This document shows positions 1 to 44,885 of a DNA stretch of 44,885 bases, piece by piece (within the stretch, counting starts at the first letter, position 1; every line of letters begins with the position of its first letter). The position numbers were made by a program, and so were the translations under genes. The notes beneath the pieces were generated by a model that saw nothing but the letters and a program-made list of their open reading frames with translations, was not told the DNA's origin and searched no databases. The stretch comes from Limisphaerales bacterium (GTDB taxonomy: Bacteria; Verrucomicrobiota; Verrucomicrobiia; Limisphaerales; UBA11358): positions 1 through 44,885 of the forward strand of contig JANYCI010000340.1 in the NCBI GenBank assembly GCA_025360325.1, read 5' to 3'.

Positions 1-3000
1 AACGTGATGCCAGATGCCGTCGTTGATGGAAGTGGTGGAGACAATCGTCGTGTCGGGATTGCCCACGCCGAACGCGGCCTTTGCGCCGACGAGCGCGGTG
101 CCGAAGTCGTCGCCGGTGCCGGCCATTTCGCCATCGAGCAAGCCTTTGCCCGCCCACCATTGCGAACCGCCGCCGCTGTCAGTGGTCTTCACCCAAAACG
201 CCAGCGTGAAGTTGTTGCTGACAGAAAGCGGAATCTGGGTGTAGCCGCTCGTGCCATCGAAGCTGATCGCGCTGCTATCTACTTTGCCGGCAACGTAACT
301 GAACGTGCCGCCGTTCGTGCCGTGGTTGGCGAAGCCGCTGCTGTCTTGCGCGTTGTTTTCAAATTTATACCAGCCGACCAACAACCCCGGCACGGTCACG
401 GCAAATGTTTCGGTCACGGGCGCAATGCCGTTGTCCACCGTCACGGTAATCATCGCCGAACCAAATTGTCCGGCGAGCGGCGTCACGGTGACCGTGCGAT
501 TCGCGCCGCTGCCGCCGAAGACGATGTTCGCGTTGGGCACAAAATTGGTATTGGACGAGGTGCCGGTCACGACGAGCGAACCCGGCGCGACGCTGGCATC
601 GCCAACGGTGAACGCAATCGGCCCGGTGGACGTGTTGATGGGAATGATGACATCGGCAATCGCGGAAACCGTCGGCGGCACCAGCGTGTTGATCCATTGC
701 GCGAGCACGGCAATGTAGTTTGTATCAATCGTGTTCTTGGCGAGCGGCGGCATTTGCAGCGGCGTGCCAACGTTGTTGTCGCGCAAGTAGAGCAGCGAGT
801 GCGCGAGGTCGCCGGGCGCGACGACGAGCGCGTTGGAAATTCCCTGCGTGTTTTGCACCGGGCCGGAGATGATGCCCTGGCTGGCGAGCGGCGTGTCAAA
901 ACGCGCATCAAAATTCGCCTGCACGCCGCCGCCGGGACGATGACAGTGCGCGCAGTTTGCATCGAGATAGGAACGAACGCGCGTCGCAAGCGTGGCGTTG
1001 GTGTCGCTGATGGGAACGGTTTTCAAGTAAGTGGGAATCGCGACTTCATTGATTGGCGCGCTGAAAAGGCCGTATTGATTCCAAATGCGAAGCTGGTTGT
1101 CATTCGTGCCGAGCGCGGGATAGGAATAATTCCCGTTAAGTTGTCGCGTCTTCACGCCGAGCACGCCGCCGGCAGCAATCGTGTGGCACGTCAGACAATC
1201 CGACCGGCCCGGATATGACCACAACTGCGTGCGCGTGCCGGTGGCGGTGGTGATGGTGATGTTCTCGTTAGTAAGCGTCGGCACGAGGTCAGCATCGCTG
1301 TTGTCGGCGCGCCATTTGTATCCCGCTCCGTAAGCGAGCCCGTTTGTGCCGATGACGAGCAGGCGCGTTTCGAGGCGCTTGAGCTGGCTGGGATTCGTGT
1401 CGTTCGTTGCGAGCGCAAAATGTTTCACAAACACGATGCCGTTGGGAAATGACCATTCGCCATTGGTCGCGAACGTGACGGCGGCGTTCGTGGCCAGCGC
1501 CATCCAGCGGGTTTTCACTGCGGCATCCGACCACAGCGGCGAATTCACCGTGTAAGGAATCAAACCAGAATCGGGCGCGAGTGTCGCGAGGTTGGTGAAC
1601 ACGCCGGTTTGCGACAATAATGCGGGCAATGGCCGGCTCGCCGTCGGCTCGCCGTGCGCGAGCTTGTAAATTTGTCCGCCGACGCTGCTCATCTGACACA
1701 TATAAATTTCGCCGTTTGCATCGAGGCCGAACGAGGAAAGGCCGACATAACTGGAACCGGAGTTTGGTCCGGCACCAGCGGGGATCGTGCCGATTTGCAG
1801 CTTGGTCGCGGGCGTGGTGGATTCGTCCATCACCCAAATTTTCCGCGCCACGTTGTCGCCGAAAATATATTTCCCCCCGAGTTCCGCCGCGAACTCGCTG
1901 CCGCGATAGACATGGCCGCCGATGACGGCATTGCCTTCACTGTGCGTGTAATCAAGAACCGGACGACGATTAATACCGATGTAAGGCGGCGTCAAGTCAC
2001 CACCCAAACCTTCAATGGTGCTCCACTGAAAATTCAAACCGGACTCGCCCGGCAGCATCACATCAATCTCCTCGCGCGAACCTGCGCCGACGTCGCCGAG
2101 ATAAATTTTTCCCGTCGGTGGATCAATCGTCATGCGGTGCGGACTGCGCAGACCGAGGCAGAAAAATTCTTCCATCGCATTCGCCACGCCAACAAACGGA
2201 TTGTCGTTCGGGATGAAATAATTGGTCGTCGTGCCGAGCTTGGGCTGGCGCGGAATGGCATGACTAATTGCACCACCGCGTTTGTCCACATCAATGCGGA
2301 ACACGCCGGATAAAAGGTTGTTGGTGATCGTCTGCGTCGGGTAACGCTCATCGTCGCCGTCGGTCCAATAAAGAAATCCGTTTGTAGGGTGAAAGAAAAG
2401 TCCGCTGCCGTTGTGCCAGACGCTGTCAGCGGACTGATCCACCAGCACCAGTTCGGAAGCGAGCGACGAGAGGCCGTTCGTCATCGTGAAGCGCGACAAA
2501 CGGTCGTGGTATTTGCCGGGCGAGTATTCTGTCGGACGCGTGGTCGGACTGCCAACCACGGTGCCGTTCGTGACCCAAGTGTAATAGACATACATGAAGC
2601 CGTTCGTCACGAAGCCCGGATGAAAGACTACGTTCATCAGTCCCGAGTCATCCCAGCCCTGGCACTGTCCGCTGATGTCGAGCACGAGCTTCTTGGTTGA
2701 GGTATTGGAGTTGTTCACGAACGTCCACACACGGCCTTCGCGTTCAAACACGCAGAGCAAGTTTGTTCCGGGCACGGGCAGAAGCCCAAGCGCATTGGTG
2801 AACAACAAATTTGCAAATGCGGGAACGACGGCCCAGTTCGCACTCGTCGTCGGTGCGGTCTCCGGCATGATGTTGTTTAGAAACGCGGCCATCGGTGGAC
2901 GCGAATTCGTTCCGGGTGGTGGCAAAGAACCATCCGTCAGATGCACGAGAAAAGTCGCGTCGAAGTTGGTGGTCGCGCCGAAAGTGATCGCGCCGCTGCC

Positions 3001-3576
3001 CGTGGGAAACAAACCGATTTGACCGCCGGAATAGGAATTGCCCGAAGCATTCGCCACCTGCATATAGCCGCTGCCCGAAGTGCCGGCTGCATTTCGCGCA
3101 CGGATGCTGTAAGCGTAAGCTGCGTTCGGCGAGAGCTGGTTATTCAAGCCCGTCCACGCCGTCCAATTCCCCGGACTCATGGCCGGCGCGGAGTTGACGT
3201 TCTCATAGGTGCTGATCAACGTCGCGTTGCTGCCCGACACGGAATAAATCAGCAGCGTATAAGGATTGCCGCTCGGGTGAGTGCCTTCGATGTTGCCCCA
3301 CTTGATATACAGCGAGGTGAGCAGATAGCCGTTGGGGTTCGCTCCCGTGGTGAACGTCTGGCCGGGCGGAAGGCCATTGTCCGTGTAGTAATTCAAGCCC
3401 GTGGCTTGCACGCCGGTGGGCGGAAACTTGGTGTTGCCATTGGTGCCAAGTTGGGCAATGTCGTAACCCGTCGGCACGGGGGCATTAGTCCCCAGATTGA
3501 GAATCGTTTGCGCCAAGACTGGCGGCGCAACGCACAGGACGGCGGCGAGCAAAATGAACTGGCGCAGAATGGTCAT
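1..3576 (-). CDS. Secreted multidomain protein: glucose/sorbosone (PQQ-type) dehydrogenase beta-propeller + diheme c-type cytochrome + Ig/cadherin-like + LamG domain; 3' end runs off the window
   Basis: Absent from the ORF track (no stop in window). Hand translation from ATG 3576: signal peptide MTILRQFILLAAVLCVAPPVLA-Q; GSDH-type motifs (HNGSGLFFHP, YFIPNDNPF, GLRSPHRMTID, LGDVG); CLTCH (~1183-1197) and CAHCH (~940-954); ends in LamG-like LVGWYKFE...FWVKT...NDGIWHHV. Confidence 0.85.
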   Translation of the reverse strand, partial: MTILRQFILLAAVLCVAPPVLAQTILNLGTNAPVPTGYDIAQLGTNGNTKFPPTGVQATGLNYYTDNGLPPGQTFTTGANPNGYLLTSLYIKWGNIEGTHPSGNPYTLLIYSVSGSNATLISTYENVNSAPAMSPGNWTAWTGLNNQLSPNAAYAYSIRARNAAGTSGSGYMQVANASGNSYSGGQIGLFPTGSGAITFGATTNFDATFLVHLTDGSLPPPGTNSRPPMAAFLNNIMPETAPTTSANWAVVPAFANLLFTNALGLLPVPGTNLLCVFEREGRVWTFVNNSNTSTKKLVLDISGQCQGWDDSGLMNVVFHPGFVTNGFMYVYYTWVTNGTVVGSPTTRPTEYSPGKYHDRLSRFTMTNGLSSLASELVLVDQSADSVWHNGSGLFFHPTNGFLYWTDGDDERYPTQTITNNLLSGVFRIDVDKRGGAISHAIPRQPKLGTTTNYFIPNDNPFVGVANAMEEFFCLGLRSPHRMTIDPPTGKIYLGDVGAGSREEIDVMLPGESGLNFQWSTIEGLGGDLTPPYIGINRRPVLDYTHSEGNAVIGGHVYRGSEFAAELGGKYIFGDNVARKIWVMDESTTPATKLQIGTIPAGAGPNSGSSYVGLSSFGLDANGEIYMCQMSSVGGQIYKLAHGEPTASRPLPALLSQTGVFTNLATLAPDSGLIPYTVNSPLWSDAAVKTRWMALATNAAVTFATNGEWSFPNGIVFVKHFALATNDTNPSQLKRLETRLLVIGTNGLAYGAGYKWRADNSDADLVPTLTNENITITTATGTRTQLWSYPGRSDCLTCHTIAAGGVLGVKTRQLNGNYSYPALGTNDNQLRIWNQYGLFSAPINEVAIPTYLKTVPISDTNATLATRVRSYLDANCAHCHRPGGGVQANFDARFDTPLASQGIISGPVQNTQGISNALVVAPGDLAHSLLYLRDNNVGTPLQMPPLAKNTIDTNYIAVLAQWINTLVPPTVSAIADVIIPINTSTGPIAFTVGDASVAPGSLVVTGTSSNTNFVPNANIVFGGSGANRTVTVTPLAGQFGSAMITVTVDNGIAPVTETFAVTVPGLLVGWYKFENNAQDSSGFANHGTNGGTFSYVAGKVDSSAISFDGTSGYTQIPLSVSNNFTLAFWVKTTDSGGGSQWWAGKGLLDGEMAGTGDDFGTALVGAKAAFGVGNPDTTIVSTTSINDGIWHHV

Positions 3577-3631
3577 GGGTGGTAACTGTTGCACAGTTGG
3601 AAACGATGCGCCATGGATTCAAGTTGCAAAT

Positions 3632-4810
3632 TTATTGCAGCCGGGAAACGACACTGTTGGTTGGCGCCACCGAGGCCTGGCTGGTTGCGGGCGACGCGTT
3701 CAATGTCCAGTGCTCACGCCATTTCAAAATCGGCTTGCCCACTTCGGAAAATTCCAGTGGCAGCCAGACATAGCGCGAGTCAGGCAAGCTCCATTGGTTC
3801 CACCGGTCGGCCATGAAAATAAATGTGTCGGCCCGGCCTGCCACCGGCAGCACAAACGTGCTTTGTGAACCAAATGTTTTATCTGCATCTGTGCCAACGC
3901 AGGGGTTGCCCAGTTCCGTCCACGGGCCAAAAATGTTGTCCGCCACGGCGGAGCGCGCGGCATTAGGTGCCCACGCGGTGCAGCCGGACGCGATCAAATA
4001 ATACTTGCCGGCATGCTTGAACACCGTTGGTGCTTCCATGCTGCGGCCAATGAATATGCGGGCATACTTGCTCGCCGGTCGCAAATAGTCGTCCGTCAGC
4101 AGCGAGATGTGCATCACGGGATTTTCTTCGGAGGAATAAAATTGATACGCCTTGCCGTCGTCATCTACAAAGACCGTCATGTCGCGCGCCATCTGGCCGC
4201 CCACGAAATCGCGGGCCAGCACATTTGTCTCACTGGGTTGTTTGTCAGCCTCGGCAATGTTATCCGGCCAGACACCCGCATTCGGGCGAAAGCTTTCGAG
4301 ATACTTAAACGGCCCTGTTGGTTTGTCACTTACAGCCACGCCTGAACGTGCCGCTGCATAACTGGCGCTGTCTATGTGCATCCACATGACAAACTGTTTT
4401 GTGCTTTTATTATAGATCACTTTAGGCCGTTCCAGAGCCTTGCTAGGATGCAAGTCACTATTGGTATTGTCAGTGACAGCAGATAAAGCCAATCCTTCAT
4501 TCTTCCAGTCGTAAAGATTGGTAGAGGAATAGCAGGATACGCCCGTCACATCCACGCGTGTGCCGCCCCAAGACTTGTTGCAATCCGGCAAGTAAGTCTT
4601 ACCCGCCTTGAACTCGCCATACCAGTAATAGACACCGTCGTGAAACAATACCCCGCCGCCATGGGCGTTGATCGGCTTGCCAGCGGTATCATTCCAAGTC
4701 TCGCCCGGAGCGAATTGTGGCTCCAGCGCCAGCGCACCGACACGGCTGCTCAAAACCAAAACTGCGCCCAATAGTAGTTGGCGGGCAAATAATCTAATAA
4801 CTAGCTTCAT
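3632..4810 (-). CDS. Secreted glycoside hydrolase family 43 (subfamily 24-like, exo-beta-1,3-galactanase-like)
   Basis: INAHGGG...YYWYGE, LERPKVIYN, ARDMTVFVDDDG, MEAP, SQSTFV, FMADRW motifs. Start moved to ATG 4810 (MKLVIRLF..., signal peptide) because the track's extension runs through a terminator. Confidence 0.85.
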   Translation of the reverse strand: MKLVIRLFARQLLLGAVLVLSSRVGALALEPQFAPGETWNDTAGKPINAHGGGVLFHDGVYYWYGEFKAGKTYLPDCNKSWGGTRVDVTGVSCYSSTNLYDWKNEGLALSAVTDNTNSDLHPSKALERPKVIYNKSTKQFVMWMHIDSASYAAARSGVAVSDKPTGPFKYLESFRPNAGVWPDNIAEADKQPSETNVLARDFVGGQMARDMTVFVDDDGKAYQFYSSEENPVMHISLLTDDYLRPASKYARIFIGRSMEAPTVFKHAGKYYLIASGCTAWAPNAARSAVADNIFGPWTELGNPCVGTDADKTFGSQSTFVLPVAGRADTFIFMADRWNQWSLPDSRYVWLPLEFSEVGKPILKWREHWTLNASPATSQASVAPTNSVVSRLQ

Positions 4811-4875
4811 AATAATTCTATTGCGTTGCGGTAGGACGACCGGATGTTGCCACGCGACGGGTATCAATTCACTAG

Positions 4876-4917
4876 AAAAAATTTGCGGGGTGTCGGAACC
4901 CAAGCCGACACCCCGCA
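4876..4917 (-). terminator. Rho-independent terminator
   Basis: 13-bp perfect stem tgcggggtgtcgg (4884-4896) / ccgacaccccgca (4905-4917), followed on the minus strand by AATTTTTT; lies just downstream of the ORF ending at 4950. Confidence 0.75.
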
Positions 4918-4949
4918 CTCACTACGAGTCTCCTAACTCGCCAAGTTAC

Positions 4950-5270
4950 TCACGGAAACAAAGTGCGATAGAACACGGCACCGTTCGCCGGATCAATCGT
5001 GTTGGTGTAGCAACTGTTGGCCGATGTGCCGGGCACGTTCACCCAGTTCGTGCTCAAGCCGACCGCGAGCGAGTTGGTCTGCCCCTGCAAATGCCAGCCG
5101 GTGTGGTCGCCCGGCCAGCAGATGATTTCATTCAGGCCGTTCACGCTAACGACCATGTTCGTCGGGTGGGTGTTGACGCTGCCCAACGGGATGAGGGTCA
5201 GGACGACATTATCCACTTCAGGATAATTGGAGCCGCTGGGAACATCTATTGTCAGCCTGTTGCAATTCAC
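4950..5270 (-). pseudogene. Orphan C-terminal fragment of a verrucomicrobial secreted protein (C-terminal domain only)
   Basis: WPGDHTGWHLQGQTNSLAVGLSTNW...GAVFYRTLFP resembles the C-terminal domain of verrucomicrobial secreted proteins. No signal peptide, GTG start, no catalytic domain. Confidence 0.55.
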
Positions 5271-5300
5271 ACCGAAAGTTCCTTTTGGCCATCGCCACCG

Positions 5301-5834
5301 TCATTGTTTCAGCACCGTCCAGATACCGTCGCGTTTTTCCAAATTAAACGCGTCAAATCCTTTCACCGCCTCCCCGCCATTCCAGCGGCCAATAGCTTGC
5401 ACTTGATTGTTTTCTGGCTCCAGAATTTCGACGCTCAAGACGAGCGCGGGCAGTTGCATATCGAGGTCCAACGGCGATTGCGTGCCGCGCATTTCCAGAT
5501 GCCACAGTTGTTTGATCGGCGGTTGGTGGTTAGGAAATTTTTCCATCAAGGCGGTGGTGGCCGCCTGACTCGCGTGTAAAAAAACGGCGGAATAAATTCC
5601 ATCATCGCTCAAATGTCGTTGCAATAAATTTTCAAAAATCGCCGTCTCAATTTGCACGATTTCGGCCTTCCCCAATTTGCTGCCGCCAAGCGGCAATGGA
5701 TCTGGCGGCGCGGGAGCCAGCAACGCCTCACTCGGAAAAATAATTTTTTCGGAATAATTAACGCAGCCACCACCCGCACTCACGAGCAGGCAAAACCAAA
5801 CATAATTGAAAATTTTCTTCACGCGTGCTTTCAC
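5301..5834 (-). CDS. Hypothetical protein, possible lipoprotein
   Basis: Basic N-terminus, hydrophobic stretch and SAGGG-C (lipobox-like); start overlaps the exbD stop by 4 nt. Confidence 0.6.
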   Translation of the reverse strand: MKARVKKIFNYVWFCLLVSAGGGCVNYSEKIIFPSEALLAPAPPDPLPLGGSKLGKAEIVQIETAIFENLLQRHLSDDGIYSAVFLHASQAATTALMEKFPNHQPPIKQLWHLEMRGTQSPLDLDMQLPALVLSVEILEPENNQVQAIGRWNGGEAVKGFDAFNLEKRDGIWTVLKQ

Positions 5835-6235
5835 TCTGTTGCCATGCCCATTTTGGTGATTTCGAGTTGGCGCAGCGTATCGAGCACGCCGACCATGACT
5901 TGATAATCCGTGTCGTCCGCGCCTTTCACCACCACGCCCATTTCAGAATCAGCGGCTTTGAGCGCGGCGAGTTTTTCTTTTAGTTCCGGCGCGGTGACAG
6001 GTTGATGATCCAGCGTGATTTGCCCCAGCCCGTTCACTTCGATACGCGTCGGGTCCGTCTTGGGTTTATCTTTCGGCGCTTTGCCCGATGGCAAATTGAT
6101 TTCCAAATTATTCATCATCTGCGGCGTGGTGATGATGAAGATCACCAGCAACACAAACACGAGATCGAGCAACGGTGTGATGTTCAACTCCGTCATCGTG
6201 CCGTGGCCGCGCTTGGTGGTTTTCTTGAGGCTCAT
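5831..6235 (-). CDS. exbD: Biopolymer transport protein ExbD/TolR (copy 2)
   Basis: ELNITPLLDLVFVLLVIFII with the conserved TM Asp; VVVKGADDTDYQVMVGVLD. Confidence 0.92.
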   Translation of the reverse strand: MSLKKTTKRGHGTMTELNITPLLDLVFVLLVIFIITTPQMMNNLEINLPSGKAPKDKPKTDPTRIEVNGLGQITLDHQPVTAPELKEKLAALKAADSEMGVVVKGADDTDYQVMVGVLDTLRQLEITKMGMATE

Positions 6236-6891
6236 TGTAAAACTGGCTCCGTCTCTTCCTGCACGTCGAAACGCACAGTGACGTGATCGGGAAAATTTGT
6301 CGGCGGTCGGCGATCAATGCTCGTGACGATTTTGAAAACTTCTTTCACCGTCTGATCCCACTTGGAATCGCCGCTACCTTTTTGCCATTCGACATGGCTC
6401 AAGCCGCCTTGCTTATCCACGTTCACCTGCACCTCGGCGGCGAAAGCATCATCCGCCATATTTTCCGGTCGCTGCCATTTCGAGCGCAGCACATACTCGA
6501 TATAGCCTTTGTAAAGCTGCACCGGATCGTTCTCGGACAAAACGGTTTTGCCGCCCGCAAAATCAAAGCTCGGCACGTCCACGGCAGCGGGCGCGACCAC
6601 TGGCGGCGCAACCGTGGGTGCAACTTTCGGCGCTTCAATTTTCGGCGGCTCCACTTTTGGCGGAGTTGCTTTTGGTGGTTCAACCTTCGGCGGTTCCTTG
6701 GGTTTTTCCGGCTCCGGCCTTTTTTCAACCACTTTTGTCACCGTGATCGTTTGAATTTTTTTGCCGAGATAGCCTTCGCGCGCTGCAAAATAAACTAGTG
6801 CCACGATGATGACGCCATGCACCACCGCTGAAATAGTCAGGTTGGTTTTCGACGAATTCTTCGGTGCTCTCGGTTTGGATTGCGGAATCAT
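6232..6891 (-). CDS. tonB: TonB/TolA-family energy transducer
   Basis: TM helix with S-xxx-H (ISAVVHG), Pro/Lys/Glu-rich linker, C-terminal domain (W..P...GSGDSKWD). ATG 6891 overlaps the upstream exbD stop (ATGA). Confidence 0.8.
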   Translation of the reverse strand: MIPQSKPRAPKNSSKTNLTISAVVHGVIIVALVYFAAREGYLGKKIQTITVTKVVEKRPEPEKPKEPPKVEPPKATPPKVEPPKIEAPKVAPTVAPPVVAPAAVDVPSFDFAGGKTVLSENDPVQLYKGYIEYVLRSKWQRPENMADDAFAAEVQVNVDKQGGLSHVEWQKGSGDSKWDQTVKEVFKIVTSIDRRPPTNFPDHVTVRFDVQEETEPVLQ

Positions 6892-7295
6892 TTCGGCACT
6901 TCCGTTGCGAGTTCGAGTTTTGGCACGTTCGCCTGCTGGCACAAATCCAGCACGGCGCGGATGCCTTTGTATTTCGTTTTGCCATCGCCGCGCACGATGA
7001 TGTTCAAGTCAGGATCATCCGTCCGCATACTGATGAGCTTGGCGAGCAAATCGTCCATTTTTATTTCCTCGCGGTTCAAAAAAAGTTTTCCATCCGCCTG
7101 TAACGAAACGTAATTTGCCTTGCGCGGCGGGTCTTTCAGGCTCTTGCTCGCGACGGGCAATTTCAAATCCTTGTCCTCCACCGGCGGAATAGTGGTGATG
7201 ATAAAAATCACCAGCAACACGAACGCCAAGTCCAGCAGCGGCGTGATGTTCAATTCCGTCAGCGACTCGTGCGCGCTGTGCGAACATTTTTTCAT
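6888..7295 (-). CDS. exbD: Biopolymer transport protein ExbD/TolR (copy 1)
   Basis: ELNITPLLDLAFVLLVIFII; IIVRGDGKTKY. Confidence 0.92.
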   Translation of the reverse strand: MKKCSHSAHESLTELNITPLLDLAFVLLVIFIITTIPPVEDKDLKLPVASKSLKDPPRKANYVSLQADGKLFLNREEIKMDDLLAKLISMRTDDPDLNIIVRGDGKTKYKGIRAVLDLCQQANVPKLELATEVPK

Positions 7296-7304
7296 TTTAA
7301 TTCA

Positions 7305-7334
7305 GCCACCGATGGCCACCGATGAAACCCAGAT
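7305..7334. repeat. Short decamer tandem repeat between exbB and exbD
   Basis: gccaccgatg gccaccgatg aaacccagat: two identical units plus one degenerate unit. Confidence 0.45.
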
Positions 7335-7339
7335 ATTTT

Positions 7340-8173
7340 TCATTGGCCGACCGTTTCCTCCGCCGCCACGCGCCGCAAGGCATTGGTGAACTTGTCCTCG
7401 ATGTCGCGGTTGTCCACATAGGCGTGCTCCACCTGATTCGCAAAACGCGATGCAAAACCATCCAACTCCTGCGTCAGTTGGCGGATGGTCGTCACCATGA
7501 AGTTGTAAGCGAACATCGCCGGAATCGCGACCATCAGGCCGACGACCGTTGCGATAAGGGCACCCGCCACGCCGGGCGCCATCGTGGTGAGGCTCGCCTG
7601 ATTGGCTTTGGCAATGCCCGCGAACGTTTCCATCACGCCCCACACCGTGCCGAGCAAGCCGATGAACGGGCCGCCCGCGACCGCCGTGGACAACACGATC
7701 ATACCTTTTTCCAGCGACATCGCCTGCGCGCCAGCGGATTCTTCCAAAACCACTTTCACCGCCTCGAACGAAGCCGTGCTGACCTTCGTGGTCGTCTGCT
7801 GCGCCAGCCGGTCCGTGTCACCCGTGCCGGAGCTGTGATTCGCCAGTGTTCTCACCGACACCGGATTATTTTTCAAGTGATAGTTCACTTCATCCGCACC
7901 GCGCACATACAGTTGATAAGCGGGCGCGCCGTTGAACTCCGTGCCTTTTTTGTGGATGCCCATCGGGTCGCGCGTCTGCGCGTAAGCATCGTAAAATTTT
8001 TTTGACGCCCGTCGCGCGATCCACAACTGGCGAAATTTTGTGATGATGATCGTCCAACTGAACATCGAGAGGATGAACAGCACGCCGATCGTGAGCTTGC
8101 CTTCCGGCGTGGCTTTTTCAAACGCGAACTGCAACGCGTTCGCGGCGAACATGGGATGAAGAATTGTGGTCAT
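7340..8173 (-). CDS. exbB: MotA/TolQ/ExbB proton channel protein
   Basis: LFILSMFSWTII; GPFIGLLGTVWGVMETF; APGVAGALIATVVGLMVAIPA. Confidence 0.93.
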   Translation of the reverse strand: MTTILHPMFAANALQFAFEKATPEGKLTIGVLFILSMFSWTIIITKFRQLWIARRASKKFYDAYAQTRDPMGIHKKGTEFNGAPAYQLYVRGADEVNYHLKNNPVSVRTLANHSSGTGDTDRLAQQTTTKVSTASFEAVKVVLEESAGAQAMSLEKGMIVLSTAVAGGPFIGLLGTVWGVMETFAGIAKANQASLTTMAPGVAGALIATVVGLMVAIPAMFAYNFMVTTIRQLTQELDGFASRFANQVEHAYVDNRDIEDKFTNALRRVAAEETVGQ

Positions 8174-8247
8174 AAATTTGTTTTGTTTCTGTTGTCTTTA
8201 GGCATTGTTTTTTGGAACTGGTGGTCACCGCTCGAGGTTTGAGCACA

Positions 8248-8408
8248 TTCTCCCTCACCCTCAATCCCTCTCCCGCTGCGAGAGGGAAGCAGCCAGCGGC
8301 GCTCGCGGAAATTCGGCTGCACGTCGCGCCAACCCAGCCGCAGGTTTTCGCGAGCGGCGGCGAACGATCCTCCCTCTCCCAGCGGGAGAGGGCCGGGGTG
8401 AGAGAGAA
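8248..8408. repeat. Inverted-pair palindromic element (CCCTCACCC..CCCTCTCCC..GAGAGGG family)
   Basis: 8248-8287 ttctccctcaccctcaatccctctcccgctgcgagaggga is the near reverse complement of 8371-8408; inner IR cgctcgcggaaa / ttttcgcgagcg. Confidence 0.8.
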
Positions 8409-8457
8409 CGGCCACGGTCATGCTTGCCAACTCAAATCTGTTCAGAGGTTTCATCGT

Positions 8458-11400
8458 TCAAAGTTTCGGCGTCTTGGTGTCCGCCTCGGATAATTTTTTT
8501 AACGTCGGCAAAAAAACGGTGACACGACTAACTTTTTGCGCGAGCGCGATGCCCTTTTTCTTTTTAGTCAGATCCTCTTCTGACGCGTCGTTTTTCGCCG
8601 TGTCATTTTTGGTCGCCTCTGAGGAAGCACCCGTGCTGGCGGCGTTTGCGGCGGTGCCGACCTCGGTGCCTTTTTGCCCACTGGTGCCGCCGGAAATCGC
8701 TCCATTGGAAATCAGCGCGGCATCAATACTCCCGCCGCTCGCGCTCACGCCGCCCACGCCGATGAGCGTGCCAGAGACATTGCCACCGGCACTCGCGCTG
8801 ATGCTGCCTTGGGCGAGCGCGGTGACATTCACGTTTTGCTGCGCGCTCAAGTCAATCGTGTTGCGCGCAAAAATCACGCCGAGGATGCTGCCGCTGCTTT
8901 GCAATTTCACCGTGCTGCCGATGACGCCGGAGCCGCTCGCATCAATGTCGCGACCATCAGAAATTTTCACCGCCGTGCCGTTGTGAAGATTTGCCGCCGT
9001 CACCGCCTGCCCCGCGCTGTCGCGCATTTCGTAGCCAGCCAACACCTGCACGATCGCATCTGGCGCTTGGTTATGGCTGAATGGTAATTGCACGATTCCA
9101 CCCGCGCTGGCATTGACTTTGCCGTTCGGTGTTTCGACCAGAAGGTTGCCAACGAGGTTGTCTGAATTGGGAAATAACTGCGGATCAACTGACGGCGGAA
9201 AAGTCGTCGCCAAAATGCCGCTGCCGGGAATGGACGGCGTGTAAGTTTTCACCGCGTGCGTCACCGGGTCCACAAAAACTTCCGTGACCGCTGCGACCCC
9301 GCGTCCGCCCGTGCCGGCATTGATATCGCCATGCAATGATTCAACGGTGACGTTGCCGCCGTCATAGGCCGCGATGCGCGAACCGTTCACATTGATGTCG
9401 CCACCAGCCACCACGAGCACGTCTGCTTTCGCCGCCGTAAAAATGCCGCGCGCCACCGCATCGCTGCCCGCGAAAGTCGTCGAGCCGACATTGACATTGC
9501 CACCCGCGCGCACCGTCACCGCGCCGCCGTTCTGCGACGAAATCGTGGTGGAAAACATATTGAGATCGTGCGTGAGGTTCACGTTGATGGCCGCGCCGTG
9601 ATTGAAATAATTTGCAAGCGCAGTGTTGTTGATCGGGCCGACGGATTGGATGCCGAGCGTGGCGCCCAAATCCATATTGCGGGCAGTGAAATCAAACTTG
9701 CCGCCGCCGCCGATAAAATAGCCGGTGCCAGCCGACGTGGGAATGTCCTGCGTGGAATTGTAGAGATCGGTGGCTTGGGCGGAGTCGAGAATGGAAACCG
9801 TGGCGAGGACAGGATTGCCCGCGTCATCCACGAGCAGGTTGCCCTCGGCATCGCGCCGCTGGATAGTCAAGCTCGTGAGCGAGGCGAATTGGTCGCTGCT
9901 CATGCGACCTTGAAACGTCAGGACGTGCGTGGTCGGATCGTAGTTCAACCGGCTCAACAGCGCGGCGAAAGTATCTCTGTAAGGATATGCCTGACCCAGC
10001 AGCGCGAGATCAGGCGCGCTCGCCAGCGTGAGGGTGGTGAACTCATTGCGGTTCACAATGTCGCCGGTGACATTGATGCGCGTGGTGTCCGTGGCGGATA
10101 AATTTTGCCCGCTGAACCGGCTGTTATTCAGGTTGCCGCCGACGTTGATCATCGCGGCTTCATTGGCGTTGAACAGCACGCCGCTCATGTCGCCGGAAAT
10201 ATTCAGCATGACTGGCGTGGAATTATTCAAATGCAACGGCACCGGCGCGTGGCCGGTGAACGCAGAGTTTTTAAGGTATTGTCTATCGGCACTGTCAGAC
10301 ATTGTGAGTGCCGTGAGACCACTAGACGAGGTGCCGCTGAAATTACCGCTGGCCGTCGTGGTGATTTGCACGCTGCCTTGCGCGGAAGGAAACAACATCA
10401 CATCGCGATCCAGGGTCACGCCACCCGCGCCCGCCGTGAGATTGAGGATGCTGGGGAAAATTTCTGGGATGCCCGCTTCAAACTTGCCGCCGTTGCGCGG
10501 CAGACCGGCACCGGAAAGTTCGATGCCGTTACCCGCCACCAAGCTCACCGAGGCGTCGGGTGCGTAATCAAAAAAATGCTGGCTGGGAGATGGCTTGCCG
10601 CCGCTGGCGTTGCCGTTGAGCGAATTGAAAATACCGTTCGGGTTGCGAACTTCTTGAAGAAAAATATTATCCGCCGCCGTCACGTTCCAGCCGCCTTTCA
10701 CGAGGCTCAACGCGAGTTGTTTTCCAGAATTTCCGGCGTCATTACCAGCAGTGATTTTGCCCGCGCCATTCGCGACGACAAAATGTCCGAGCACATCGCG
10801 CCCGGCATTGATAGTGACATCGCCCGCCGCGCTGCCAAACGCGCCGCTCCCCGCATCGCCGCCGGGCGTTTTGGTCGTCGGCTGAAAACTGATCACATCC
10901 AGTCCGGCATTGAGCGTCACGTTGCCGCCTGCCGCCGTGCTGATGCCGCCAAGTTCCGAATCCACCGCGTAATTTGCCGTGCTGCCATCGGTCGGAGCTT
11001 GAAATACATAGCCCTTCGCTGCCGTGCCGGTGTTGATCGAACCGCCGAGCGCAGTCGCATTGATGTTGCCGCCACCCGTCGTCCGCACGAAGCCTGCGCC
11101 GACCATGATGTTATTGCCCGCGAGCAAATTCACCTCTCCGGAGTTCATCTGAATCGCGCCGCTGAAATTTTTCCCGTTGCCGCCGTTGAGAAAAATATTT
11201 CCCGTGCCGACCTGCGGAATGCCCGTGGAAAAATCCACGCCCGCCAGCACGTTCAACGCCCACGCGCCGCCATCGGTGATGAGTGAATTGTTGCCAAAAA
11301 TCACATCGCCACCGGCCAGCAACGAAACCGTCCCTGACGTGATGCCTGCGGTCATGCCGCTCAAATCCCAGATCGTGCCCGCGCTCAACGTGATGTTGCC

Positions 11401-12588
11401 CGTGGCTTGTAATTTGATGTTGGAAAAATTTTTATTCGCGAACGCCGTGTTCACATTCAGATTCAGCGTGCCGCCGCCGCTCGGCCCAACCGTGCCATCG
11501 CCGGGAATAGTGCCGCTGCCGGAATTGCCGATCACGATGTTTGCTGGGTCGAGCAAAAATTCGCTGCCGGTGAAACCTGCCTGCGCGCGGGCATCCATCG
11601 CCGAATCCAGCGACCTCACATTCGGCGCGCTCACTTCCACATTGCCGCCGTTGCCGCCGTGCGCGCCACCGGTCGTGACGATGGAACTCGACGCCGTGTC
11701 GTGAAAATTATTTTCCGATTTCAACGTCACCGTTCCGCCCGCGCTGCCGACGAGCGCATCATCACCGCGCGCAAAAATTTTTGAATGGTCGCCCAGACTT
11801 AAATCATCGGCGGCTAAAAATTCGATGACTCCATTTTGATTTCGCACCGAGTTCGCCTGCACGAGTCCATCCTGATTCACCACTTTGGCATTGAGCGCGA
11901 CCACTCCGCCATCCGCCACGATGTTGCCGTAATTATTCACCGCACCGCGCGGCAGCACCACATCCATGCTCATGCCGCGTCCATCAGGCCGTTCGCTCAA
12001 CGTCACTTTCTGACCGGCGGCAAAACCGATGCTGCCGCCGGGCGCTTCGAGATCGCCATGATTTTCCACCTTGTCCGCGATGAGAAAAACACTGCCTTTT
12101 TCGCCGACTTTGATCGTCCCGAAATTCACGATGCTCGCGAGCGGCGGTGGGCCGTTGAATTCCCACGCGCCGCCGGAATTTTGCGGTGGCATACAATTCG
12201 CAGTGGACACCACGAGTCCCGCCGCGCTGACGAATGAGTTCGGCCCAAAATAAAAGCCCGATGAATTCAGCAGCACGACGACGCCGTTCGCTTGAATGCT
12301 GCCGAAAATTTGCGATGGATTCGGATCGTTCACGCGGTTCCACACGATGGACGTGGCGGAGGGCTGATTGAAAATCGTGCGCTCGCCGTTCGCGATGTTG
12401 AACGTGGACCAATTGATCTGCGCGTTGTTCGCCGCGTTGACGGTGAGCTGCTGGCCGTTCACGGAAAAAGTGGCCACGCCGTTTTGCACCGTGAAGCCGG
12501 TAGGCAAAGCGACGGCGTTGCCAGTCAATGCCGCCAGCATTGCCGCCGTAGTGGCATGATGAGAACGGAGATTTTTTTTCTTTCTCAT
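8458..12588 (-). CDS. Filamentous-haemagglutinin-family two-partner-secretion exoprotein (TpsA-like)
   Basis: Signal peptide then TPS domain (INWSTFNI...FNQP...VWNRV...SQIFGSIQANGVVVLLNSSG), LLDPANIVI motif, long G/N/T/A-rich beta-helical repeats. Start ATG 12588 (MRKKKN...) preferred over 12660. Confidence 0.88.
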   Translation of the reverse strand: MRKKKNLRSHHATTAAMLAALTGNAVALPTGFTVQNGVATFSVNGQQLTVNAANNAQINWSTFNIANGERTIFNQPSATSIVWNRVNDPNPSQIFGSIQANGVVVLLNSSGFYFGPNSFVSAAGLVVSTANCMPPQNSGGAWEFNGPPPLASIVNFGTIKVGEKGSVFLIADKVENHGDLEAPGGSIGFAAGQKVTLSERPDGRGMSMDVVLPRGAVNNYGNIVADGGVVALNAKVVNQDGLVQANSVRNQNGVIEFLAADDLSLGDHSKIFARGDDALVGSAGGTVTLKSENNFHDTASSSIVTTGGAHGGNGGNVEVSAPNVRSLDSAMDARAQAGFTGSEFLLDPANIVIGNSGSGTIPGDGTVGPSGGGTLNLNVNTAFANKNFSNIKLQATGNITLSAGTIWDLSGMTAGITSGTVSLLAGGDVIFGNNSLITDGGAWALNVLAGVDFSTGIPQVGTGNIFLNGGNGKNFSGAIQMNSGEVNLLAGNNIMVGAGFVRTTGGGNINATALGGSINTGTAAKGYVFQAPTDGSTANYAVDSELGGISTAAGGNVTLNAGLDVISFQPTTKTPGGDAGSGAFGSAAGDVTINAGRDVLGHFVVANGAGKITAGNDAGNSGKQLALSLVKGGWNVTAADNIFLQEVRNPNGIFNSLNGNASGGKPSPSQHFFDYAPDASVSLVAGNGIELSGAGLPRNGGKFEAGIPEIFPSILNLTAGAGGVTLDRDVMLFPSAQGSVQITTTASGNFSGTSSSGLTALTMSDSADRQYLKNSAFTGHAPVPLHLNNSTPVMLNISGDMSGVLFNANEAAMINVGGNLNNSRFSGQNLSATDTTRINVTGDIVNRNEFTTLTLASAPDLALLGQAYPYRDTFAALLSRLNYDPTTHVLTFQGRMSSDQFASLTSLTIQRRDAEGNLLVDDAGNPVLATVSILDSAQATDLYNSTQDIPTSAGTGYFIGGGGKFDFTARNMDLGATLGIQSVGPINNTALANYFNHGAAINVNLTHDLNMFSTTISSQNGGAVTVRAGGNVNVGSTTFAGSDAVARGIFTAAKADVLVVAGGDINVNGSRIAAYDGGNVTVESLHGDINAGTGGRGVAAVTEVFVDPVTHAVKTYTPSIPGSGILATTFPPSVDPQLFPNSDNLVGNLLVETPNGKVNASAGGIVQLPFSHNQAPDAIVQVLAGYEMRDSAGQAVTAANLHNGTAVKISDGRDIDASGSGVIGSTVKLQSSGSILGVIFARNTIDLSAQQNVNVTALAQGSISASAGGNVSGTLIGVGGVSASGGSIDAALISNGAISGGTSGQKGTEVGTAANAASTGASSEATKNDTAKNDASEEDLTKKKKGIALAQKVSRVTVFLPTLKKLSEADTKTPKL

Positions 12589-12610
12589 AAAATTATTCGT
12601 GCTCGTAAAA

Positions 12611-15562
12611 TCAAAATTGCCCGCCCGCGCCAAAATAAACGTGCATTCCATCGCCGCCATAATTGTTGGCGATAGATTTTGGAAATGGGTTCATGACCGG
12701 CCAGGCCAGCATGACGCGCGCATCCAGATGGCTGCCAATGCTGGCCGTGAGACCACAACCAGCGCCCATAAACTCGATGCTCTTGGGCGTTTGCGGCGTG
12801 GTTGAATAGGTAAATAATTGCCCGTAGTCCAAGAACACGGAGCCGCGCATCCACATCGGCACATCGCCGTCCCATACCCCGACATTGATCAATGGTGTCC
12901 GGGGTTCGATGGACGCGCGCCAGCCGGCATCACCTTGACTTGAGCCTTCAGAAAAACCGCGCACGCCAGCGGTGCCACCCATCGAAAAGCGTTCGTTGGA
13001 AAAGAGCGGCGTGGAGGCCCACTGGCCATCGGCGCGTATCAGCATCGTCCAGTCGTGATACAGCCGTTGCTCGCGCACAACGCCCGCTTGGATGGTGAAA
13101 TAATTATCCCGCGCCCGCGCTGGCGTGTTCGTGGAAATGACGTGCGTGACGGCATTGCTGATTATGGTAGCTGGCACACCCGCGCTGTAAGCCAGTTGCG
13201 AGAGCGAGCCGACGCTACCGATATTGTAATTGCCTTGAACATTGAACGAGGACGAACCGTATTTATCCGGGTGAAAAGTGCTGAAGCCTAGGTTGAGCGG
13301 AAAATAGGTCACCGCCGAGTGCCGCGTCGGTTGCGCTGAAGGAATCGTCTGAATCAGGTTCGTCGGCCCGAACTGGTTCGTGTAGGTGATCGTGGCAATA
13401 AAGTTGTTAGTATTGTAACTGACTTGGTTGTATTGCTTGTAGTCCACGCCGAATGAAAGGCTGGAAGCAAACTTGCCCAAAGTTGGTAAGGGTAAATTAA
13501 ATTTTGCACCGAGGTTTTGATTCAGCGTGACGTTCTGGCCGGAGTCTTGCGAATCAATCACCACTAGGTTTGGCGGCGGAATAATGTGCTTGAGAGTGCC
13601 CAACTGAACGCCCGTATCAGAAACCGCGCGGGAGGTGTAAAGCGTCAGTTCGGGATGCCCGGACGGCGGCGGCATGACAAACTTGTGCGTGACTTCGTTG
13701 TAGCCAAACTGCCCGTGGCCATCGTCAATCTGCTTCTGGATGGATTGCGTGTGCGCCAGCGGCAGCCGGTAATAAAGACTCTGGTTCGCGATCAGCGGCA
13801 GGTCGAGCGGCGAAAAATAAAAATTTTTTCCGCTGTTAAAACTCAATGGCGAAAAACCGTAGGCGAAACCGATCTGATGTTCCAACTGCCAGAGGTTGCC
13901 GTATTGGGCGTTGCCGGTGACGCGCGCCTCCGGCGTGCCGGGCGTGCCGGAGTTGTTGATCTCCACGCGACCGTGGACGGGAAAACGGTCTTTCACTTTC
14001 AGCGCCAGCTCGGTCGTGCCCGGCTCCGGGCCGGGGCTGATGACGGGATAAATTTGGCGGTCACGATTCGCGTTCGCCGCGTCCAGTTCGGTTTGAAAGA
14101 CGTGTGAATTCAGCATCATGTTCGAGCGCAGACTGGGCAACGAACGTAAAACATTTTCGGTGCTGAAATACTCGTTGCCCTTCACGGTCACGCCAGATAA
14201 ACGCCCTTCGGTCACTTTGATTTTCACCGTGGCGTTCGTCAATTTCTGCGGCGGCAAGGCTACCGACACCGTGACGAAACCACGTTCACGATAGGCCATC
14301 TGCAAATCTCCGAGCAGCCCGCGAATGTCGCCGAACACCACGTTTGTGCCGAACGCCGTCGGCGAATTGAGCAGAATTCGTTGCAATTCATTTTCCGGCA
14401 GCAACGAATTTCCTTCGACGAGATAATTTTCCACCTTGAATCCCGCCACCGCATTGGTGGCGGCAGCTTCAGATTTTTTGGCATTGCCCTCGGCCAGTAG
14501 CGTCGGCGACGCCGTCACCAAAATCGTGACCGCTGGTTTCACGGGCGCGGTGTCTGGCGGGAGTGTCACCGGCAAGCTGCTGGGGTCTTGGCGAATCACC
14601 GGCGGGGCTTCAAATAATTTTTGAACGAGCGCCGCCCGCGCTGCCGCTTGCTCCGGGTTGTCCTGCAACTCGGCGCGCACTTCGCCCGCGCAGGCGAACG
14701 AACCCACCACCGCCAGCATTGCCAGTGTGCGATTAGAACTTTTTTTTACCGCCTTCGGAAAATTTTTCTGACGCCACTCGCCCGGCGTGAGGCCGAAACG
14801 TTTTTTGAACATCGTGTTGAACAGGCCGAGGTGCCGGTAGCCGCTCTCGTAAGCGACGTTGATGATTTTCGCGTTGCTGTCCACCAGCAGTTGCCGCGCA
14901 CGCAGGAGCCGTAGTTCGGTCTGGCGATTGCGTAAGGCCACGCCGAATTCCTCGCGAAACATCCGGCTGAAATGGCGCTCGCTGCAATTCAACTCGCCGG
15001 CCAGTTCGGGTAGCAAGCGGATGGCCAGTTCCGCGTCGGGCATTTTACCGATGAATTCCCGGAAACGTTCCCGTAGCCGCAGTTGCAAATTGGCGTCCGG
15101 CACGGGCGCGGTGAGCATATTGCCGATGGCCTGCGACCAGAGTTGCAGCAACCCGGAACGCACCGCCAGCCCCTCGCGCTGTGGCTGGGCGACGAGATGT
15201 TTGAACTTTTGCCCGATGGTATCCTGCGCCGTGAATAAAAAAACTGGCGCGGTATTTTTATCTTCGCACCGCTCCAGCCGGTGCGTCTCCGCGACCGTGA
15301 GCAAGCCGTTGAGAAACTGCGGCTGCACCAAATAAAATTCGAGCCGCAACTGACCGAGCGAACTAGCGCGCAAAATAAATTGAGCGCGGCCATTACAAGT
15401 AAAGCCGTCGCCGGGATTCAGTTCCCGCGCATTGCTGCCTTGCCGCGAATAGCCGACGCCCTCGGCGACACGCAGCACCGTCCAGCCTTGCGCGGACGGA
15501 GTCCATTCGCCGGCGGGATGCAGGGTCAGTTCCTGCAACACCAAGTGTCGTTCAATCGTCAT
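12611..15562 (-). CDS. Fusion: AraC-family regulator + internal signal peptide + POTRA + ShlB/FhaC/HecB (TpsB) beta-barrel
   Basis: AraC double HTH (LAGELNCSERHFSRMFREEFG...LLRARQLL...IINVAYESGYRHLGLFNTMFKKRFGLTPGEWR); then KKSSNRTLAMLAVVGSFACAGEVRA; POTRA (FKVENYLVEGNSLL...YRERGFVTVSVALPPQ); Omp85 motif GGTAGVRGF; C-terminal Phe. Confidence 0.85.
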   Translation of the reverse strand: MTIERHLVLQELTLHPAGEWTPSAQGWTVLRVAEGVGYSRQGSNARELNPGDGFTCNGRAQFILRASSLGQLRLEFYLVQPQFLNGLLTVAETHRLERCEDKNTAPVFLFTAQDTIGQKFKHLVAQPQREGLAVRSGLLQLWSQAIGNMLTAPVPDANLQLRLRERFREFIGKMPDAELAIRLLPELAGELNCSERHFSRMFREEFGVALRNRQTELRLLRARQLLVDSNAKIINVAYESGYRHLGLFNTMFKKRFGLTPGEWRQKNFPKAVKKSSNRTLAMLAVVGSFACAGEVRAELQDNPEQAAARAALVQKLFEAPPVIRQDPSSLPVTLPPDTAPVKPAVTILVTASPTLLAEGNAKKSEAAATNAVAGFKVENYLVEGNSLLPENELQRILLNSPTAFGTNVVFGDIRGLLGDLQMAYRERGFVTVSVALPPQKLTNATVKIKVTEGRLSGVTVKGNEYFSTENVLRSLPSLRSNMMLNSHVFQTELDAANANRDRQIYPVISPGPEPGTTELALKVKDRFPVHGRVEINNSGTPGTPEARVTGNAQYGNLWQLEHQIGFAYGFSPLSFNSGKNFYFSPLDLPLIANQSLYYRLPLAHTQSIQKQIDDGHGQFGYNEVTHKFVMPPPSGHPELTLYTSRAVSDTGVQLGTLKHIIPPPNLVVIDSQDSGQNVTLNQNLGAKFNLPLPTLGKFASSLSFGVDYKQYNQVSYNTNNFIATITYTNQFGPTNLIQTIPSAQPTRHSAVTYFPLNLGFSTFHPDKYGSSSFNVQGNYNIGSVGSLSQLAYSAGVPATIISNAVTHVISTNTPARARDNYFTIQAGVVREQRLYHDWTMLIRADGQWASTPLFSNERFSMGGTAGVRGFSEGSSQGDAGWRASIEPRTPLINVGVWDGDVPMWMRGSVFLDYGQLFTYSTTPQTPKSIEFMGAGCGLTASIGSHLDARVMLAWPVMNPFPKSIANNYGGDGMHVYFGAGGQF

Positions 15563-15721
15563 TTTGCAGCGCGCAGGATGTCGCAGCGAAATGGCGGCTG
15601 CGTTTCAACAACGTGACGAACTGGCAACTTTAGGAAAAATTTCATGTCCGAATAGTGCAGGCGAATTGTGTTGAACGGGTCGCCGACCTAGAAGTTTTGG
15701 CAAAGCGGATTCATCAGCGGC

Positions 15722-15760
15722 AAAAAAAGAACCGGCGCGGTGTGCGGTCACCGCGCCGGT
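15722..15760 (-). terminator. Rho-independent terminator after the PstS-like gene
   Basis: 12-bp perfect stem accggcgcggtg / caccgcgccggt followed on the minus strand by TCTTTTTTT. Confidence 0.85.
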
Positions 15761-15789
15761 CTGGGGGGGAGGGTTGGCAGATGTGTTGA

Positions 15790-17031
15790 TTAAGGCGCGA
15801 TCGGACCGCCAACGGAAGTGCGGAGAACGTTCATGTCGCCCAAGCGGATCGCGTTGCGCGTCGTTTGCGTGGCGATGTCGCCATCAACGGTGTCAACGCC
15901 GCCGACAAAGTTTTCCGGGTTCGAGGTGTCGTAGCCGCAAAGTTTGCGGGTGAAGTTCAGGATGTCGGTGGCATTGATGGTATTGTCGCCGCCGGGGGTC
16001 TTGGGTTGGGCCACGATTTCATACGCCCAATAACTATATTGGCCGTTGCGGCACGAATCATACGACGGCACAGCGGGCACCGCCGCACCAGTCTTGATGT
16101 CGGTGGAAGGATAAGCTCCGTTGTAGGACAGGATGTTCAAGCCCCCGTTCACACCGCGCGCATCGCTGATGCCGACATAGCCGATGGCCACGCACTTGGC
16201 GTTGGAAGCCAAGGCCGGAACTTTCAACACATTGGCCAGATCGCTGCCGCCCACATAGCCGTAGCCATAAAGCGCCGGGCCGAGATTGTTGGTTGCAGCA
16301 TAAAAATTGGCCACGCCGCCGTTGGTCTGCCAGTAATACACCTGCGGCGAACCGGAGACGTTCGCATCCGCATAGGCCGTGACGCGCGTGCCGGAGTCCA
16401 GCGTGCGGTTCACGAGATAGCAGTTCGTGCCCGCGTCGTTGGTGTTGCCAGTGAGATAGGAGAGCTTCACCACGCCGTTGGGCATGAACTGCTGCAACTG
16501 CTGGATGGTGATGTTCGTCACGGTCGCCGGGCAATTCAAGCTACGGACGTAGACGAAGGGTTGCAATGCCACCTGACGTTCAATGAAAGATGCGGCGGCC
16601 AGCGGATACGCCGTCGAGGCCGAGTCCACGTCGGTGAACGCGAGCGTCGCGGTGTTCGTGGTCAGCACCTGGTCGTTCAGCGTGGCGTTCTTGAAATACA
16701 CGCCCTTGTCCGTCACGTCGTAGAGCGCATGGATGCCCTGCACCGAGCCGTTGAAGTTGGCGTGAACAATCACCGTCTGCGAACCGAAGACGGTGCTCAT
16801 CTGGCCGGAGGTGGTCCAGCGGCTGGCCGTCGGGCTGAACGTGGCGGCACCGCTATTCATCGTGAAGGCACTGGAATAGAGGTTGCTAACGGCAAAGAAC
16901 GCGCTCGAGCGGAATGCGGTCGAGCCGGTGAGATAGATGTCTTTTGTTTGCGCCTGCGCGGAGCTGACTCCGAGCAAACAGCCGAGGGCAGACAAGGCGA
17001 GGATTTTTTTCATGGGGTTTAGTTGTTTCAT
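15790..17031 (-). CDS. Secreted PstS/DING-like periplasmic-binding-fold protein
   Basis: Signal peptide (MKKILALSALGCLLGVSSAQA; alternative start 17013). Motifs LTGSTAF, NRTLDSGT, AIGYVG and NGQYSYW parallel the PstS GST, RxxxSGT, IGYV and GxYP motifs in order. Confidence 0.6.
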   Translation of the reverse strand: MKQLNPMKKILALSALGCLLGVSSAQAQTKDIYLTGSTAFRSSAFFAVSNLYSSAFTMNSGAATFSPTASRWTTSGQMSTVFGSQTVIVHANFNGSVQGIHALYDVTDKGVYFKNATLNDQVLTTNTATLAFTDVDSASTAYPLAAASFIERQVALQPFVYVRSLNCPATVTNITIQQLQQFMPNGVVKLSYLTGNTNDAGTNCYLVNRTLDSGTRVTAYADANVSGSPQVYYWQTNGGVANFYAATNNLGPALYGYGYVGGSDLANVLKVPALASNAKCVAIGYVGISDARGVNGGLNILSYNGAYPSTDIKTGAAVPAVPSYDSCRNGQYSYWAYEIVAQPKTPGGDNTINATDILNFTRKLCGYDTSNPENFVGGVDTVDGDIATQTTRNAIRLGDMNVLRTSVGGPIAP

Positions 17032-17064
17032 GGTGTTTAGTTAAAAGTTAATTCAATGTTATTT

Positions 17065-18045
17065 TTATTGTGCAGAAATCATGTAGAAGCGCGGAGTCGT
17101 GGTGGTGGTTTCAGTGAGTGATTGCACCGAATTGTTGCCGCTCACCGAGCCAAGCACCGTCCATGATGCCTTGGGGGTGGTGAGTGTGCTCGTGGCGCGC
17201 AACGTGTAAGTGCCGCTGGAGCCGGTCGTGAAATTAACTGTTGAAAGAGTGCCAACGCGAGTGATTCCCGTGATGACCGGCGTCGTCACCGAGCCGATTG
17301 AGGCAGCGGTAAAAGTCAGCGCACCGCTCGTGCTCAATTGAAAATAACCGAGGTAGGTGGAGGGCGGATGGGAAACGACTGTGCCGCCCGGAACGATCCA
17401 ATACAAATCCGCCCGCACCGGCGAGCCATCGGTCGTGAACGTCGAGGAAGTCGTCTGCTCTGTGATGCCAAAACCGCCCCAGTTGCCAGACACCCCGAGC
17501 AAGCTGTTATAGCTGAACGTCGGCGAGACATTCAACGCCTCGGCCTCGATCAGATAATTCGGCTGGTTCGTATTGACCGCCGCCGGCAACGACGCGCCGA
17601 TGTAATTGCCACCATAACCCGCGCCGTCAACCTTGGCCCGCGTGGTTCCCTGAGCGCTCGCGATGTAACGCAGCCAAGGCGACGACTGAATGTTGTTATC
17701 CGTCCGGGCACGCGTCATGAACAAAGTGTTCTGCTGCGCCGCATCGGGATAAGTCACATCAAAACAGCCGAACGCCGACCACGCTAAATCGTTCGTCGTT
17801 CCAAAAGCGTGCTTCAGCAAAGTGCCAGACAAGTTCGCGATCGTGATCGTGGTTCCCGGCGTCTGGTTGGTGAAGGAAGCGGCCGAACCCGCCCTGACCA
17901 CCAAGTCATTATTGCCACCCGCCGTCAGGCGGAAGCCGACGAGGAGGTCACCATTGTTGTAAGAAAAGGTCTGTGCATTCGTCGCGCAAGCCAGAGCCAG
18001 CGCGGTGCCCGCACAAACTTTTTTGCTCAAAGAAAAAATGTTCAT
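17065..18045 (-). CDS. Secreted/surface protein with verrucomicrobial C-terminal domain
   Basis: Signal peptide ending ATNA-Q; YNNGDLLVGFR N-terminus; Thr/Ser-rich; C-terminal PVITGI...YTLRAT...SW...PRFYMISAQ. Start could be 18045, 18066 or 18075. Confidence 0.75.
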   Translation of the reverse strand: MNIFSLSKKVCAGTALALACATNAQTFSYNNGDLLVGFRLTAGGNNDLVVRAGSAASFTNQTPGTTITIANLSGTLLKHAFGTTNDLAWSAFGCFDVTYPDAAQQNTLFMTRARTDNNIQSSPWLRYIASAQGTTRAKVDGAGYGGNYIGASLPAAVNTNQPNYLIEAEALNVSPTFSYNSLLGVSGNWGGFGITEQTTSSTFTTDGSPVRADLYWIVPGGTVVSHPPSTYLGYFQLSTSGALTFTAASIGSVTTPVITGITRVGTLSTVNFTTGSSGTYTLRATSTLTTPKASWTVLGSVSGNNSVQSLTETTTTTPRFYMISAQ

Positions 18046-18550
18046 AGGTTTGTTGGTTAGTTTCATCACCAACATCCTAGAGACATTTGCTCACTTAAAC
18101 TTTCAGCTTGCGGCCAGCGAGGTTCACAATTACGCCAACCGTCCGCGCTAGATTTGCCCGGTGAAACAATGCGGAATTACTCATTAGCTCGGGCGCGCGA
18201 ATAATAAAACGGCTCGCGTTGCTTGATTGTAACTTATCTGAAGCCTGCATCCGCCGCGCATTTTCCGAAAAATCAATTTACCATTGCGAGCACAACCAAA
18301 ACTTTTTCAATGGTGCGCGCCAGTAGTGAGGTTAAGTCGAAAGGAATTTTTTTCGGAAAATTCGCGAATCCACCGCCGCCAGCACGAGGAACGGCAGTAA
18401 CAAAATCACCATCCGAAACAGCCATTTGCGCCGTGGCGTCAGCGGAGGCGCGCAGCGGGTGGGCGACGAATCGGGTTTGACTGGTAAGATTCTGACTTCA
18501 AAAACCCTCCCGAGCTCGTTTTTTTGAACTACGATTTCAGATGCCGCTTT

Positions 18551-18952
18551 CTAAAAAAGTTGATCCAACGGATTACATTCTTTAGATGGCTGCCAATAAG
18601 TCGTCGCTCCTTTTTTTTGTTTGAGCTGCAACGGGTCTTTACCCAGCAACCGCAAAACCCAGCCCACCGGCGTGATGACGAAAATAAAAAATACCAGCAG
18701 CACGCAGCGGCCGATGAACTGGCTGGAATAAAATCCTAGCCACAACGAAACCCGATACCATCCGCGAAACCAGCGCGGTTGCAGCATGGCGCAGAGTGCC
18801 ACTACCGCGAGAACCGCGAGGATCACACACCAGACATTTTGCGGCAGATGCTTCCGCCAGCGCAGGAGCGAACTGATGAGCGCCAATCCCAACGCGGTTA
18901 GCAGCGTGGACTTGCGCCACTCCTTCGGCTCTTCTTGGTAAATCAGTTTCAT
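18551..18952 (-). CDS. SxtJ-family membrane protein
   Basis: Hydrophobic helices, FFIFVITPVGWVLRLLGKDPL and TYW...LDQLF C-terminus; immediately downstream of the carbamoyltransferase. Confidence 0.75.
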   Translation of the reverse strand: MKLIYQEEPKEWRKSTLLTALGLALISSLLRWRKHLPQNVWCVILAVLAVVALCAMLQPRWFRGWYRVSLWLGFYSSQFIGRCVLLVFFIFVITPVGWVLRLLGKDPLQLKQKKGATTYWQPSKECNPLDQLF

Positions 18953-18953
18953 C

Positions 18954-20774
18954 TCAATCAGCTTGCGGTAGTATGCGGCGGGAAATTTTCTGCTGCGGTT
19001 GCGCGGTGCGTTCGATCACAAAATTTCCCAAAATGAGATAGTCCATCTCCGTGTTCATGAAGCAACGATACGCATCGTCCGGCGTGCAGACAATCGGTTC
19101 GCCGCGCACGTTGAACGATGTGTTCACCAGCACGCCGCAACCCGTCTTCTGCTCGAAGCGTTGGAGTAAATCATATAGGAGCGGATTTCCTTCTGCGTCC
19201 ACGGTTTGAATGCGCGCGGAATAATCCACATGAGTGATGGCCGGCAGCGTGGAGCGAATTTCCTTCAGCCGGTTGAGTCCCGTCGTGTCCGGCGCAACGG
19301 CGCGGCACAATTCTTTTTTCACCGGCGCGACCAGCAGCATATACGGCGACTCGACATCGAGATCAAAATAATCCGCCACGCGTTCGCGGCGGACGATCGG
19401 CGCAAACGGTCGGAATGATTCCCGGAACTTCACCTTCAAATTCATCACCGACTGCATCTTCGTCGAACGCGCGTCGCCGATGATTGAACGGTTGCCGAGC
19501 GCGCGCGGGCCGAATTCCATGCGCCCTTGGAACCAACCGATGACCTTTTCGGCTTTCAAAATTTCCACTGTGAAATCGAGCAATGCGTCTGGTTCCAGCT
19601 TTTGGAAAACGGCGTTGTGCGAGCGCAACACAGTTTCAATTTCGTCATCCGAAAATTCCGGCCCCAACAGCGAGGCTTGCATCGAATCCAAAGGCGCGGC
19701 CACGCGTTTGTTTTCTTTCTGCGCATGCCACGCGACGAGCGCGGCGACGAGCGCACCGCCGGCATCACCCGCCGCCGGCTGAATCCAAATCCGCTCAAAA
19801 ATTTTCGCGCGCAGAATGATTCCATTCGCCACGCAGTTGAGCGCCACGCCGCCGGCCATGCACAAATTTTTCTGGCCGGTCACTTCGCGCGCGTGCCTGA
19901 CGAGCAGCACCATGATTTCTTCCGTGACCAGTTGGATGGAGCGAGCGACATCCATGTGCCGCTGCTCGATTTTCTCCTCCGCCCCGCGCGGCGGCCCGCC
20001 GAAAAGCCGGTAAAATTTTTCATTGGTCATCGTCGTGCCGCGCAGAAAATTGAAATACTCCAAGTTCAGCCAGAACGAGCCGTCGGGCTTGAGGTCGAGC
20101 AATTCGCGACGGATAGCGTCGGCGTATTTCGGTTCGCCATACGGCGCGAGGCCCATGAGTTTGTATTCGCCGGAGTTGATGCGGAAACCGCAGTAGTCAG
20201 TGAACGCGGAATAAACCAAGCCGAGCGAATGTGGAAAGCGGAGTTCCTTCAGCATCTTGATTTCACGGCCGCGCCCGTGGCTGATGGTCGTGGTCGCCCA
20301 TTCGCCCACGCCGTCAATCGTGAGAATCGCCGCCTCGTCAAACGGCGACGGATAAAATGCGCTGGCCGCGTGCGATTGATGATGCTCGGTGAAAAGAATT
20401 TTGCAATCCGGCCGCAGTCCCGGCAGTGCCGCGCGGATGGCTTTGCGTAAATCCAGTTTCTCACCGAGCCAGTTCGACACCACCGTGGGAAACGTCCGCC
20501 AGCCGCCGGGCGCGACGGCCAGATACGTTTCGAGCAGCCGTGTAAATTTCAAGACCGGCTTGTCGTAAAAAACGACGGCATCGAGTTGTGCCGTCGTCAG
20601 GTGCGCGTGACGCAGGCAAAATTGCGCGGCGTGATGTGGAAAATCGGCATCGTTTTTCTTGCGGGTAAAACGTTCCTCCTGCGCGGCAGAAATAATTTTT
20701 CCATCCACGACCAGCGCGGCGGCCGAGTCGTGATAATACGCCGAGACGCCCAAGATGTTGCGTGGCGCGGGCAC
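18954..20774 (-). CDS. O-carbamoyltransferase (NodU/CmcH/TobZ family)
   Basis: SAYYHDSAAAL, QEERFTRKK, HHQSHAASAF, DGVGE, GEYKLMGLAPYG, EFGPRALGNRS, KFRESFRPFAP, NTSFNVRGEPIV. Confidence 0.95.
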   Translation of the reverse strand: MPAPRNILGVSAYYHDSAAALVVDGKIISAAQEERFTRKKNDADFPHHAAQFCLRHAHLTTAQLDAVVFYDKPVLKFTRLLETYLAVAPGGWRTFPTVVSNWLGEKLDLRKAIRAALPGLRPDCKILFTEHHQSHAASAFYPSPFDEAAILTIDGVGEWATTTISHGRGREIKMLKELRFPHSLGLVYSAFTDYCGFRINSGEYKLMGLAPYGEPKYADAIRRELLDLKPDGSFWLNLEYFNFLRGTTMTNEKFYRLFGGPPRGAEEKIEQRHMDVARSIQLVTEEIMVLLVRHAREVTGQKNLCMAGGVALNCVANGIILRAKIFERIWIQPAAGDAGGALVAALVAWHAQKENKRVAAPLDSMQASLLGPEFSDDEIETVLRSHNAVFQKLEPDALLDFTVEILKAEKVIGWFQGRMEFGPRALGNRSIIGDARSTKMQSVMNLKVKFRESFRPFAPIVRRERVADYFDLDVESPYMLLVAPVKKELCRAVAPDTTGLNRLKEIRSTLPAITHVDYSARIQTVDAEGNPLLYDLLQRFEQKTGCGVLVNTSFNVRGEPIVCTPDDAYRCFMNTEMDYLILGNFVIERTAQPQQKISRRILPQAD

Positions 20775-20777
20775 AGT

Positions 20778-20929
20778 TCAAAGAAACGGATACAGCGCCC
20801 AGGAAATGCCGGAAGTGGCGGTGAAAACCAAAATGACGCCCAGCAGCAGCAGAATGACAATCAGCGGGATCAGCCACAGTTTTTTTCCTGCTTTGAGAAC
20901 CGGTAAAAATCTTTTAGGAGCGACCACAT
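20778..20929 (-). CDS. DUF5989/SxtK-like small membrane protein, apparently frameshifted at an A7 tract
   Basis: ATG 20929 reads MWSLLKDFYRFSKQEK; KKLWLIPLIVILLLLGVILVFTATSGISWALYPFL* follows in another frame (span 152 nt). An unbroken 49-aa alternative starts at GTG 20927. Too short for the ORF track. Confidence 0.7.
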
Positions 20930-21175
20930 GGAATGATTTTTAATTTAGGGCATGACCGGGTGCTTGCAAGGGAATTATGAGCGCCATTTTTTAATTGTTC
21001 CCGGCTGGTTCAGAACGCTTCCTGACTTTCTACAACCACTACCGCCGACTAAATTATCAGCGCTCCAAACGCCTATGAAACCTTCAAGTGGCCTGGCCGC
21101 CGGACATCGCGATCCGGCGACTAGGTGGCTGGCCACACTCATCCCGCTAGAAAAATTCGCGTGCCAAGAATTGTT

Positions 21176-21184
21176 TGTTATATT
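21176..21184 (+). promoter_or_regulatory. Possible extended -10 promoter element
   Basis: TG-t-TATATT about 27 nt upstream of ATG 21212, which is preceded by GGAG. Confidence 0.3.
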
Positions 21185-21211
21185 GCTGCCGTCCCCAGCG
21201 CCGGACGGAGC

Positions 21212-23083
21212 ATGAAAATCATTTTACATCAGTTCAGAAGTTGTGGTCTGTGGTTCGCCGTTTTTTTTGGTTTGACCATTTTTCAACTTTCCGCCGCGAT
21301 TTACACCGTGACGGATCTGGGAGCGTTGACGAATTTGACCGGACAGTCGCAGGCGACCATCAGCGCCGTGAATCTCGCGGGCAAGGCGGTGGGCATCACG
21401 GCCAGCAACACGGCTTACAATTCCTTTATCTACGGCGGCACCCGCACGAACCTCGACACACTCGGCGGGCCGAACTGTTACGCGCAGGGCATCAATACCT
21501 CCAACGTCATCTGCGGTAGTTCGACAACTGTTGGAGGCGTCGTGGATCATGCGTTTCGCTGGACGCTTGGCGCGACCACTGGCGTGGCTGGTAATGTGCA
21601 GATGCGCGATCTCGGCACACTCGGCAATGGCAACATCAGTGATGCGCTGGACATCAATCCATCCGGGCAGATTGCGGGGACCTCGACGACGGATAACAGT
21701 GACAACACTTTTCACGCGTGCCGCTTTAATACGAACGGCGCGATCACTGACGTCGGGGCACTCTTGCCGGGCGGACTCGTGCAAAGTTTTGGCTACGGCA
21801 TAAACCAGTCGGGGCAAGTTGTGGGTTCGGCATACGACCAATTTTTTTCCACGCCGGAAGGTTATTTCTACAACGGTAACAACGTCATCATGCTCGGCGA
21901 CCTCAACGCCAGTCCAGGCGCAAAAAATTCCGAGGCCTTTGCCATCAACGGTAACGGGCAGATTGTCGGCTATGCCTTATTCGGTGGCACCCTCGGAACT
22001 GATGCCCACGCGTTCCGCTGGTCAGCCAGTGGCACGAACGGCGTGTCTAGCAACATCCGCATGATTGATCTCGGCACGCTCGGCGGCACGCAAAGTTCTG
22101 CGTGGAGCATCAATAACAGCAACGTCATCGTCGGTCGTTCCAACCTCGCCGGTGATCTGGAGGAACGCGCTTTTATCGCCGTGAGCAACACGATGGTGAA
22201 TTTGAACACGCAGCTAGATGCGAGCAGCAATAGTTGGCTTTTGATCAAAGCGGAATATATCAACGACGCCGGACAAATTGTTGGCTACGGCACGAACAAT
22301 GGCACGCTCCACGGATTTCTGCTTACCGTGCCCGCGCCAGGCGTTGCGCCCGTCATCACCAACCAACCGTCCCCGCTCGCCATAATCGTGAGCAACAACG
22401 CGACGTTCACCGTGGGCGCCAGCGGCACTGCGCCGCTCGCGTATCAATGGCGCTTGAACACCACGACCAATATTTTTGGCGCGCCGAATTTCTCATTCAC
22501 CATCACCAACGCGCAGGCAACCAACGTGGGAAATTACACCGTCGTCATCACGAATAATTTCGGCAGCATCACGAGTTCGCCTGCCGCGCTCACGGTGAAT
22601 TTTCCGCCCAGCATCGGCACGCCGCCCGCGTCGCAAACCGTTTTGGTCGGCAGCAACGCCGCGTTCACCGTCGCGGCGGGTGGCACGGCACCGCTGGTGT
22701 ATCAATGGAAATTCACTGCGAATCTGGCGGGCGCGACGAATGTTTCGCTCACCATCACCAACGCGCAGACGGCGAACGCGGGAAATTATTCCGTCAGCGT
22801 CACAAATAATTTTGGCAGTGTCACGAGTTCACCGGCCGTTTTGAACGTCGTGACCGCGCCGCAAATCACCACCATCAGCGTGGTGAATTCGAACGTGTTG
22901 CTCGGCTTCACCACCAGCGCGGGCGCGACGTATTTTGTGGAAGGCCGGACGAATCTCGCGGCGGGAAGCTGGCTCAATGCCGTGACGAACATCGCGGGCA
23001 GCGGCGGAACAAAAAATGTGATCCACACGAACGGCGCGCTGCCAGCGGCGCAGCTTTACCGCGTGCGCGTCACGGTGCCGTAG
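21212..23083 (+). CDS. Secreted HAF-repeat beta-propeller protein with two Ig-like domains and a verrucomicrobial C-terminal domain
   Basis: Repeats HAFRW...MRDLGTLG..S.A..IN..GQIVG; two P.I...P...FTV.A.GTAPL.YQW...GNY.V..TNNFGS.TSSPA.L.V Ig domains; GGAG RBS before ATG 21212. Confidence 0.9.
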   Translation: MKIILHQFRSCGLWFAVFFGLTIFQLSAAIYTVTDLGALTNLTGQSQATISAVNLAGKAVGITASNTAYNSFIYGGTRTNLDTLGGPNCYAQGINTSNVICGSSTTVGGVVDHAFRWTLGATTGVAGNVQMRDLGTLGNGNISDALDINPSGQIAGTSTTDNSDNTFHACRFNTNGAITDVGALLPGGLVQSFGYGINQSGQVVGSAYDQFFSTPEGYFYNGNNVIMLGDLNASPGAKNSEAFAINGNGQIVGYALFGGTLGTDAHAFRWSASGTNGVSSNIRMIDLGTLGGTQSSAWSINNSNVIVGRSNLAGDLEERAFIAVSNTMVNLNTQLDASSNSWLLIKAEYINDAGQIVGYGTNNGTLHGFLLTVPAPGVAPVITNQPSPLAIIVSNNATFTVGASGTAPLAYQWRLNTTTNIFGAPNFSFTITNAQATNVGNYTVVITNNFGSITSSPAALTVNFPPSIGTPPASQTVLVGSNAAFTVAAGGTAPLVYQWKFTANLAGATNVSLTITNAQTANAGNYSVSVTNNFGSVTSSPAVLNVVTAPQITTISVVNSNVLLGFTTSAGATYFVEGRTNLAAGSWLNAVTNIAGSGGTKNVIHTNGALPAAQLYRVRVTVP

Positions 23084-23771
23084 CGAACGAGCACAGCTCA
23101 ATCCGTTCGGTGGCAACAGTCGCCTTCACGTTTTCATCGCCCAACGCGGCACACTCCATTTCCCGTTCGAGGCGATAGACGGAATCCAAATTTTCATCCA
23201 GCCCCGGATGGCAGCAGAGTTCGCTCACGCCCGGCGGCAGTTCGCGTAAAATTTTTATCAGCGCGTCGGCTGAAATTCCTTCGTGATACGCGTAGCCTTT
23301 GTCCGACTGACCGTAAAACGCGCCGCAATAATTCACGCGCGCATCCGCGTGCCGCAGCACCACGCCAAGCTTTTTTGCGTGCGCCAGCAAAATAGATTTC
23401 AGCGGCTCGTCGTGGTGAACGTGCTGATGCGAATCGAAATGATCGGGATCGCACCCCATCCATTTACGGAACGTCACAATTTGCTTTTCCACCTCGGCCA
23501 TGACCGCGCGCTCATCCGCGAGCGGCACGACTTCGTAAGCCAGTTGCCACTCGTCATTCACGCAACGCCACTCACACAAATCAAGGTGCAAGCCCATGCC
23601 CAGTTGTGGCCGCGACTTCGCGTAAGCCGCCGCCGCCGCCACCGCCGCGCCGCGCACCATCAGACTCGCGCTGGTCACGATGCCGTGTTCGTGCGCGCGG
23701 ATGATGCCCGCGTTCACGCCCGCTGTGAGACCAAAATCATCTGCGTTCACGATGAGAAATTTATTTTTCAT
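23070..23771 (-). CDS. ChbG/HpnK/YdjC-family carbohydrate deacetylase
   Basis: LIVNADDFG, GIVTSASLMV, GLHLDL, HFDSHQHVH, SELCCHPG. Confidence 0.9.
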   Translation of the reverse strand: MKNKFLIVNADDFGLTAGVNAGIIRAHEHGIVTSASLMVRGAAVAAAAAYAKSRPQLGMGLHLDLCEWRCVNDEWQLAYEVVPLADERAVMAEVEKQIVTFRKWMGCDPDHFDSHQHVHHDEPLKSILLAHAKKLGVVLRHADARVNYCGAFYGQSDKGYAYHEGISADALIKILRELPPGVSELCCHPGLDENLDSVYRLEREMECAALGDENVKATVATERIELCSFATAP

Positions 23772-23772
23772 T

Positions 23773-24768
23773 TCAAATAAACCCATACTTCGCGCCCAGC
23801 CGCAACGCCGTTCGCAGCCAATTCTGCGCGTGCTTTTCTGGCGGAGCCCAATCCTCCGCCCAGCCGAGCATCTGCACGCTCAAGTGCAATTGGCACAGTT
23901 CCATTGACTCCAGCAATTCGTCCACAGACGGCGCGCGGAGCGAACTCAATCCTTCGTGATAGGCCGTGACGAAGCGCAGTTTTTCTACGTCACTCCACTC
24001 CCCCGCCGTCAGCGCGGCCAAGTCTAACGCGCCCGATCCGATACCAGCCAACTCCCAATCAATCACGCAAATCGCGTGCGCCGGCGCGCCCGCGCGCATG
24101 ATGACGTTGCTCGCGTAACATTCGCCGTGGATGAAACTTTGCGGCAAGGCCACGAGTTTTTTTACGACGCGATGATAATTTTTTGCCAGCCGCGCGAACT
24201 GCCGCAACTCCGCCACGCGGCGTTTCTTCAAAAACTTTTCCGCGCGCCCGATCCATACCGCAAAAAATTTCTCATCGTAACGCAACAGCGTTTTCGCGGT
24301 GGAGAATTTTTTTCCGGCCAACCGGCTGTGGAGCTCTCCCAACCAGCGCGCCGTTGCGTCCCATTGCGCGAGATCGCCCACTTGCCAGAGCAGTCGGCCC
24401 TCCACGCGTTCCAAGAAAAGCCAGTGGCGTTCCAGTTCCGCCGAGTTCACCGCGCCAACGCACTGCGCCGTGCCGACGCGCGCGGGGTTCAAAATTTTTT
24501 GATAGACCTCAATCTCGCGCGCCGGATGATAGAGAAAATGCGGACGCACCTGCTGCGCCGTGGCCAGCACGGACGACGGGCTAACGTCTTTTAGCACGAG
24601 CCGCAATTTTTTACCGCGCGCCAAAGTCACGTCCAAATTTTCCACCGTGTAGGACGACGAATATGCCGAGAGCCGACGGCGCAAGATTTTCACGCGCTGC
24701 TTCAGCACGCGCTCCAGTTCCGCGCGCAGCTCGTCGCCGTGAATCCGATGTCTCGCTTCCTTACTCAT
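23773..24768 (-). CDS. Aminoglycoside-phosphotransferase/choline-kinase-like protein
   Basis: LVLK, REIEVY, WLFLERVEG, WLGELH, SFIHGECYASNV, VIDWELAG...DLA. Confidence 0.8.
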   Translation of the reverse strand: MSKEARHRIHGDELRAELERVLKQRVKILRRRLSAYSSSYTVENLDVTLARGKKLRLVLKDVSPSSVLATAQQVRPHFLYHPAREIEVYQKILNPARVGTAQCVGAVNSAELERHWLFLERVEGRLLWQVGDLAQWDATARWLGELHSRLAGKKFSTAKTLLRYDEKFFAVWIGRAEKFLKKRRVAELRQFARLAKNYHRVVKKLVALPQSFIHGECYASNVIMRAGAPAHAICVIDWELAGIGSGALDLAALTAGEWSDVEKLRFVTAYHEGLSSLRAPSVDELLESMELCQLHLSVQMLGWAEDWAPPEKHAQNWLRTALRLGAKYGFI

Positions 24769-25952
24769 AGTCCGACCAGTTCCAGCAGCCGTTTCAAAAC
24801 TATATCCGAGTCGAAAAATTCTTCCGCGATTGCCCGCGCACGTTTGGCGTGGTGCGCGTAGTCTGAATTCATCGCATCAATTGCGGCCAGCACGCTGTCA
24901 CTCGTGTCGAACGCAAACAGACCTTCGCCCGTCGGCAGTAAATTTTTGATGCCGCAGTCTTGGGCAATGACGGGGCGGCCGCTGGCAAGATAACAAACGC
25001 TGCGGTCGCTGAACCAGCCGCAACGCGACTGAACATAGCCGCTCTTGGCGAGGCCAAATTCCGCTTTCGACGTTTGGATGAATTCGCGATAGCTCGCGGG
25101 CGTGCTCGCTACGAGCATGGGGTCAAACAATTGCCAGCGGTTCGCTTGCAGCGCTGCCAAATCTTTCGTCTCGTCAGGATGAATCGCCAGTGCAAGCGTA
25201 AATTTTTCCGCCGTGCGCGTGGGCAAAGAAATAAATTGCCTCAGCGAATGAACTTTTTGGCCGTAGTTCACGCCATTGAAATCAATCGAGCCGTAGCCGC
25301 GCCAGTTGGCGATGGTCGTGAGCGCATCGTGTTTGATTTCGCGCGCGACTGGCCAGTGTTCCAGCACGACGGGTTGAAAAGTTTTCAGCCAGTTCAAACC
25401 GCACGTCGGCACAGGACATTCAATTTTAGATTTTGGATTTTGGATTTTGGATTTTTCGCCGCCGATGTTCTGCCCGATGGTGACGTGGTGCGTGTGCCCG
25501 GCGAAGCGCATATCAATCTGCTGCACCGCCTGCCAGAGCTGGTTGAACGCCGGATCGAGATCGAGATAAACGCGCACTGGAATTTTGGAAAATAAATTTT
25601 CGTCCGTGAGCAGCCCGGATATGTTCAGCAGCAAATCCGTGCGCGCAGCGATGCGTTTCAGCTCGTCATAGCTCAAGCCAAACGTGTCACGCGAACCGGC
25701 GAGCAGCAACGCGGCGTGGTCGCGCAAACCAAATTCGTCGCCGACAGATTGGAAGTAACGCGCGCTGTCCGGTTCAGCCAGTGCAGCGGACGCCGGACCC
25801 AAGGCTTGGGCTTGAATCGGCTCGATAAAAAAAACTTCGTGGCCGAGCCGACGCAGGCCGAGGACGTATTGCAGCACCGCCCACGTCGCGCCGCCTTGCC
25901 ACGGATCGGCGGCGATCATGCCGCTTACGATGATGGTGCGTTTAATTTTCAC
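24765..25952 (-). CDS. Uncharacterised GT-B-fold glycosyltransferase (paralog A)
   Basis: GGATWAVLQYVLGLRRLGHEVFFIE; SKAEFGLAK..Y....GWFSDRSVCYLASGRPV; ARAIAEEFFDS. Aligns with the two other paralogs. Confidence 0.75.
   Translation of the reverse strand: MKIKRTIIVSGMIAADPWQGGATWAVLQYVLGLRRLGHEVFFIEPIQAQALGPASAALAEPDSARYFQSVGDEFGLRDHAALLLAGSRDTFGLSYDELKRIAARTDLLLNISGLLTDENLFSKIPVRVYLDLDPAFNQLWQAVQQIDMRFAGHTHHVTIGQNIGGEKSKIQNPKSKIECPVPTCGLNWLKTFQPVVLEHWPVAREIKHDALTTIANWRGYGSIDFNGVNYGQKVHSLRQFISLPTRTAEKFTLALAIHPDETKDLAALQANRWQLFDPMLVASTPASYREFIQTSKAEFGLAKSGYVQSRCGWFSDRSVCYLASGRPVIAQDCGIKNLLPTGEGLFAFDTSDSVLAAIDAMNSDYAHHAKRARAIAEEFFDSDIVLKRLLELVGL
25423..25457. repeat. Heptamer tandem repeat (ATTTTGG x5, degenerate) inside a CDS
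   Basis: attttag attttgg attttgg attttgg atttttc; encodes KSKIQNPKSKI. Confidence 0.85.
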
Positions 25953-27145
25953 GGCAGCCCGAAACCGATTTCATCTGCCAGTTTGCGGATGATTTTATCG
26001 GCGTCAAAAAATTCTTCGGCGATCTCACGCGCGGCGCGGCAATGAAATTCGTAGTCGCGTGAAATTTTTTCCGCGCCTTCAACCGCTTCCTCCAAATTGC
26101 GAAACGCGAGCAAGCCTGCGCCCGTTTTGAGGTGCCGACTAAAACCAGTTTCTTGCACGAGCGCCGGACGGCCACTCGCGAGGTAACGCACCGTGCGGTC
26201 ACTGAACCAGCCGCTGTTGGTGTCCACATAAATGCCCTGCGCGGGCGAAAATTCGGCGGCGGAATTCTGGATGTAACTGCGAAATGAATTACAATCATGC
26301 GCCACTGATTGCGGTTCGATGACGCGCCAGCCGTATGCGAGGAGCGCGATCAAATCTTTTTTGTCCGCCGGATAGATTTGCAAGGCGATTTCAAATAAGG
26401 AATCGAGGAAACCAAGAACGTTCCCGCCTTCCTGCCTTCCTAATTCAAATCGGGTTTTTACGAGCCGGGGCAGTTCCAAAAGTTTCCGGAACTCGTGGCA
26501 CTTGAGGCCGTAGGTTTTTCCCGCGTGCGTGACCCGGCCGAACGCGCCGCGCCAACTGGCGATGGTGGTGAAGCGGTCGAACTCTTTTGGCGCGCAAACC
26601 GGCCAGTCGGTGAGCACGACGGGCGCGCGCGTGTGCCGCCAGTGGATGTTGCTCGTCGGAATCGGACAAGCGGGTGAGCCAATGTTTTCGCCGATGGTGA
26701 AATGAAAATCGTGACTTGTGAGCCGTAGGTCAGCGCCCTGCGCGTGCCAGAACTGCGTGAAACCGGGGTCGTCGTCGTAGTAAAGTTTGCAGCGGCACGC
26801 GGAGAAAATTTCCGGCTGCGTGATGTGGCCGCTCACGTTGAAGAGCAATGCGGATTCCTTGGCGCGCTTCACGAGTTCGGTGAGCGGCGGGCCGACGAGA
26901 ACTTCGTTGCCAGCAAGCAGCGCGGCGTTTTGCGAGAGACCAAATTGCACGGTGACGGCTTGGAAAAAATTTATTGAAGCGGCGTAAACGCCGCGCTCCG
27001 TCGCTGCCGGGAGTTGCTCGATGAAAAAAACCTCGCAGCCGAGCCTTTGAAATCCGCGCGCCCAACTCATGCGCGTCCACGCATTACCGCCGTTGCCGGG
27101 CTTGGTGGCCAGCGCGCCGCTGACGATGACGAGCGGTTTCTTCAC
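25949..27145 (-). CDS. Uncharacterised GT-B-fold glycosyltransferase (paralog B)
   Basis: GGNAW...GFQRLGCEVFFIE; SGWFSDRTVRYLASGRPA; AAREIAEEFFDA. Confidence 0.75.
   Translation of the reverse strand: MKKPLVIVSGALATKPGNGGNAWTRMSWARGFQRLGCEVFFIEQLPAATERGVYAASINFFQAVTVQFGLSQNAALLAGNEVLVGPPLTELVKRAKESALLFNVSGHITQPEIFSACRCKLYYDDDPGFTQFWHAQGADLRLTSHDFHFTIGENIGSPACPIPTSNIHWRHTRAPVVLTDWPVCAPKEFDRFTTIASWRGAFGRVTHAGKTYGLKCHEFRKLLELPRLVKTRFELGRQEGGNVLGFLDSLFEIALQIYPADKKDLIALLAYGWRVIEPQSVAHDCNSFRSYIQNSAAEFSPAQGIYVDTNSGWFSDRTVRYLASGRPALVQETGFSRHLKTGAGLLAFRNLEEAVEGAEKISRDYEFHCRAAREIAEEFFDADKIIRKLADEIGFGLP
26390..26450. repeat. 54-bp imperfect palindrome flanked by a 7-bp direct repeat, in-frame in a CDS
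   Basis: ttcaaat at 26390-26396 and 26444-26450, around taaggaatcgaggaaaccaagaa-cg-ttcccgccttcctgccttcctaa. Confidence 0.7.
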
Positions 27146-27146
27146 G

Positions 27147-27731
27147 TCACATTTTCAAATGAGTCTCGACGGCGACACAAATTTTTTGCAGGCAGGCGGC
27201 GATGGAATCACGGTCGGTGTGGAGGTCAAGTTCAGGCTTGAGCGGGGCTTCGTAGGGCGAGCTGATGCCGGTAAATTCTTGGATTTGATTCGCGCGGGCT
27301 TTTTTGTAAAGACCTTTCACGTCGCGCAATTCGCAAATGGCGAGCGGGGCGTTGACGAAAACTTCGACGAATTTTCCCGGCGGCAGTGCGGCGCGGATGT
27401 CGTCGCGCTCCTTGCGAAATGGCGAGATGAAGGCGGCAAGCACGATGAAACCCGCATCGGCGAGCACGCGGGCGACCTCCCCGGCGCGGCGGATATTTTC
27501 GTGACGGTCGGCGGCAGAGAAGCCGAGGTCGCGGCACAGCCCGGTGCGGAGAATGTCGCCGTCGAGCAGATAGACGAGTTTGCCGGATTCAAAAAGTTTG
27601 CGCTCCATCGCGGCGGAGAGCGTGGTTTTACCGGCGCCGCTCAAGCCGGTGAACCAGACGATGAGTCCGATGTGGCCGTGGCGCACGGCGCGTTCGGCGG
27701 CGGTGATGGGAGGTTGAATCATGGGCAGCAT
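27147..27731 (-). CDS. cysC: Adenylyl-sulfate kinase
   Basis: VWFTGLSGAGKTT, LLDGDILR.GL..DLGFS..DR.ENIRR, RDVKGLYKKA, FTGISSPYEAP. Start 27731 or 27722. Confidence 0.96.
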   Translation of the reverse strand: MLPMIQPPITAAERAVRHGHIGLIVWFTGLSGAGKTTLSAAMERKLFESGKLVYLLDGDILRTGLCRDLGFSAADRHENIRRAGEVARVLADAGFIVLAAFISPFRKERDDIRAALPPGKFVEVFVNAPLAICELRDVKGLYKKARANQIQEFTGISSPYEAPLKPELDLHTDRDSIAACLQKICVAVETHLKM

Positions 27732-27777
27732 ATGGCGGTGAACAATGACATTGGCGCATTCGTTGTGCGGGACACCA

Positions 27778-27866
27778 AGGTGGGGCGCGTCACTCCGTGC
27801 GCGCCGCCGACTGGAATAAAAGCGTTCTGGTTCACGACGGCGCGCACGGCGCGACGCGCCCCGCCT
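27778..27866. repeat. REP-like inverted pair (GTGG-type), intergenic
   Basis: aggtggggcgcgtcactccgtgcgcgccg (27778-27806) vs cggcgcgcacggcgcgacgcgccccgcct (27838-27866): 29-nt IR with 3 mismatches; each arm is self-palindromic. Confidence 0.8.
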
Positions 27867-27909
27867 GTCTCGCCGTTGCCAAGGTTGCTGTGATTTTTCA
27901 TACTCTTGG

Positions 27910-29973
27910 TCAGGCGGCGCGGATCACGATGGGTAGCGATTGTTTGTATTTCCAATGGATGCCGCACGCGGGAAAATTTCCCCCGCAGATTTTAATTTTT
28001 CCCAACCCGGCTTTTTTACATTCCGCGATGATGCCGACCTCGCTGAACGTCCGCATTTCGAGCGTGCTGCCCAGGCCGCCGTGAAACACCAAGTGGTCGA
28101 AGCTTTGCGCGCGACCGTCGCGCGTGCGGTTGTGCAGCACGAGCACAGTGTCTTGCTCGACGATTTTCCACTCATGCAATTCAGGAAAATGTTCCCGCGT
28201 CGCCTCGGCCTTGTCATACGGCACGGTGAAGACCACGAAGCCGCCGGGCTTGAGCAGCAGCCGGAGATTTTCAAATGCGACGGAGATCGGCGGCGGCACA
28301 TGTTCAAAAACATCCGACGTGATGATGAAATCCAGCGTGTGTTCCAGCTCCGCCGGAATTGCCGTGATGTCGAGGTGCGGTTCCTGATGATAGTAAGTGT
28401 TGGTGTAATTGAATTTCTCCGCCAGCGGAACCGCGTAGCCATCCCAATCCGTCATGCCAATGCCGGCAATGTTTTTTCGCACAGGAAAATCCGGGAGCGC
28501 AAGGCTCTCGCCAAACAGTTCCATCGAAAGCGCGTGAATGACCGACCGCCAGCGCAGCGTGGAACCGCAGGCCGTGCAGGAACGGCTTTCGCGGTCCAAT
28601 TTTTCAATCCGCATCGGCGAGGTTTTCCCGCAGATGTTGCAGCGAAAGGACACGAGGTCGTCAGGCGTCTCCGGTTTCGCCGGTTCCGTGACGGAGCGAG
28701 CGATTGTGATCGGCGGCAACGGTGCTTTGATGCCCACAAAAATATCCCGCGAACCGAACATCAGACCGTGCTGCTTGGCGTCGAGCATCCGAATCTCGGC
28801 GAATCCGCCTTTTTGCTCCATGAGATTCCAAACCCACGCGCGGTCAATGGTGACGGGAAGTTTTCCTTTGTATTGTTCCTCGGCCGTATAACCCATTTCC
28901 AAAAAACAAATTTGCTTCGTCTTCGCAAAGAGCCATTCCAAACATTGCACGCCGCGCTCCACGCTCGTCTGAATCATCAGCCATTGAAACACGGCGAAGG
29001 CCGAGGTCACGTCAAACTTCCGCTCCTGCGTGTCGCGCAAATAATCGTAAGCGTCGGCGGCGATGAAATTATTATTCTCCTTGCGGACAAACGTATCGAG
29101 CAATTGGGCGACGGCAATGTCCGGTGCGACCACATCCACGCCCTCCGCCGTGAAGCCCAGTTCGTGCCGCGCGAAATGGCAGAAGTAACCTGTGTTACAG
29201 CCCACGTCGAGATAGGTGACATTGTCCGCCACGCGGTTGCCACGCACGTCGCGCTCCGCAATGATTTTCGCCATCAGTTGCGTGCGCAGCAATGAGTCGG
29301 GACGCAGCACGCGCCAGTCTTTGCACTCTTCAATTTCTACCGGCTGATAAATCGTTTTTTCACCCGGATATGGCGCCTGCCCCTCCAGCCGCTCAACAAT
29401 TTCCAGCCGTCCAGCTTTCATCATCTCCGTCTCACATTCCGCGCAGAGCGAAACGGTTGCGGCATCGCCCGGCCACCATTTGAACGGCGTCTCGGCGGAA
29501 AGCCCGCGCAAGACCAGATAGCCCGTGGCCGCCGCGCGCTGGCAACGCTGGCAATTCATTGTGAGCGCGGTTTCAACCGCATCGGAATTTTTCAGTTGCA
29601 GTTGTTGCGCCGGTGAAATTTGCACCAGCACCACATCCAGTCCGCGCCGCGAAGCGTGCGTCCAGTAAGGCGCAATCTCGGAGCCGAAATAATGCGCCTC
29701 GTCAAACGCCACGAGCGTGCCGGGCGACGTCTGCTCCAGCACAGCGGCACACTCCGCCGTGGTCACGAAATGATTCAGCGCGCAGGTCAGCCCCTGCTGT
29801 CGGCAGCCGAGCAGGCGCAGGACGCGATAATTTTTATTCACAAACAGAACCGGCGCCTCGCTGCACGCAAACGTCAGCACCGGACGGCCCGCGCGTGTCG
29901 CCGCGTTGACCATCTCAATGAGCCGCGCGGATTTGCCCGCGCCCGGCAACCCGGTGAGAATCGTCAGTGACAT
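27910..29973 (-). CDS. Fusion: thymidine-kinase-like P-loop domain + two class I SAM methyltransferase-like domains
   Basis: GLPGAGKS, AFDEAHYF, CQRC...CAEC; YLDVGCNTGYF...GVDV...FDVTSAFAVF; CNICG...CTACGS...LDFIITSDVFEHV...LLKPGG. Confidence 0.75.
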   Translation of the reverse strand: MSLTILTGLPGAGKSARLIEMVNAATRAGRPVLTFACSEAPVLFVNKNYRVLRLLGCRQQGLTCALNHFVTTAECAAVLEQTSPGTLVAFDEAHYFGSEIAPYWTHASRRGLDVVLVQISPAQQLQLKNSDAVETALTMNCQRCQRAAATGYLVLRGLSAETPFKWWPGDAATVSLCAECETEMMKAGRLEIVERLEGQAPYPGEKTIYQPVEIEECKDWRVLRPDSLLRTQLMAKIIAERDVRGNRVADNVTYLDVGCNTGYFCHFARHELGFTAEGVDVVAPDIAVAQLLDTFVRKENNNFIAADAYDYLRDTQERKFDVTSAFAVFQWLMIQTSVERGVQCLEWLFAKTKQICFLEMGYTAEEQYKGKLPVTIDRAWVWNLMEQKGGFAEIRMLDAKQHGLMFGSRDIFVGIKAPLPPITIARSVTEPAKPETPDDLVSFRCNICGKTSPMRIEKLDRESRSCTACGSTLRWRSVIHALSMELFGESLALPDFPVRKNIAGIGMTDWDGYAVPLAEKFNYTNTYYHQEPHLDITAIPAELEHTLDFIITSDVFEHVPPPISVAFENLRLLLKPGGFVVFTVPYDKAEATREHFPELHEWKIVEQDTVLVLHNRTRDGRAQSFDHLVFHGGLGSTLEMRTFSEVGIIAECKKAGLGKIKICGGNFPACGIHWKYKQSLPIVIRAA

Positions 29974-30006
29974 AGGCGTGGTTGGGCGGTCATGGTTGCG
30001 AGGCGC

Positions 30007-30110
30007 GTAGCGGGACAGGCGTCCCGGCTGTCGCGTTTCAAATCTGGCTTAAAAAAGAATTTTCGGCCGGTCAAACCGCGACTAGACAGGCGAGACACCT
30101 GTCCCACTAC
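30007..30110. repeat. REP-like inverted pair (GTAG-type), intergenic
   Basis: gtagcgggacaggcgtcccggctgtc (30007-30032) ... gacaggcgagacacctgtcccactac (30085-30110). Confidence 0.85.
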
Positions 30111-30148
30111 TGTTAGTAAAAGCCCATTTCGGAGTTTAGCTTTGGCAA

Positions 30149-33100
30149 TCATTTTTTCGCTGCGGATTTTTGGCGACGCCGTGAACGGGCAGATTTTGCA
30201 GATTGAGCCAGCGCCCGCCTCGTCGCTTCGAGATACGCGCGGCCAAATTTTTCATCCGGCTCCAGATGCGTGCCTTCGGCCCACTCATTCCACGCGTTGA
30301 GAAAAACCACGCGCTCGCCCGCAGGCCGCGACCGCGCACGGGCGATGGCCTCGCGCAGCCATTGTTCGTAGGCGGCGGGCGTGGAATTGTGGAGCACCAC
30401 GGCCTCGTCGCCGCGCCGCGCGGAATTATCCCACGCCGGACAAACAGTTTCGTAACGTGGGTATTTCACCGGCGCAGGATTCGCCAGCACCCGCCACGCT
30501 TTTTGATAATCGAACACACGGAGTTTTTCTTTGCCCGGAATTTTGATTTCCGCGCCGGAGTTGAACAGTGTCGTGAACTGCGGCGCGAACAAAATTTTCG
30601 CGTCGAAGCCAACCTGCGTCGCGTCCCAGCCCGCGTCCCAGCCGGTCTCGACACTCATCAGATAAATTCCCGGCAGCCCCGCCGCCGCGACTTCGCGCCG
30701 CCATGTCGCGATGGTGCGCGCCGGATCGGGCAGTTCGCGGCCTTGATACACGATGAACACCGGTTTGTCCGCGATGCGGATCGCGCGTTTGTCTGCGAAC
30801 ACCGGCAGCAGCCAGCGGATGTGATTTACGTCGTCTTCCGGCGAATACATCTGCGGCTGCAAAATATTTTGCGCCTGCCCGTCCCAGCGCCGCGACCACG
30901 GCTCATTCGCCCAGCACAAACAAAACGGAAAATCCGGCTGCCCGCTCGCGAGAATTTCATTCACCGGTTTTTCCAAAAGCCGTTTGCCGCCGAACCAGTA
31001 ATGGTAGTAGCAAAACCCGTGGACGCCGTGCGCGCGCGCAAGTTCGGCCTGCGCCGCGCGGGCGCGGGCGTCGCGTAAATCATAGTAGCCGAGTTCGCCC
31101 GGAACCTGCGGCTGATGATGGCCGGCGAACGCGGGCTTGGCGCGGCGCACGTTCGTCCACTCGGTGAAACCTTCGCCCCACCACGCGTCATTTTCGGGAA
31201 TCTGATGGAACTGCGGCAGATGAAACGCTATAAGCTTCACCGCGTCGTCGGCAGACGTGAGAGAAATTTTCTTCGCGCCGCGCAGATCAAAAATAACACC
31301 CGCTGATTCGCTGCGGAAAATTTCTTGGCCGCTGACCGCCAAGTGCGTGGCGAAATCTTTGTAATGTTCCAGCCACCACAGCGCCGTCGCGGGCAGCGCG
31401 AAAAATTCCGCGCCGCGCTTCCGCAATTTTTCCAGTTGCGCGATGGCCGCCTTGCTGTCCGCCGGATGATGCCCCGCATAAATGCCGTCCTTCGTCTGCG
31501 GAAAATGCAGGCCACTGCGCGCGGGAATCCGCAGCAACTCCTCGTCGCCACGGCTCACAACCACCACTTTGCCTCCGGTGTGCGTGGCGTTTTCCACCGC
31601 GCCCACGAACGCCGCAACGAGCCGCGAGTAGGCGAGGTGCGGCAGTTTGCCCGGCTTGATTTCACCCGCATCCGGCGTGAGCAATGTGCGCTTCGCTGGC
31701 TTCGCCAGCACCTGCGCCACGACTTGCGCGAGGCTTTCGCGCGCCGTCTCGCGTCCGTGCAAACCGACGATGTGCTCGCGTCCCGCCTGCGCCATGCGCG
31801 TCCACAGTTCGTCATCTTCGAGCAACTGAGTGATGCGCTGCGCAAAAAGATTCGCGTTGTCCGCCACGAAAATTTCCCGTCCGTCTTGCAAGCCAAAACC
31901 CTCCGCACCGATGCTGGTCGAGACCGTCGGCGTGGCGAGCATGAGCGCCTGCAACGCTTTTCGCTTCGTGCCCGCCCCAAATAAAAGCGGGATCACCGTT
32001 GCCCGCGCGTGGCAGATATACGGCTCAACCGTCGGCGTCCAGCCAACCATTCGCACGCTTGGCAGATTTTTTCCGAACGCGCGCACCGTATCGTCGAGTC
32101 CGTCGCCGATGATGTGAACCGCATGCCGCGCGAGCAACTCCGGTTTCACGCGTGGCAAAATTTCCCGGCACAAAAATTCCACCGCGCCCACGTTCGGCAC
32201 ATGGCGGAAACAGCCGACGAACACCAGCCCGCGCCGTTCACTCAACGGCACGGGCGAGACTGGCAAGTCCTCGTTGTCCGGCACGGGATGCGCGAGCGCG
32301 GCGTCGGCGCAAAGGTCGTTGATGAGATTGGATTCCTTCGGCGACACCGTCAGCACCGCGTCCGCCGCCGCGTAGGTGTTCAGCTCGCGCATCATCTCCG
32401 AGGCGTAATTTGTGTCGAGCAACTTGCCGTCGCCGCCCAGAAAAGTTCCGCGCGCGAGCCGCAAAAAATGCAGATCAATCGAATCCACCACGATGCGCGT
32501 GCGCGGCGACAACGTGCGCAGCGTCGACACGAACGGCTCTGCGACGTGCCACAGCCCGAACACCGCCAGATCAAAATCGCCGCCCGCGATCAGTTCTTTC
32601 ATCCAGCGGCCCGCGCCCGCGAACACCGCGATGCCGCGCCGTTCCAAAATCTGCGCGTAACGCAGCTCGAAATTTTCGTGGTGCGAAACGAACGTCACCG
32701 CCCAGCCGGCCTCCTGCAAAAAAACAATCGTGTCGAATACGCGCCGCGAGCCGCTGTCGCGGTCGCACTCCGGCATCAGCGCGCAGACCAGCACGCGGCG
32801 TTGCGCCGGGTCGCGCACGGACAACGACAGCCGCGCGGCGAAATCTTCGCGGTGCGGACGCGGCGATTGTTTCGTCAGTTCCGTGCGCCACCGCGCGAGA
32901 AATTTTCCGTGGTTCACGACCTGGTAGCGCTTCATCCCCTTGGCCGTATCCAGCCCCGCCGTGCCGCCCTCGCGATGCACCACCGCGCTCTCCGGTTGAA
33001 AATAAACTTTGCGCCCGGCGGCGCGCACGCGGAAACAGTAGTCCGTGTCCTCGTAATAACCCGGGCGAAATTCCGTGTCAAAGCCGCCGAGCTTCTCAAA

Positions 33101-34492
33101 AAATTTGCGCGGCGTGGCGAACAATGCGCCGGAACAATAATCCGTCTCGCGCAGAAAGTTGAACAGCGGCGCGGTCAAATCCCCATCCGTGCGTCCGTAA
33201 TTCATCGCCGAGCCGTCGCGGAACACCACGCCGCCTGCCTCCTGAAACGTGCCGTCGGGGAAAATCAATTTGCCGCCGACCACGCCCGCATCCGCGCGTT
33301 CGCGGAACACGCGCAGCAACGGTTCGAGCCAGCCGGGCAACAGCGCGAGGTCGTTGTTGAGGAAGACCAGAATTTCACCGGTGGCCTGCGCCGCGCCGAA
33401 ATTGCAGGTGTCCACGAAGCCAAGATTTTTTTTGTTGCGGAAATTTTTCACGCGCGCGTCGCATCGCGCCCAGCGTTTGAGCATCGCCGCCGTGCCGTCC
33501 GTCGCGCAGTCGTCCACCACGATGACCTCAATGGCAAGGCGGCGCGGCAACGTTTCAAGCAGTGAGCGCAAACAGGCTTCAGTCATCGCCGCGCCGTTAT
33601 AGCACGGCATCACGATTGACACGCTCGTCTGCTTCGCGCTGGAAAAATCTGGTCGCCACTCAACCGCGAGCGTTTTCTTTTTCGCGTCCACCCGCACGAC
33701 CGCCGCGCTCGCCACGCGCCGCGCTTCGGCAAGATTCGTTTTTTGATTTGCCTCCACGACGACGATGTCGGCGGTGCGGTCCAGATACGGCAAAGAATTT
33801 TTCTCCGCCGTCGGTTGAAAAATCGTGAGCTGCGGAAAACTTTTTTTCAGGTCGCCGCCGGTCTGCCAGTCGAGAATCACCGGGTCGCGTTCGCAGCGCG
33901 CTTGAAACTCCGCGATGATTTCCGCGAACTTCGCCGTGAGATTTTTTGCGTCAGCTTTGGGCTTTTGCGTGAGCGACCAGATGGTTGCCGTGTCGCGCGC
34001 GTTCGCGATGAGGCGATAGCGTTCCTCCAAGTGACGGTGAAAACCAGCGTAGTGATCGAGCCACCAGAGCGACGGCTGCGGCAGCACGAAAAAATCCGCG
34101 CCCGCCGCGCGCCACGCTTCAAGCTGCGCGATGGCCGCAAGGTCGCCGCCGGGATGATAGCCGAGATATTCGCCGGAGCGACTGCGGGGGAAATGCCACG
34201 ACGTTTTGCAATGCTGTTGCAGCAATGCGGCGTCGCCCTTGGTAACGATGAGCGCGGTGGCGCGGCGCGGGATTTTTTTGGCGACGAGCGCGTGGACGCG
34301 CTTGAGCAGCGCACGGTGCGCGAGGACTTCCGGCGGCACGGCTTCCTTGGCCGACTGCGCCGCGTGCCGGACGCGCAACGCGTCGAGCCGCGCCGATTCG
34401 CGCTGCAACGCCTTTTCCTGTCGCGCCACGAGCGCGGCCAGCCGGGCGGCGGTCATTGTCTGCTTCTGATTTTTTTGCACTTTTGCTTTCAC
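30149..34492 (-). CDS. Multidomain glyco-enzyme: unnamed module + GT2 + GT4 + unnamed module + WbsX/GH99-like domain
   Basis: VSIVMPCYN...VVDD...VFLNND...YYEDTD (GT2); DRDSGS...VFVGCFRHVPN...GAGTKRK (GT4-like); LIAFHLPQFH.IPEND.WWG.GFTEW...NAWNEWAEGTHLEPD (WbsX/GH99-like). Confidence 0.88.
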   Translation of the reverse strand: MKAKVQKNQKQTMTAARLAALVARQEKALQRESARLDALRVRHAAQSAKEAVPPEVLAHRALLKRVHALVAKKIPRRATALIVTKGDAALLQQHCKTSWHFPRSRSGEYLGYHPGGDLAAIAQLEAWRAAGADFFVLPQPSLWWLDHYAGFHRHLEERYRLIANARDTATIWSLTQKPKADAKNLTAKFAEIIAEFQARCERDPVILDWQTGGDLKKSFPQLTIFQPTAEKNSLPYLDRTADIVVVEANQKTNLAEARRVASAAVVRVDAKKKTLAVEWRPDFSSAKQTSVSIVMPCYNGAAMTEACLRSLLETLPRRLAIEVIVVDDCATDGTAAMLKRWARCDARVKNFRNKKNLGFVDTCNFGAAQATGEILVFLNNDLALLPGWLEPLLRVFRERADAGVVGGKLIFPDGTFQEAGGVVFRDGSAMNYGRTDGDLTAPLFNFLRETDYCSGALFATPRKFFEKLGGFDTEFRPGYYEDTDYCFRVRAAGRKVYFQPESAVVHREGGTAGLDTAKGMKRYQVVNHGKFLARWRTELTKQSPRPHREDFAARLSLSVRDPAQRRVLVCALMPECDRDSGSRRVFDTIVFLQEAGWAVTFVSHHENFELRYAQILERRGIAVFAGAGRWMKELIAGGDFDLAVFGLWHVAEPFVSTLRTLSPRTRIVVDSIDLHFLRLARGTFLGGDGKLLDTNYASEMMRELNTYAAADAVLTVSPKESNLINDLCADAALAHPVPDNEDLPVSPVPLSERRGLVFVGCFRHVPNVGAVEFLCREILPRVKPELLARHAVHIIGDGLDDTVRAFGKNLPSVRMVGWTPTVEPYICHARATVIPLLFGAGTKRKALQALMLATPTVSTSIGAEGFGLQDGREIFVADNANLFAQRITQLLEDDELWTRMAQAGREHIVGLHGRETARESLAQVVAQVLAKPAKRTLLTPDAGEIKPGKLPHLAYSRLVAAFVGAVENATHTGGKVVVVSRGDEELLRIPARSGLHFPQTKDGIYAGHHPADSKAAIAQLEKLRKRGAEFFALPATALWWLEHYKDFATHLAVSGQEIFRSESAGVIFDLRGAKKISLTSADDAVKLIAFHLPQFHQIPENDAWWGEGFTEWTNVRRAKPAFAGHHQPQVPGELGYYDLRDARARAAQAELARAHGVHGFCYYHYWFGGKRLLEKPVNEILASGQPDFPFCLCWANEPWSRRWDGQAQNILQPQMYSPEDDVNHIRWLLPVFADKRAIRIADKPVFIVYQGRELPDPARTIATWRREVAAAGLPGIYLMSVETGWDAGWDATQVGFDAKILFAPQFTTLFNSGAEIKIPGKEKLRVFDYQKAWRVLANPAPVKYPRYETVCPAWDNSARRGDEAVVLHNSTPAAYEQWLREAIARARSRPAGERVVFLNAWNEWAEGTHLEPDEKFGRAYLEATRRALAQSAKSARSRRRQKSAAKK

Positions 34493-34530
34493 AAATCAAA
34501 CCGTTTTTCTCACCGGCTCGCAAGCCGGTG

Positions 34531-35772
34531 TTATTTTCTGGTCACGTCAAAAATCATTCCCAAATGAGGGTTTTCCGCGACGGGCGGCGACCGGCGCAAT
34601 TCGTCGGCAAAGCGCGGATAAATTTCCAGCCACCACCGCGCACTGTGCGGCACCGCGAGAAATTGCGCGCCGTGGTTGCACGCGGTTTCCAGTTGCGTCA
34701 GCGCCTCGGCGTCGTCGGCTGGATGAAACCCGGCGTAACGGCTCTGCGCGTCGCGGGGAAAATGTTCCGGCGCGCGCGCGGTGAACTTCAAAAGATTGTC
34801 GTCGCCCTTGCTCACGACGGCCACGCGCGCGCCCGGCGGAGTGTTTTTCTGCACGAACCCATTCCATTGCGGCACGAATAATTCATAGGCCAGCGCATCG
34901 AGATCGAGTTGCTTGGCGGTGGTCAAATTGCCAGCCAACATTTTCGGCGCATCGGCAAAGCCCGCTTCACCGCATAACTGCGCGTAGAGATTGATGATTT
35001 CCGGCGCGACGGAAATGTTCGTGAGTTGTTCGCCCGTGAACCGCGTGTGCCGCAATTCCGGCTTGGTCGTGGCGGCGATCTTGTTTGTCTCGACTTCAGA
35101 AATTTTCAGCCCGCAAAAATCTGCGAGCCGCAGCAGCGTCGCGGCTGGCTGCGTGAAAAAATGTTCGTAGTGAACCACGAGGCGTTGCGAACGCGGCACA
35201 TCCGCGAGCAAGCGTTCGTTGTAAACACGCCACAATTTCAAGCCCAGCGCATACGACATCAGCCCGCGCCGCCGCAGCGAAAGTGCCACCTCCAGCGGAT
35301 GCCGCACGCAGACCACCACGCGCGCATCTGGCGCCAACGCGAGCCAGAACGGCAGCAGCAAACTCGCACGCGGGTCTTTCCAGCCCCACGGCGCAGTGGG
35401 ACAGGCGTCCCGCCTGTCCAGTTTCGGCTGTGCCGACGTTGACTGACCTGCGTGACTTGACAGGCGGGACGCCTGTCCCACTAGCTGTGCGTGAATTTCC
35501 TTTCCACGTTCACGCAATGCGGAAAACTTTTCCGCCCAACGCGCAGGAAATTCCGGCACGTTGTCCCAACCGCCGCCGAGTTCGTTGAGCAACGCGTCGT
35601 TCACTTCCGTGACCGCGATGTTTTCCCAGTGACCGTCAGGATTGTCCGGCGTCGCGCCGTGAAGTTCATTTTCTTCGCCCAGCCAAAGCCCGCACTGCCG
35701 CAGCAGATTTGCCGTGAGCGACGTGCCGGAGCGGTGCATCCCCGTGACGATGATGGGCGCGCGTTCAGCCAT
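34531..35772 (-). CDS. Sulfotransferase-family protein with C-terminal unnamed module
   Basis: IIVTGMHRSGTS (PAPS-binding loop), NPDGHWE, WGWKDPR, VRHPLEVALSL. Confidence 0.88.
   Translation of the reverse strand: MAERAPIIVTGMHRSGTSLTANLLRQCGLWLGEENELHGATPDNPDGHWENIAVTEVNDALLNELGGGWDNVPEFPARWAEKFSALRERGKEIHAQLVGQASRLSSHAGQSTSAQPKLDRRDACPTAPWGWKDPRASLLLPFWLALAPDARVVVCVRHPLEVALSLRRRGLMSYALGLKLWRVYNERLLADVPRSQRLVVHYEHFFTQPAATLLRLADFCGLKISEVETNKIAATTKPELRHTRFTGEQLTNISVAPEIINLYAQLCGEAGFADAPKMLAGNLTTAKQLDLDALAYELFVPQWNGFVQKNTPPGARVAVVSKGDDNLLKFTARAPEHFPRDAQSRYAGFHPADDAEALTQLETACNHGAQFLAVPHSARWWLEIYPRFADELRRSPPVAENPHLGMIFDVTRK
35393..35484. repeat. REP-like inverted pair inserted in-frame in the sulfotransferase gene
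   Basis: Perfect 24-nt IR agtgggacaggcgtcccgcctgtc (35395-35418) / gacaggcgggacgcctgtcccact (35459-35482); same family as 30007-30110. Confidence 0.88.
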
Positions 35773-37075
35773 GCAGTTTGTAAATGTTGCCCGAATTTTT
35801 GTCCGCCGCCACCAGCCGCGCGTTGCGTTTCAAGAATGTTGCGAACTCCCGGTAATGCTTCAGCCACCACAACGCCGCCTGTGGAATCACGAGATGATCT
35901 GCTTGCGGCAACAGTTTTTTCAGCGCCACCACCGCCGCCTTTCCGTCCGCCGGATAAAAGCCCGCATAACTGCCCGTCACCGACTGCGGAAAATGTTTCG
36001 CCGCGCGCCCGCCGAGTTCCAGCAGTGCATTGTCGCCCTTGCTCACGACCAAAATTTTTGCACCGCGCGGAACGGCCCGGCGAACCAGCTTGCGGAGACG
36101 GGCGCGCATCAAATCATATTCCAGCGCGGGCGAGGCCGTGGCCGCGCCGCCGAGTTCGGCGATGAGTTTCGTGACTTCACGCGTCAGCCCGGCAAGCTGG
36201 CGGTTTTTCGCGGCATAACTTTTTTCCAGCGCGTCTTTGCGCCCGGCGTCCACGACGGCGAGTTCCGGCGAAACTTTCAGGTGCAGCGGAAACTGTCCTT
36301 CATAGTTCAGCTCCAGCAATCCGTCAGCGAGAAAAAATCTCAAATCGTCCGGCTGGACTTTCGCGAACCAACGCTGCCGGTAGCGCGCGACGTTGTGTTT
36401 ATCATGCTGGAACCGTCCGGGCGCGACCGACTCAAAATGTTTCACCACGCTCTCGGCGCAGTAATGAATTTCGTGTCCGCGCTCGCCGAGGCGCAAGCAG
36501 AAATCCACGTCCTCAAAACCGTTCTTAAACTTCGTGTCAAAGCCGTGCGCGGCGATGAAAACTTTTCGACGAACGAGCATCGCGGCGCCGGTCACGATTT
36601 GAAAACGGCGCGACTGATTGACTGCGGGATGATTGGCGGGAAATCCGGTGTAGATGTGGCGCGGGTATTTGTCCTGACAAATAATCACACCCGCGTGCTG
36701 GACGGTTTGATTCGGGTAGAGCAGTTTGCTACCGATGGCGGCGGATTGGGGATTTTTCTTTGCGCAATTTTCCAGCGCCCGCAACCAGCCCGGCTGCGGA
36801 ATCGTGTCGTTGTTGAGGAACACGAGGAACTCCGTGCGCGCGGCCTTCGCGCCGTCGTTGCAGGTTTTGGCGAACCCACAGTTTTTCTTGTGCGCGATGA
36901 CTTTGATTTTGTCGCCGAACTGCGCGAGCATTTTCAGCGTGCCGTCGGACGAGGCGTCGTCCACCACGATGATTTTGCAACCGCCGATTCGCAGCACGGC
37001 GTCGAGGCACTGCTGCGTGAGCGCGGCGTTGTTGAATGCCGGAATGACGACGGTGGATTGCAGAGCGCTACGCAT
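35765..37075 (-). CDS. GT2 glycosyltransferase with C-terminal unnamed module
   Basis: VVIPAFN, IIVVDDASSDGT, LVFLNNDT, VTGAAML, GFEDVDFCLR. Confidence 0.9.
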   Translation of the reverse strand: MRSALQSTVVIPAFNNAALTQQCLDAVLRIGGCKIIVVDDASSDGTLKMLAQFGDKIKVIAHKKNCGFAKTCNDGAKAARTEFLVFLNNDTIPQPGWLRALENCAKKNPQSAAIGSKLLYPNQTVQHAGVIICQDKYPRHIYTGFPANHPAVNQSRRFQIVTGAAMLVRRKVFIAAHGFDTKFKNGFEDVDFCLRLGERGHEIHYCAESVVKHFESVAPGRFQHDKHNVARYRQRWFAKVQPDDLRFFLADGLLELNYEGQFPLHLKVSPELAVVDAGRKDALEKSYAAKNRQLAGLTREVTKLIAELGGAATASPALEYDLMRARLRKLVRRAVPRGAKILVVSKGDNALLELGGRAAKHFPQSVTGSYAGFYPADGKAAVVALKKLLPQADHLVIPQAALWWLKHYREFATFLKRNARLVAADKNSGNIYKLHG

Positions 37076-39578
37076 TTTTTCCTCCCAGTTCGTAAATGAT
37101 GCACGTCGCCTCGTCGCGCAGTTTCACGACGGCGGTTTTTTCCAGATGCTCACGCAAGCCGGTGTAGTGTTCCAGCCACCAGAACGCGGGCTGCGGCAGC
37201 AGAAAATAATTTGCACCGGCGGCACGCAGCCTTTCGAGATGCGCGACGGCCTCGGTGCTGTCGGCGGGGTAAAGGTTCGCGTAGCTGCTGTCGGCGGCCT
37301 GCGGGAAATGCGCGCCGCACTGCGGGGAAAAATTCACGAGCGCGTCATCGCCCTTGCTAACGACCAGAATTATTGCGGCCCTCGGAAGCTGCGCGGCGAC
37401 GGCACGGACGCGTTCACGAAGCGCTTCATATTCCGGTGTGATGCGGCGCGCGTGTGGCTGCCATTTCACATTCCATTTCTTTTCGAAGCGCTCGCGATTG
37501 CTTTCCAGCACACGATCATATTCACCGTTCGTGCAAAGTTCACCAAACGACGCCTGGCCGAAGTGATGCACGAAAACATCTTCAGCGCATACGATTTTGA
37601 ATCCGGCAGCACGGACACGGCGGGAATAATCATCGTCCTCGAACATCCCAACCTCGAACTGTTCGTCCAGCGGGCCGACTTTTTGGAAAACCTCGCGCCG
37701 CATCGCCACGCAGAACATGGCGAGCATGGGGATTTCGCTTTGAGAACTGGACGTTCCAAATTGTAAGGTGCGGGCGGCGGCAAATTTTTCCAACTCGGCA
37801 AACGTGCGATACGGCGCGTCAATCTGCGCCTCGTTGCAAGTGCGGTTCGTGACCGGCCCGACGAGGCCGACTTCCGCTTTCTGCAAATGTGCGAGCAAAC
37901 CATCGCGCCAGCCGGGGAGAATGACCGTGTCGTTGTTGAGGAGAATTAAAATTTCGCCGGTCGCAAGCTTCAGGGCTTGATTGTTGGCGGGAGCAAAGCC
38001 GTGGTTTTTTTTGTTGAGGACGAGTTTCACGAACGAATTTTTCTGCGCGAGTTCACGGAGAAATTCCGGCGTGCCGTCGGTCGAAGCGTTGTCCACGACC
38101 AGAAGTTCATCTCCATCATGCCAGTCGGCGAGCAGCGTGGTGAGGCAGAGTTTCGTGTAGGCAAGGCCGTGGTGCGTGACGAGGATGACTGAAACGAGTT
38201 TTGAATTTTTATTTTTTAATTTTGAATTAAAAACCGGCGTCAGCAGCGCGAGCGCGGTCTGGATGGTCTGCTCCGGCAGACGCGTGGGCCAGCGGGAAAT
38301 GGGCGTGAGAAGGAGTGACGCGGGTAGGACAGGCGTCGCGCCTGTCTCCATTTTTTCAGAACTCACATTATTAAAATTAGAGACAGGCGCGACGCCTGTC
38401 CTACGCAGGCCAAGCTCGCCCAAAATTTTTCCGAGGACAACCTCGTGCGAAAAAAATTCGCGCGCGAGATCGCGCGCGGCACGGCGGTGCTTTTCGTAAT
38501 CGCCGTTGATGGCCTCCACGGCAGCGCACAAGTCATCCATCGTCGAAAACGAAAACAATCCGTTACCGGTGGGAAAAATGTTTCCAAAAGCTGTGTCTTG
38601 CGTGATGACGGGACGGCCAGCCGCGAGATAGGTCACGGCGCGGTCACTGAACCAGCCGCTGCGGAGCTTGATGTTCTGCTCTTTTGCCACCGTGAACTCA
38701 CCGCGTGAACCGCCAATGTAGTCGCGGTAACGGTCGAGGTCTTGCGAGACTTCGAGGCCGGGGCGCACGCGCCAGCCGTTTTGCTCCAACGTTTTTTGGT
38801 CGTCGGCGTTGTAGCTGGAGAGTGCGAGTTCAAACGGCTGCGCCGAAAATTTCTGCGGGAGCGAAATGAATTTCTCGAACTCGAAATGTTTGCTCCAGCG
38901 CAAGATCTCGCCGTTGAACTGCACTTCGCGCCACGGCTGCCGCCAGTTGCCGATGGTGGTGAAGGCCTCGCCGTGGCCGAGTCCGTGCTGTTCCCAAAAT
39001 TCCATCACGACGGGCTGGCGCGTCGGAAGAAAATTGAACTGCGATGGTTTCGGCACACGGCAGTCGGGCGCGCCGAGATTTTCGCCGAAGGTAAAAAACG
39101 CGCAGTGGGGTTGGAGATAATCGAGCGCTTCTTTTTTGCCGTTAAAAATTTCAATCTGCAAATCCACCGGATCGGTCTCCAGAAAAACCAGCCGGTTCGT
39201 GGCGGTGAGTTCTTCGGTGGGCAGATGGCTGCCGTGAAGATTGATGATAAGCGCGGCGTCACGGTAGAGATTTTTGAGCTGCGACTGGGTCATGCCGAAC
39301 CAGCGCGAATCGTAGATCGCGTGATAGGCCCAGTTGTTTTGCAGGCCGAAACGGGTCATCACACCGGCGATGTATTCGGCGGCACGCGCCGGGCCATCGT
39401 CCTTGTCATCGCGCATCAGCTTGCTCGGCGTGCAGCCGTGCGCTTCGACGTAGAAAACTTCGCAGCCAAGTTTTTGCAGGCCGATGAGATAATGAATCGT
39501 CTGCCACGCGACGCCCGCGACGGGGAAGTGGCTCAAGAAGCCGAGCAGGACAATTTTTGGTTTGCGCGTGACGTTCAT
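37068..39578 (-). CDS. Fusion: GT-B paralog C + GT2 + C-terminal unnamed module
   Basis: AGVAWQTIHYLIGLQKLGCEVFYVE...SGWFSDRAVTYLAAGRPV; VVDNASTDGT...LLNNDT...MFEDDDY. Confidence 0.85.
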   Translation of the reverse strand: MNVTRKPKIVLLGFLSHFPVAGVAWQTIHYLIGLQKLGCEVFYVEAHGCTPSKLMRDDKDDGPARAAEYIAGVMTRFGLQNNWAYHAIYDSRWFGMTQSQLKNLYRDAALIINLHGSHLPTEELTATNRLVFLETDPVDLQIEIFNGKKEALDYLQPHCAFFTFGENLGAPDCRVPKPSQFNFLPTRQPVVMEFWEQHGLGHGEAFTTIGNWRQPWREVQFNGEILRWSKHFEFEKFISLPQKFSAQPFELALSSYNADDQKTLEQNGWRVRPGLEVSQDLDRYRDYIGGSRGEFTVAKEQNIKLRSGWFSDRAVTYLAAGRPVITQDTAFGNIFPTGNGLFSFSTMDDLCAAVEAINGDYEKHRRAARDLAREFFSHEVVLGKILGELGLRRTGVAPVSNFNNVSSEKMETGATPVLPASLLLTPISRWPTRLPEQTIQTALALLTPVFNSKLKNKNSKLVSVILVTHHGLAYTKLCLTTLLADWHDGDELLVVDNASTDGTPEFLRELAQKNSFVKLVLNKKNHGFAPANNQALKLATGEILILLNNDTVILPGWRDGLLAHLQKAEVGLVGPVTNRTCNEAQIDAPYRTFAELEKFAAARTLQFGTSSSQSEIPMLAMFCVAMRREVFQKVGPLDEQFEVGMFEDDDYSRRVRAAGFKIVCAEDVFVHHFGQASFGELCTNGEYDRVLESNRERFEKKWNVKWQPHARRITPEYEALRERVRAVAAQLPRAAIILVVSKGDDALVNFSPQCGAHFPQAADSSYANLYPADSTEAVAHLERLRAAGANYFLLPQPAFWWLEHYTGLREHLEKTAVVKLRDEATCIIYELGGKNA
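38198..38228. repeat. Degenerate AT-rich heptamer repeat inside a CDS linker
   Basis: gttttga attttta tttttta attttga att; encodes NSKLKNKNSKL. Confidence 0.6.
38324..38404. repeat. GTAG-type REP inverted pair (81 bp) in-frame in the GT-B/GT2 linker
   Basis: Perfect 25-nt IR gtaggacaggcgtcgcgcctgtctc / gagacaggcgcgacgcctgtcctac around an AT-rich spacer. Confidence 0.9.
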
Positions 39579-39591
39579 GCAAATTTAATTC

Positions 39592-39665
39592 TCACGCAAA
39601 GGCGCAAAGGCGCAGAGGAAGTCCTTTTTGCGGGGAATTCTTTGCGACTTTGCGGCTTTGCGTGA
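39592..39665. repeat. Inverted pair of octamer arrays (CGCAAAGN)3, intergenic
   Basis: tcacgcaaaggcgcaaaggcgcagag (39592-39617) / ctttgcgactttgcggctttgcgtga (39640-39665), 3 mismatches. Confidence 0.8.
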
Positions 39666-39672
39666 ACTTTTT

Positions 39673-41523
39673 TCATACTGATTGCGCCGTGGCGGTGGCG
39701 AGTTTGCTTTGGCGGACGGCGGCGATTTGCGCGTCGTAGAGTTGTTTGTAGAGTCCGTTTTTCGCGATGAGTTCATCCTGCGTGCCGCGCTCGACGAGTT
39801 CGCCGTGGTTGATGACGAGGACTTGATCGGCGTGTTTTAACGTGGAGAGGCGATGCGCGATCATGAACGTGGTGCGGCCAACCATGAGGCGTTCGAGCGC
39901 TTCGAGAATCACGGCTTCGGTCTTGGAATCCACGGAGGAAGTGGGTTCGTCGAGAATCAGAATCGGCGCGTCCTTCAAAAACGCCCGCGCGACGGCGACG
40001 CGCTGGCGTTCGCCGCCGGAAATTTGCGCGCCGCGTTCGCCGAGAATCGTTTCATATTTTTGCGGCAGACGTTCGATGAAGTCATGCGCGTTCGCGGCTT
40101 TCGCGGCGGCTATGATTTCTTCTGTGGTCGCTTCGAGGCGACCGTAGCGGATGTTCTCGGCAATCGTGCCGGAAAACAACAACGGCTCTTGCAACACGAT
40201 GCTGATCTGCGCCCGGAGCGATTTGAGCGTGAGGTCGCGGAGGTTCACGCCGTCGAGAAAAATGCCGCCAGCCTTCGCGTCGTAGAAGCGCGGAATCAAA
40301 CTCACAAGCGTGGATTTGCCCGCGCCGGTCTGGCCGACGATGCCGATGACTTGTCCGGGTTTGGCCTCAAACGAAATTTTTTTCAACGTGTCCACGCGGC
40401 CGGTGTAGCTGAAATCCACGTTTTCAAAACGGACGCCGCCGCGCACGCGTTCGATGTTTTTTGCCGTTGGCGAATCTTTGATGTCCGGCACGGTGTCGAG
40501 AAATTCAAACGTGTTTTTCAGCGAGATGAAGCGATCCTGCAACGAGCCGATGGTGAAGCTGATTTGTTCGAGCGGTTTGTAGATGGCGGCAATGTAAGCA
40601 ATGATGACGGTGAGTTCGCCCACAGTGAATGCGCCCGCCGGCCAACCGGCTTGCTTCGCGTGCAACACGTCCACCGCGCCGAGGCCCAGCACGAGCGCGG
40701 CACCGATGGCGGTGATGAAATTCACGACAAGCGAAAAAATCGTCTGGCGCACGGTGACTTTCACGCGCTCCTTCACGGCGAGCGTGGTCTGGTCGCGGAA
40801 ACGCTTGTGCTCCCGGTCTTCACGCCCGAACGCGACGATGACGCGCATCATGGCGAACGCCTCGTGGATGATGGAGAGCGATTCGGATTCGAGCGTGCGG
40901 ACGCGCTGGATTTTGTCCTGGATATGCGTGGCGTAGTAGCCGACGGAGTAATACAAAAATGGCACGACGGTAATCGCGGCGAGCGCGAGCTTGGGATTGA
41001 GGTGATACGTCACCCAAAACATTCCGACCAATGTCAGCGCGGCTTCGACGAGCATGGGGATGGTCATCACGAGTCCGGCGGGCGCGTCGCCCTGGCTGTT
41101 GATCATGTAGATCAAACCGCCGCTGCGCCGCTGGTCGTGGTAGGCGAGCGACATTTTCTGCGCGTGCAGAAACATCTCGCTGCGGAAATCGAGCGTGATG
41201 TTTTGATCAATTTTCGTGTTCACGAAATTGGCGGCGACGTGGAGCGCATCGAGGATGAGCAGCAGCCCGAGACCCGCGAGCGCAGCGAAGAGGATGAGCG
41301 CAGTGGGATTCGACGCGATGGAGGTGGGAATCCATTGCAACCAAGAGGCGAGCTGCTTGTCGCCGAGAGCGTTGTCAATCACGATGAGCAGCGGCCACGG
41401 CGTCGCGAGCGTGACGATGGCCGTGAGCACGGTCAGTGCCACCGAGAGCGCGGCGAGCGTCCGGTGCGGACGCAGGTAGCGCAGGGTGCGCTTGACATAG
41501 CGCATCGGAATAGTGCTTTTCAT
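39673..41523 (-). CDS. ABC exporter, fused TMD-NBD (MsbA/NdvA-like)
   Basis: N-terminal TM helices; GQTGAGKST, ISGGERQR, ILILDEPTS, IAHRLST. Confidence 0.95.
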   Translation of the reverse strand: MKSTIPMRYVKRTLRYLRPHRTLAALSVALTVLTAIVTLATPWPLLIVIDNALGDKQLASWLQWIPTSIASNPTALILFAALAGLGLLLILDALHVAANFVNTKIDQNITLDFRSEMFLHAQKMSLAYHDQRRSGGLIYMINSQGDAPAGLVMTIPMLVEAALTLVGMFWVTYHLNPKLALAAITVVPFLYYSVGYYATHIQDKIQRVRTLESESLSIIHEAFAMMRVIVAFGREDREHKRFRDQTTLAVKERVKVTVRQTIFSLVVNFITAIGAALVLGLGAVDVLHAKQAGWPAGAFTVGELTVIIAYIAAIYKPLEQISFTIGSLQDRFISLKNTFEFLDTVPDIKDSPTAKNIERVRGGVRFENVDFSYTGRVDTLKKISFEAKPGQVIGIVGQTGAGKSTLVSLIPRFYDAKAGGIFLDGVNLRDLTLKSLRAQISIVLQEPLLFSGTIAENIRYGRLEATTEEIIAAAKAANAHDFIERLPQKYETILGERGAQISGGERQRVAVARAFLKDAPILILDEPTSSVDSKTEAVILEALERLMVGRTTFMIAHRLSTLKHADQVLVINHGELVERGTQDELIAKNGLYKQLYDAQIAAVRQSKLATATAQSV

Positions 41524-44018
41524 TTTCCGCTCACAGATTTTAATTTCATTTCGCGAATCGTCCGGCGAACCAGCGCCATCGCTGCCGCGCTTTCAACGAT
41601 CATCGCCACCAGACAAATCAAAGTCACCGCGCCGAACACGCCCACGGCCACCCACGCGGCATCAAGCGCGGCACCGAGCGTCAGCACCGCCGCGTAACTC
41701 AACGTGATGAGCGACGCGTCCGGCCAGTGCGGCCACAGTTTGAAACGGATATTTTGTTTTTCACCGCCGTGTTCCTCGGCCAGCAACCGCAGTCGCACCG
41801 CGCCCAGCACGCCACCGCGAATTTCCAAATCCCAGCGGTCATAATCGCCGCCGCGAAAAACGCCCGCGCCCGCTTCCTGCAACGGAATTTCCACGGCCAG
41901 CAGCCAGTCGGTCGGCGACCGCCAGCGTTCGCTCCACACGACTTTCTCTCCCGGCAGCGGCAGGGCGAAACCAGTCAGCCGGCGTCGGCCCCACGGTGTT
42001 AGCCCCGCGCCAACGCGTCCGCGTAACCGCGCAATGGGCTGCAGCAAATTCAGCAACGACACCAGCGCGAACTGGGAAAAACCGTTCAGCGGCAGCCGCC
42101 GCGCCTGCAACACGGCCCGCGCAACGGTGATGCCAACCGCGATCACCAAAATCGGAGCGAACCACAGGAGCGGTTTCCAGAATGGTGCCAGCGCCAGCAA
42201 AATAATCAGCGCGAAAATAATCACATACCATTCCGGCATCCGCACGACCGACCAGAACGTGCTGGGCGCCGGCTCGTAGAGCGATTGAAACAGCGCGCTG
42301 CCCCAGGTGCCGTGATAAATCCGCGAACGTCCCACCGTGAGCGCCGCGAGCCGGCCGAGTCCATAGATGCGACCATGCCACGCGGGCTGCCCGGCGGCGT
42401 TGTATTTCGCGGGCCACTTGCGTTCGAGCGCGGCCTCGGCCTTGCCGTAGCCGGATTGTTGTTTCCAATAGGTGCCGATAGTTTGCCGCCGGTGGTGCCA
42501 GACCATCGCGCCGGGATGGAAACCGATTTTCCAACCGGCATAGTGAAAACGCCAGCAGATATCCACGTCATCACCCGCGACCAAGAAGCGCGGATCAAAT
42601 CCGCCGAGTGCGAGCAGCGCGGATTTGCGGAACGCCATGTTGCAGCCGGGAATGTGCTCGGCCTCGCGGTCGGTGAGCAAAACGTGGATCGGGCCGCCGG
42701 GCGCGTGGGCGACGCAGCGAGCGGTGAAATTTTCCGTGGCGGGCGGAATGTTCGGCCCGCCGGCGGCGGCGCAGTCCGTCGTGGCGAACGTGTGCGCGAG
42801 AAATTTCAGCCAGTGCGGATCAGGCCACGCATCGTCGTCGAGATAGGCGACAATTTCACCTGTCGCAGCTTCGCAACCGGCGTTGCGCGCCGCGCTCAAA
42901 CCGGAGTGGGTCTGGTTGACGAGCCGCACGGGAAATTGTTTGGCGATGGCGGCGACGCGTTCATCCGCGCCGTCGTTGACCACGATGACTTCGTAGTCGG
43001 GATACTCCACGCGCTGCAAACCGGCGAGCGATTCGTTCAGCGTGGCCGCGCCGCGATAAGTGCAAATCACAACGGAGATGCGCGGCCAGGAATTTTTTCC
43101 TGCGAACGGCAGTTGCGCGAACGCCTCCCGAACGGCGGCGAGCGAAAGTTTTTCCGTGCGGTCGCGGCGCGTGAGGCCAAAGTCCCAGTCGAGAATGTCG
43201 TTGCCGCCGCGATGCCATTCGTCCGTCCACGAAAAAATAAAAACACCGGCCACGCCGCCCTCGAACGCAAGCCGCAACTGCCAATCCAGCGATGCGGCCT
43301 GACCGGACTCACCGTTGCGGCGGCTGTCGAGACCCACTTCCGTGAACAGCAGCGGCTTGTCCGCCGCGAGATTTTGCAAGCGCGCAAGATAGGCAGAAAA
43401 TTTTTCCGGCGTTTCGAGATAGACGTTGAAACAAAATAAATCCACGAACGGCAGTTCGAGATATTCAGTCGAAGGATAGTTGACATAGGCGATCAGCGCA
43501 TCGGGCGCATCCGCCTTGGCGAGCAGATACAGGCGGCGGATGAATTTTTCAATCACGCGCGGCCCGTGCCAGCGGACGACCGGCGCAGGAATCTCGTTGC
43601 CGATGGCGAAGCCCAGCAGCGCGGGATGGCCGGCGCATGCCCGCACACCCTCGGAAATTTTTTCCTCGACGCGCCGGGTAATTTCCTCGTCGGCCAAAAA
43701 CGCGACGTGCTGCTCCCACGGCAAACCGACGAGCACCCAGATTTGTTTTTCGTGCGCGAGGTCCAGCAGCCAGCGCGGCGGAACGGTGTAGAGGCGGACG
43801 GCGTTGATGCCGGTCGCGGCCATGGTTTCAAAATCACGCGCAGCGATTTCCGGGTCGTGGTATTCGCAGCCGTTGCTTTCGGGACGGAATGGGCCGTAGG
43901 TGACGCCGCGCAAAAAAAGTTTTTCCTCACCGAGCCAGATAAATTTTCCACGAACCACCGGGCGGGGGGAGACAGTTTCAATTTTTGAGTCGGGGTTGGA
44001 GGCGTGGCGGGATGACAT
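41520..44018 (-). CDS. Fusion: clan GH-A (GH2-like) TIM barrel + GT2 + C-terminal TM helices
   Basis: LRGVTYGPF, INAVRLY, AIGNEIP (acid/base), LLFTEVG (nucleophile), FSWTDEW; ISVVICTY, VVNDG, YLDDDA, PGCNM, GDDVD; hydrophobic C-terminus. Confidence 0.85.
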   Translation of the reverse strand: MSSRHASNPDSKIETVSPRPVVRGKFIWLGEEKLFLRGVTYGPFRPESNGCEYHDPEIAARDFETMAATGINAVRLYTVPPRWLLDLAHEKQIWVLVGLPWEQHVAFLADEEITRRVEEKISEGVRACAGHPALLGFAIGNEIPAPVVRWHGPRVIEKFIRRLYLLAKADAPDALIAYVNYPSTEYLELPFVDLFCFNVYLETPEKFSAYLARLQNLAADKPLLFTEVGLDSRRNGESGQAASLDWQLRLAFEGGVAGVFIFSWTDEWHRGGNDILDWDFGLTRRDRTEKLSLAAVREAFAQLPFAGKNSWPRISVVICTYRGAATLNESLAGLQRVEYPDYEVIVVNDGADERVAAIAKQFPVRLVNQTHSGLSAARNAGCEAATGEIVAYLDDDAWPDPHWLKFLAHTFATTDCAAAGGPNIPPATENFTARCVAHAPGGPIHVLLTDREAEHIPGCNMAFRKSALLALGGFDPRFLVAGDDVDICWRFHYAGWKIGFHPGAMVWHHRRQTIGTYWKQQSGYGKAEAALERKWPAKYNAAGQPAWHGRIYGLGRLAALTVGRSRIYHGTWGSALFQSLYEPAPSTFWSVVRMPEWYVIIFALIILLALAPFWKPLLWFAPILVIAVGITVARAVLQARRLPLNGFSQFALVSLLNLLQPIARLRGRVGAGLTPWGRRRLTGFALPLPGEKVVWSERWRSPTDWLLAVEIPLQEAGAGVFRGGDYDRWDLEIRGGVLGAVRLRLLAEEHGGEKQNIRFKLWPHWPDASLITLSYAAVLTLGAALDAAWVAVGVFGAVTLICLVAMIVESAAAMALVRRTIREMKLKSVSGK

Positions 44019-44021
44019 GGG

Positions 44022-44645
44022 TCAGAATTTTAGAACCACGTCATTCGTCTGCGACTGCGTCGTGGCGGCAACATGACCGTCGAAAAATAAAAAATTAGCC
44101 CGCGCGCTGTGCCGGTAGCTGATCTGGTCGCCGGACAGCATCTCCACCGGCGGATGATTGTAGCTGGAGATGACATCGCCGAGGTAAAACGTCTGCGCGG
44201 GCGACTTGACCTCGGATTCCTTACGGGTCGTGGGCAGCGGAAAATTCACGGCGGTGTAGGCGTTCATGCCGAAGCTGATCTGGAAGGTGTTGTTGACCGC
44301 GTCGGGTTCCAGCTTGCGTCCGGGGCAGGAATAAACGCCGGTTTCAAAATCATCATCGCCATTGAAATCCCACTGCTGGCCGAGAATCTCCGGGGCGAGC
44401 AACGCGTAGAAATTATTTTCCGTTGGATCGGGATCATCCACCCACGCGAACGGCAGCCGGTGATCGTTCTCTTCGGTGTAAAGCGTCGCGCCCAGAAAAA
44501 CTTGCCGGAGATGGCCGGTGCATTGCACGGCATAGGCGCGCTGCTTGGCCTTGGTGAGCGCGGGCAGCAGCAACGCCGCAAGAATGGCGATGATCGCGAT
44601 GACCACCAGTAATTCCAGCAGGGTGAATGCTCTGATTTTTTTCAT
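44022..44645 (-). CDS. Prepilin-type N-terminal cleavage/methylation protein with H-X9-DG motif (DUF1559-like)
   Basis: MKKIRA-FTLLELLVVIAIIAILAALLLPAL; C-terminal RHSARANFLFFDGHV. Confidence 0.92.
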   Translation of the reverse strand: MKKIRAFTLLELLVVIAIIAILAALLLPALTKAKQRAYAVQCTGHLRQVFLGATLYTEENDHRLPFAWVDDPDPTENNFYALLAPEILGQQWDFNGDDDFETGVYSCPGRKLEPDAVNNTFQISFGMNAYTAVNFPLPTTRKESEVKSPAQTFYLGDVISSYNHPPVEMLSGDQISYRHSARANFLFFDGHVAATTQSQTNDVVLKF

Positions 44646-44822
44646 GGCCTTGTCCGCCGCACCGCTCAAAAATGTAACCCGAATTTAACACAACCGCCCG
44701 CCCGCGAAAGGCCGGTTTTCATTAAAATAATTTTATCATCCGCACCTTAGTGCCTGTCTGAAAAAGCGAATTAGCGATTTGCGGGAAAATATTTCTGCAA
44801 AAAAACGCATAAAACACTTGAT

Positions 44823-44850
44823 TTGACTGGCTATTTTCGGGACTTACCTT
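44823..44850 (+). promoter_or_regulatory. Possible sigma70-like promoter for a divergent gene starting at ATG 44872 (runs off the window)
   Basis: TTGACT-N16-TACCTT in an AT-rich intergenic region; ATG AAA ATC GCT at 44872. Confidence 0.3.
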
Positions 44851-44885
44851 CGCGGCAGCGCCATTCAGGCGATGAAAATCGCTAC

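What the first reader, a model, noticed from the sequence alone, without database searches (positions are those of the whole stretch)
5301..18075. Candidate uncharacterised envelope system: TPS pair + complete Ton motor + binding protein, with no TonB-dependent receptor
Seen: co-oriented surface protein, PstS-like protein, araC-tpsB, tpsA, exbB, exbD, tonB, exbD and lipoprotein, the last several translationally coupled. Established: TPS secretion (FhaC/ShlB) does not need TonB, and TonB-ExbBD normally energises 22-stranded TonB-dependent transporters, none of which is encoded in the window. Inference: the motor may act on the TpsB/TpsA complex or its periplasmic partners, forming an energised surface nutrient-capture or signalling machine with a two-ExbD motor. 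Similar FHA/ShlB/ExbBD neighbourhoods occur in other bacteria, but I know of no mechanism for them.
Basis: partly seen in the sequence, partly recalled or inferred. Interest (0 to 1): 0.8.

Follow-up and report, generated by a model that had tools for sequence, protein, structure and literature searches.

The report
Secretion pair wired to its own Ton motor
A soil and sediment bacterium keeps a two-partner secretion pair next to a private TonB-type motor, with the operon's regulator fused to the outer-membrane transporter, which suggests an energised surface machine of a kind nobody has explained.

Summary
On the minus strand of 5301-18075 lie a secreted protein of unknown fold, a PstS-like binding protein, a 1400-aa TpsA, ExbB-ExbD-TonB-ExbD and a probable lipoprotein. 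They also include one 983-aa ORF that joins an AraC regulator to a TpsB transporter.

The motor is an accessory paralogue. A separate housekeeping ExbB occurs in 61 of 61 relatives. In an even sample of 251 genomes of the order:
- 51 of 54 genomes whose TpsA carries a particular C-terminal tail also carry this motor, against 35 of 197 without the tail.
- 39 of 66 tail copies have exbB under 1 kb downstream.

The tail ends in an invariant R-V-T-V-[IL]-L-P motif that resembles a TonB box. A complex prediction with the TonB C-terminal domain gave weak support only. In five sister genera the same motor type precedes a TonB-N-terminus::TBDT fusion and a phytase/PhoX-like giant protein.

The AraC-TpsB fusion is real: all 120 best database relatives carry it, and 10 of 16 orthologues have no start codon at the junction.

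Best reading: TonB pulls on the periplasmic TpsA tail, probably for phosphorus capture. This is inferred, not shown. A similar, unexplained neighbourhood is in print for Pseudomonas aeruginosa (pdtAB-exbB2D2-tonB4).

The parts
17065..18075 (-). Secreted protein of unknown function (336 aa). It is the first gene of an upstream two-gene unit.
   Evidence: ORF; signal-peptide-like N-terminus; orthologues upstream of TpsB in most related loci. No Pfam or NCBIfam family. Atlas neighbours are Verrucomicrobiota hypothetical proteins only. AF2 pLDDT 62 with a C-terminal beta-sandwich; no PDB match at E<=0.001.
15790..17031 (-). PstS-like periplasmic binding protein (413 aa) with a signal peptide.
   Evidence: Profile hit to PstS1 4exl, E 8.6e-5, with the motifs S-D and R-x3-S-G-[TS]-R aligned. 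Foldseek matches are nearly all PstS/DING. Invariant T38, S96, D134, R209, S213, G214, T215 and near-invariant F40 in 13 orthologues.
15730..15761 (-). Terminator-like hairpin between the PstS-like gene and the AraC-TpsB gene.
   Evidence: 13-bp stem with 10 G-C pairs followed by a T run. This is a consensus scan only.
14765..15562 (-). AraC-family part of the fusion protein (aa 1-266): an unassigned N-terminal domain plus HTH_18.
   Evidence: PF12833 E 3.6e-22 and PF00165 E 4.1e-13. Best NCBIfam hits are AraC-type regulators, all below cut-off.
14663..14728 (-). Internal signal peptide or transmembrane segment of the fusion (aa ~279-300): basic stretch, hydrophobic core, small-residue site.
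   Evidence: Junction alignment of 16 orthologues. Hydrophobic 15-mers score KD 1.8-2.65. 13 of 16 have A-Q-[TA] after the core. 10 of 16 have no ATG/GTG/TTG between the HTH end and the core.
12611..14440 (-). TpsB part of the fusion: POTRA and a ShlB/Omp85 beta-barrel (aa 375-983, stop included).
   Evidence: PF08479 E 1.6e-12, PF03865 E 1.2e-16, PF01103 E 5.8e-6. A G-V-R-G-F loop motif is read in the sequence.
8458..12660 (-). TpsA exoprotein (1400 aa from the longest ORF; the likely start is Met25 at 12588).
   Evidence: PF05860 TPS domain E 3.2e-25. TIGR01901 E 8.1e-19. Extended signal peptide read.
8506..8526 (-). Conserved TonB-box-like strand motif R-V-T-V-F-L-P in the TpsA C-terminal tail. 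The tail spans 8461-8670.
   Evidence: V, T, V and L are invariant, and R and P nearly so, in 19 orthologues. The tail profile finds 294 representative clusters; in the 150 listed the match lies at or near the protein end. Complex prediction with the TonB C-terminal domain gave weak support.
8174..8457 (.). Unusually long TpsA-exbB spacer holding a repeated element. The 94-aa ORF here is probably spurious.
   Evidence: Orthologous spacers are about 15-85 nt. Contig breaks, loose ends and 2-3x depth at 8283-8708. A partial copy lies on C362.
7340..8173 (-). ExbB/TolQ-family proton channel, accessory 'type A' paralogue.
   Evidence: PF01618 E 2.3e-28. 35% identical to the housekeeping copy on C172 over 240 aa (38%). 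Identities in relatives fall into two groups.
6888..7295 (-). ExbD/TolR paralogue 1.
   Evidence: PF02472 E 1.4e-25. The transmembrane Asp is read.
6232..6891 (-). TonB-like protein (219 aa from the likely start): transmembrane helix with S-x3-H, Pro/Lys/Glu-rich spacer, C-terminal domain.
   Evidence: PF13103 E 2.5e-8, above cut-off. S21 and H25 are invariant in 12 orthologues. ATGA overlap with exbD1. NCBIfam tonB_Cterm 22.5 bits and tolA_full 25.8 bits are both below cut-off.
5831..6235 (-). ExbD/TolR paralogue 2.
   Evidence: PF02472 E 2.4e-25. 36-37% identical to paralogue 1. ATGA overlap with tonB.
5301..5834 (-). Probable lipoprotein (177 aa) of unknown function.
   Evidence: GTGA overlap with exbD2; leader ending G-G-G-C. 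Orthologues found in 5 distinct loci: L007 (the same contig as L041), L016, L048 and L067. Atlas neighbours are 'putative lipoprotein' or hypothetical.

Best explanation
This is a conserved envelope module of one order of Verrucomicrobiota (record titles: subdivision 3 / Limisphaerales). A two-partner secretion pair is served by its own accessory ExbB-ExbD1-TonB-ExbD2 motor.

Proposed working, all of it inferred:
1. TpsB exports the 1400-aa TpsA fibre, but the flexible C-terminal tail of TpsA stays in the periplasm.
2. There the dedicated TonB C-terminal domain captures the invariant R-V-T-V-[IL]-L-P strand of the tail, as TonB captures a TonB box.
3. Proton-motive force then pulls on the tail. 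This gates or partly retracts the TpsA-TpsB assembly.
4. The pair thereby does the job that a plug-and-barrel TBDT does for the same motor family in sister genera.

The cargo is probably a phosphorus source. The upstream PstS-like protein appears to keep the phosphate-ligand positions of PstS as I recall them. The sister clusters carry a phytase/PhoX-like giant protein.

The AraC regulator is made as the cytoplasmic N-terminal extension of the TpsB signal peptide. It is most likely cut off by signal peptidase at a conserved A|Q-T-type site. That would tie the amount or release of the regulator to export of TpsB.
For: Shown:
(1) The gene set and its coupling are as described.
(2) The motor is accessory. 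A housekeeping ExbB at 35-45% identity (a few partial matches reach 54%) is in 61 of 61 genomes. The type A copy (57% or more over the full length) is in 29 of 30 same-genus genomes that have the TpsB homologue and in 0 of 6 that lack it. The own genome has three TonB-like genes.
(3) In the order sample of 251 genomes, 51 of 54 tail-bearing genomes have type A exbB against 35 of 197 others. Of 66 tail copies, 39 have exbB under 1 kb downstream on the same strand, 3 at 1.1 kb, 11 at 8-14 kb, 9 on another contig and 4 have none in the genome.
(4) In loci found through the tail alone, 40 of 43 evaluable ones have exbB next door.
(5) The link survives rearrangement, for example divergent AraC-exbB... 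/ tpsB-tpsA units (L023 and L025).
(6) The tail motif is invariant in 19 orthologues, while the rest of the tail is low-complexity and variable. The four conventional TPS loci fetched from relatives show no such C-terminus among their long ORFs.
(7) In 5 of 5 sister genera examined where type A exbB-exbD has no such TPS pair beside it (four of the genomes lack this TpsB altogether), the next gene is a TonB N-terminus fused to Plug plus TBDT barrel. So this motor family is hard-wired to a dedicated outer-membrane barrel.
(8) TBDTs are scarce in the genus. There are 0-2 barrel matches in five well-assembled relatives, none near the cluster. None is over cut-off in G003 (97% complete) and there is none at all in G032 (80% complete).
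(9) Complex prediction of TonB residues 100-219 with the 70-aa tail gave a score of 0.58 against a best control of 0.00: 'weak support'. The mark was reached by 58 of 80 solved complexes and 2 of 110 mismatched pairs. At 0.60 or under it was reached by only 7 of those 80 and by both mismatches that passed. The runs agree in at least 71% of contacts, and the partner's pLDDT is at least 49.
(10) The fusion is real. All 120 best of 479 database relatives carry HTH_18, POTRA_2 and ShlB. 15 of 16 fetched class 1 loci keep one open frame across a junction that varies in length. 10 of 16 fused frames, the window's included, have no canonical start codon at the junction.

From established knowledge: the C-termini of HMW1 and HxuA are held to stay periplasmic (review PMC5422565, passages).
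Against: - No experiment, and no RNA data, bears on any step.
- The complex score is in the band that the tool calls more often wrong than right unless the guess was likely beforehand. TonB:TonB-box complexes are solved, so the pass may reflect likeness only.
- 'TonB-box-like' rests on my recalled consensus, not on a test.
- 24 of 66 tail copies lack an exbB within 1.2 kb, and 46 of 99 type A exbB copies are not next to a tail.
- NCBIfam scores the motor higher as TolQ/TolR than as ExbB/ExbD, and nothing reaches an equivalog cut-off.
- The genome does hold a canonical TBDT on C93 that this motor could serve.
- The phosphate link is indirect. The PstS-like protein is absent from many related loci, and 15 loci have TpsB without AraC.
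- The PstS model has only pLDDT 61, and the ligand-residue mapping is recalled.
- Cleavage of the fusion is inferred from a sequence motif only.
- Related genomes are not independent, so the counts overstate significance.
Confidence: 0.4

Rival explanations
1. Shared regulon only. The accessory Ton motor powers a TBDT or other barrel encoded elsewhere. It sits beside the TPS pair because both belong to one starvation regulon controlled by the AraC protein. There is no physical contact between the motor and TpsA or TpsB.
For: The genome has a canonical Plug-plus-barrel TBDT on C93 and four further barrel-only matches. The same motor type works beside a TBDT in sister genera. Standalone AraC homologues sit directly upstream of type A exbB in G020, G036 and G050. 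The P. aeruginosa counterpart is one Pi-starvation regulon of unknown mechanism (PMC7035377, passages). 9 of 66 tail copies have the motor on another contig.
Against: A regulon does not need a gap under 100 nt kept in most loci. G003 (97% complete) has no TBDT over cut-off yet keeps both motors. The housekeeping motor is already present in 61 of 61 genomes. The invariant tail motif would be left unexplained.
Confidence: 0.25
2. The motor does act on the TPS module, but not through the TpsA tail. Its target would be the TpsB POTRA or linker, the 336-aa secreted protein, the PstS-like protein or the lipoprotein. The tail motif would serve something else, such as retention in the TpsB pore or docking on POTRA.
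For: The window's own TpsB linker holds a TonB-box-like run (P-A-V-T-I-L-V-T-A), also seen in the closest relative P0002. The 336-aa protein is the most constant companion of TpsB, including in loci without AraC or PstS-like genes. C-terminal anchoring of TpsA in TpsB is known for HMW1/HxuA (PMC5422565, passages).
Against: The TpsB linker, with its helix and its strand-like run, is not conserved. It is missing in L007-L010 and in P0077.
Confidence: 0.15
3. Export-side role. The motor energises or times secretion, folding or release of TpsA (outward work or a brake), not uptake.
For: A TBDT is needed for secretion of a protease in Myxococcus (PMC6434023, title and start of abstract in the listing). 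TPS secretion has no known energy source, and how it is driven is described as an open question (PMC5422565, passages).
Against: Canonical TPS systems work without any motor (same review). The PstS-like protein and the phytase/PhoX context in sister genera point to acquisition.
Confidence: 0.12
4. The AraC-TpsB fusion is an artefact or has no function: a lost stop codon or an assembly error, with TpsB made from an internal start.
For: One related locus (L020) has the two halves in different frames. 7 of 8 standalone AraC homologues have no membrane segment, so anchoring is not intrinsic to the regulator.
Against: 120 of 120 best relatives are fused. 15 of 16 fetched class 1 loci keep one frame despite many indels. 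10 of 16 fused frames have no ATG/GTG/TTG at the junction, and none of the other 6 has a Shine-Dalgarno-like run. Contigs of four runs show no indel.
Confidence: 0.04

Closest known systems
Pseudomonas aeruginosa PUMA3/VreI regulon segment pdtA-phdA-pdtB-exbB2-exbD2-tonB4-PA0696 (PMC2729926 and PMC7035377, passages read)
   Same: A TpsA/TpsB pair lies directly beside an extra ExbB-ExbD-TonB set with no TBDT in between. The association recurs in several Proteobacteria. There is a phosphate-starvation context, and an AraC-like gene (PA0701a) lies nearby. The Ton set is called 'still uncharacterized'.
   Different: The Pseudomonas segment is controlled by an ECF sigma/anti-sigma system with VreA, not by an AraC fused to TpsB. 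It has one ExbD and the gene order tpsA-tpsB. Orthology was not tested here, and neither was the presence of the C-terminal tail motif in PdtA, because no Pseudomonas sequence was reachable with these tools.
Haemophilus influenzae hxuCBA (TpsA HxuA, TpsB HxuB, TBDT HxuC; review PMC5422565, passages read)
   Same: A TPS pair serves TonB-dependent nutrient capture. The TpsA C-terminus is held to stay periplasmic so that the protein remains on the cell.
   Different: There a separate TBDT does the import, and TonB is not thought to touch the TPS pair. Here there is no TBDT in the cluster, while a dedicated motor is present.
TonB-dependent transporters and their TonB box
   Same: A short strand-forming motif on a flexible periplasmic segment is proposed as the handle for the TonB C-terminal domain. 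The motor has a conserved TonB S-x3-H transmembrane helix and a Pro-rich spacer.
   Different: The handle would sit at the C-terminus of a secreted substrate threaded through a ShlB/Omp85-family (TpsB-type) barrel. In a TBDT it sits at the N-terminus of a plug inside a 22-stranded barrel.
Membrane-bound one-component regulators and RIP pathways in which signal peptidase makes the first cut (RsiV; PMC4183432, title and start of abstract in a listing only; details recalled)
   Same: A cytoplasmic regulatory domain is followed by one membrane segment with a signal-peptidase-type site. Release by a site-2 protease after that cut would be plausible.
   Different: Here the exported part is a whole outer-membrane beta-barrel transporter, and the regulator is an AraC-type activator rather than an anti-sigma factor. 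No cleavage has been shown.

Membership tests
Two-partner (type Vb) secretion system | TpsA with an N-terminal TPS domain | tested here: met
   PF05860 E 3.2e-25, 89.9 bits against a cut-off of 33.5; TIGR01901 over cut-off.
Two-partner (type Vb) secretion system | TpsB with POTRA domain(s) and a ShlB/Omp85 barrel, encoded beside TpsA | tested here: met
   PF08479, PF03865 and PF01103 are all over cut-off. tpsA starts about 22 nt after tpsB.
Two-partner (type Vb) secretion system | N-terminal plug helix H1 in TpsB, as in FhaC | tested here: inconclusive
   A conserved helix-like stretch follows the signal segment in some orthologues but is absent in L007-L010 and P0077. No structure model of TpsB was made.
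Two-partner (type Vb) secretion system | Secretion needs no energy source | not testable with these tools
   This is the feature put in question here. The review PMC5422565 states it as the rule.
Ton system (ExbB-ExbD-TonB) | MotA/TolQ/ExbB channel and ExbD/TolR with a transmembrane Asp | tested here: met
   PF01618 and PF02472 (twice) are over cut-off. The Asp is read in both ExbD sequences.
Ton system (ExbB-ExbD-TonB) | TonB: S-x3-H transmembrane helix, Pro-rich spacer, C-terminal domain | tested here: met
   Invariant S21 and H25 and the spacer. PF13103 34.3 bits against a cut-off of 22. The S-x3-H signature is recalled and is shared with TolA.
Ton system (ExbB-ExbD-TonB) | Curated equivalog scores for ExbB, ExbD or TonB rather than TolQ, TolR or TolA | tested here: not met
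   TolQ 145 bits (cut-off 221) beats ExbB 97 bits (cut-off 206). TolR beats ExbD. tonB_Cterm scores 22.5 against a cut-off of 27.1. The set is Ton-like by context, because the sister motors are fused to a TBDT.
Ton system (ExbB-ExbD-TonB) | A TBDT client with a TonB box | tested here: not met
   There is none on the window's contig and none near the cluster in five relatives.
PstS / phosphate-binding proteins | Type II periplasmic binding fold of PstS | tested here: met
   Foldseek gave 51 matches at E<=0.001, and nearly all listed are PstS/DING. The model is of modest confidence (pLDDT 61).
PstS / phosphate-binding proteins | Family profile match | tested here: not met
   No Pfam or NCBIfam family at E<=0.01. 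The only match is a profile hit to one solved PstS, E 8.6e-5.
PstS / phosphate-binding proteins | Phosphate-ligand residues and phosphate binding | tested here: inconclusive
   The invariant S-D and R-x3-S-G-T motifs align with those of 4exl. Which residues bind phosphate is recalled from E. coli PstS. Binding itself is not testable here.
AraC/XylS regulators | C-terminal double helix-turn-helix | tested here: met
   PF12833 and PF00165 are over cut-off.
AraC/XylS regulators | Soluble cytoplasmic protein | tested here: not met
   The HTH is followed in frame by a hydrophobic segment and a TpsB.
TonB-dependent cell-surface signalling (FecA-FecR-FecI type) | TBDT transducer, anti-sigma factor and ECF sigma factor | tested here: not met
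   None of the ten cluster proteins matches these families. The resemblance is functional only.

The most novel reading that the evidence does not exclude
This would be a TonB-energised type Vb machine. The TpsA fibre stays threaded through TpsB, and its periplasmic tail acts as a TonB box supplied in trans. Proton-motive force reels or gates the fibre-barrel assembly to bring in phosphorus, possibly with the PstS-like protein as the capture unit on the fibre (compare the PstS-containing appendages of P. aeruginosa, PMC2242829, seen as title and start of abstract only). The operon's AraC activator is made as the cytoplasmic extension of the TpsB signal peptide and is freed by signal peptidase and then a site-2 protease. 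Transcription would thus report successful export. Together with the TonB::TBDT fusions of sister genera, this would define motors that are physically tethered to their outer-membrane clients. It would also offer a mechanism for the unexplained pdtAB-exbB2D2-tonB4 cluster.
Probability: 0.2. Interest if true: 0.9.

Novelty: new variant of a known kind. Interest (0 to 1): 0.72.

Why it matters
Type V secretion is taught as needing no energy source, and TonB as serving 22-stranded plugged barrels. A TPS pair with a private Ton motor, kept together across many genera, questions both rules.

The conserved TpsA tail gives a concrete and cheap test: tail peptide against the TonB C-terminal domain. 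The result would also bear on the Pseudomonas aeruginosa pdtAB-exbB2D2-tonB4 cluster, which has been in print since 2009 without a mechanism.

The AraC-signal peptide-TpsB fusion is a new way of joining a transcription factor to an exported protein. I found no paper on it (searches; passages of PMC4104836).

If the phosphorus link holds, the module is a candidate nutrient-capture device in Verrucomicrobiota subdivision 3, a group common among environmental metagenome-assembled genomes.

Tried and rejected
- The first related-loci run with the 19-row tail alignment failed for lack of a conserved stretch. I repeated it with a 6-row alignment. Its pattern (L-A-Q-K-V-S-R-V-T) is narrow, so those 48 loci are close relatives only.
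- RNA evidence: no RNA holder was listed for the stretch, so nothing can be said on expression.
- I considered a TonB box in the TpsB linker and an FhaC-like H1 helix, and set both aside as general features because the linker is not conserved.
- Fold search of the 336-aa protein gave only FN3/Ig-like matches above E 0.01. The Atlas searches of it and of the lipoprotein gave only hypothetical families.
- The tail was not found in the 400 other sampled genomes of the phylum, 2 of them from this order. The module looks order-specific among those searched.
- The listing of cluster members gave no taxon names for distant tail-bearing proteins.
- Literature searches for a TonB-TBDT fusion returned 0 papers. 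A search for a TpsA with a TonB box returned nothing relevant among the 12 of 101 listed. PMC12204202 has no passage on TPS, Omp85 or such fusions.
Tables S2 and S3 of PMC4104836 (Omp85 domain profiles) and Figure S5 of PMC2729926 may bear on whether the HTH-TpsB architecture or the neighbourhood was already listed.
- No structure model of the fusion protein was made. Both jobs went to the two unassigned secreted proteins.

Full report
**What is there.** All genes of the finding lie on the minus strand at the stated limits. Reading downstream:
- a 336-aa secreted protein (17065-18075);
- a 413-aa binding protein (15790-17031);
- a terminator-like hairpin (15761-15730);
- one 983-aa ORF (12611-15562) holding AraC HTH_18, then POTRA_2 and a ShlB/Omp85 barrel;
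- a 1400-aa TpsA with a TPS domain (8458-12660);
- a 284-nt spacer;
- ExbB (7340-8173), ExbD (6888-7295), a TonB-like protein (6232-6891 from the likely start), a second ExbD (5831-6235) and a probable lipoprotein (5301-5834).

The last four genes overlap by ATGA, ATGA and GTGA. Contigs of four public DNA runs from one study, possibly the source sample, cover the stretch without any indel.

**The two unassigned upstream proteins.** The 413-aa protein has no Pfam or NCBIfam family. A profile of 13 orthologues hits a solved PstS1 (E 8.6e-5). An AF2 model (pLDDT 61) gave 51 Foldseek matches at E<=0.001, and nearly all listed are PstS or DING phosphate-binding proteins. Invariant S-D and R-x3-S-G-T motifs align with those of the solved PstS. 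That these are the phosphate ligands is my recollection of E. coli PstS. So 'PstS-like' is right at fold level, and phosphate binding is likely but untested.

The 336-aa protein stays unknown. Its model has pLDDT 62, it ends in a beta-sandwich, no PDB match reaches E 0.001, and its neighbours are Verrucomicrobiota hypothetical proteins only.

**The motor is a private, accessory one.** The genome holds a second ExbB-ExbD-TonB set on contig C172 and a third TonB on C146. Across 61 relatives ExbB identities fall into two groups:
- a housekeeping type at 35-45% identity (a few partial matches reach 54%), present in 61 of 61 genomes;
- the window's 'type A', at 57% or more over the full length.

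Within the genus, type A is found in 29 of 30 genomes that have the TpsB homologue and in 0 of 6 that lack it.

NCBIfam scores the parts a little higher as TolQ/TolR than as ExbB/ExbD, and none reaches an equivalog cut-off. The TonB-like protein has the invariant S-x3-H transmembrane signature and a Pro/Lys/Glu spacer.

**Synteny.** Of 20 loci fetched around TpsB homologues:
- 16 have exbB directly after tpsA;
- 2 have the ton genes in a divergent unit headed by an AraC gene;
- 2 show none in the stretch fetched.

A scan of one genome per species for the TpsA tail alone gave 48 loci. All have titles of Verrucomicrobia subdivision 3 or Limisphaerales type, apart from a few odd bin labels. Of the 43 with enough downstream sequence, 40 have type A exbB next door.

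An even sample of 251 genomes of the order (132 genera) gave these counts:
- The tail is in 54 genomes and type A exbB in 86.
- 51 of 54 tail genomes have type A, against 35 of 197 genomes without the tail.
- Of 66 tail copies, 39 have exbB under 1 kb downstream on the same strand, 3 at 1.1 kb, 11 at 8-14 kb, 9 on another contig and 4 have none in the genome.

The tail was not found in the 400 other sampled genomes of the phylum, 2 of them from this order. Related genomes are not independent, so these are descriptive counts and not tests.

**The TpsA tail.** The last 70 residues are a low-complexity acidic run, then a Lys run, then L-A-Q-K-V-[SG]-R-V-T-V-[IL]-L-P. V, T, V and L are invariant, and R and P nearly so, in 19 orthologues. 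These include the rearranged loci and other families. A profile of the tail finds 294 representative clusters in 1.84 billion proteins. In the 150 listed, the match lies at or near the protein end, and full-length members are 1000-1750 aa. The four conventional TPS loci fetched from relatives show no such C-terminus among their long ORFs.

The motif resembles a TonB box as I recall the consensus. A complex prediction of the TonB C-terminal domain with the tail scored 0.58 against a best control of 0.00, which the tool calls 'weak support'. The mark was reached by 58 of 80 solved complexes and 2 of 110 mismatched pairs. At 0.60 or under it was reached by only 7 of those 80 and by both mismatches that passed. 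The runs agree in at least 71% of contacts, and the partner's pLDDT is at least 49. Because TonB:TonB-box complexes are solved, the pass may show likeness only.

A periplasmic TpsA C-terminus has precedent in HMW1 and HxuA (PMC5422565, passages).

**What the same motor does elsewhere.** I examined five other genera in which type A exbB-exbD has no such TPS pair beside it. Four of those genomes lack this TpsB altogether, and G039 has only a weak, conventional TpsB match on another contig. In all five the next gene is one ORF of about 960-1000 aa. It starts like TonB, with the S-x3-H transmembrane helix and a Pro-rich spacer, and continues as Plug plus TBDT barrel. A giant protein follows it. 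The L029 copy carries Phytase-like and weak PhoX matches, and the other four loci hold homologues of its N-terminal half, two of them cut by the locus end.

So this motor family is wired to a dedicated barrel, covalently in those genera, and there it sits in a phosphorus-scavenging context.

TBDTs are otherwise scarce in the genus. Five well-assembled relatives have 0-2 barrel matches each, none near the cluster. G003 (97% complete) has none over cut-off and G032 (80% complete) has none at all. The window's genome has one canonical TBDT (C93) and four barrel-only matches. Three of those four appear, from my reading of their N-termini, to begin with FecR-like domains.

**The AraC-TpsB fusion.** After the HTH come a basic stretch, a 15-20-residue hydrophobic core and a small-residue site, then a variable linker and the POTRA domain.
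- All 120 best of 479 database relatives carry HTH_18, POTRA_2 and ShlB. JGI names them 'hemolysin activation/secretion protein/AraC-like DNA-binding protein'.
- 15 of 16 fetched class 1 loci keep a single open frame, although the junction differs in length by up to about 200 residues. The window does the same.
- In 10 of 16 fused frames, the window's included, there is no ATG, GTG or TTG between the HTH and the hydrophobic core. None of the other six has a Shine-Dalgarno-like run.
- So the TpsB signal sequence can only be made as an internal segment of the fusion.
- 13 of 16 have A-Q-[TA] after the core. The window's own N-terminal signal peptides show the same kind of site. This points to cleavage by signal peptidase.
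- 7 of 8 standalone AraC homologues have no membrane segment, and 15 related loci have TpsB without AraC. The fusion is therefore an add-on to the TPS-Ton core.

Cleavage, and later release of the regulator by a site-2 protease, are inferences. Signal peptidase as the first protease of such a pathway has a precedent in RsiV (PMC4183432, listing only; details recalled).

**How it most likely works (inferred).** TpsB exports TpsA, and the tail stays periplasmic. The private TonB grips the tail strand and the motor pulls. This gates or retracts the fibre-barrel assembly, so that it acts as the functional stand-in for the plug-and-barrel client used by sister genera. The probable purpose is phosphorus capture with the PstS-like protein. 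I give this 0.4. The rivals are:
- a shared regulon only, with the motor serving a barrel elsewhere (0.25);
- a target other than the tail (0.15);
- an export-side role (0.12);
- a meaningless fusion (0.04, which concerns the fusion only).

**Comparison with what is known.** The nearest published case is the P. aeruginosa VreI regulon segment pdtA-phdA-pdtB-exbB2-exbD2-tonB4. It is induced by phosphate starvation, its Ton set is 'still uncharacterized', and the TPS-ExbBD association is noted in several Proteobacteria (PMC2729926 and PMC7035377, passages). The neighbourhood as such is therefore known but unexplained.

New here, as far as my searches reach:
- the conserved TpsA tail;
- the quantified link to an accessory motor across an order;
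- the regulator-transporter fusion;
- the TonB::TBDT fusions next door.

Supplements that might list the HTH-TpsB architecture were closed. I file the finding as a new variant of known kinds (type Vb secretion plus a Ton-like motor). There is a one-in-five chance that it is a truly new energised machine.

Noticed in passing
L027:501-3506(-), L029:3288-6167(+), L031:9409-12375(+); also L028 and L030: In five other genera of the order, the gene after type A exbB-exbD is one ORF of about 960-1000 aa. It starts as a TonB N-terminus (S-x3-H transmembrane helix and Pro-rich spacer) and continues as Plug plus TBDT barrel, with no TonB C-terminal domain. As read, this is one polypeptide reaching from the inner to the outer membrane. 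A search for such fusions in papers returned nothing.
   Followed up: partly
L029:6442-13011(+), with homologues in L027, L028, L030 and L031: A 2189-aa protein with Phytase-like (E 2.3e-39), Ig and weak PhoX matches follows the TonB::TBDT fusion. This gives that motor family a phosphorus-scavenging context.
   Followed up: partly
window 8174-8457: The TpsA-exbB spacer is 284 nt, against about 15-85 nt in relatives. It holds G-rich repeats. Public contigs break here, depth rises 2-3 fold and loose ends start at 8384, so it looks like an inserted repeat element. The 94-aa ORF in it is probably not a gene.
   Followed up: partly
window 4950-5270 (-): A 106-aa ORF just downstream of the lipoprotein gene carries a ~75-residue domain. 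That domain recurs in at least 25 other contigs of the genome at 26-64% identity, and it has no Pfam family. A strong terminator-like hairpin follows at 4917-4884.
   Followed up: no
L022-L025 (G020, G030, G018, G014): A second class of the module has TpsB at 40-45% identity with an extra POTRA-like repeat. AraC is a separate, divergently transcribed gene without a membrane segment. The ton genes sit either behind that AraC gene or elsewhere in the genome.
   Followed up: partly
L013, L017; P0098, P0116: Some fusion proteins carry an extra POTRA-like domain between the internal signal segment and the conserved linker helix, giving proteins of about 1100-1200 aa.
   Followed up: no
G003, G032 (whole genomes): Two relatives show no TBDT barrel match over the Pfam cut-off and no Plug match, yet each keeps both ExbB types. 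G003 is 97% complete and G032 is 80% complete. It is unclear what their housekeeping Ton system serves.
   Followed up: no
window 21125-23083 (+): A 652-aa protein with Ig domains. Its C-terminal part is 29% identical over 204 residues to the end of the phytase-like giant protein of L029.
   Followed up: no
window 18551-20774 and 23070-44669 (-): The flanks hold a carbamoyltransferase with an SxtJ-like small protein. They also hold a long cluster of glycosyltransferases, a sulfotransferase, APS kinase, methyltransferases and an ABC exporter, which looks like synthesis of a sulfated polysaccharide. The window ends with an N-methyl/DUF1559 protein.
   Followed up: no
G000 contigs C217, C294, C258: Three proteins of 1184-1228 aa match only the first half of the TBDT barrel model. 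From my reading of their N-termini they begin with FecR-like sequence. They are not canonical TBDTs.
   Followed up: no

What the first reader, a model, noticed from the sequence alone, without database searches (positions are those of the whole stretch)
12611..15562. AraC transcription factor fused to an outer-membrane TpsB translocator through an internal signal peptide
Seen: one 983-aa frame with a complete AraC (N-terminal domain plus double HTH, aa ~1-266), then a typical signal peptide (KAVKKSSNR / TLAMLAVVGSFACAG / EVRA-E), a Pro/Ala linker, POTRA and an Omp85 barrel ending in Phe. Established: AraC acts on cytoplasmic DNA and TpsB resides in the outer membrane, so they cannot both work unless the chain is cut or spans the envelope. 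Inference: a polyprotein in which signal peptidase frees TpsB and leaves a membrane-tethered AraC (perhaps released by intramembrane proteolysis), coupling transcription to export; or an envelope-spanning one-component signaller.
Basis: partly seen in the sequence, partly recalled or inferred. Interest (0 to 1): 0.88.

Follow-up and report, generated by a model that had tools for sequence, protein, structure and literature searches.

The report
Transcription factor fused to outer-membrane transporter
A soil/sediment verrucomicrobium encodes, as one conserved protein, a DNA-binding AraC regulator followed by a textbook export signal and an outer-membrane secretion pore, which suggests that gene control is physically tied to protein export in a way not described before.

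Summary
ORF 12611..15562 (-) encodes 983 aa: an AraC regulator, a Sec-type signal peptide (aa 270-297), then a TpsB transporter.

It is not an A-tract artefact:
- Contigs from four runs of one study reproduce the stretch without differences.
- All 120 best database relatives carry both HTH_18 and POTRA_2.
- 64 of 80 loci from species-representative genomes, almost all Verrucomicrobiota MAGs, have the single fused ORF.

The junction is a textbook signal peptide in the family alignment: a basic n-region, an 11-residue hydrophobic core, P/S at -5, and Ala at -1 in 107 of 111 sequences.

A sister clade keeps araC and tpsB as separate neighbouring genes. Its TpsB has an ordinary N-terminal signal peptide.

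A 20-bp direct-repeat motif lies about 66 nt upstream of the fused gene. It recurs, untrained, before tpsB, araC and tpsA in the unfused clade.

Best reading, inferred and not shown: signal peptidase cuts at A297|E298. TpsB goes to the outer membrane. AraC stays on the remnant signal peptide, tethered or released by intramembrane proteolysis.

The envelope-spanning model is disfavoured. I found no paper describing this fusion.

The parts
12611..15562 (-). Fused araC-tpsB ORF, 983 aa, ATG start, TGA stop at 12611-12613.
   Evidence: The start MTIERHL matches the family consensus MxxERHLILQE.
15083..15562 (-). AraC N-terminal domain, aa 1 to about 160: a beta-rich domain followed by helices, presumably for sensing or dimerisation.
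   Evidence: AF2 model: strands at aa 10-79 and 10-residue-block pLDDT of 81-95 for aa 11-150. No Pfam family hit.
14768..15004 (-). AraC-type double helix-turn-helix DNA-binding domain, aa 187-265.
   Evidence: HTH_18 at 78.9 bits and HTH_AraC at 49.5 bits. Many of the family's invariant columns lie in aa 184-264.
14672..14755 (-). Internal Sec-type signal peptide, aa 270-297: n-region KAVKKSSNR, h-region TLAMLAVVGSFACAG, c-region EVRA. Predicted signal peptidase I site between A297 and E298, i.e. between 14672 and 14671.
   Evidence: Column statistics: -1 is Ala in 107 of 111; -3 is A, L, V or G in 101 of 111; +1 is Q, E or D in 97 of 111. A1's summary lists A297 among columns at least 90% conserved. 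AF2 pLDDT is below 50 over aa 271-301.
14740..14747 (-). A8 run inside the n-region codons (V272-K273-K274-S275). It is the only A run of 7 or more in the ORF.
   Evidence: Reproduced in the contigs of 4 runs.
14441..14671 (-). Periplasmic linker of the predicted mature TpsB, aa 298-374, including the conserved helix PEQAAARAALVQKLF (aa 303-317).
   Evidence: The length is very variable in the family: 1-164 aa, median 22.
14204..14440 (-). ShlB-type POTRA domain, aa 375-453.
   Evidence: POTRA_2 at 47.5 bits. It is the only POTRA_2 match in the whole assembly G000.
12614..13519 (-). Omp85/ShlB beta-barrel, aa 682-983, ending in F983. The VRGF motif is at aa 867-870 (12953-12964).
   Evidence: Pfam ShlB and Omp85. 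The best Foldseek matches are CdiB 6wim and FhaC 4ql0/4qky. V867, R868 and G869 are at least 90% conserved.
15613..15632 (-). 20-bp direct-repeat motif TAAAGTTGCCAGTTCGTCAC (family consensus tgTTGTTtCAaAATTGTCAC), 70 nt upstream of the start codon. Candidate AraC operator.
   Evidence: Gibbs motif at -63 to -70 in most of 55 loci. Window score 15.8 bits. The same motif recurs in untrained loci at 21-27 bits.
15730..15761 (-). Terminator-like hairpin plus T-run after the upstream 413-aa gene, so the fused gene starts its own transcription unit.
   Evidence: 13 pairs, 10 of them G-C. One site was found; shuffles give a mean of 0.7.
8458..12588 (-). TpsA cargo, about 1376 aa from the ATG at 12588-12586. 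The longer 1400-aa ORF call overlaps the tpsB end.
   Evidence: TPS domain at 89.9 bits. TIGR01901 at 67.3 bits. Found downstream in 56 of 62 fused loci.
6232..8173 (-). ExbB-like (7340-8173), ExbD-like (6888-7295) and TonB-like (6232-6942) genes following tpsA.
   Evidence: PF01618 at 98.9 bits and PF13103 at 34.3 bits. PF02472 at 90.3 bits. An ExbB homologue lies downstream in 47 of 49 fused loci.
15790..18075 (-). Two upstream genes for signal-peptide-bearing proteins of unknown family: 413 aa at 15790-17031 and 336 aa at 17065-18075.
   Evidence: No Pfam or NCBIfam hit. Homologues lie upstream in 38 of 51 and 37 of 51 fused loci.

Best explanation
This is a genuine, long-conserved fused gene of Verrucomicrobiota.

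Its N-terminal 266 aa form the AraC-type regulator specific to this gene cluster. Its C-terminal ~690 aa form the TpsB transporter for the adjacent TpsA.

Proposed mechanism; every step is inferred from sequence:
1. The AraC module is translated and folds in the cytoplasm.
2. The internal signal peptide (aa 270-297) then engages the Sec machinery with its N-terminus on the cytoplasmic side.
3. The TpsB part is translocated.
4. Signal peptidase I cuts after A297.
5. The mature TpsB, starting at E298, is inserted into the outer membrane.
6. AraC stays on the cytoplasmic face of the inner membrane, held by the remnant signal peptide 14-22 aa behind its DNA-binding domain.
7. From there AraC acts on the conserved 20-bp operator. 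It does so either while tethered, or after the remnant signal peptide is cut within the membrane by an S2P or SppA-type protease.

Under this model each exported TpsB molecule yields one AraC molecule.

Shown here: the architecture, its conservation, the signal-peptide character of the junction, the operator motif, and the unfused sister arrangement.
For: Domains:
- HTH_18, POTRA_2 and ShlB all score above their Pfam cut-offs.
- The best Foldseek matches are CdiB and FhaC.

Conservation of the fusion:
- All 120 listed relatives, 39-100% identical over the aligned stretch, carry PF12833 and PF08479.
- 64 of 80 loci from species-representative genomes have a single ORF with both modules.
- On a FastTree of the TpsB part the fused state covers deep branches. 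The 12 unfused-clade rows (11 of the 80 loci plus L012) form one clade with support 100*.

The junction is a signal peptide:
- K/R in 100 of 112 at position 278.
- Hydrophobic core at positions 282-292.
- P/S in 82 of 112 at -5.
- Ala in 107 of 111 at -1.
- Q/E/D in 97 of 111 at +1.
- The uncharged run has a median of 14 residues, range 11-22. That is short for a stable membrane anchor.

TpsB depends on the AraC start:
- Only 11 of 120 have a Met between the HTH end and the hydrophobic core.

The fusion must deliver a working transporter:
- It is the only POTRA_2 match in G000, which is 88.6% complete.
- It sits directly before a TpsA gene.

Unfused sister clade:
- Its TpsB proteins have ordinary N-terminal signal peptides at the equivalent position.
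- Separate araC genes score 205-458 bits against the AraC-part HMM.

Operator motif:
- It lies at a fixed distance upstream of the fused start.
- In untrained loci it recurs at 21-27 bits before tpsB and before araC, and at 14-22 bits at the tpsB stop just before tpsA.
- In fused loci there are 18 sites 13-29 nt after the fused stop.

Processing enzymes:
- G000 encodes S26, M50 and S49 peptidases.
- The abstracts of PMC8144685 and bioRxiv 10.1101/2021.02.04.429786 say RseP eliminates signal peptides from the membrane.
Against: - There is no experimental or read-level evidence of cleavage. No dedicated signal-peptide predictor was available. My site picker chooses the best-scoring site, so it is biased towards AxA. 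The alignment columns are the unbiased measure.
- Leu stands at -3 in 20 of 111 sequences, which is less typical for signal peptidase I.
- A cleaved signal peptide preceded by a folded 270-aa domain is unusual for bacteria (recalled, not tested here).
- If AraC is not released, its DNA-binding domain sits only 14-22 aa from the membrane.
- Four listed proteins (P0058, P0065, P0072, P0103) carry a second signal-peptide-like segment with its own Met. This hints at separate initiation in that subclade.
- 11 of 71 fused loci have an A run of 7-9 in the n-region DNA. Slippage there would give soluble AraC.
- In the window the operator's score of 15.8 bits is within the range of shuffled sequence, whose maxima average 12.2 and reach 16.7. 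Its weight rests on conserved position.
- No other convincing site was found in the window.
Confidence: 0.6

Rival explanations
1. Export-state sensor. The chain is cut as above, but the AraC-signal-peptide remnant is simply degraded. AraC then regulates the operon only as an unexported cytoplasmic precursor, so precursor build-up when export is saturated feeds back on transcription.
For: - It rests on the same signal-peptide evidence and the same operator evidence.
- S49 and M50 peptidases that clear signal peptides are present.
- The DNA-binding domain lies only 14-22 aa from the hydrophobic segment, so a tethered form could be sterically poor at binding DNA.
Against: - Nothing distinguishes it computationally from the best explanation.
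- In the unfused clade, the closest separate araC genes score 406-458 bits against the same AraC HMM and appear to be ordinary soluble regulators.
- The strong conservation of the whole AraC part fits a stably active regulator at least as well.
Confidence: 0.15
2. Two products from one ORF. TpsB is translated separately from an internal start, or soluble AraC arises by slippage on the A run. The full-length fusion is then a minor by-product.
For: - Adding one A to the A8 run gives AraC ending ...KKKF*, 276 aa.
- 11 of 71 fused loci have an A7-A9 run at this spot, and in each it is the only such run in the ORF.
- Four listed proteins have a second signal-peptide-like segment beginning with Met.
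- L070 has separate same-strand araC and tpsB genes.
Against: - 60 of 71 fused loci have no A run of 7 or more there, and 50 of 71 have no homopolymer of 6 or more.
- Lys AAA codons are common (977 AAA against 861 AAG), so KK-rich n-regions give A runs by chance.
- Only 11 of 120 have any Met between the HTH end and the hydrophobic core.
- The window's only in-frame ATG, M282, lies inside the h-region and is not conserved: that column is L, V, I or A.
- An open frame kept across about 40% identity points to selection for the fused product.
Confidence: 0.12
3. Uncut envelope-spanning signaller. AraC sits in the cytoplasm, the hydrophobic segment acts as an inner-membrane anchor, the linker crosses the periplasm, and the barrel sits in the outer membrane, all in one chain.
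For: - The window's own linker is long: 77 aa from E298 to the POTRA domain.
- ExbB, ExbD and TonB-like genes in the cluster recall trans-envelope signalling systems.
Against: - The hydrophobic core is only 11 columns long, and the uncharged run has a median of 14 residues.
- The cleavage-site pattern is the only conserved signature in an otherwise variable segment.
- 59 of 120 family members have 20 aa or fewer between the site and the first POTRA, and some have 1-10.
- The unfused clade uses a plain N-terminal signal peptide at the same position.
Confidence: 0.07
4. Assembly or sequencing artefact, or a pseudogene made by loss of a stop codon.
For: - An A8 homopolymer sits at the junction.
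- A few relatives are split or fragmented: L088 (identical to L010), L079 and L019.
Against: - Contigs of four runs show the same run length.
- The fused frame is present in 64 of 80 genome loci and in 120 of 120 listed proteins.
- Both modules are under strong conservation.
Confidence: 0.01

Closest known systems
TpsB transporters of two-partner secretion (FhaC, ShlB, CdiB)
   Same: - ShlB-type POTRA domain and Omp85/ShlB barrel.
- Best structural matches are CdiB 6wim and FhaC 4ql0/4qky.
- VRG(F/Y) motif is conserved.
- C-terminal Phe.
- A TpsA gene with a TPS domain lies next to it.
   Different: The signal peptide is internal. It follows a complete 266-aa AraC regulator within the same chain. 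I found no paper describing this.
Unfused sister clusters in Verrucomicrobiota (separate araC genes beside a three-POTRA tpsB)
   Same: - The AraC subfamily is the same: the closest separate araC in each locus scores 406-458 bits on the AraC-part HMM.
- The TpsB subfamily is the same.
- The 20-bp motif recurs before tpsB and araC, and at the tpsB stop before tpsA.
   Different: - araC is a separate gene, mostly transcribed divergently.
- TpsB (788-896 aa) has its own Met and an N-terminal signal peptide.
- These loci form one clade apart from the fused forms.
Regulated intramembrane proteolysis of anti-sigma factors, including RsiV, where signal peptidase makes the first cut, and RseP acting on RseA, FecR and signal peptides
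   Same: The proposed logic is shared: a protein with its N-terminus in the cytoplasm is cut on the periplasmic side, and an S2P protease then frees the cytoplasmic part to change transcription. The RseP abstracts were seen. The RsiV paper, PMC4183432, was seen only as a search listing and abstract start.
   Different: - Here the cytoplasmic part is itself the DNA-binding regulator, not an anti-sigma factor.
- The extracytoplasmic part is a complete outer-membrane transporter, not a sensor domain.
- No proteolysis has been shown.
Membrane-bound one-component regulators (ToxR, TcpP, CadC)
   Same: An N-terminal cytoplasmic DNA-binding domain is followed by one hydrophobic segment and an extracytoplasmic part. 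The topology of these families is recalled. Papers on ToxR and TcpP were seen only as listings.
   Different: - Those use an OmpR-type winged helix, a full-length transmembrane helix and a periplasmic sensor.
- Here the domain is AraC-type, the h-core is 11-14 residues, and a conserved cleavage site follows it.
Chloroplast Toc75, an Omp85 member with a bipartite presequence finished by a type I signal peptidase; and the long MMTV Rem signal peptide that acts after cleavage (both recalled, not checked here)
   Same: Each gives a precedent. One is an Omp85 protein with an N-terminal extension removed by a signal peptidase. The other is a signal peptide whose N-terminal extension has a function of its own.
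   Different: - Both are eukaryotic or viral systems.
- Neither carries a bacterial transcription factor.
- The resemblance is a lead from memory only.

Membership tests
AraC/XylS transcription regulators | A C-terminal DNA-binding domain of about 100 aa with two helix-turn-helix motifs. | tested here: met
   HTH_18 at 78.9 bits (cut-off 33.6) and HTH_AraC at 49.5 bits (cut-off 26.6). Best NCBIfam partial matches are to RhaS, AraC and others, all below the equivalog cut-offs.
AraC/XylS transcription regulators | An N-terminal ligand-binding or dimerisation domain. | tested here: inconclusive
   AF2 gives a confident beta-rich domain at aa 10-79 followed by helices. There is no Pfam or NCBIfam family hit for aa 1-160.
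AraC/XylS transcription regulators | Binds direct-repeat operators near regulated promoters. | not testable with these tools
   A conserved 20-bp direct repeat with 11-bp period lies upstream of the fused gene and of the cluster genes in untrained loci. Binding itself has not been shown.
TpsB (Omp85 superfamily) transporters | ShlB-type POTRA domain(s) followed by a C-terminal Omp85/ShlB beta-barrel. | tested here: met
   POTRA_2 at 47.5 bits, ShlB at 61.5 bits and Omp85 at 26.5 bits, all above cut-off. Foldseek to CdiB 6wim gives E = 2.3e-24.
TpsB (Omp85 superfamily) transporters | Conserved VRGY/F motif of loop 6. The motif's role as a hallmark is recalled. | tested here: met
   V867-R868-G869-F870 are present. 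V867, R868, G869 and Y870 are at least 90% conserved in alignment A1.
TpsB (Omp85 superfamily) transporters | A partner TpsA gene with a TPS domain in the same locus. | tested here: met
   PF05860 at 89.9 bits and TIGR01901 at 67.3 bits. A TpsA homologue lies downstream in 56 of 62 fused loci.
TpsB (Omp85 superfamily) transporters | An N-terminal cleavable Sec signal peptide. | tested here: not met
   The signal-peptide-like segment is at aa 270-297, not at the N-terminus. It has every signal-peptide feature but follows a 266-aa cytoplasmic module.
ToxR/CadC-type membrane-bound regulators | A winged-helix (OmpR-type) DNA-binding domain, a full transmembrane helix and a periplasmic sensor domain. 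| tested here: not met
   The DNA-binding domain is AraC-type. The hydrophobic core has 11 columns and the uncharged run a median of 14 residues, with a conserved cleavage site. The extracytoplasmic part is a TpsB.
Regulated intramembrane proteolysis substrates (RseA, RsiV, FecR type) | Sequential site-1 and site-2 cleavage that releases a cytoplasmic regulator. | not testable with these tools
   Only the presence of S26, M50 and S49 peptidase genes in G000 was shown. Such genes are near-universal: the control genomes ring in 12, 14 and 11 of 14.

The most novel reading that the evidence does not exclude
The AraC module is the functional cargo of a roughly 300-aa signal peptide. Every TpsB molecule that passes the Sec machinery and signal peptidase leaves one AraC on a remnant signal peptide. 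The general signal-peptide-clearing proteases (S2P or SppA) then release it to the operator. Transcription of the secretion cluster would thus be set by completed export events. That would be a proteolytic signalling route in which a secretory precursor itself is the latent transcription factor, conserved across many Verrucomicrobiota.
Probability: 0.35. Interest if true: 0.9.

Novelty: new variant of a known kind. Interest (0 to 1): 0.8.

Why it matters
If the chain is processed as inferred, this is a way of wiring gene regulation to protein export that I did not find in the literature searched. A cytoplasmic transcription factor would be made as the N-terminal extension of the signal peptide of an outer-membrane protein.

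What that would offer:
- It would add a third type to the known membrane-linked regulators, alongside ToxR-like anchors and anti-sigma proteolysis.
- It would give a natural system for asking what happens to remnant signal peptides.
- It would give the two-partner secretion field a built-in regulator with a defined operator.
- The unfused sister clade provides a natural control.
- The family is large (at least 120 sequence clusters and 64 species-level genomes seen here), so it is a recurrent solution and not a one-off.

All members seen come from uncultured MAGs, so tests need heterologous expression.

Tried and rejected
Artefact by A-tract error: rejected.

Family-wide internal start for TpsB: rejected. 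A Met lies between the HTH end and the hydrophobic core in only 11 of 120, and the column of M282 is not conserved.

A-run slippage as the general mechanism: rejected. An A run of 7 or more is present in only 11 of 71 fused loci. It could still matter in those lineages.

Extra operator sites in the window: not found.
- The best other hits are 6323-6342 at 16.8 bits, inside the TonB-like ORF, and 26952-26971 at 15.2 bits.
- Both lie within the range of shuffled sequence.
- No site was found upstream of the 336-aa gene.

Sigma-70-type promoter in 15450-15850: none found.

TpsA synteny: invalid.
- My TpsA query in that script was cut one base out of frame, so its 'T' hits are meaningless.
- I redid the search in frame, and only those numbers are used.

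RNA evidence: none of the 5 rows listed for the stretch (kind dna) is on record as RNA. Expression, the transcription start and slippage could therefore not be examined.

It is not used.

Tools not used: fold searches beyond 'pdb', complex prediction, the search of protein representatives and the protein-atlas search. The questions they answer were already settled by Pfam and Foldseek, or are not claimed here.

Supplementary files of papers were not consulted.

Limits of the evidence used:
- The tree is FastTree only and was not repeated with IQ-TREE.
- Two joins of long branches in that tree (L053 with L070, L083 with L064) are unsafe.
- Several rows are the same genomes fetched twice. 79 of the 88 sequences are distinct.

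Full report
OBSERVATION

One search lists a single ORF at 12611..15562 on the - strand, 983 aa, starting at ATG. Its N-terminus MTIERHL matches the family consensus MxxERHLILQE.

Pfam finds:
- HTH_18 at aa 187-265 (78.9 bits, cut-off 33.6) and HTH_AraC;
- POTRA_2 at aa 375-453 (47.5 bits, cut-off 24);
- ShlB at aa 771-939 (61.5 bits, cut-off 22.7);
- Omp85 at aa 682-983.

An AF2 model built on a 112-sequence alignment has mean pLDDT 78.7.
- The AraC part (aa 11-150 and 171-260) has 10-residue-block pLDDT of 81-95.
- Much of the barrel is similarly confident.
- The junction, aa 271-301, is below 50. This is what two independent modules joined by a flexible or membrane segment would give.
- The best Foldseek matches are the TpsB proteins CdiB (6wim, E = 2.3e-24) and FhaC (4ql0, 4qky), followed by BamA and TamA.

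IS THE FUSION REAL?

The junction DNA holds an A8 run at 14740-14747 on the - strand. One extra A would end AraC at ...KKKF*. Four lines of evidence reject it.

1. Logan contigs of four runs carry 14300-15200 with no differing letter and no gap. All four runs are from one study and may be the source of the window, so this is not independent support.
2. A search of the protein collection with aa 150-520 gave 682 proteins at E <= 0.001 among the 8000 candidates scored. All 120 listed carry both PF12833 and PF08479. They are 39-100% identical over the aligned stretch and 625-1143 aa long.
3. A scan of one genome per species returned 119 relatives, of which the best 80 were kept.
   - 64 of the 80 have one ORF that matches HMMs of both the AraC part and the TpsB part. 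In one of them, L019, the AraC N-domain is interrupted by a frame change.
   - 11 belong to an unfused sister clade.
   - The other five are L070 (separate same-strand genes), L088 (split by a frame change), L079 (fragmented), and L090 and L092 (AraC only).
4. 50 of 71 fused loci have no homopolymer of 6 or more in the n-region DNA.

Among the 41 genomes, the AraC and TpsB matches share one open frame in G000 and in seven other genomes of the same genus: G003, G021, G012, G024, G001, G022 and G011. They also share one frame in two genomes of other families of the order, G031 and G035.

Record titles are almost all Verrucomicrobiota MAGs: Limisphaerales, subdivision 3 and Verrucomicrobiia. A few are labelled Acidobacteriota or Bifidobacteriaceae. 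Their sequences nest among the verrucomicrobial ones on the tree, so I treat those labels with caution.

WHAT IS THE JUNCTION?

In alignment A1 the segment is variable in sequence but constant in character.
- Position 278 is K/R in 100 of 112, and position 273 in 84 of 109.
- Positions 282-292 are dominated by L, I, V, F and A.
- Position 293 (-5) is P or S in 82 of 112.
- Position 295 (-3) is A 58, L 20, V 16, G 7 of 111.
- Position 297 (-1) is Ala in 107 of 111.
- Position 298 (+1) is Q 73, E 14, D 10 of 111.

This is the n-h-c layout of a Sec signal peptide with a signal peptidase I site. The criteria for such a site are recalled from general knowledge.

The uncharged run around the core has a median of 14 residues, range 11-22, and the n-region has a median net charge of +3. 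My heuristic site picker is biased towards AxA, so I rest on the alignment columns.

By homology with P0002 (PGAARA|DLQDNPEQ) and P0004 (PVAARA|DFNDNPEQ), the window's site is VRA|ELQDNPEQ, that is A297|E298.

Only 11 of 120 proteins have any Met between the HTH end and the hydrophobic core. The family's TpsB therefore has no start of its own.

The distance from the site to the first POTRA-like motif has a median of 22 aa and is 20 aa or less in 59 of 120. In several it is 1-10 aa.

THE UNFUSED SISTER CLADE

Eleven loci, plus L012, hold a TpsB of 788-896 aa with an extra POTRA. Each has its own N-terminal signal peptide, for example MTRRYSPFFMVLERRRVILLWLTFCGWLGGAPLMA|SPSES in L071.

Beside it lie one or two separate araC genes, mostly divergent, that score 205-458 bits on the AraC-part HMM.

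On a FastTree of the TpsB part these 12 rows form one clade (support 100*), and the fused state covers the remaining deep branches. The tree needs four changes of state:
- the main split between fused and unfused;
- L005, a contig-end truncation and hence an artefact of labelling;
- L088, which is identical to L010 and split by a frame change;
- L070, a real separate arrangement, though it sits on a long branch.

AraC and TpsB are therefore functionally linked neighbours that became one gene and stayed so down to about 40% identity.

AraC IS THE CLUSTER'S REGULATOR

A terminator-like hairpin at 15730-15761 follows the upstream gene, so the fused gene heads its own transcription unit.

A Gibbs search on 55 distinct upstream stretches found a 20-bp motif, tgTTGTTtCAaAATTGTCAC. 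It is two TTGTnnC-type half-sites 11 bp apart.
- It starts 63-70 nt before the start codon in most loci.
- Five of the 55 placements lie elsewhere (L011, L053, L069, L072, L083).
- The window's copy is at 15613-15632 on the - strand.

Within the window its score of 15.8 bits is not above shuffled sequence, whose maxima average 12.2 and reach 16.7. The weight lies elsewhere:
- In the unfused loci, which were not used for training, the motif scores 21-27 bits before tpsB and before araC. It scores 14-22 bits exactly at the tpsB stop, before tpsA.
- In the 64 fused genome loci there are 79 sites of 17 bits or more in 839,565 nt on two strands.
  - 45 are at the trained position, which is circular.
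  - 18 lie 13-29 nt after the fused stop, before tpsA.
  - 15 lie further upstream.
  - 1 lies elsewhere downstream.
  - None lies inside the fused ORF.

A 20-bp site with two half-sites one helical turn apart is what one AraC-type domain with two HTH motifs would contact. That geometry is recalled. Binding was not tested.

CLUSTER CONTEXT

The gene order is:
- two secreted proteins of unknown family, 336 and 413 aa (no Pfam or NCBIfam hit);
- araC-tpsB;
- tpsA (TPS domain);
- exbB, exbD and a tonB-like gene.

In fused loci with enough flank, homologues are found as follows.

| Gene | Found in |
|---|---|
| TpsA | 56 of 62 |
| ExbB | 47 of 49 |
| TonB-like | 22 of 47 |
| 413-aa protein | 38 of 51 |
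| 336-aa protein | 37 of 51 |

The TonB-like count is limited by the 6-kb flank.

The fusion is the only POTRA_2 match in the window's assembly, which is 88.6% complete. It must therefore supply the working transporter for the adjacent TpsA.

MECHANISM

Given the facts above, TpsB has to reach the outer membrane, and AraC has to reach DNA. The simplest route follows.
1. The AraC module folds in the cytoplasm.
2. The internal signal peptide inserts with its N-terminus on the cytoplasmic side.
3. The TpsB part is translocated.
4. Signal peptidase I cuts after A297.
5. TpsB is assembled in the outer membrane.

AraC is left on the remnant signal peptide, 14-22 aa behind its DNA-binding domain. Three fates are possible, and nothing here discriminates between them:
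- it works while tethered;
- it is released when the remnant signal peptide is cleaved in the membrane;
- it is degraded, so that AraC acts only as unexported precursor.

G000 encodes S26, M50 and S49 peptidases, though these are near-universal. The abstracts seen state that E. coli RseP eliminates remnant signal peptides and also cleaves FecR in signalling.

The uncut envelope-spanning model is disfavoured for four reasons:
- the hydrophobic core is short;
- the cleavage-site pattern is the only conserved feature of the segment;
- the linkers are very short in half of the family;
- the unfused clade has an ordinary signal peptide at the same position.

Observations that cut the other way:
- Leu stands at -3 in 20 of 111.
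- Four proteins have a second signal-peptide-like segment beginning with Met.
- 11 of 71 fused loci have an A7-A9 run in the n-region, always the only such run in the ORF. There, slippage would give soluble AraC. AAA is the commoner Lys codon (977 against 861), so chance is a sufficient explanation.

COMPARISON AND NOVELTY

The parts are standard members of their families, AraC/XylS and TpsB. The exception is that the TpsB signal peptide is not N-terminal.

The whole resembles regulated proteolysis of membrane-anchored regulators (RseA, FecR, RsiV) and ToxR-type anchors in logic. It fails their defining features.

Six full-text searches found no paper describing an AraC-TpsB or HTH_18-POTRA_2 protein. 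A term search inside the Omp85/TpsB survey PMC4104836 also found none, with 0 occurrences of AraC, HTH, helix-turn-helix, transcription or fused.

Source databases merely label such proteins as 'hemolysin activation/secretion protein/AraC-like DNA-binding protein' or 'helix-turn-helix domain-containing protein'.

I rate it a new variant of a known kind, with high interest. The architecture and its conservation are solid. The processing is inferred.

Noticed in passing
window 6232-8173 (-); also downstream of tpsA in L013-L091: ExbB, ExbD and TonB-like genes directly follow the TpsA gene. An ExbB homologue is there in 47 of 49 fused loci with enough flank. A two-partner secretion cluster with its own TonB-type energiser is unusual, and its role is unknown.
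   Followed up: partly
window 15790-18075 (-): Two conserved signal-peptide-bearing proteins of 413 and 336 aa have no Pfam or NCBIfam family. They sit upstream of the fused gene in 38 of 51 and 37 of 51 fused loci.
   Followed up: partly
window 14740-14747 (-); junctions of L006, L008, L013, L024, L028, L029, L037, L049, L056, L065: A7-A9 runs lie in the n-region codons of 11 of 71 fused loci, and each is the only such run in its ORF. A +1 or -1 change would give a soluble AraC without the signal peptide. This could be programmed slippage, or simply AAA Lys codons.
   Followed up: partly
proteins P0058, P0065, P0072, P0103: In a subclade of long forms, an inserted second signal-peptide-like segment with its own Met follows the first hydrophobic segment. 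In P0058 the first segment has Pro right after its AxA. The topology and the start used there are unclear.
   Followed up: no
L088 (identical to L010, G017:C8), L079, L019, L070: Exceptions to the fused state.
- L088 and L010: a frame change in the linker.
- L079: a multiply fragmented copy.
- L019: a frame change inside the AraC N-domain.
- L070: a locus with separate same-strand araC and tpsB.
Whether these are assembly errors, pseudogenes or real fissions was not resolved.
   Followed up: partly
L018, L049, L071, L075 (labelled Acidobacteriota); L038, L044, L050, L057, L086 (labelled Bifidobacteriaceae): These record titles name phyla that do not fit. The loci nest among Verrucomicrobiota sequences on the TpsB tree, so the labels may be wrong.
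   Followed up: no
window 18551-20774 (-): A carbamoyltransferase (606 aa) is followed by a small membrane protein with a weak SxtJ match of 23.3 bits, below the cut-off of 24.4. Both lie just upstream of the cluster.
   Followed up: no
window 1-3594 (-) and 3632-4918 (-): A large protein that runs off the window start combines a glucose/sorbosone dehydrogenase domain with weak cytochrome c matches. Next to it is a GH43-like glycoside hydrolase.
   Followed up: no

Follow-up and report, generated by a model that had tools for sequence, protein, structure and literature searches.

Bacterial glycobiology has yet to explain how soluble glycosyltransferases and tailoring enzymes are ordered into assembly complexes, and the stretch of DNA analysed here (the window: positions 1-44,885 of contig JANYCI010000340.1 of a Limisphaerales bacterium, assembly GCA_025360325.1) raises this question in a concrete form: why do four adjacent genes for different enzymes carry the same module of about 120 aa? 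An earlier note had placed five copies of this module on four enzymes, and we found all of them at those places, on the minus strand and in four ORFs. The host genes are as follows.

30149..34492, minus strand: P1, 1447 aa; coiled-coil-like N-terminus, module a, GT2, GT4, module b and WbsX
34531..35772, minus strand: P2, 413 aa; Sulfotransfer_3 (PF13469, aa 6-225, E 3.9e-18) and a C-terminal module
35765..37075, minus strand: P3, 436 aa; GT2 (PF00535, aa 8-129), a helical linker and a C-terminal module
37068..39578, minus strand: P4, 836 aa; an unnamed N-domain of about 395 aa, GT2 (aa 463-680) and a C-terminal module

Pfam matches agreed with the enzyme types named previously, namely Sulfotransfer_3 in P2, GT2 in P3, an N-domain with GT2 in P4, and GT2, GT4 and WbsX together in P1 (aa 292-510, 755-912 and 1087-1424), while the GT-B label given to the P4 N-domain found weak backing (a paralogue matched Glyco_trans_1_2 at E 3.4e-4, and PDB GtfA/Gtf3-like chains matched at E 0.05-0.1). 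P3 overlaps both P2 and P4 by 8 nt, and a search of P1, P3 and P4 for TM-like segments found none. The module copies were delimited as follows, with limits that take in the leading helix and lie within about 20 nt of those reported before.

33953..34330, minus strand: module P1a, aa 55-180 of P1 (profile match aa 77-176); genome scan E 1.8e-57; 30 of 38 family-conserved positions kept
31268..31645, minus strand: module P1b, aa 950-1075 of P1, between GT4 and WbsX; genome scan E 1.5e-56; 36 of 38 positions kept
34534..34905, minus strand: module P2, aa 290-413 of P2; genome scan E 3.6e-55; 31 of 38 positions kept
35768..36133, minus strand: module P3, aa 315-436 of P3; genome scan E 7.8e-55; 32 of 38 positions kept
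37071..37445, minus strand: module P4, aa 712-836 of P4; genome scan E 5.6e-56; 30-36 of 38 positions kept, the range of all five copies; the copy used for the AlphaFold2 model

Pairwise identity among the five copies was 33-44% over 100 aa, and even the most divergent pair matched by BLASTP at E 8e-22. When a profile of the five was used in a six-frame scan of the genome (4.03 Mb, 372 contigs, 88.6% complete), exactly these five were matched. The columns invariant in the window copies (n=5) were V, G, D, L, H, F, P, Y, P, A, L, A, P, W, W, L, Y, L and I, in agreement with the consensus V(S/T)(K/R)GDxxL...HFP...WWLxHY put forward in the earlier note.

The module had been described as not assignable to a named family, and this was borne out at E<=1 in Pfam and NCBIfam; a match to a characterised domain was sought in both and among PDB sequences, and none was found. 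Searches with the four whole host proteins (Pfam and NCBIfam, E<=1) returned catalytic domains only, and when 79 modules were scanned singly against Pfam, no family matched more than five of them, the best E of the family reaching that number being 0.051. Module-only proteins had no precomputed Pfam assignment in annotation reaching accession PF28422, the atlas clusters containing the module had no Pfam 38.1 family in common, and a 79-sequence profile found only chance-level matches among PDB sequences, for instance designed TIM barrels, which aligned over 19 residues at E 0.003-0.02. One atlas lead, PF27383 'SF2091', scored 0.93-0.94 but had only 116-127 features in common. No description of such a module was found in a full-text literature search, a kind of word search that cannot detect sequence motifs.

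The AlphaFold2 model of the P4 module showed a compact alpha/beta fold with five strands (pLDDT 93.6, pTM 0.88), its elements running helix, strand, short helix, strand, long loop, helix, strand, helix and beta-hairpin. Judged by this model, the module is an autonomous, self-contained fold, and the helical segment formerly taken to precede it is in part a helix of the fold itself (residues 4-17 of the model, pLDDT 92-96). The DSSP string of the model places the conserved motifs directly after strands 25-29, 43-47 and 80-84. In doubly wound alpha/beta folds the usual ligand crevice lies at such strand ends, and sites that bind sugars typically contain Trp, Tyr, His and Asp.

Structural comparison with the single module returned nothing at E<=0.001 in Foldseek (best 3vu0_A, E 0.013) and nothing at Z>=8 in a wide VIA-align search of 48161 chains, where the top matches were 7zlg_A (Z 6.2, rmsd 3.6 A, 102 aligned), 3vu0_A (Z 6.0, rmsd 3.6 A, 103 aligned) and 6wbx_A (Z 6.0), a Z of about 6 being inside the noise range stated for this method. 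Methyltransferase structures matched weakly (Foldseek E 0.03-0.5, TM 0.29-0.48; VIA-align Z 4.6-5.3). In the class I SAM-dependent methyltransferase fold, strand 1 leads into a glycine-rich motif I and the sheet has seven strands; the module departs from this, having S-K/R-G-D after strand 1 in place of that motif and five strands in the model. A natural two-module protein modelled by AlphaFold2 reached a pTM of 0.71, compared with an estimated value of at most about 0.5 for independently placed halves, which hints at module-to-module contact. This tandem model aligned with two-lobed periplasmic-binding-protein/LacI-type folds such as 5hqj_A over 170-183 residues at low scores (Z 4.7-5.2, rmsd 5.4-6.5 A), its best VIA-align Z was 6.1, and its best Foldseek match was RsmC at E 8.8e-4 but with a TM of only 0.24. 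Complex prediction of the P4 module with the P3 module (79-row alignments each) scored 0.00 in both runs, without controls, and speaks neither for nor against binding.

Beyond the window, the module belongs to a family of 3960 cluster representatives (50% identity clusters, E<=0.001). Genomes carry either zero modules or several; among 121 genomes of an actinobacterial order, 21 had matches, numbering 3-14 in each. Single proteins contain 1-6 copies, the profile search matching as many as 7 stretches of a single protein, and in proteins of at least 400 aa the copies fall in the N-terminal third (47), the middle (130) or the C-terminal third (160). The module adjoins five unrelated catalytic folds, in N-terminal, middle or C-terminal position. 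Partner Pfam families were present in 50 of 120 listed proteins, and all that could be named were glycosyl-, methyl- or sulfotransferases, PF28422 not being identified. Some members of the family consist of a coiled coil and 2-3 modules and nothing else, and these proteins are conserved and non-catalytic. A strongly hydrophobic 19-mer occurred in 3 of 368 module proteins.

Residues G32, D33, H46, P60, P84, W89, W90, L91, Y94 and L101 were invariant in 79 sequences from several phyla, and all module classes keep the same GD, HFP, Y, P and WWL..Y. In a tree of 57 modules, old classes tracked the host enzyme (support 0.99-1.0). The five window copies span this whole tree, and recent duplication or within-genome homogenisation was rejected because each of them groups with copies on orthologous enzymes of other phyla.

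To place the module in its genomic setting, we considered the genes beside P1-P4 together with 77 module loci gathered with a 5-row module alignment as query. Three further features of the window were relevant.

39673..41523, minus strand: MsbA/HepA-like ABC exporter, 616 aa; Pfam ABC_membrane and ABC_tran, membrane and ATPase domains fused; five TM-like segments
41520..44018, minus strand: membrane GT2 synthase-like protein, 832 aa; N-terminal TIM-barrel glycosidase-like part (Pfam); four TM-like segments
ORFs 24765-25952 and 25949-27145, minus strand: two P4 N-domain paralogues of 395 and 398 aa; 36% identical to P4 aa 1-395

The exporter scored under the cut-offs of the NCBIfam MsbA, glucan-exporter and HepA models, and the two paralogues had no NCBIfam match and only a weak Pfam match. 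Comparison of the module with the P4 N-domain family by hhalign gave no sign of a relation (probability 0.03, E 0.93). Among the 77 loci, 60 had at least two module-bearing ORFs, adjacent and co-directional, and 25 had at least three; the P4 N-domain family was present in 66-67, an exporter homologue in 45 and a synthase homologue at >=100 bits in 36. The module marks a conserved cassette in which an MsbA/HepA-like ABC exporter and a P4-like enzyme are joined by other tagged enzymes, and this cassette occurs in Verrucomicrobiota, Chloroflexota, Actinomycetota and other phyla. Its carriers are, for the most part, soil and freshwater bacteria that have not been cultured. The domain family is large and unnamed, and it points to a conserved cassette around this type of exporter that has not been described so far. 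The module itself offers a defined, foldable handle of 120 aa that all soluble enzymes of a single pathway carry and that is kept from Verrucomicrobiota to Actinomycetota.

What could one module do on enzymes so different? The earlier note had suggested either a docking or scaffolding domain or a shared acceptor-binding domain. The general idea behind this suggestion, a non-catalytic accessory module common to the soluble enzymes of one pathway, is supported by the autonomous predicted fold, the varied positions and hosts, the tandem and module-only proteins, the clustering of tagged genes and the occurrence in sets per genome.

The reading that we prefer, tentatively and at rather less than an even chance, is that the module is a non-catalytic tether binding a shared nascent glycan or lipid-linked intermediate. 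It would then be the tether that the soluble cytoplasmic enzymes of a single glycan assembly line have in common, a line coupled to the MsbA/HepA-type exporter. A putative pocket, placed from secondary structure alone, would lie at the C-terminal ends of three parallel strands, lined by the family-invariant S-K/R-G-D, H-F-P, Y-A-G, P-A-D-S and W-W-L-x-H-Y, and may bind the feature that all these enzymes have as substrate, whether the nascent glycan backbone or a lipid-linked primer. Such binding would hold the glycosyl-, sulfo- and methyltransferases to the chain as it grows beside the exporter, much like a carbohydrate-binding module but in the cytoplasm, and tandem copies and coiled-coil module-only proteins might add avidity or act as adaptors. 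A conserved backbone suited to such binding could be the product of the conserved core, in which the exporter recurs in 45 and the P4 N-domain family in 67 of the 77 loci. On the other hand, characterised carbohydrate-binding modules are mostly beta-sandwiches, so the predicted alpha/beta fold counts against a glycan tether, and part of the invariant set (W, W, L, Y, P, G) may belong to the core of the fold rather than line a pocket.

Two further observations weigh against a glycan tether and lead to its first alternative: the pTM of the tandem model also fits docking, and the proteins made of a coiled coil and modules look like scaffolds. Here the modules would pair with one another, or dock onto a coiled-coil hub consisting of modules only, and thereby gather consecutive enzymes into a complex at the exporter, a possibility that we regard as real but doubtful. 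Modules occurring in sets, both by locus (at least two ORFs in 60 of 77, at least three in 25) and by genome (3-14 in the matching actinobacteria), would suit such an arrangement, as would old module classes that track the host enzyme, which a pairing code would need, and coiled-coil-scaffolded multiprotein complexes are known from ABC-transporter-dependent O-antigen systems (PMC11231755). The strongest conservation, however, is the same in all classes, largely polar or aromatic and without a class-specific surface pattern, and copy numbers per locus are often odd.

The invariant residues would be accounted for by a conserved partner surface, as in recruitment to the membrane machinery, whereby the module attaches to a cytosolic surface conserved in the exporter or membrane synthase, or to the membrane itself. 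Consistent with this, membrane segments were found in the exporter and synthase and none in the tagged enzymes, and the module co-occurs with both (45 and 36 of 77 loci). We nevertheless consider it unlikely, given that 32 of 77 loci had no exporter in the fetched flanks, although many of these contigs are short, and that a dimeric exporter has few sites, for which five or more modules would have to compete.

We think it quite improbable that the module is a small-molecule sensor or regulatory domain through which, for example, a nucleotide or second messenger gates all the enzymes together. The Rossmann-like fold, the conserved residues at its strand ends and the weak structural matches to methyltransferases and periplasmic binding protein lobes (Z about 5-6) are compatible with a sensor, but S-K-G-D after strand 1 leaves no glycine-rich nucleotide loop, Pfam and PDB sequences gave no match, and up to 6-7 copies per protein would be unusual. 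A small enzyme acting on the glycan, such as an esterase, phosphatase or epimerase, is very unlikely despite the conserved Asp, His and Ser, considering that a catalytic step would need neither five copies per cluster nor tandem arrays in single proteins and that similarity to enzyme families was absent in Pfam, PDB sequences, Foldseek and VIA-align.

A broader reading, for which we see some chance but would not argue strongly, takes the module as the portable 'plug' of an unrecognised, horizontally mobile cytoplasmic glycan assembly line coupled to the exporter, to which tagged transferases would be recruited by docking or by nascent-chain binding. It would account for the exchange of tailoring enzymes (sulfo-, methyl- and WbsX-type) from one locus to another across at least five phyla, in which exporter, P4-like enzyme and tag do not change. 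If the tag suffices for recruitment, tailoring enzymes could be added to engineered polysaccharide pathways.

Among known systems, the soluble alpha/beta domains of GT-C glycosyltransferases (DPY19, AglB/PglB/STT3, AftD, ALG12, ArnT) were the top structural matches in two independent searches, at a noise-level Z of about 6. GT-C soluble domains are periplasmic or luminal and fused to a membrane domain, whereas the module resides in soluble proteins (3 of 368 with a strongly hydrophobic 19-mer). The WWDYG acceptor-binding motif of the oligosaccharyltransferase domain recalls, in its letters, the WWL(D/E)HY of the module.

In ABC-transporter-dependent O-antigen assembly, WbdD/WbdA, WbbB and the Klebsiella O4/O7 systems form polymerase-terminator complexes on a coiled-coil scaffold, and the enzymes are held at the membrane through protein-protein contacts, with recruitment via a WbdD region beside an amphipathic helix (PMC11231755). 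As in these complexes, the genes next to the ABC exporter of our cassette code for terminating enzymes and for soluble multi-module glycosyltransferases and methyltransferases, and coiled coils are present in both; the O-antigen complexes lack a recurrent globular tag on every enzyme. O-antigen ABC systems use a Wzm/Wzt pair, unlike the fused MsbA/HepA-like half-transporter found here.

The Wzt ATPase of those transporters carries a carbohydrate-binding module (mentioned in PMC11231755). It is cytoplasmic, non-catalytic and recognises finished or nascent glycan, which makes it the closest functional analogue of the glycan tether that we prefer. The Wzt module sits on the transporter, whereas the module studied here sits on enzymes, and no sequence relation between them was found in Pfam and PDB searches. 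The two also differ in fold, the Wzt module being a beta-sandwich and the present one alpha/beta.

Dockerin-cohesin pairs and the docking domains of polyketide and non-ribosomal synthases likewise repeat a small portable tag on different enzymes and thereby achieve assembly. The tag logic is the same as that of the module, with unrelated folds, and the cellulosome is extracellular. Should the portable-plug reading be true, the module would represent a cytoplasmic biosynthetic counterpart of cellulosome dockerin logic.

Pairwise alignment, BLASTP and a six-frame profile scan of the genome confirmed that one unnamed module of about 120 aa, noticed earlier from sequence alone, is repeated five times on four enzymes. 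The five copies (P1a, P1b, P2, P3 and P4, named by host gene) align readily with 33-44% pairwise identity, the least similar pair giving a BLASTP E value of 8e-22, and scanning the genome (4.03 Mb, 372 contigs, 88.6% complete) with the five-copy profile returned these five matches only. The columns of the consensus proposed earlier were likewise invariant in the alignment of the five copies. In scans of P1-P4, none of the five stretches was covered by a Pfam domain, and NCBIfam added nothing for them. The four host genes are co-directional, and start and stop codons overlap by 8 nt at P4/P3 (37068-37075), 8 nt at P3/P2 (35765-35772) and 4 nt between synthase and exporter (41520-41523), which suggests translational coupling in one operon.

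Glycan cluster genes and module copies (coordinates, strand, description)
18954-44018: whole cluster, with carbamoyltransferase, YdjC-like protein, APH-like kinase, two P4N paralogues, P-loop/methyltransferase protein, P1-P4, ABC exporter and membrane synthase
24765-25952, minus: P4N paralogue
25949-27145, minus: P4N paralogue
30149-34492, minus: P1, 1447 aa; Pfam GT2 aa 292-510, GT4 755-912, WbsX 1087-1424; modules P1a (33953-34330) and P1b (31268-31645)
34531-35772, minus: P2, 413 aa; Pfam Sulfotransfer_3 aa 6-225; module 34534-34905
35765-37075, minus: P3, 436 aa; Pfam GT2; module 35768-36133
37068-39578, minus: P4, 836 aa; Pfam GT2 aa 463-680; module 37071-37445
38394-39578, minus: P4N, the N-domain of P4 (aa 1-395), with 36% identity among the P4N paralogues
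39673-41523: exporter
41520-44018: membrane synthase

The module is a real, widespread and unnamed domain family. Of 1.84 billion cluster representatives searched with the five-copy profile, 3960 matched at E<=0.001; stricter cut-offs left 2304 (E<=1e-10) and 687 (E<=1e-30). A single protein had as many as 7 matched stretches, and an indexed search of longer proteins gave 921 matches among 8000 scored candidates. Pfam domains were present in 50 of 120 listed module proteins, the nameable partners being GT2-like, GT4-like, WbsX, SAM-methyltransferase (including FkbM) and sulfotransferase domains, where some accessions carry names that we take to be correct; one listed protein carried PF28422, not counted among the nameable partners. 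The other 70 had no Pfam domain, and those read have a coiled coil ahead of two or three modules. Short matches comprised 323 proteins of 67-221 aa, several of them on long contigs, which shows that the module also occurs in stand-alone form. Among 368 module proteins, a sample that favours multi-copy proteins because it was ranked by score, the module occurred once in 123, twice in 214, three times in 26, four times in 4 and six times in 1. Where the host protein measured 400 aa or more, the N-terminal third held 47 copies, the middle third 130 and the C-terminal third 160.

The module could not be assigned to a named family earlier, and this was borne out against Pfam, NCBIfam and PDB sequences, where no characterised domain was matched. 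When 79 module sequences were scanned singly against Pfam (E<=1), the most that any one family matched was 5 (its best E 0.051), and a PDB sequence profile search gave chance-level matches only. Module-only proteins had a "-" in the precomputed Pfam column, which reaches accession PF28422 and is therefore newer than the Pfam copy scanned, which lacks PF27383. The 29 nearest ESM-Atlas clusters were named "hypothetical protein" and had no Pfam 38.1 family in common. ESM-Atlas searches with the modules at 37071-37445 and 31268-31645 also returned a 119-aa Pseudomonadota cluster of PF27383 "SF2091" (score 0.93-0.94), sharing few features with the module (116-127 of 256), and clusters with DUF2079, DUF6798 and DUF6541 (0.84-0.88); all these matches may be due to chance. 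No account of the module was found by full-text literature searches, an absence that is weak evidence.

Modelling of the P4 module with its leading helix (125 aa, AlphaFold2, 79-row alignment) gave a pLDDT of 93.6 and a pTM of 0.88, with elements H4-17, E25-29, H34-37, E43-47, H63-75, E80-84, H89-93, H95-104, E105-111 and E115-120. The helical segment said to precede the copies is thus present, and according to the model it is partly integral to the module fold. With a single module, Foldseek found no PDB match at E<=0.001, and VIA-align against 48161 chains found none at Z>=8 and 26 at Z>=5, led by 7zlg_A (Z 6.2, rmsd 3.6 A, 102 aligned), 3vu0_A (Z 6.0, 3.6 A, 103 aligned) and 6wbx_A (Z 6.0, 3.7 A, 109 aligned), followed by periplasmic binding protein lobes and class I methyltransferases. 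By the tool's own calibration, Z of about 6 corresponds to a common alpha/beta arrangement, and the soluble GT-C domains that topped both of these model-based searches are a lead, not a result.

Scanning six-frame ORFs of 77 related loci at a domain E cut-off of 1e-5 placed the module on at least two ORFs in 60 loci and at least three in 25; among the 52 loci that span 15 kb or more, these counts were 39 and 21. The module ORFs were adjacent and co-directional. Five genomes reached via the loci held 4, 7, 6, 2 and 2 matches, mostly on a single contig, and among 121 genomes from the order to which one Solirubrobacterales genome belongs, 21 had 3-14 matches each and none had one or two, a count resting partly on an unpublished genome, G501 (5 matches).

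The module family is the marker of a conserved and previously undescribed cassette for glycan assembly. Loci from Verrucomicrobia (L034), Limnocylindrales (L008) and Solirubrobacterales (L039) share a gene order of exporter (ABC_membrane plus ABC_tran), P4-like protein (unnamed N-domain, GT2, module), GT2 enzyme with module, and either more tagged enzymes or a protein of modules only. Searching the window proteins against the 77 loci found the P4 N-domain family in 66-67, an exporter homologue in 45 and the membrane GT2 synthase (at least 100 bits) in 36, with sulfotransferase in 10, WbsX in 8 and the 687-aa methyltransferase in 2, which indicates a core that stays constant while the tailoring enzymes vary. 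The exporter scored best with the MsbA, glucan-exporter and HepA NCBIfam models, all below cut-offs. In L039 (1319-5983) the exporter frame is 1554 aa, with about 940 residues lacking a Pfam match before the ABC membrane domain; these may form an additional, fused domain or reflect a start codon called too far upstream.

The P4N family (about 395 aa, with a conserved GWFSDR..YLA.GRP stretch) had no NCBIfam match for its paralogues, a weak Pfam match to Glyco_trans_1_2 only (E 3.4e-4) and weak PDB matches to GtfA/Gtf3-like chains (E 0.05-0.1). We regard it as a probable GT-B-type transferase that belongs to the module system. We also compared it with the module as a possible relative and rejected this, finding no relation.

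A FastTree analysis of 57 modules (5 window copies and 52 from 16 loci of our choosing, each passing E<=1e-10 with an envelope no shorter than 90 aa) grouped them by host enzyme, not genome. Support was 0.991 for the P4-type clade (14 tips, 2 from ORFs without an N-domain label), 0.989 for P3-type, 0.992 for P1a-type and 1.0 for P2-type; the P1b-type grouping was weak (0.608). The window's copies spread over the entire tree and are old paralogues, inherited together with their enzymes. Across 79 sequences G32, D33, H46, P60, P84, W89, W90, L91, Y94 and L101 are invariant, and of 38 positions that at least 75% of these sequences share, the window copies retain 30-36.

Occurrence is patchy. The module was found in none of 24 same-genus genomes searched, 1 of 16 same-order genomes and, with only the 10 best candidates scored per genome, 2 of 401 in an even draw of the phylum, the window's own counted. 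The 77 loci come from a pattern scan that took one genome for each species and is biased by its single WWL-centred pattern; all lie in metagenome-assembled genomes of Verrucomicrobiota, Planctomycetota, Actinomycetota (many Solirubrobacterales, also Gaiellaceae and Acidimicrobiales), Chloroflexota (Limnocylindria), Acidobacteriota, cyanobacteria, a Syntrophothermus and a Dongiaceae. The closest locus, L007 of a Verrucomicrobiota genome, is 89% identical, and near-syntenic cassettes are present in genomes of Chloroflexota and Actinomycetota (L008, L039, L059). This patchiness suggests that the glycan cluster as a whole is a horizontally acquired, mobile island.

Other genes in the window include a 652-aa protein with Ig_3 and I-set immunoglobulin-type domains on the opposite strand within the cluster (21125-23083, plus) and a two-partner-secretion pair (8458-15562, minus), in which a 1400-aa TPS-domain protein adjoins a POTRA/ShlB/Omp85 frame with an AraC-type HTH in its N-terminal part; here the ORF lister has probably joined two genes into one. 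A protein with a prepilin-type N-methylation motif and DUF1559 (44022-44669, minus) belongs to a family typical of Planctomycetota and Verrucomicrobiota, which fits the closest related loci being Verrucomicrobiota.

TM-like segments were absent from P1, P3 and P4, with one weak segment in P2 inside the catalytic domain, and a strongly hydrophobic 19-mer occurred in only 3 of 368 module proteins. The results show an autonomous, cytoplasmic accessory domain that the soluble enzymes of one exporter-linked glycan pathway share and that is used in sets; it is very likely non-catalytic. The comparative evidence partly supports the earlier proposal of a docking/scaffolding or shared acceptor-binding domain, in that the enzymes of one pathway have an accessory domain in common. 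We tentatively favour a tether that may bind the nascent glycan or a lipid-linked intermediate. In the model, the conserved motifs, rich in Trp, Tyr, His and Asp, would lie just past three parallel strands, whose C-terminal ends form the classic binding crevice of such folds; multiple copies could confer avidity for a polymer, and the constant core enzymes could produce a constant backbone or primer. Together these features favour the tether.

The main rival, somewhat doubtful, is that modules dock with one another or with coiled-coil hubs of the module-only type, which is consistent with their occurrence in sets and with the existence of scaffold-like module-only proteins. A natural two-module protein was modelled at pLDDT 90.4 and pTM 0.71, against at most about 0.5 that we estimate from the TM-score definition for two independently placed halves. 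Recruitment of module enzymes to the exporter or membrane is unlikely, small-molecule sensing slightly more so, and a small enzyme very improbable. The putative role as a shared tether or docking tag is well motivated by the context, and for docking there is a precedent: as described in PMC11231755, ABC-transporter-dependent O-antigen systems use multiprotein complexes scaffolded by coiled coils.
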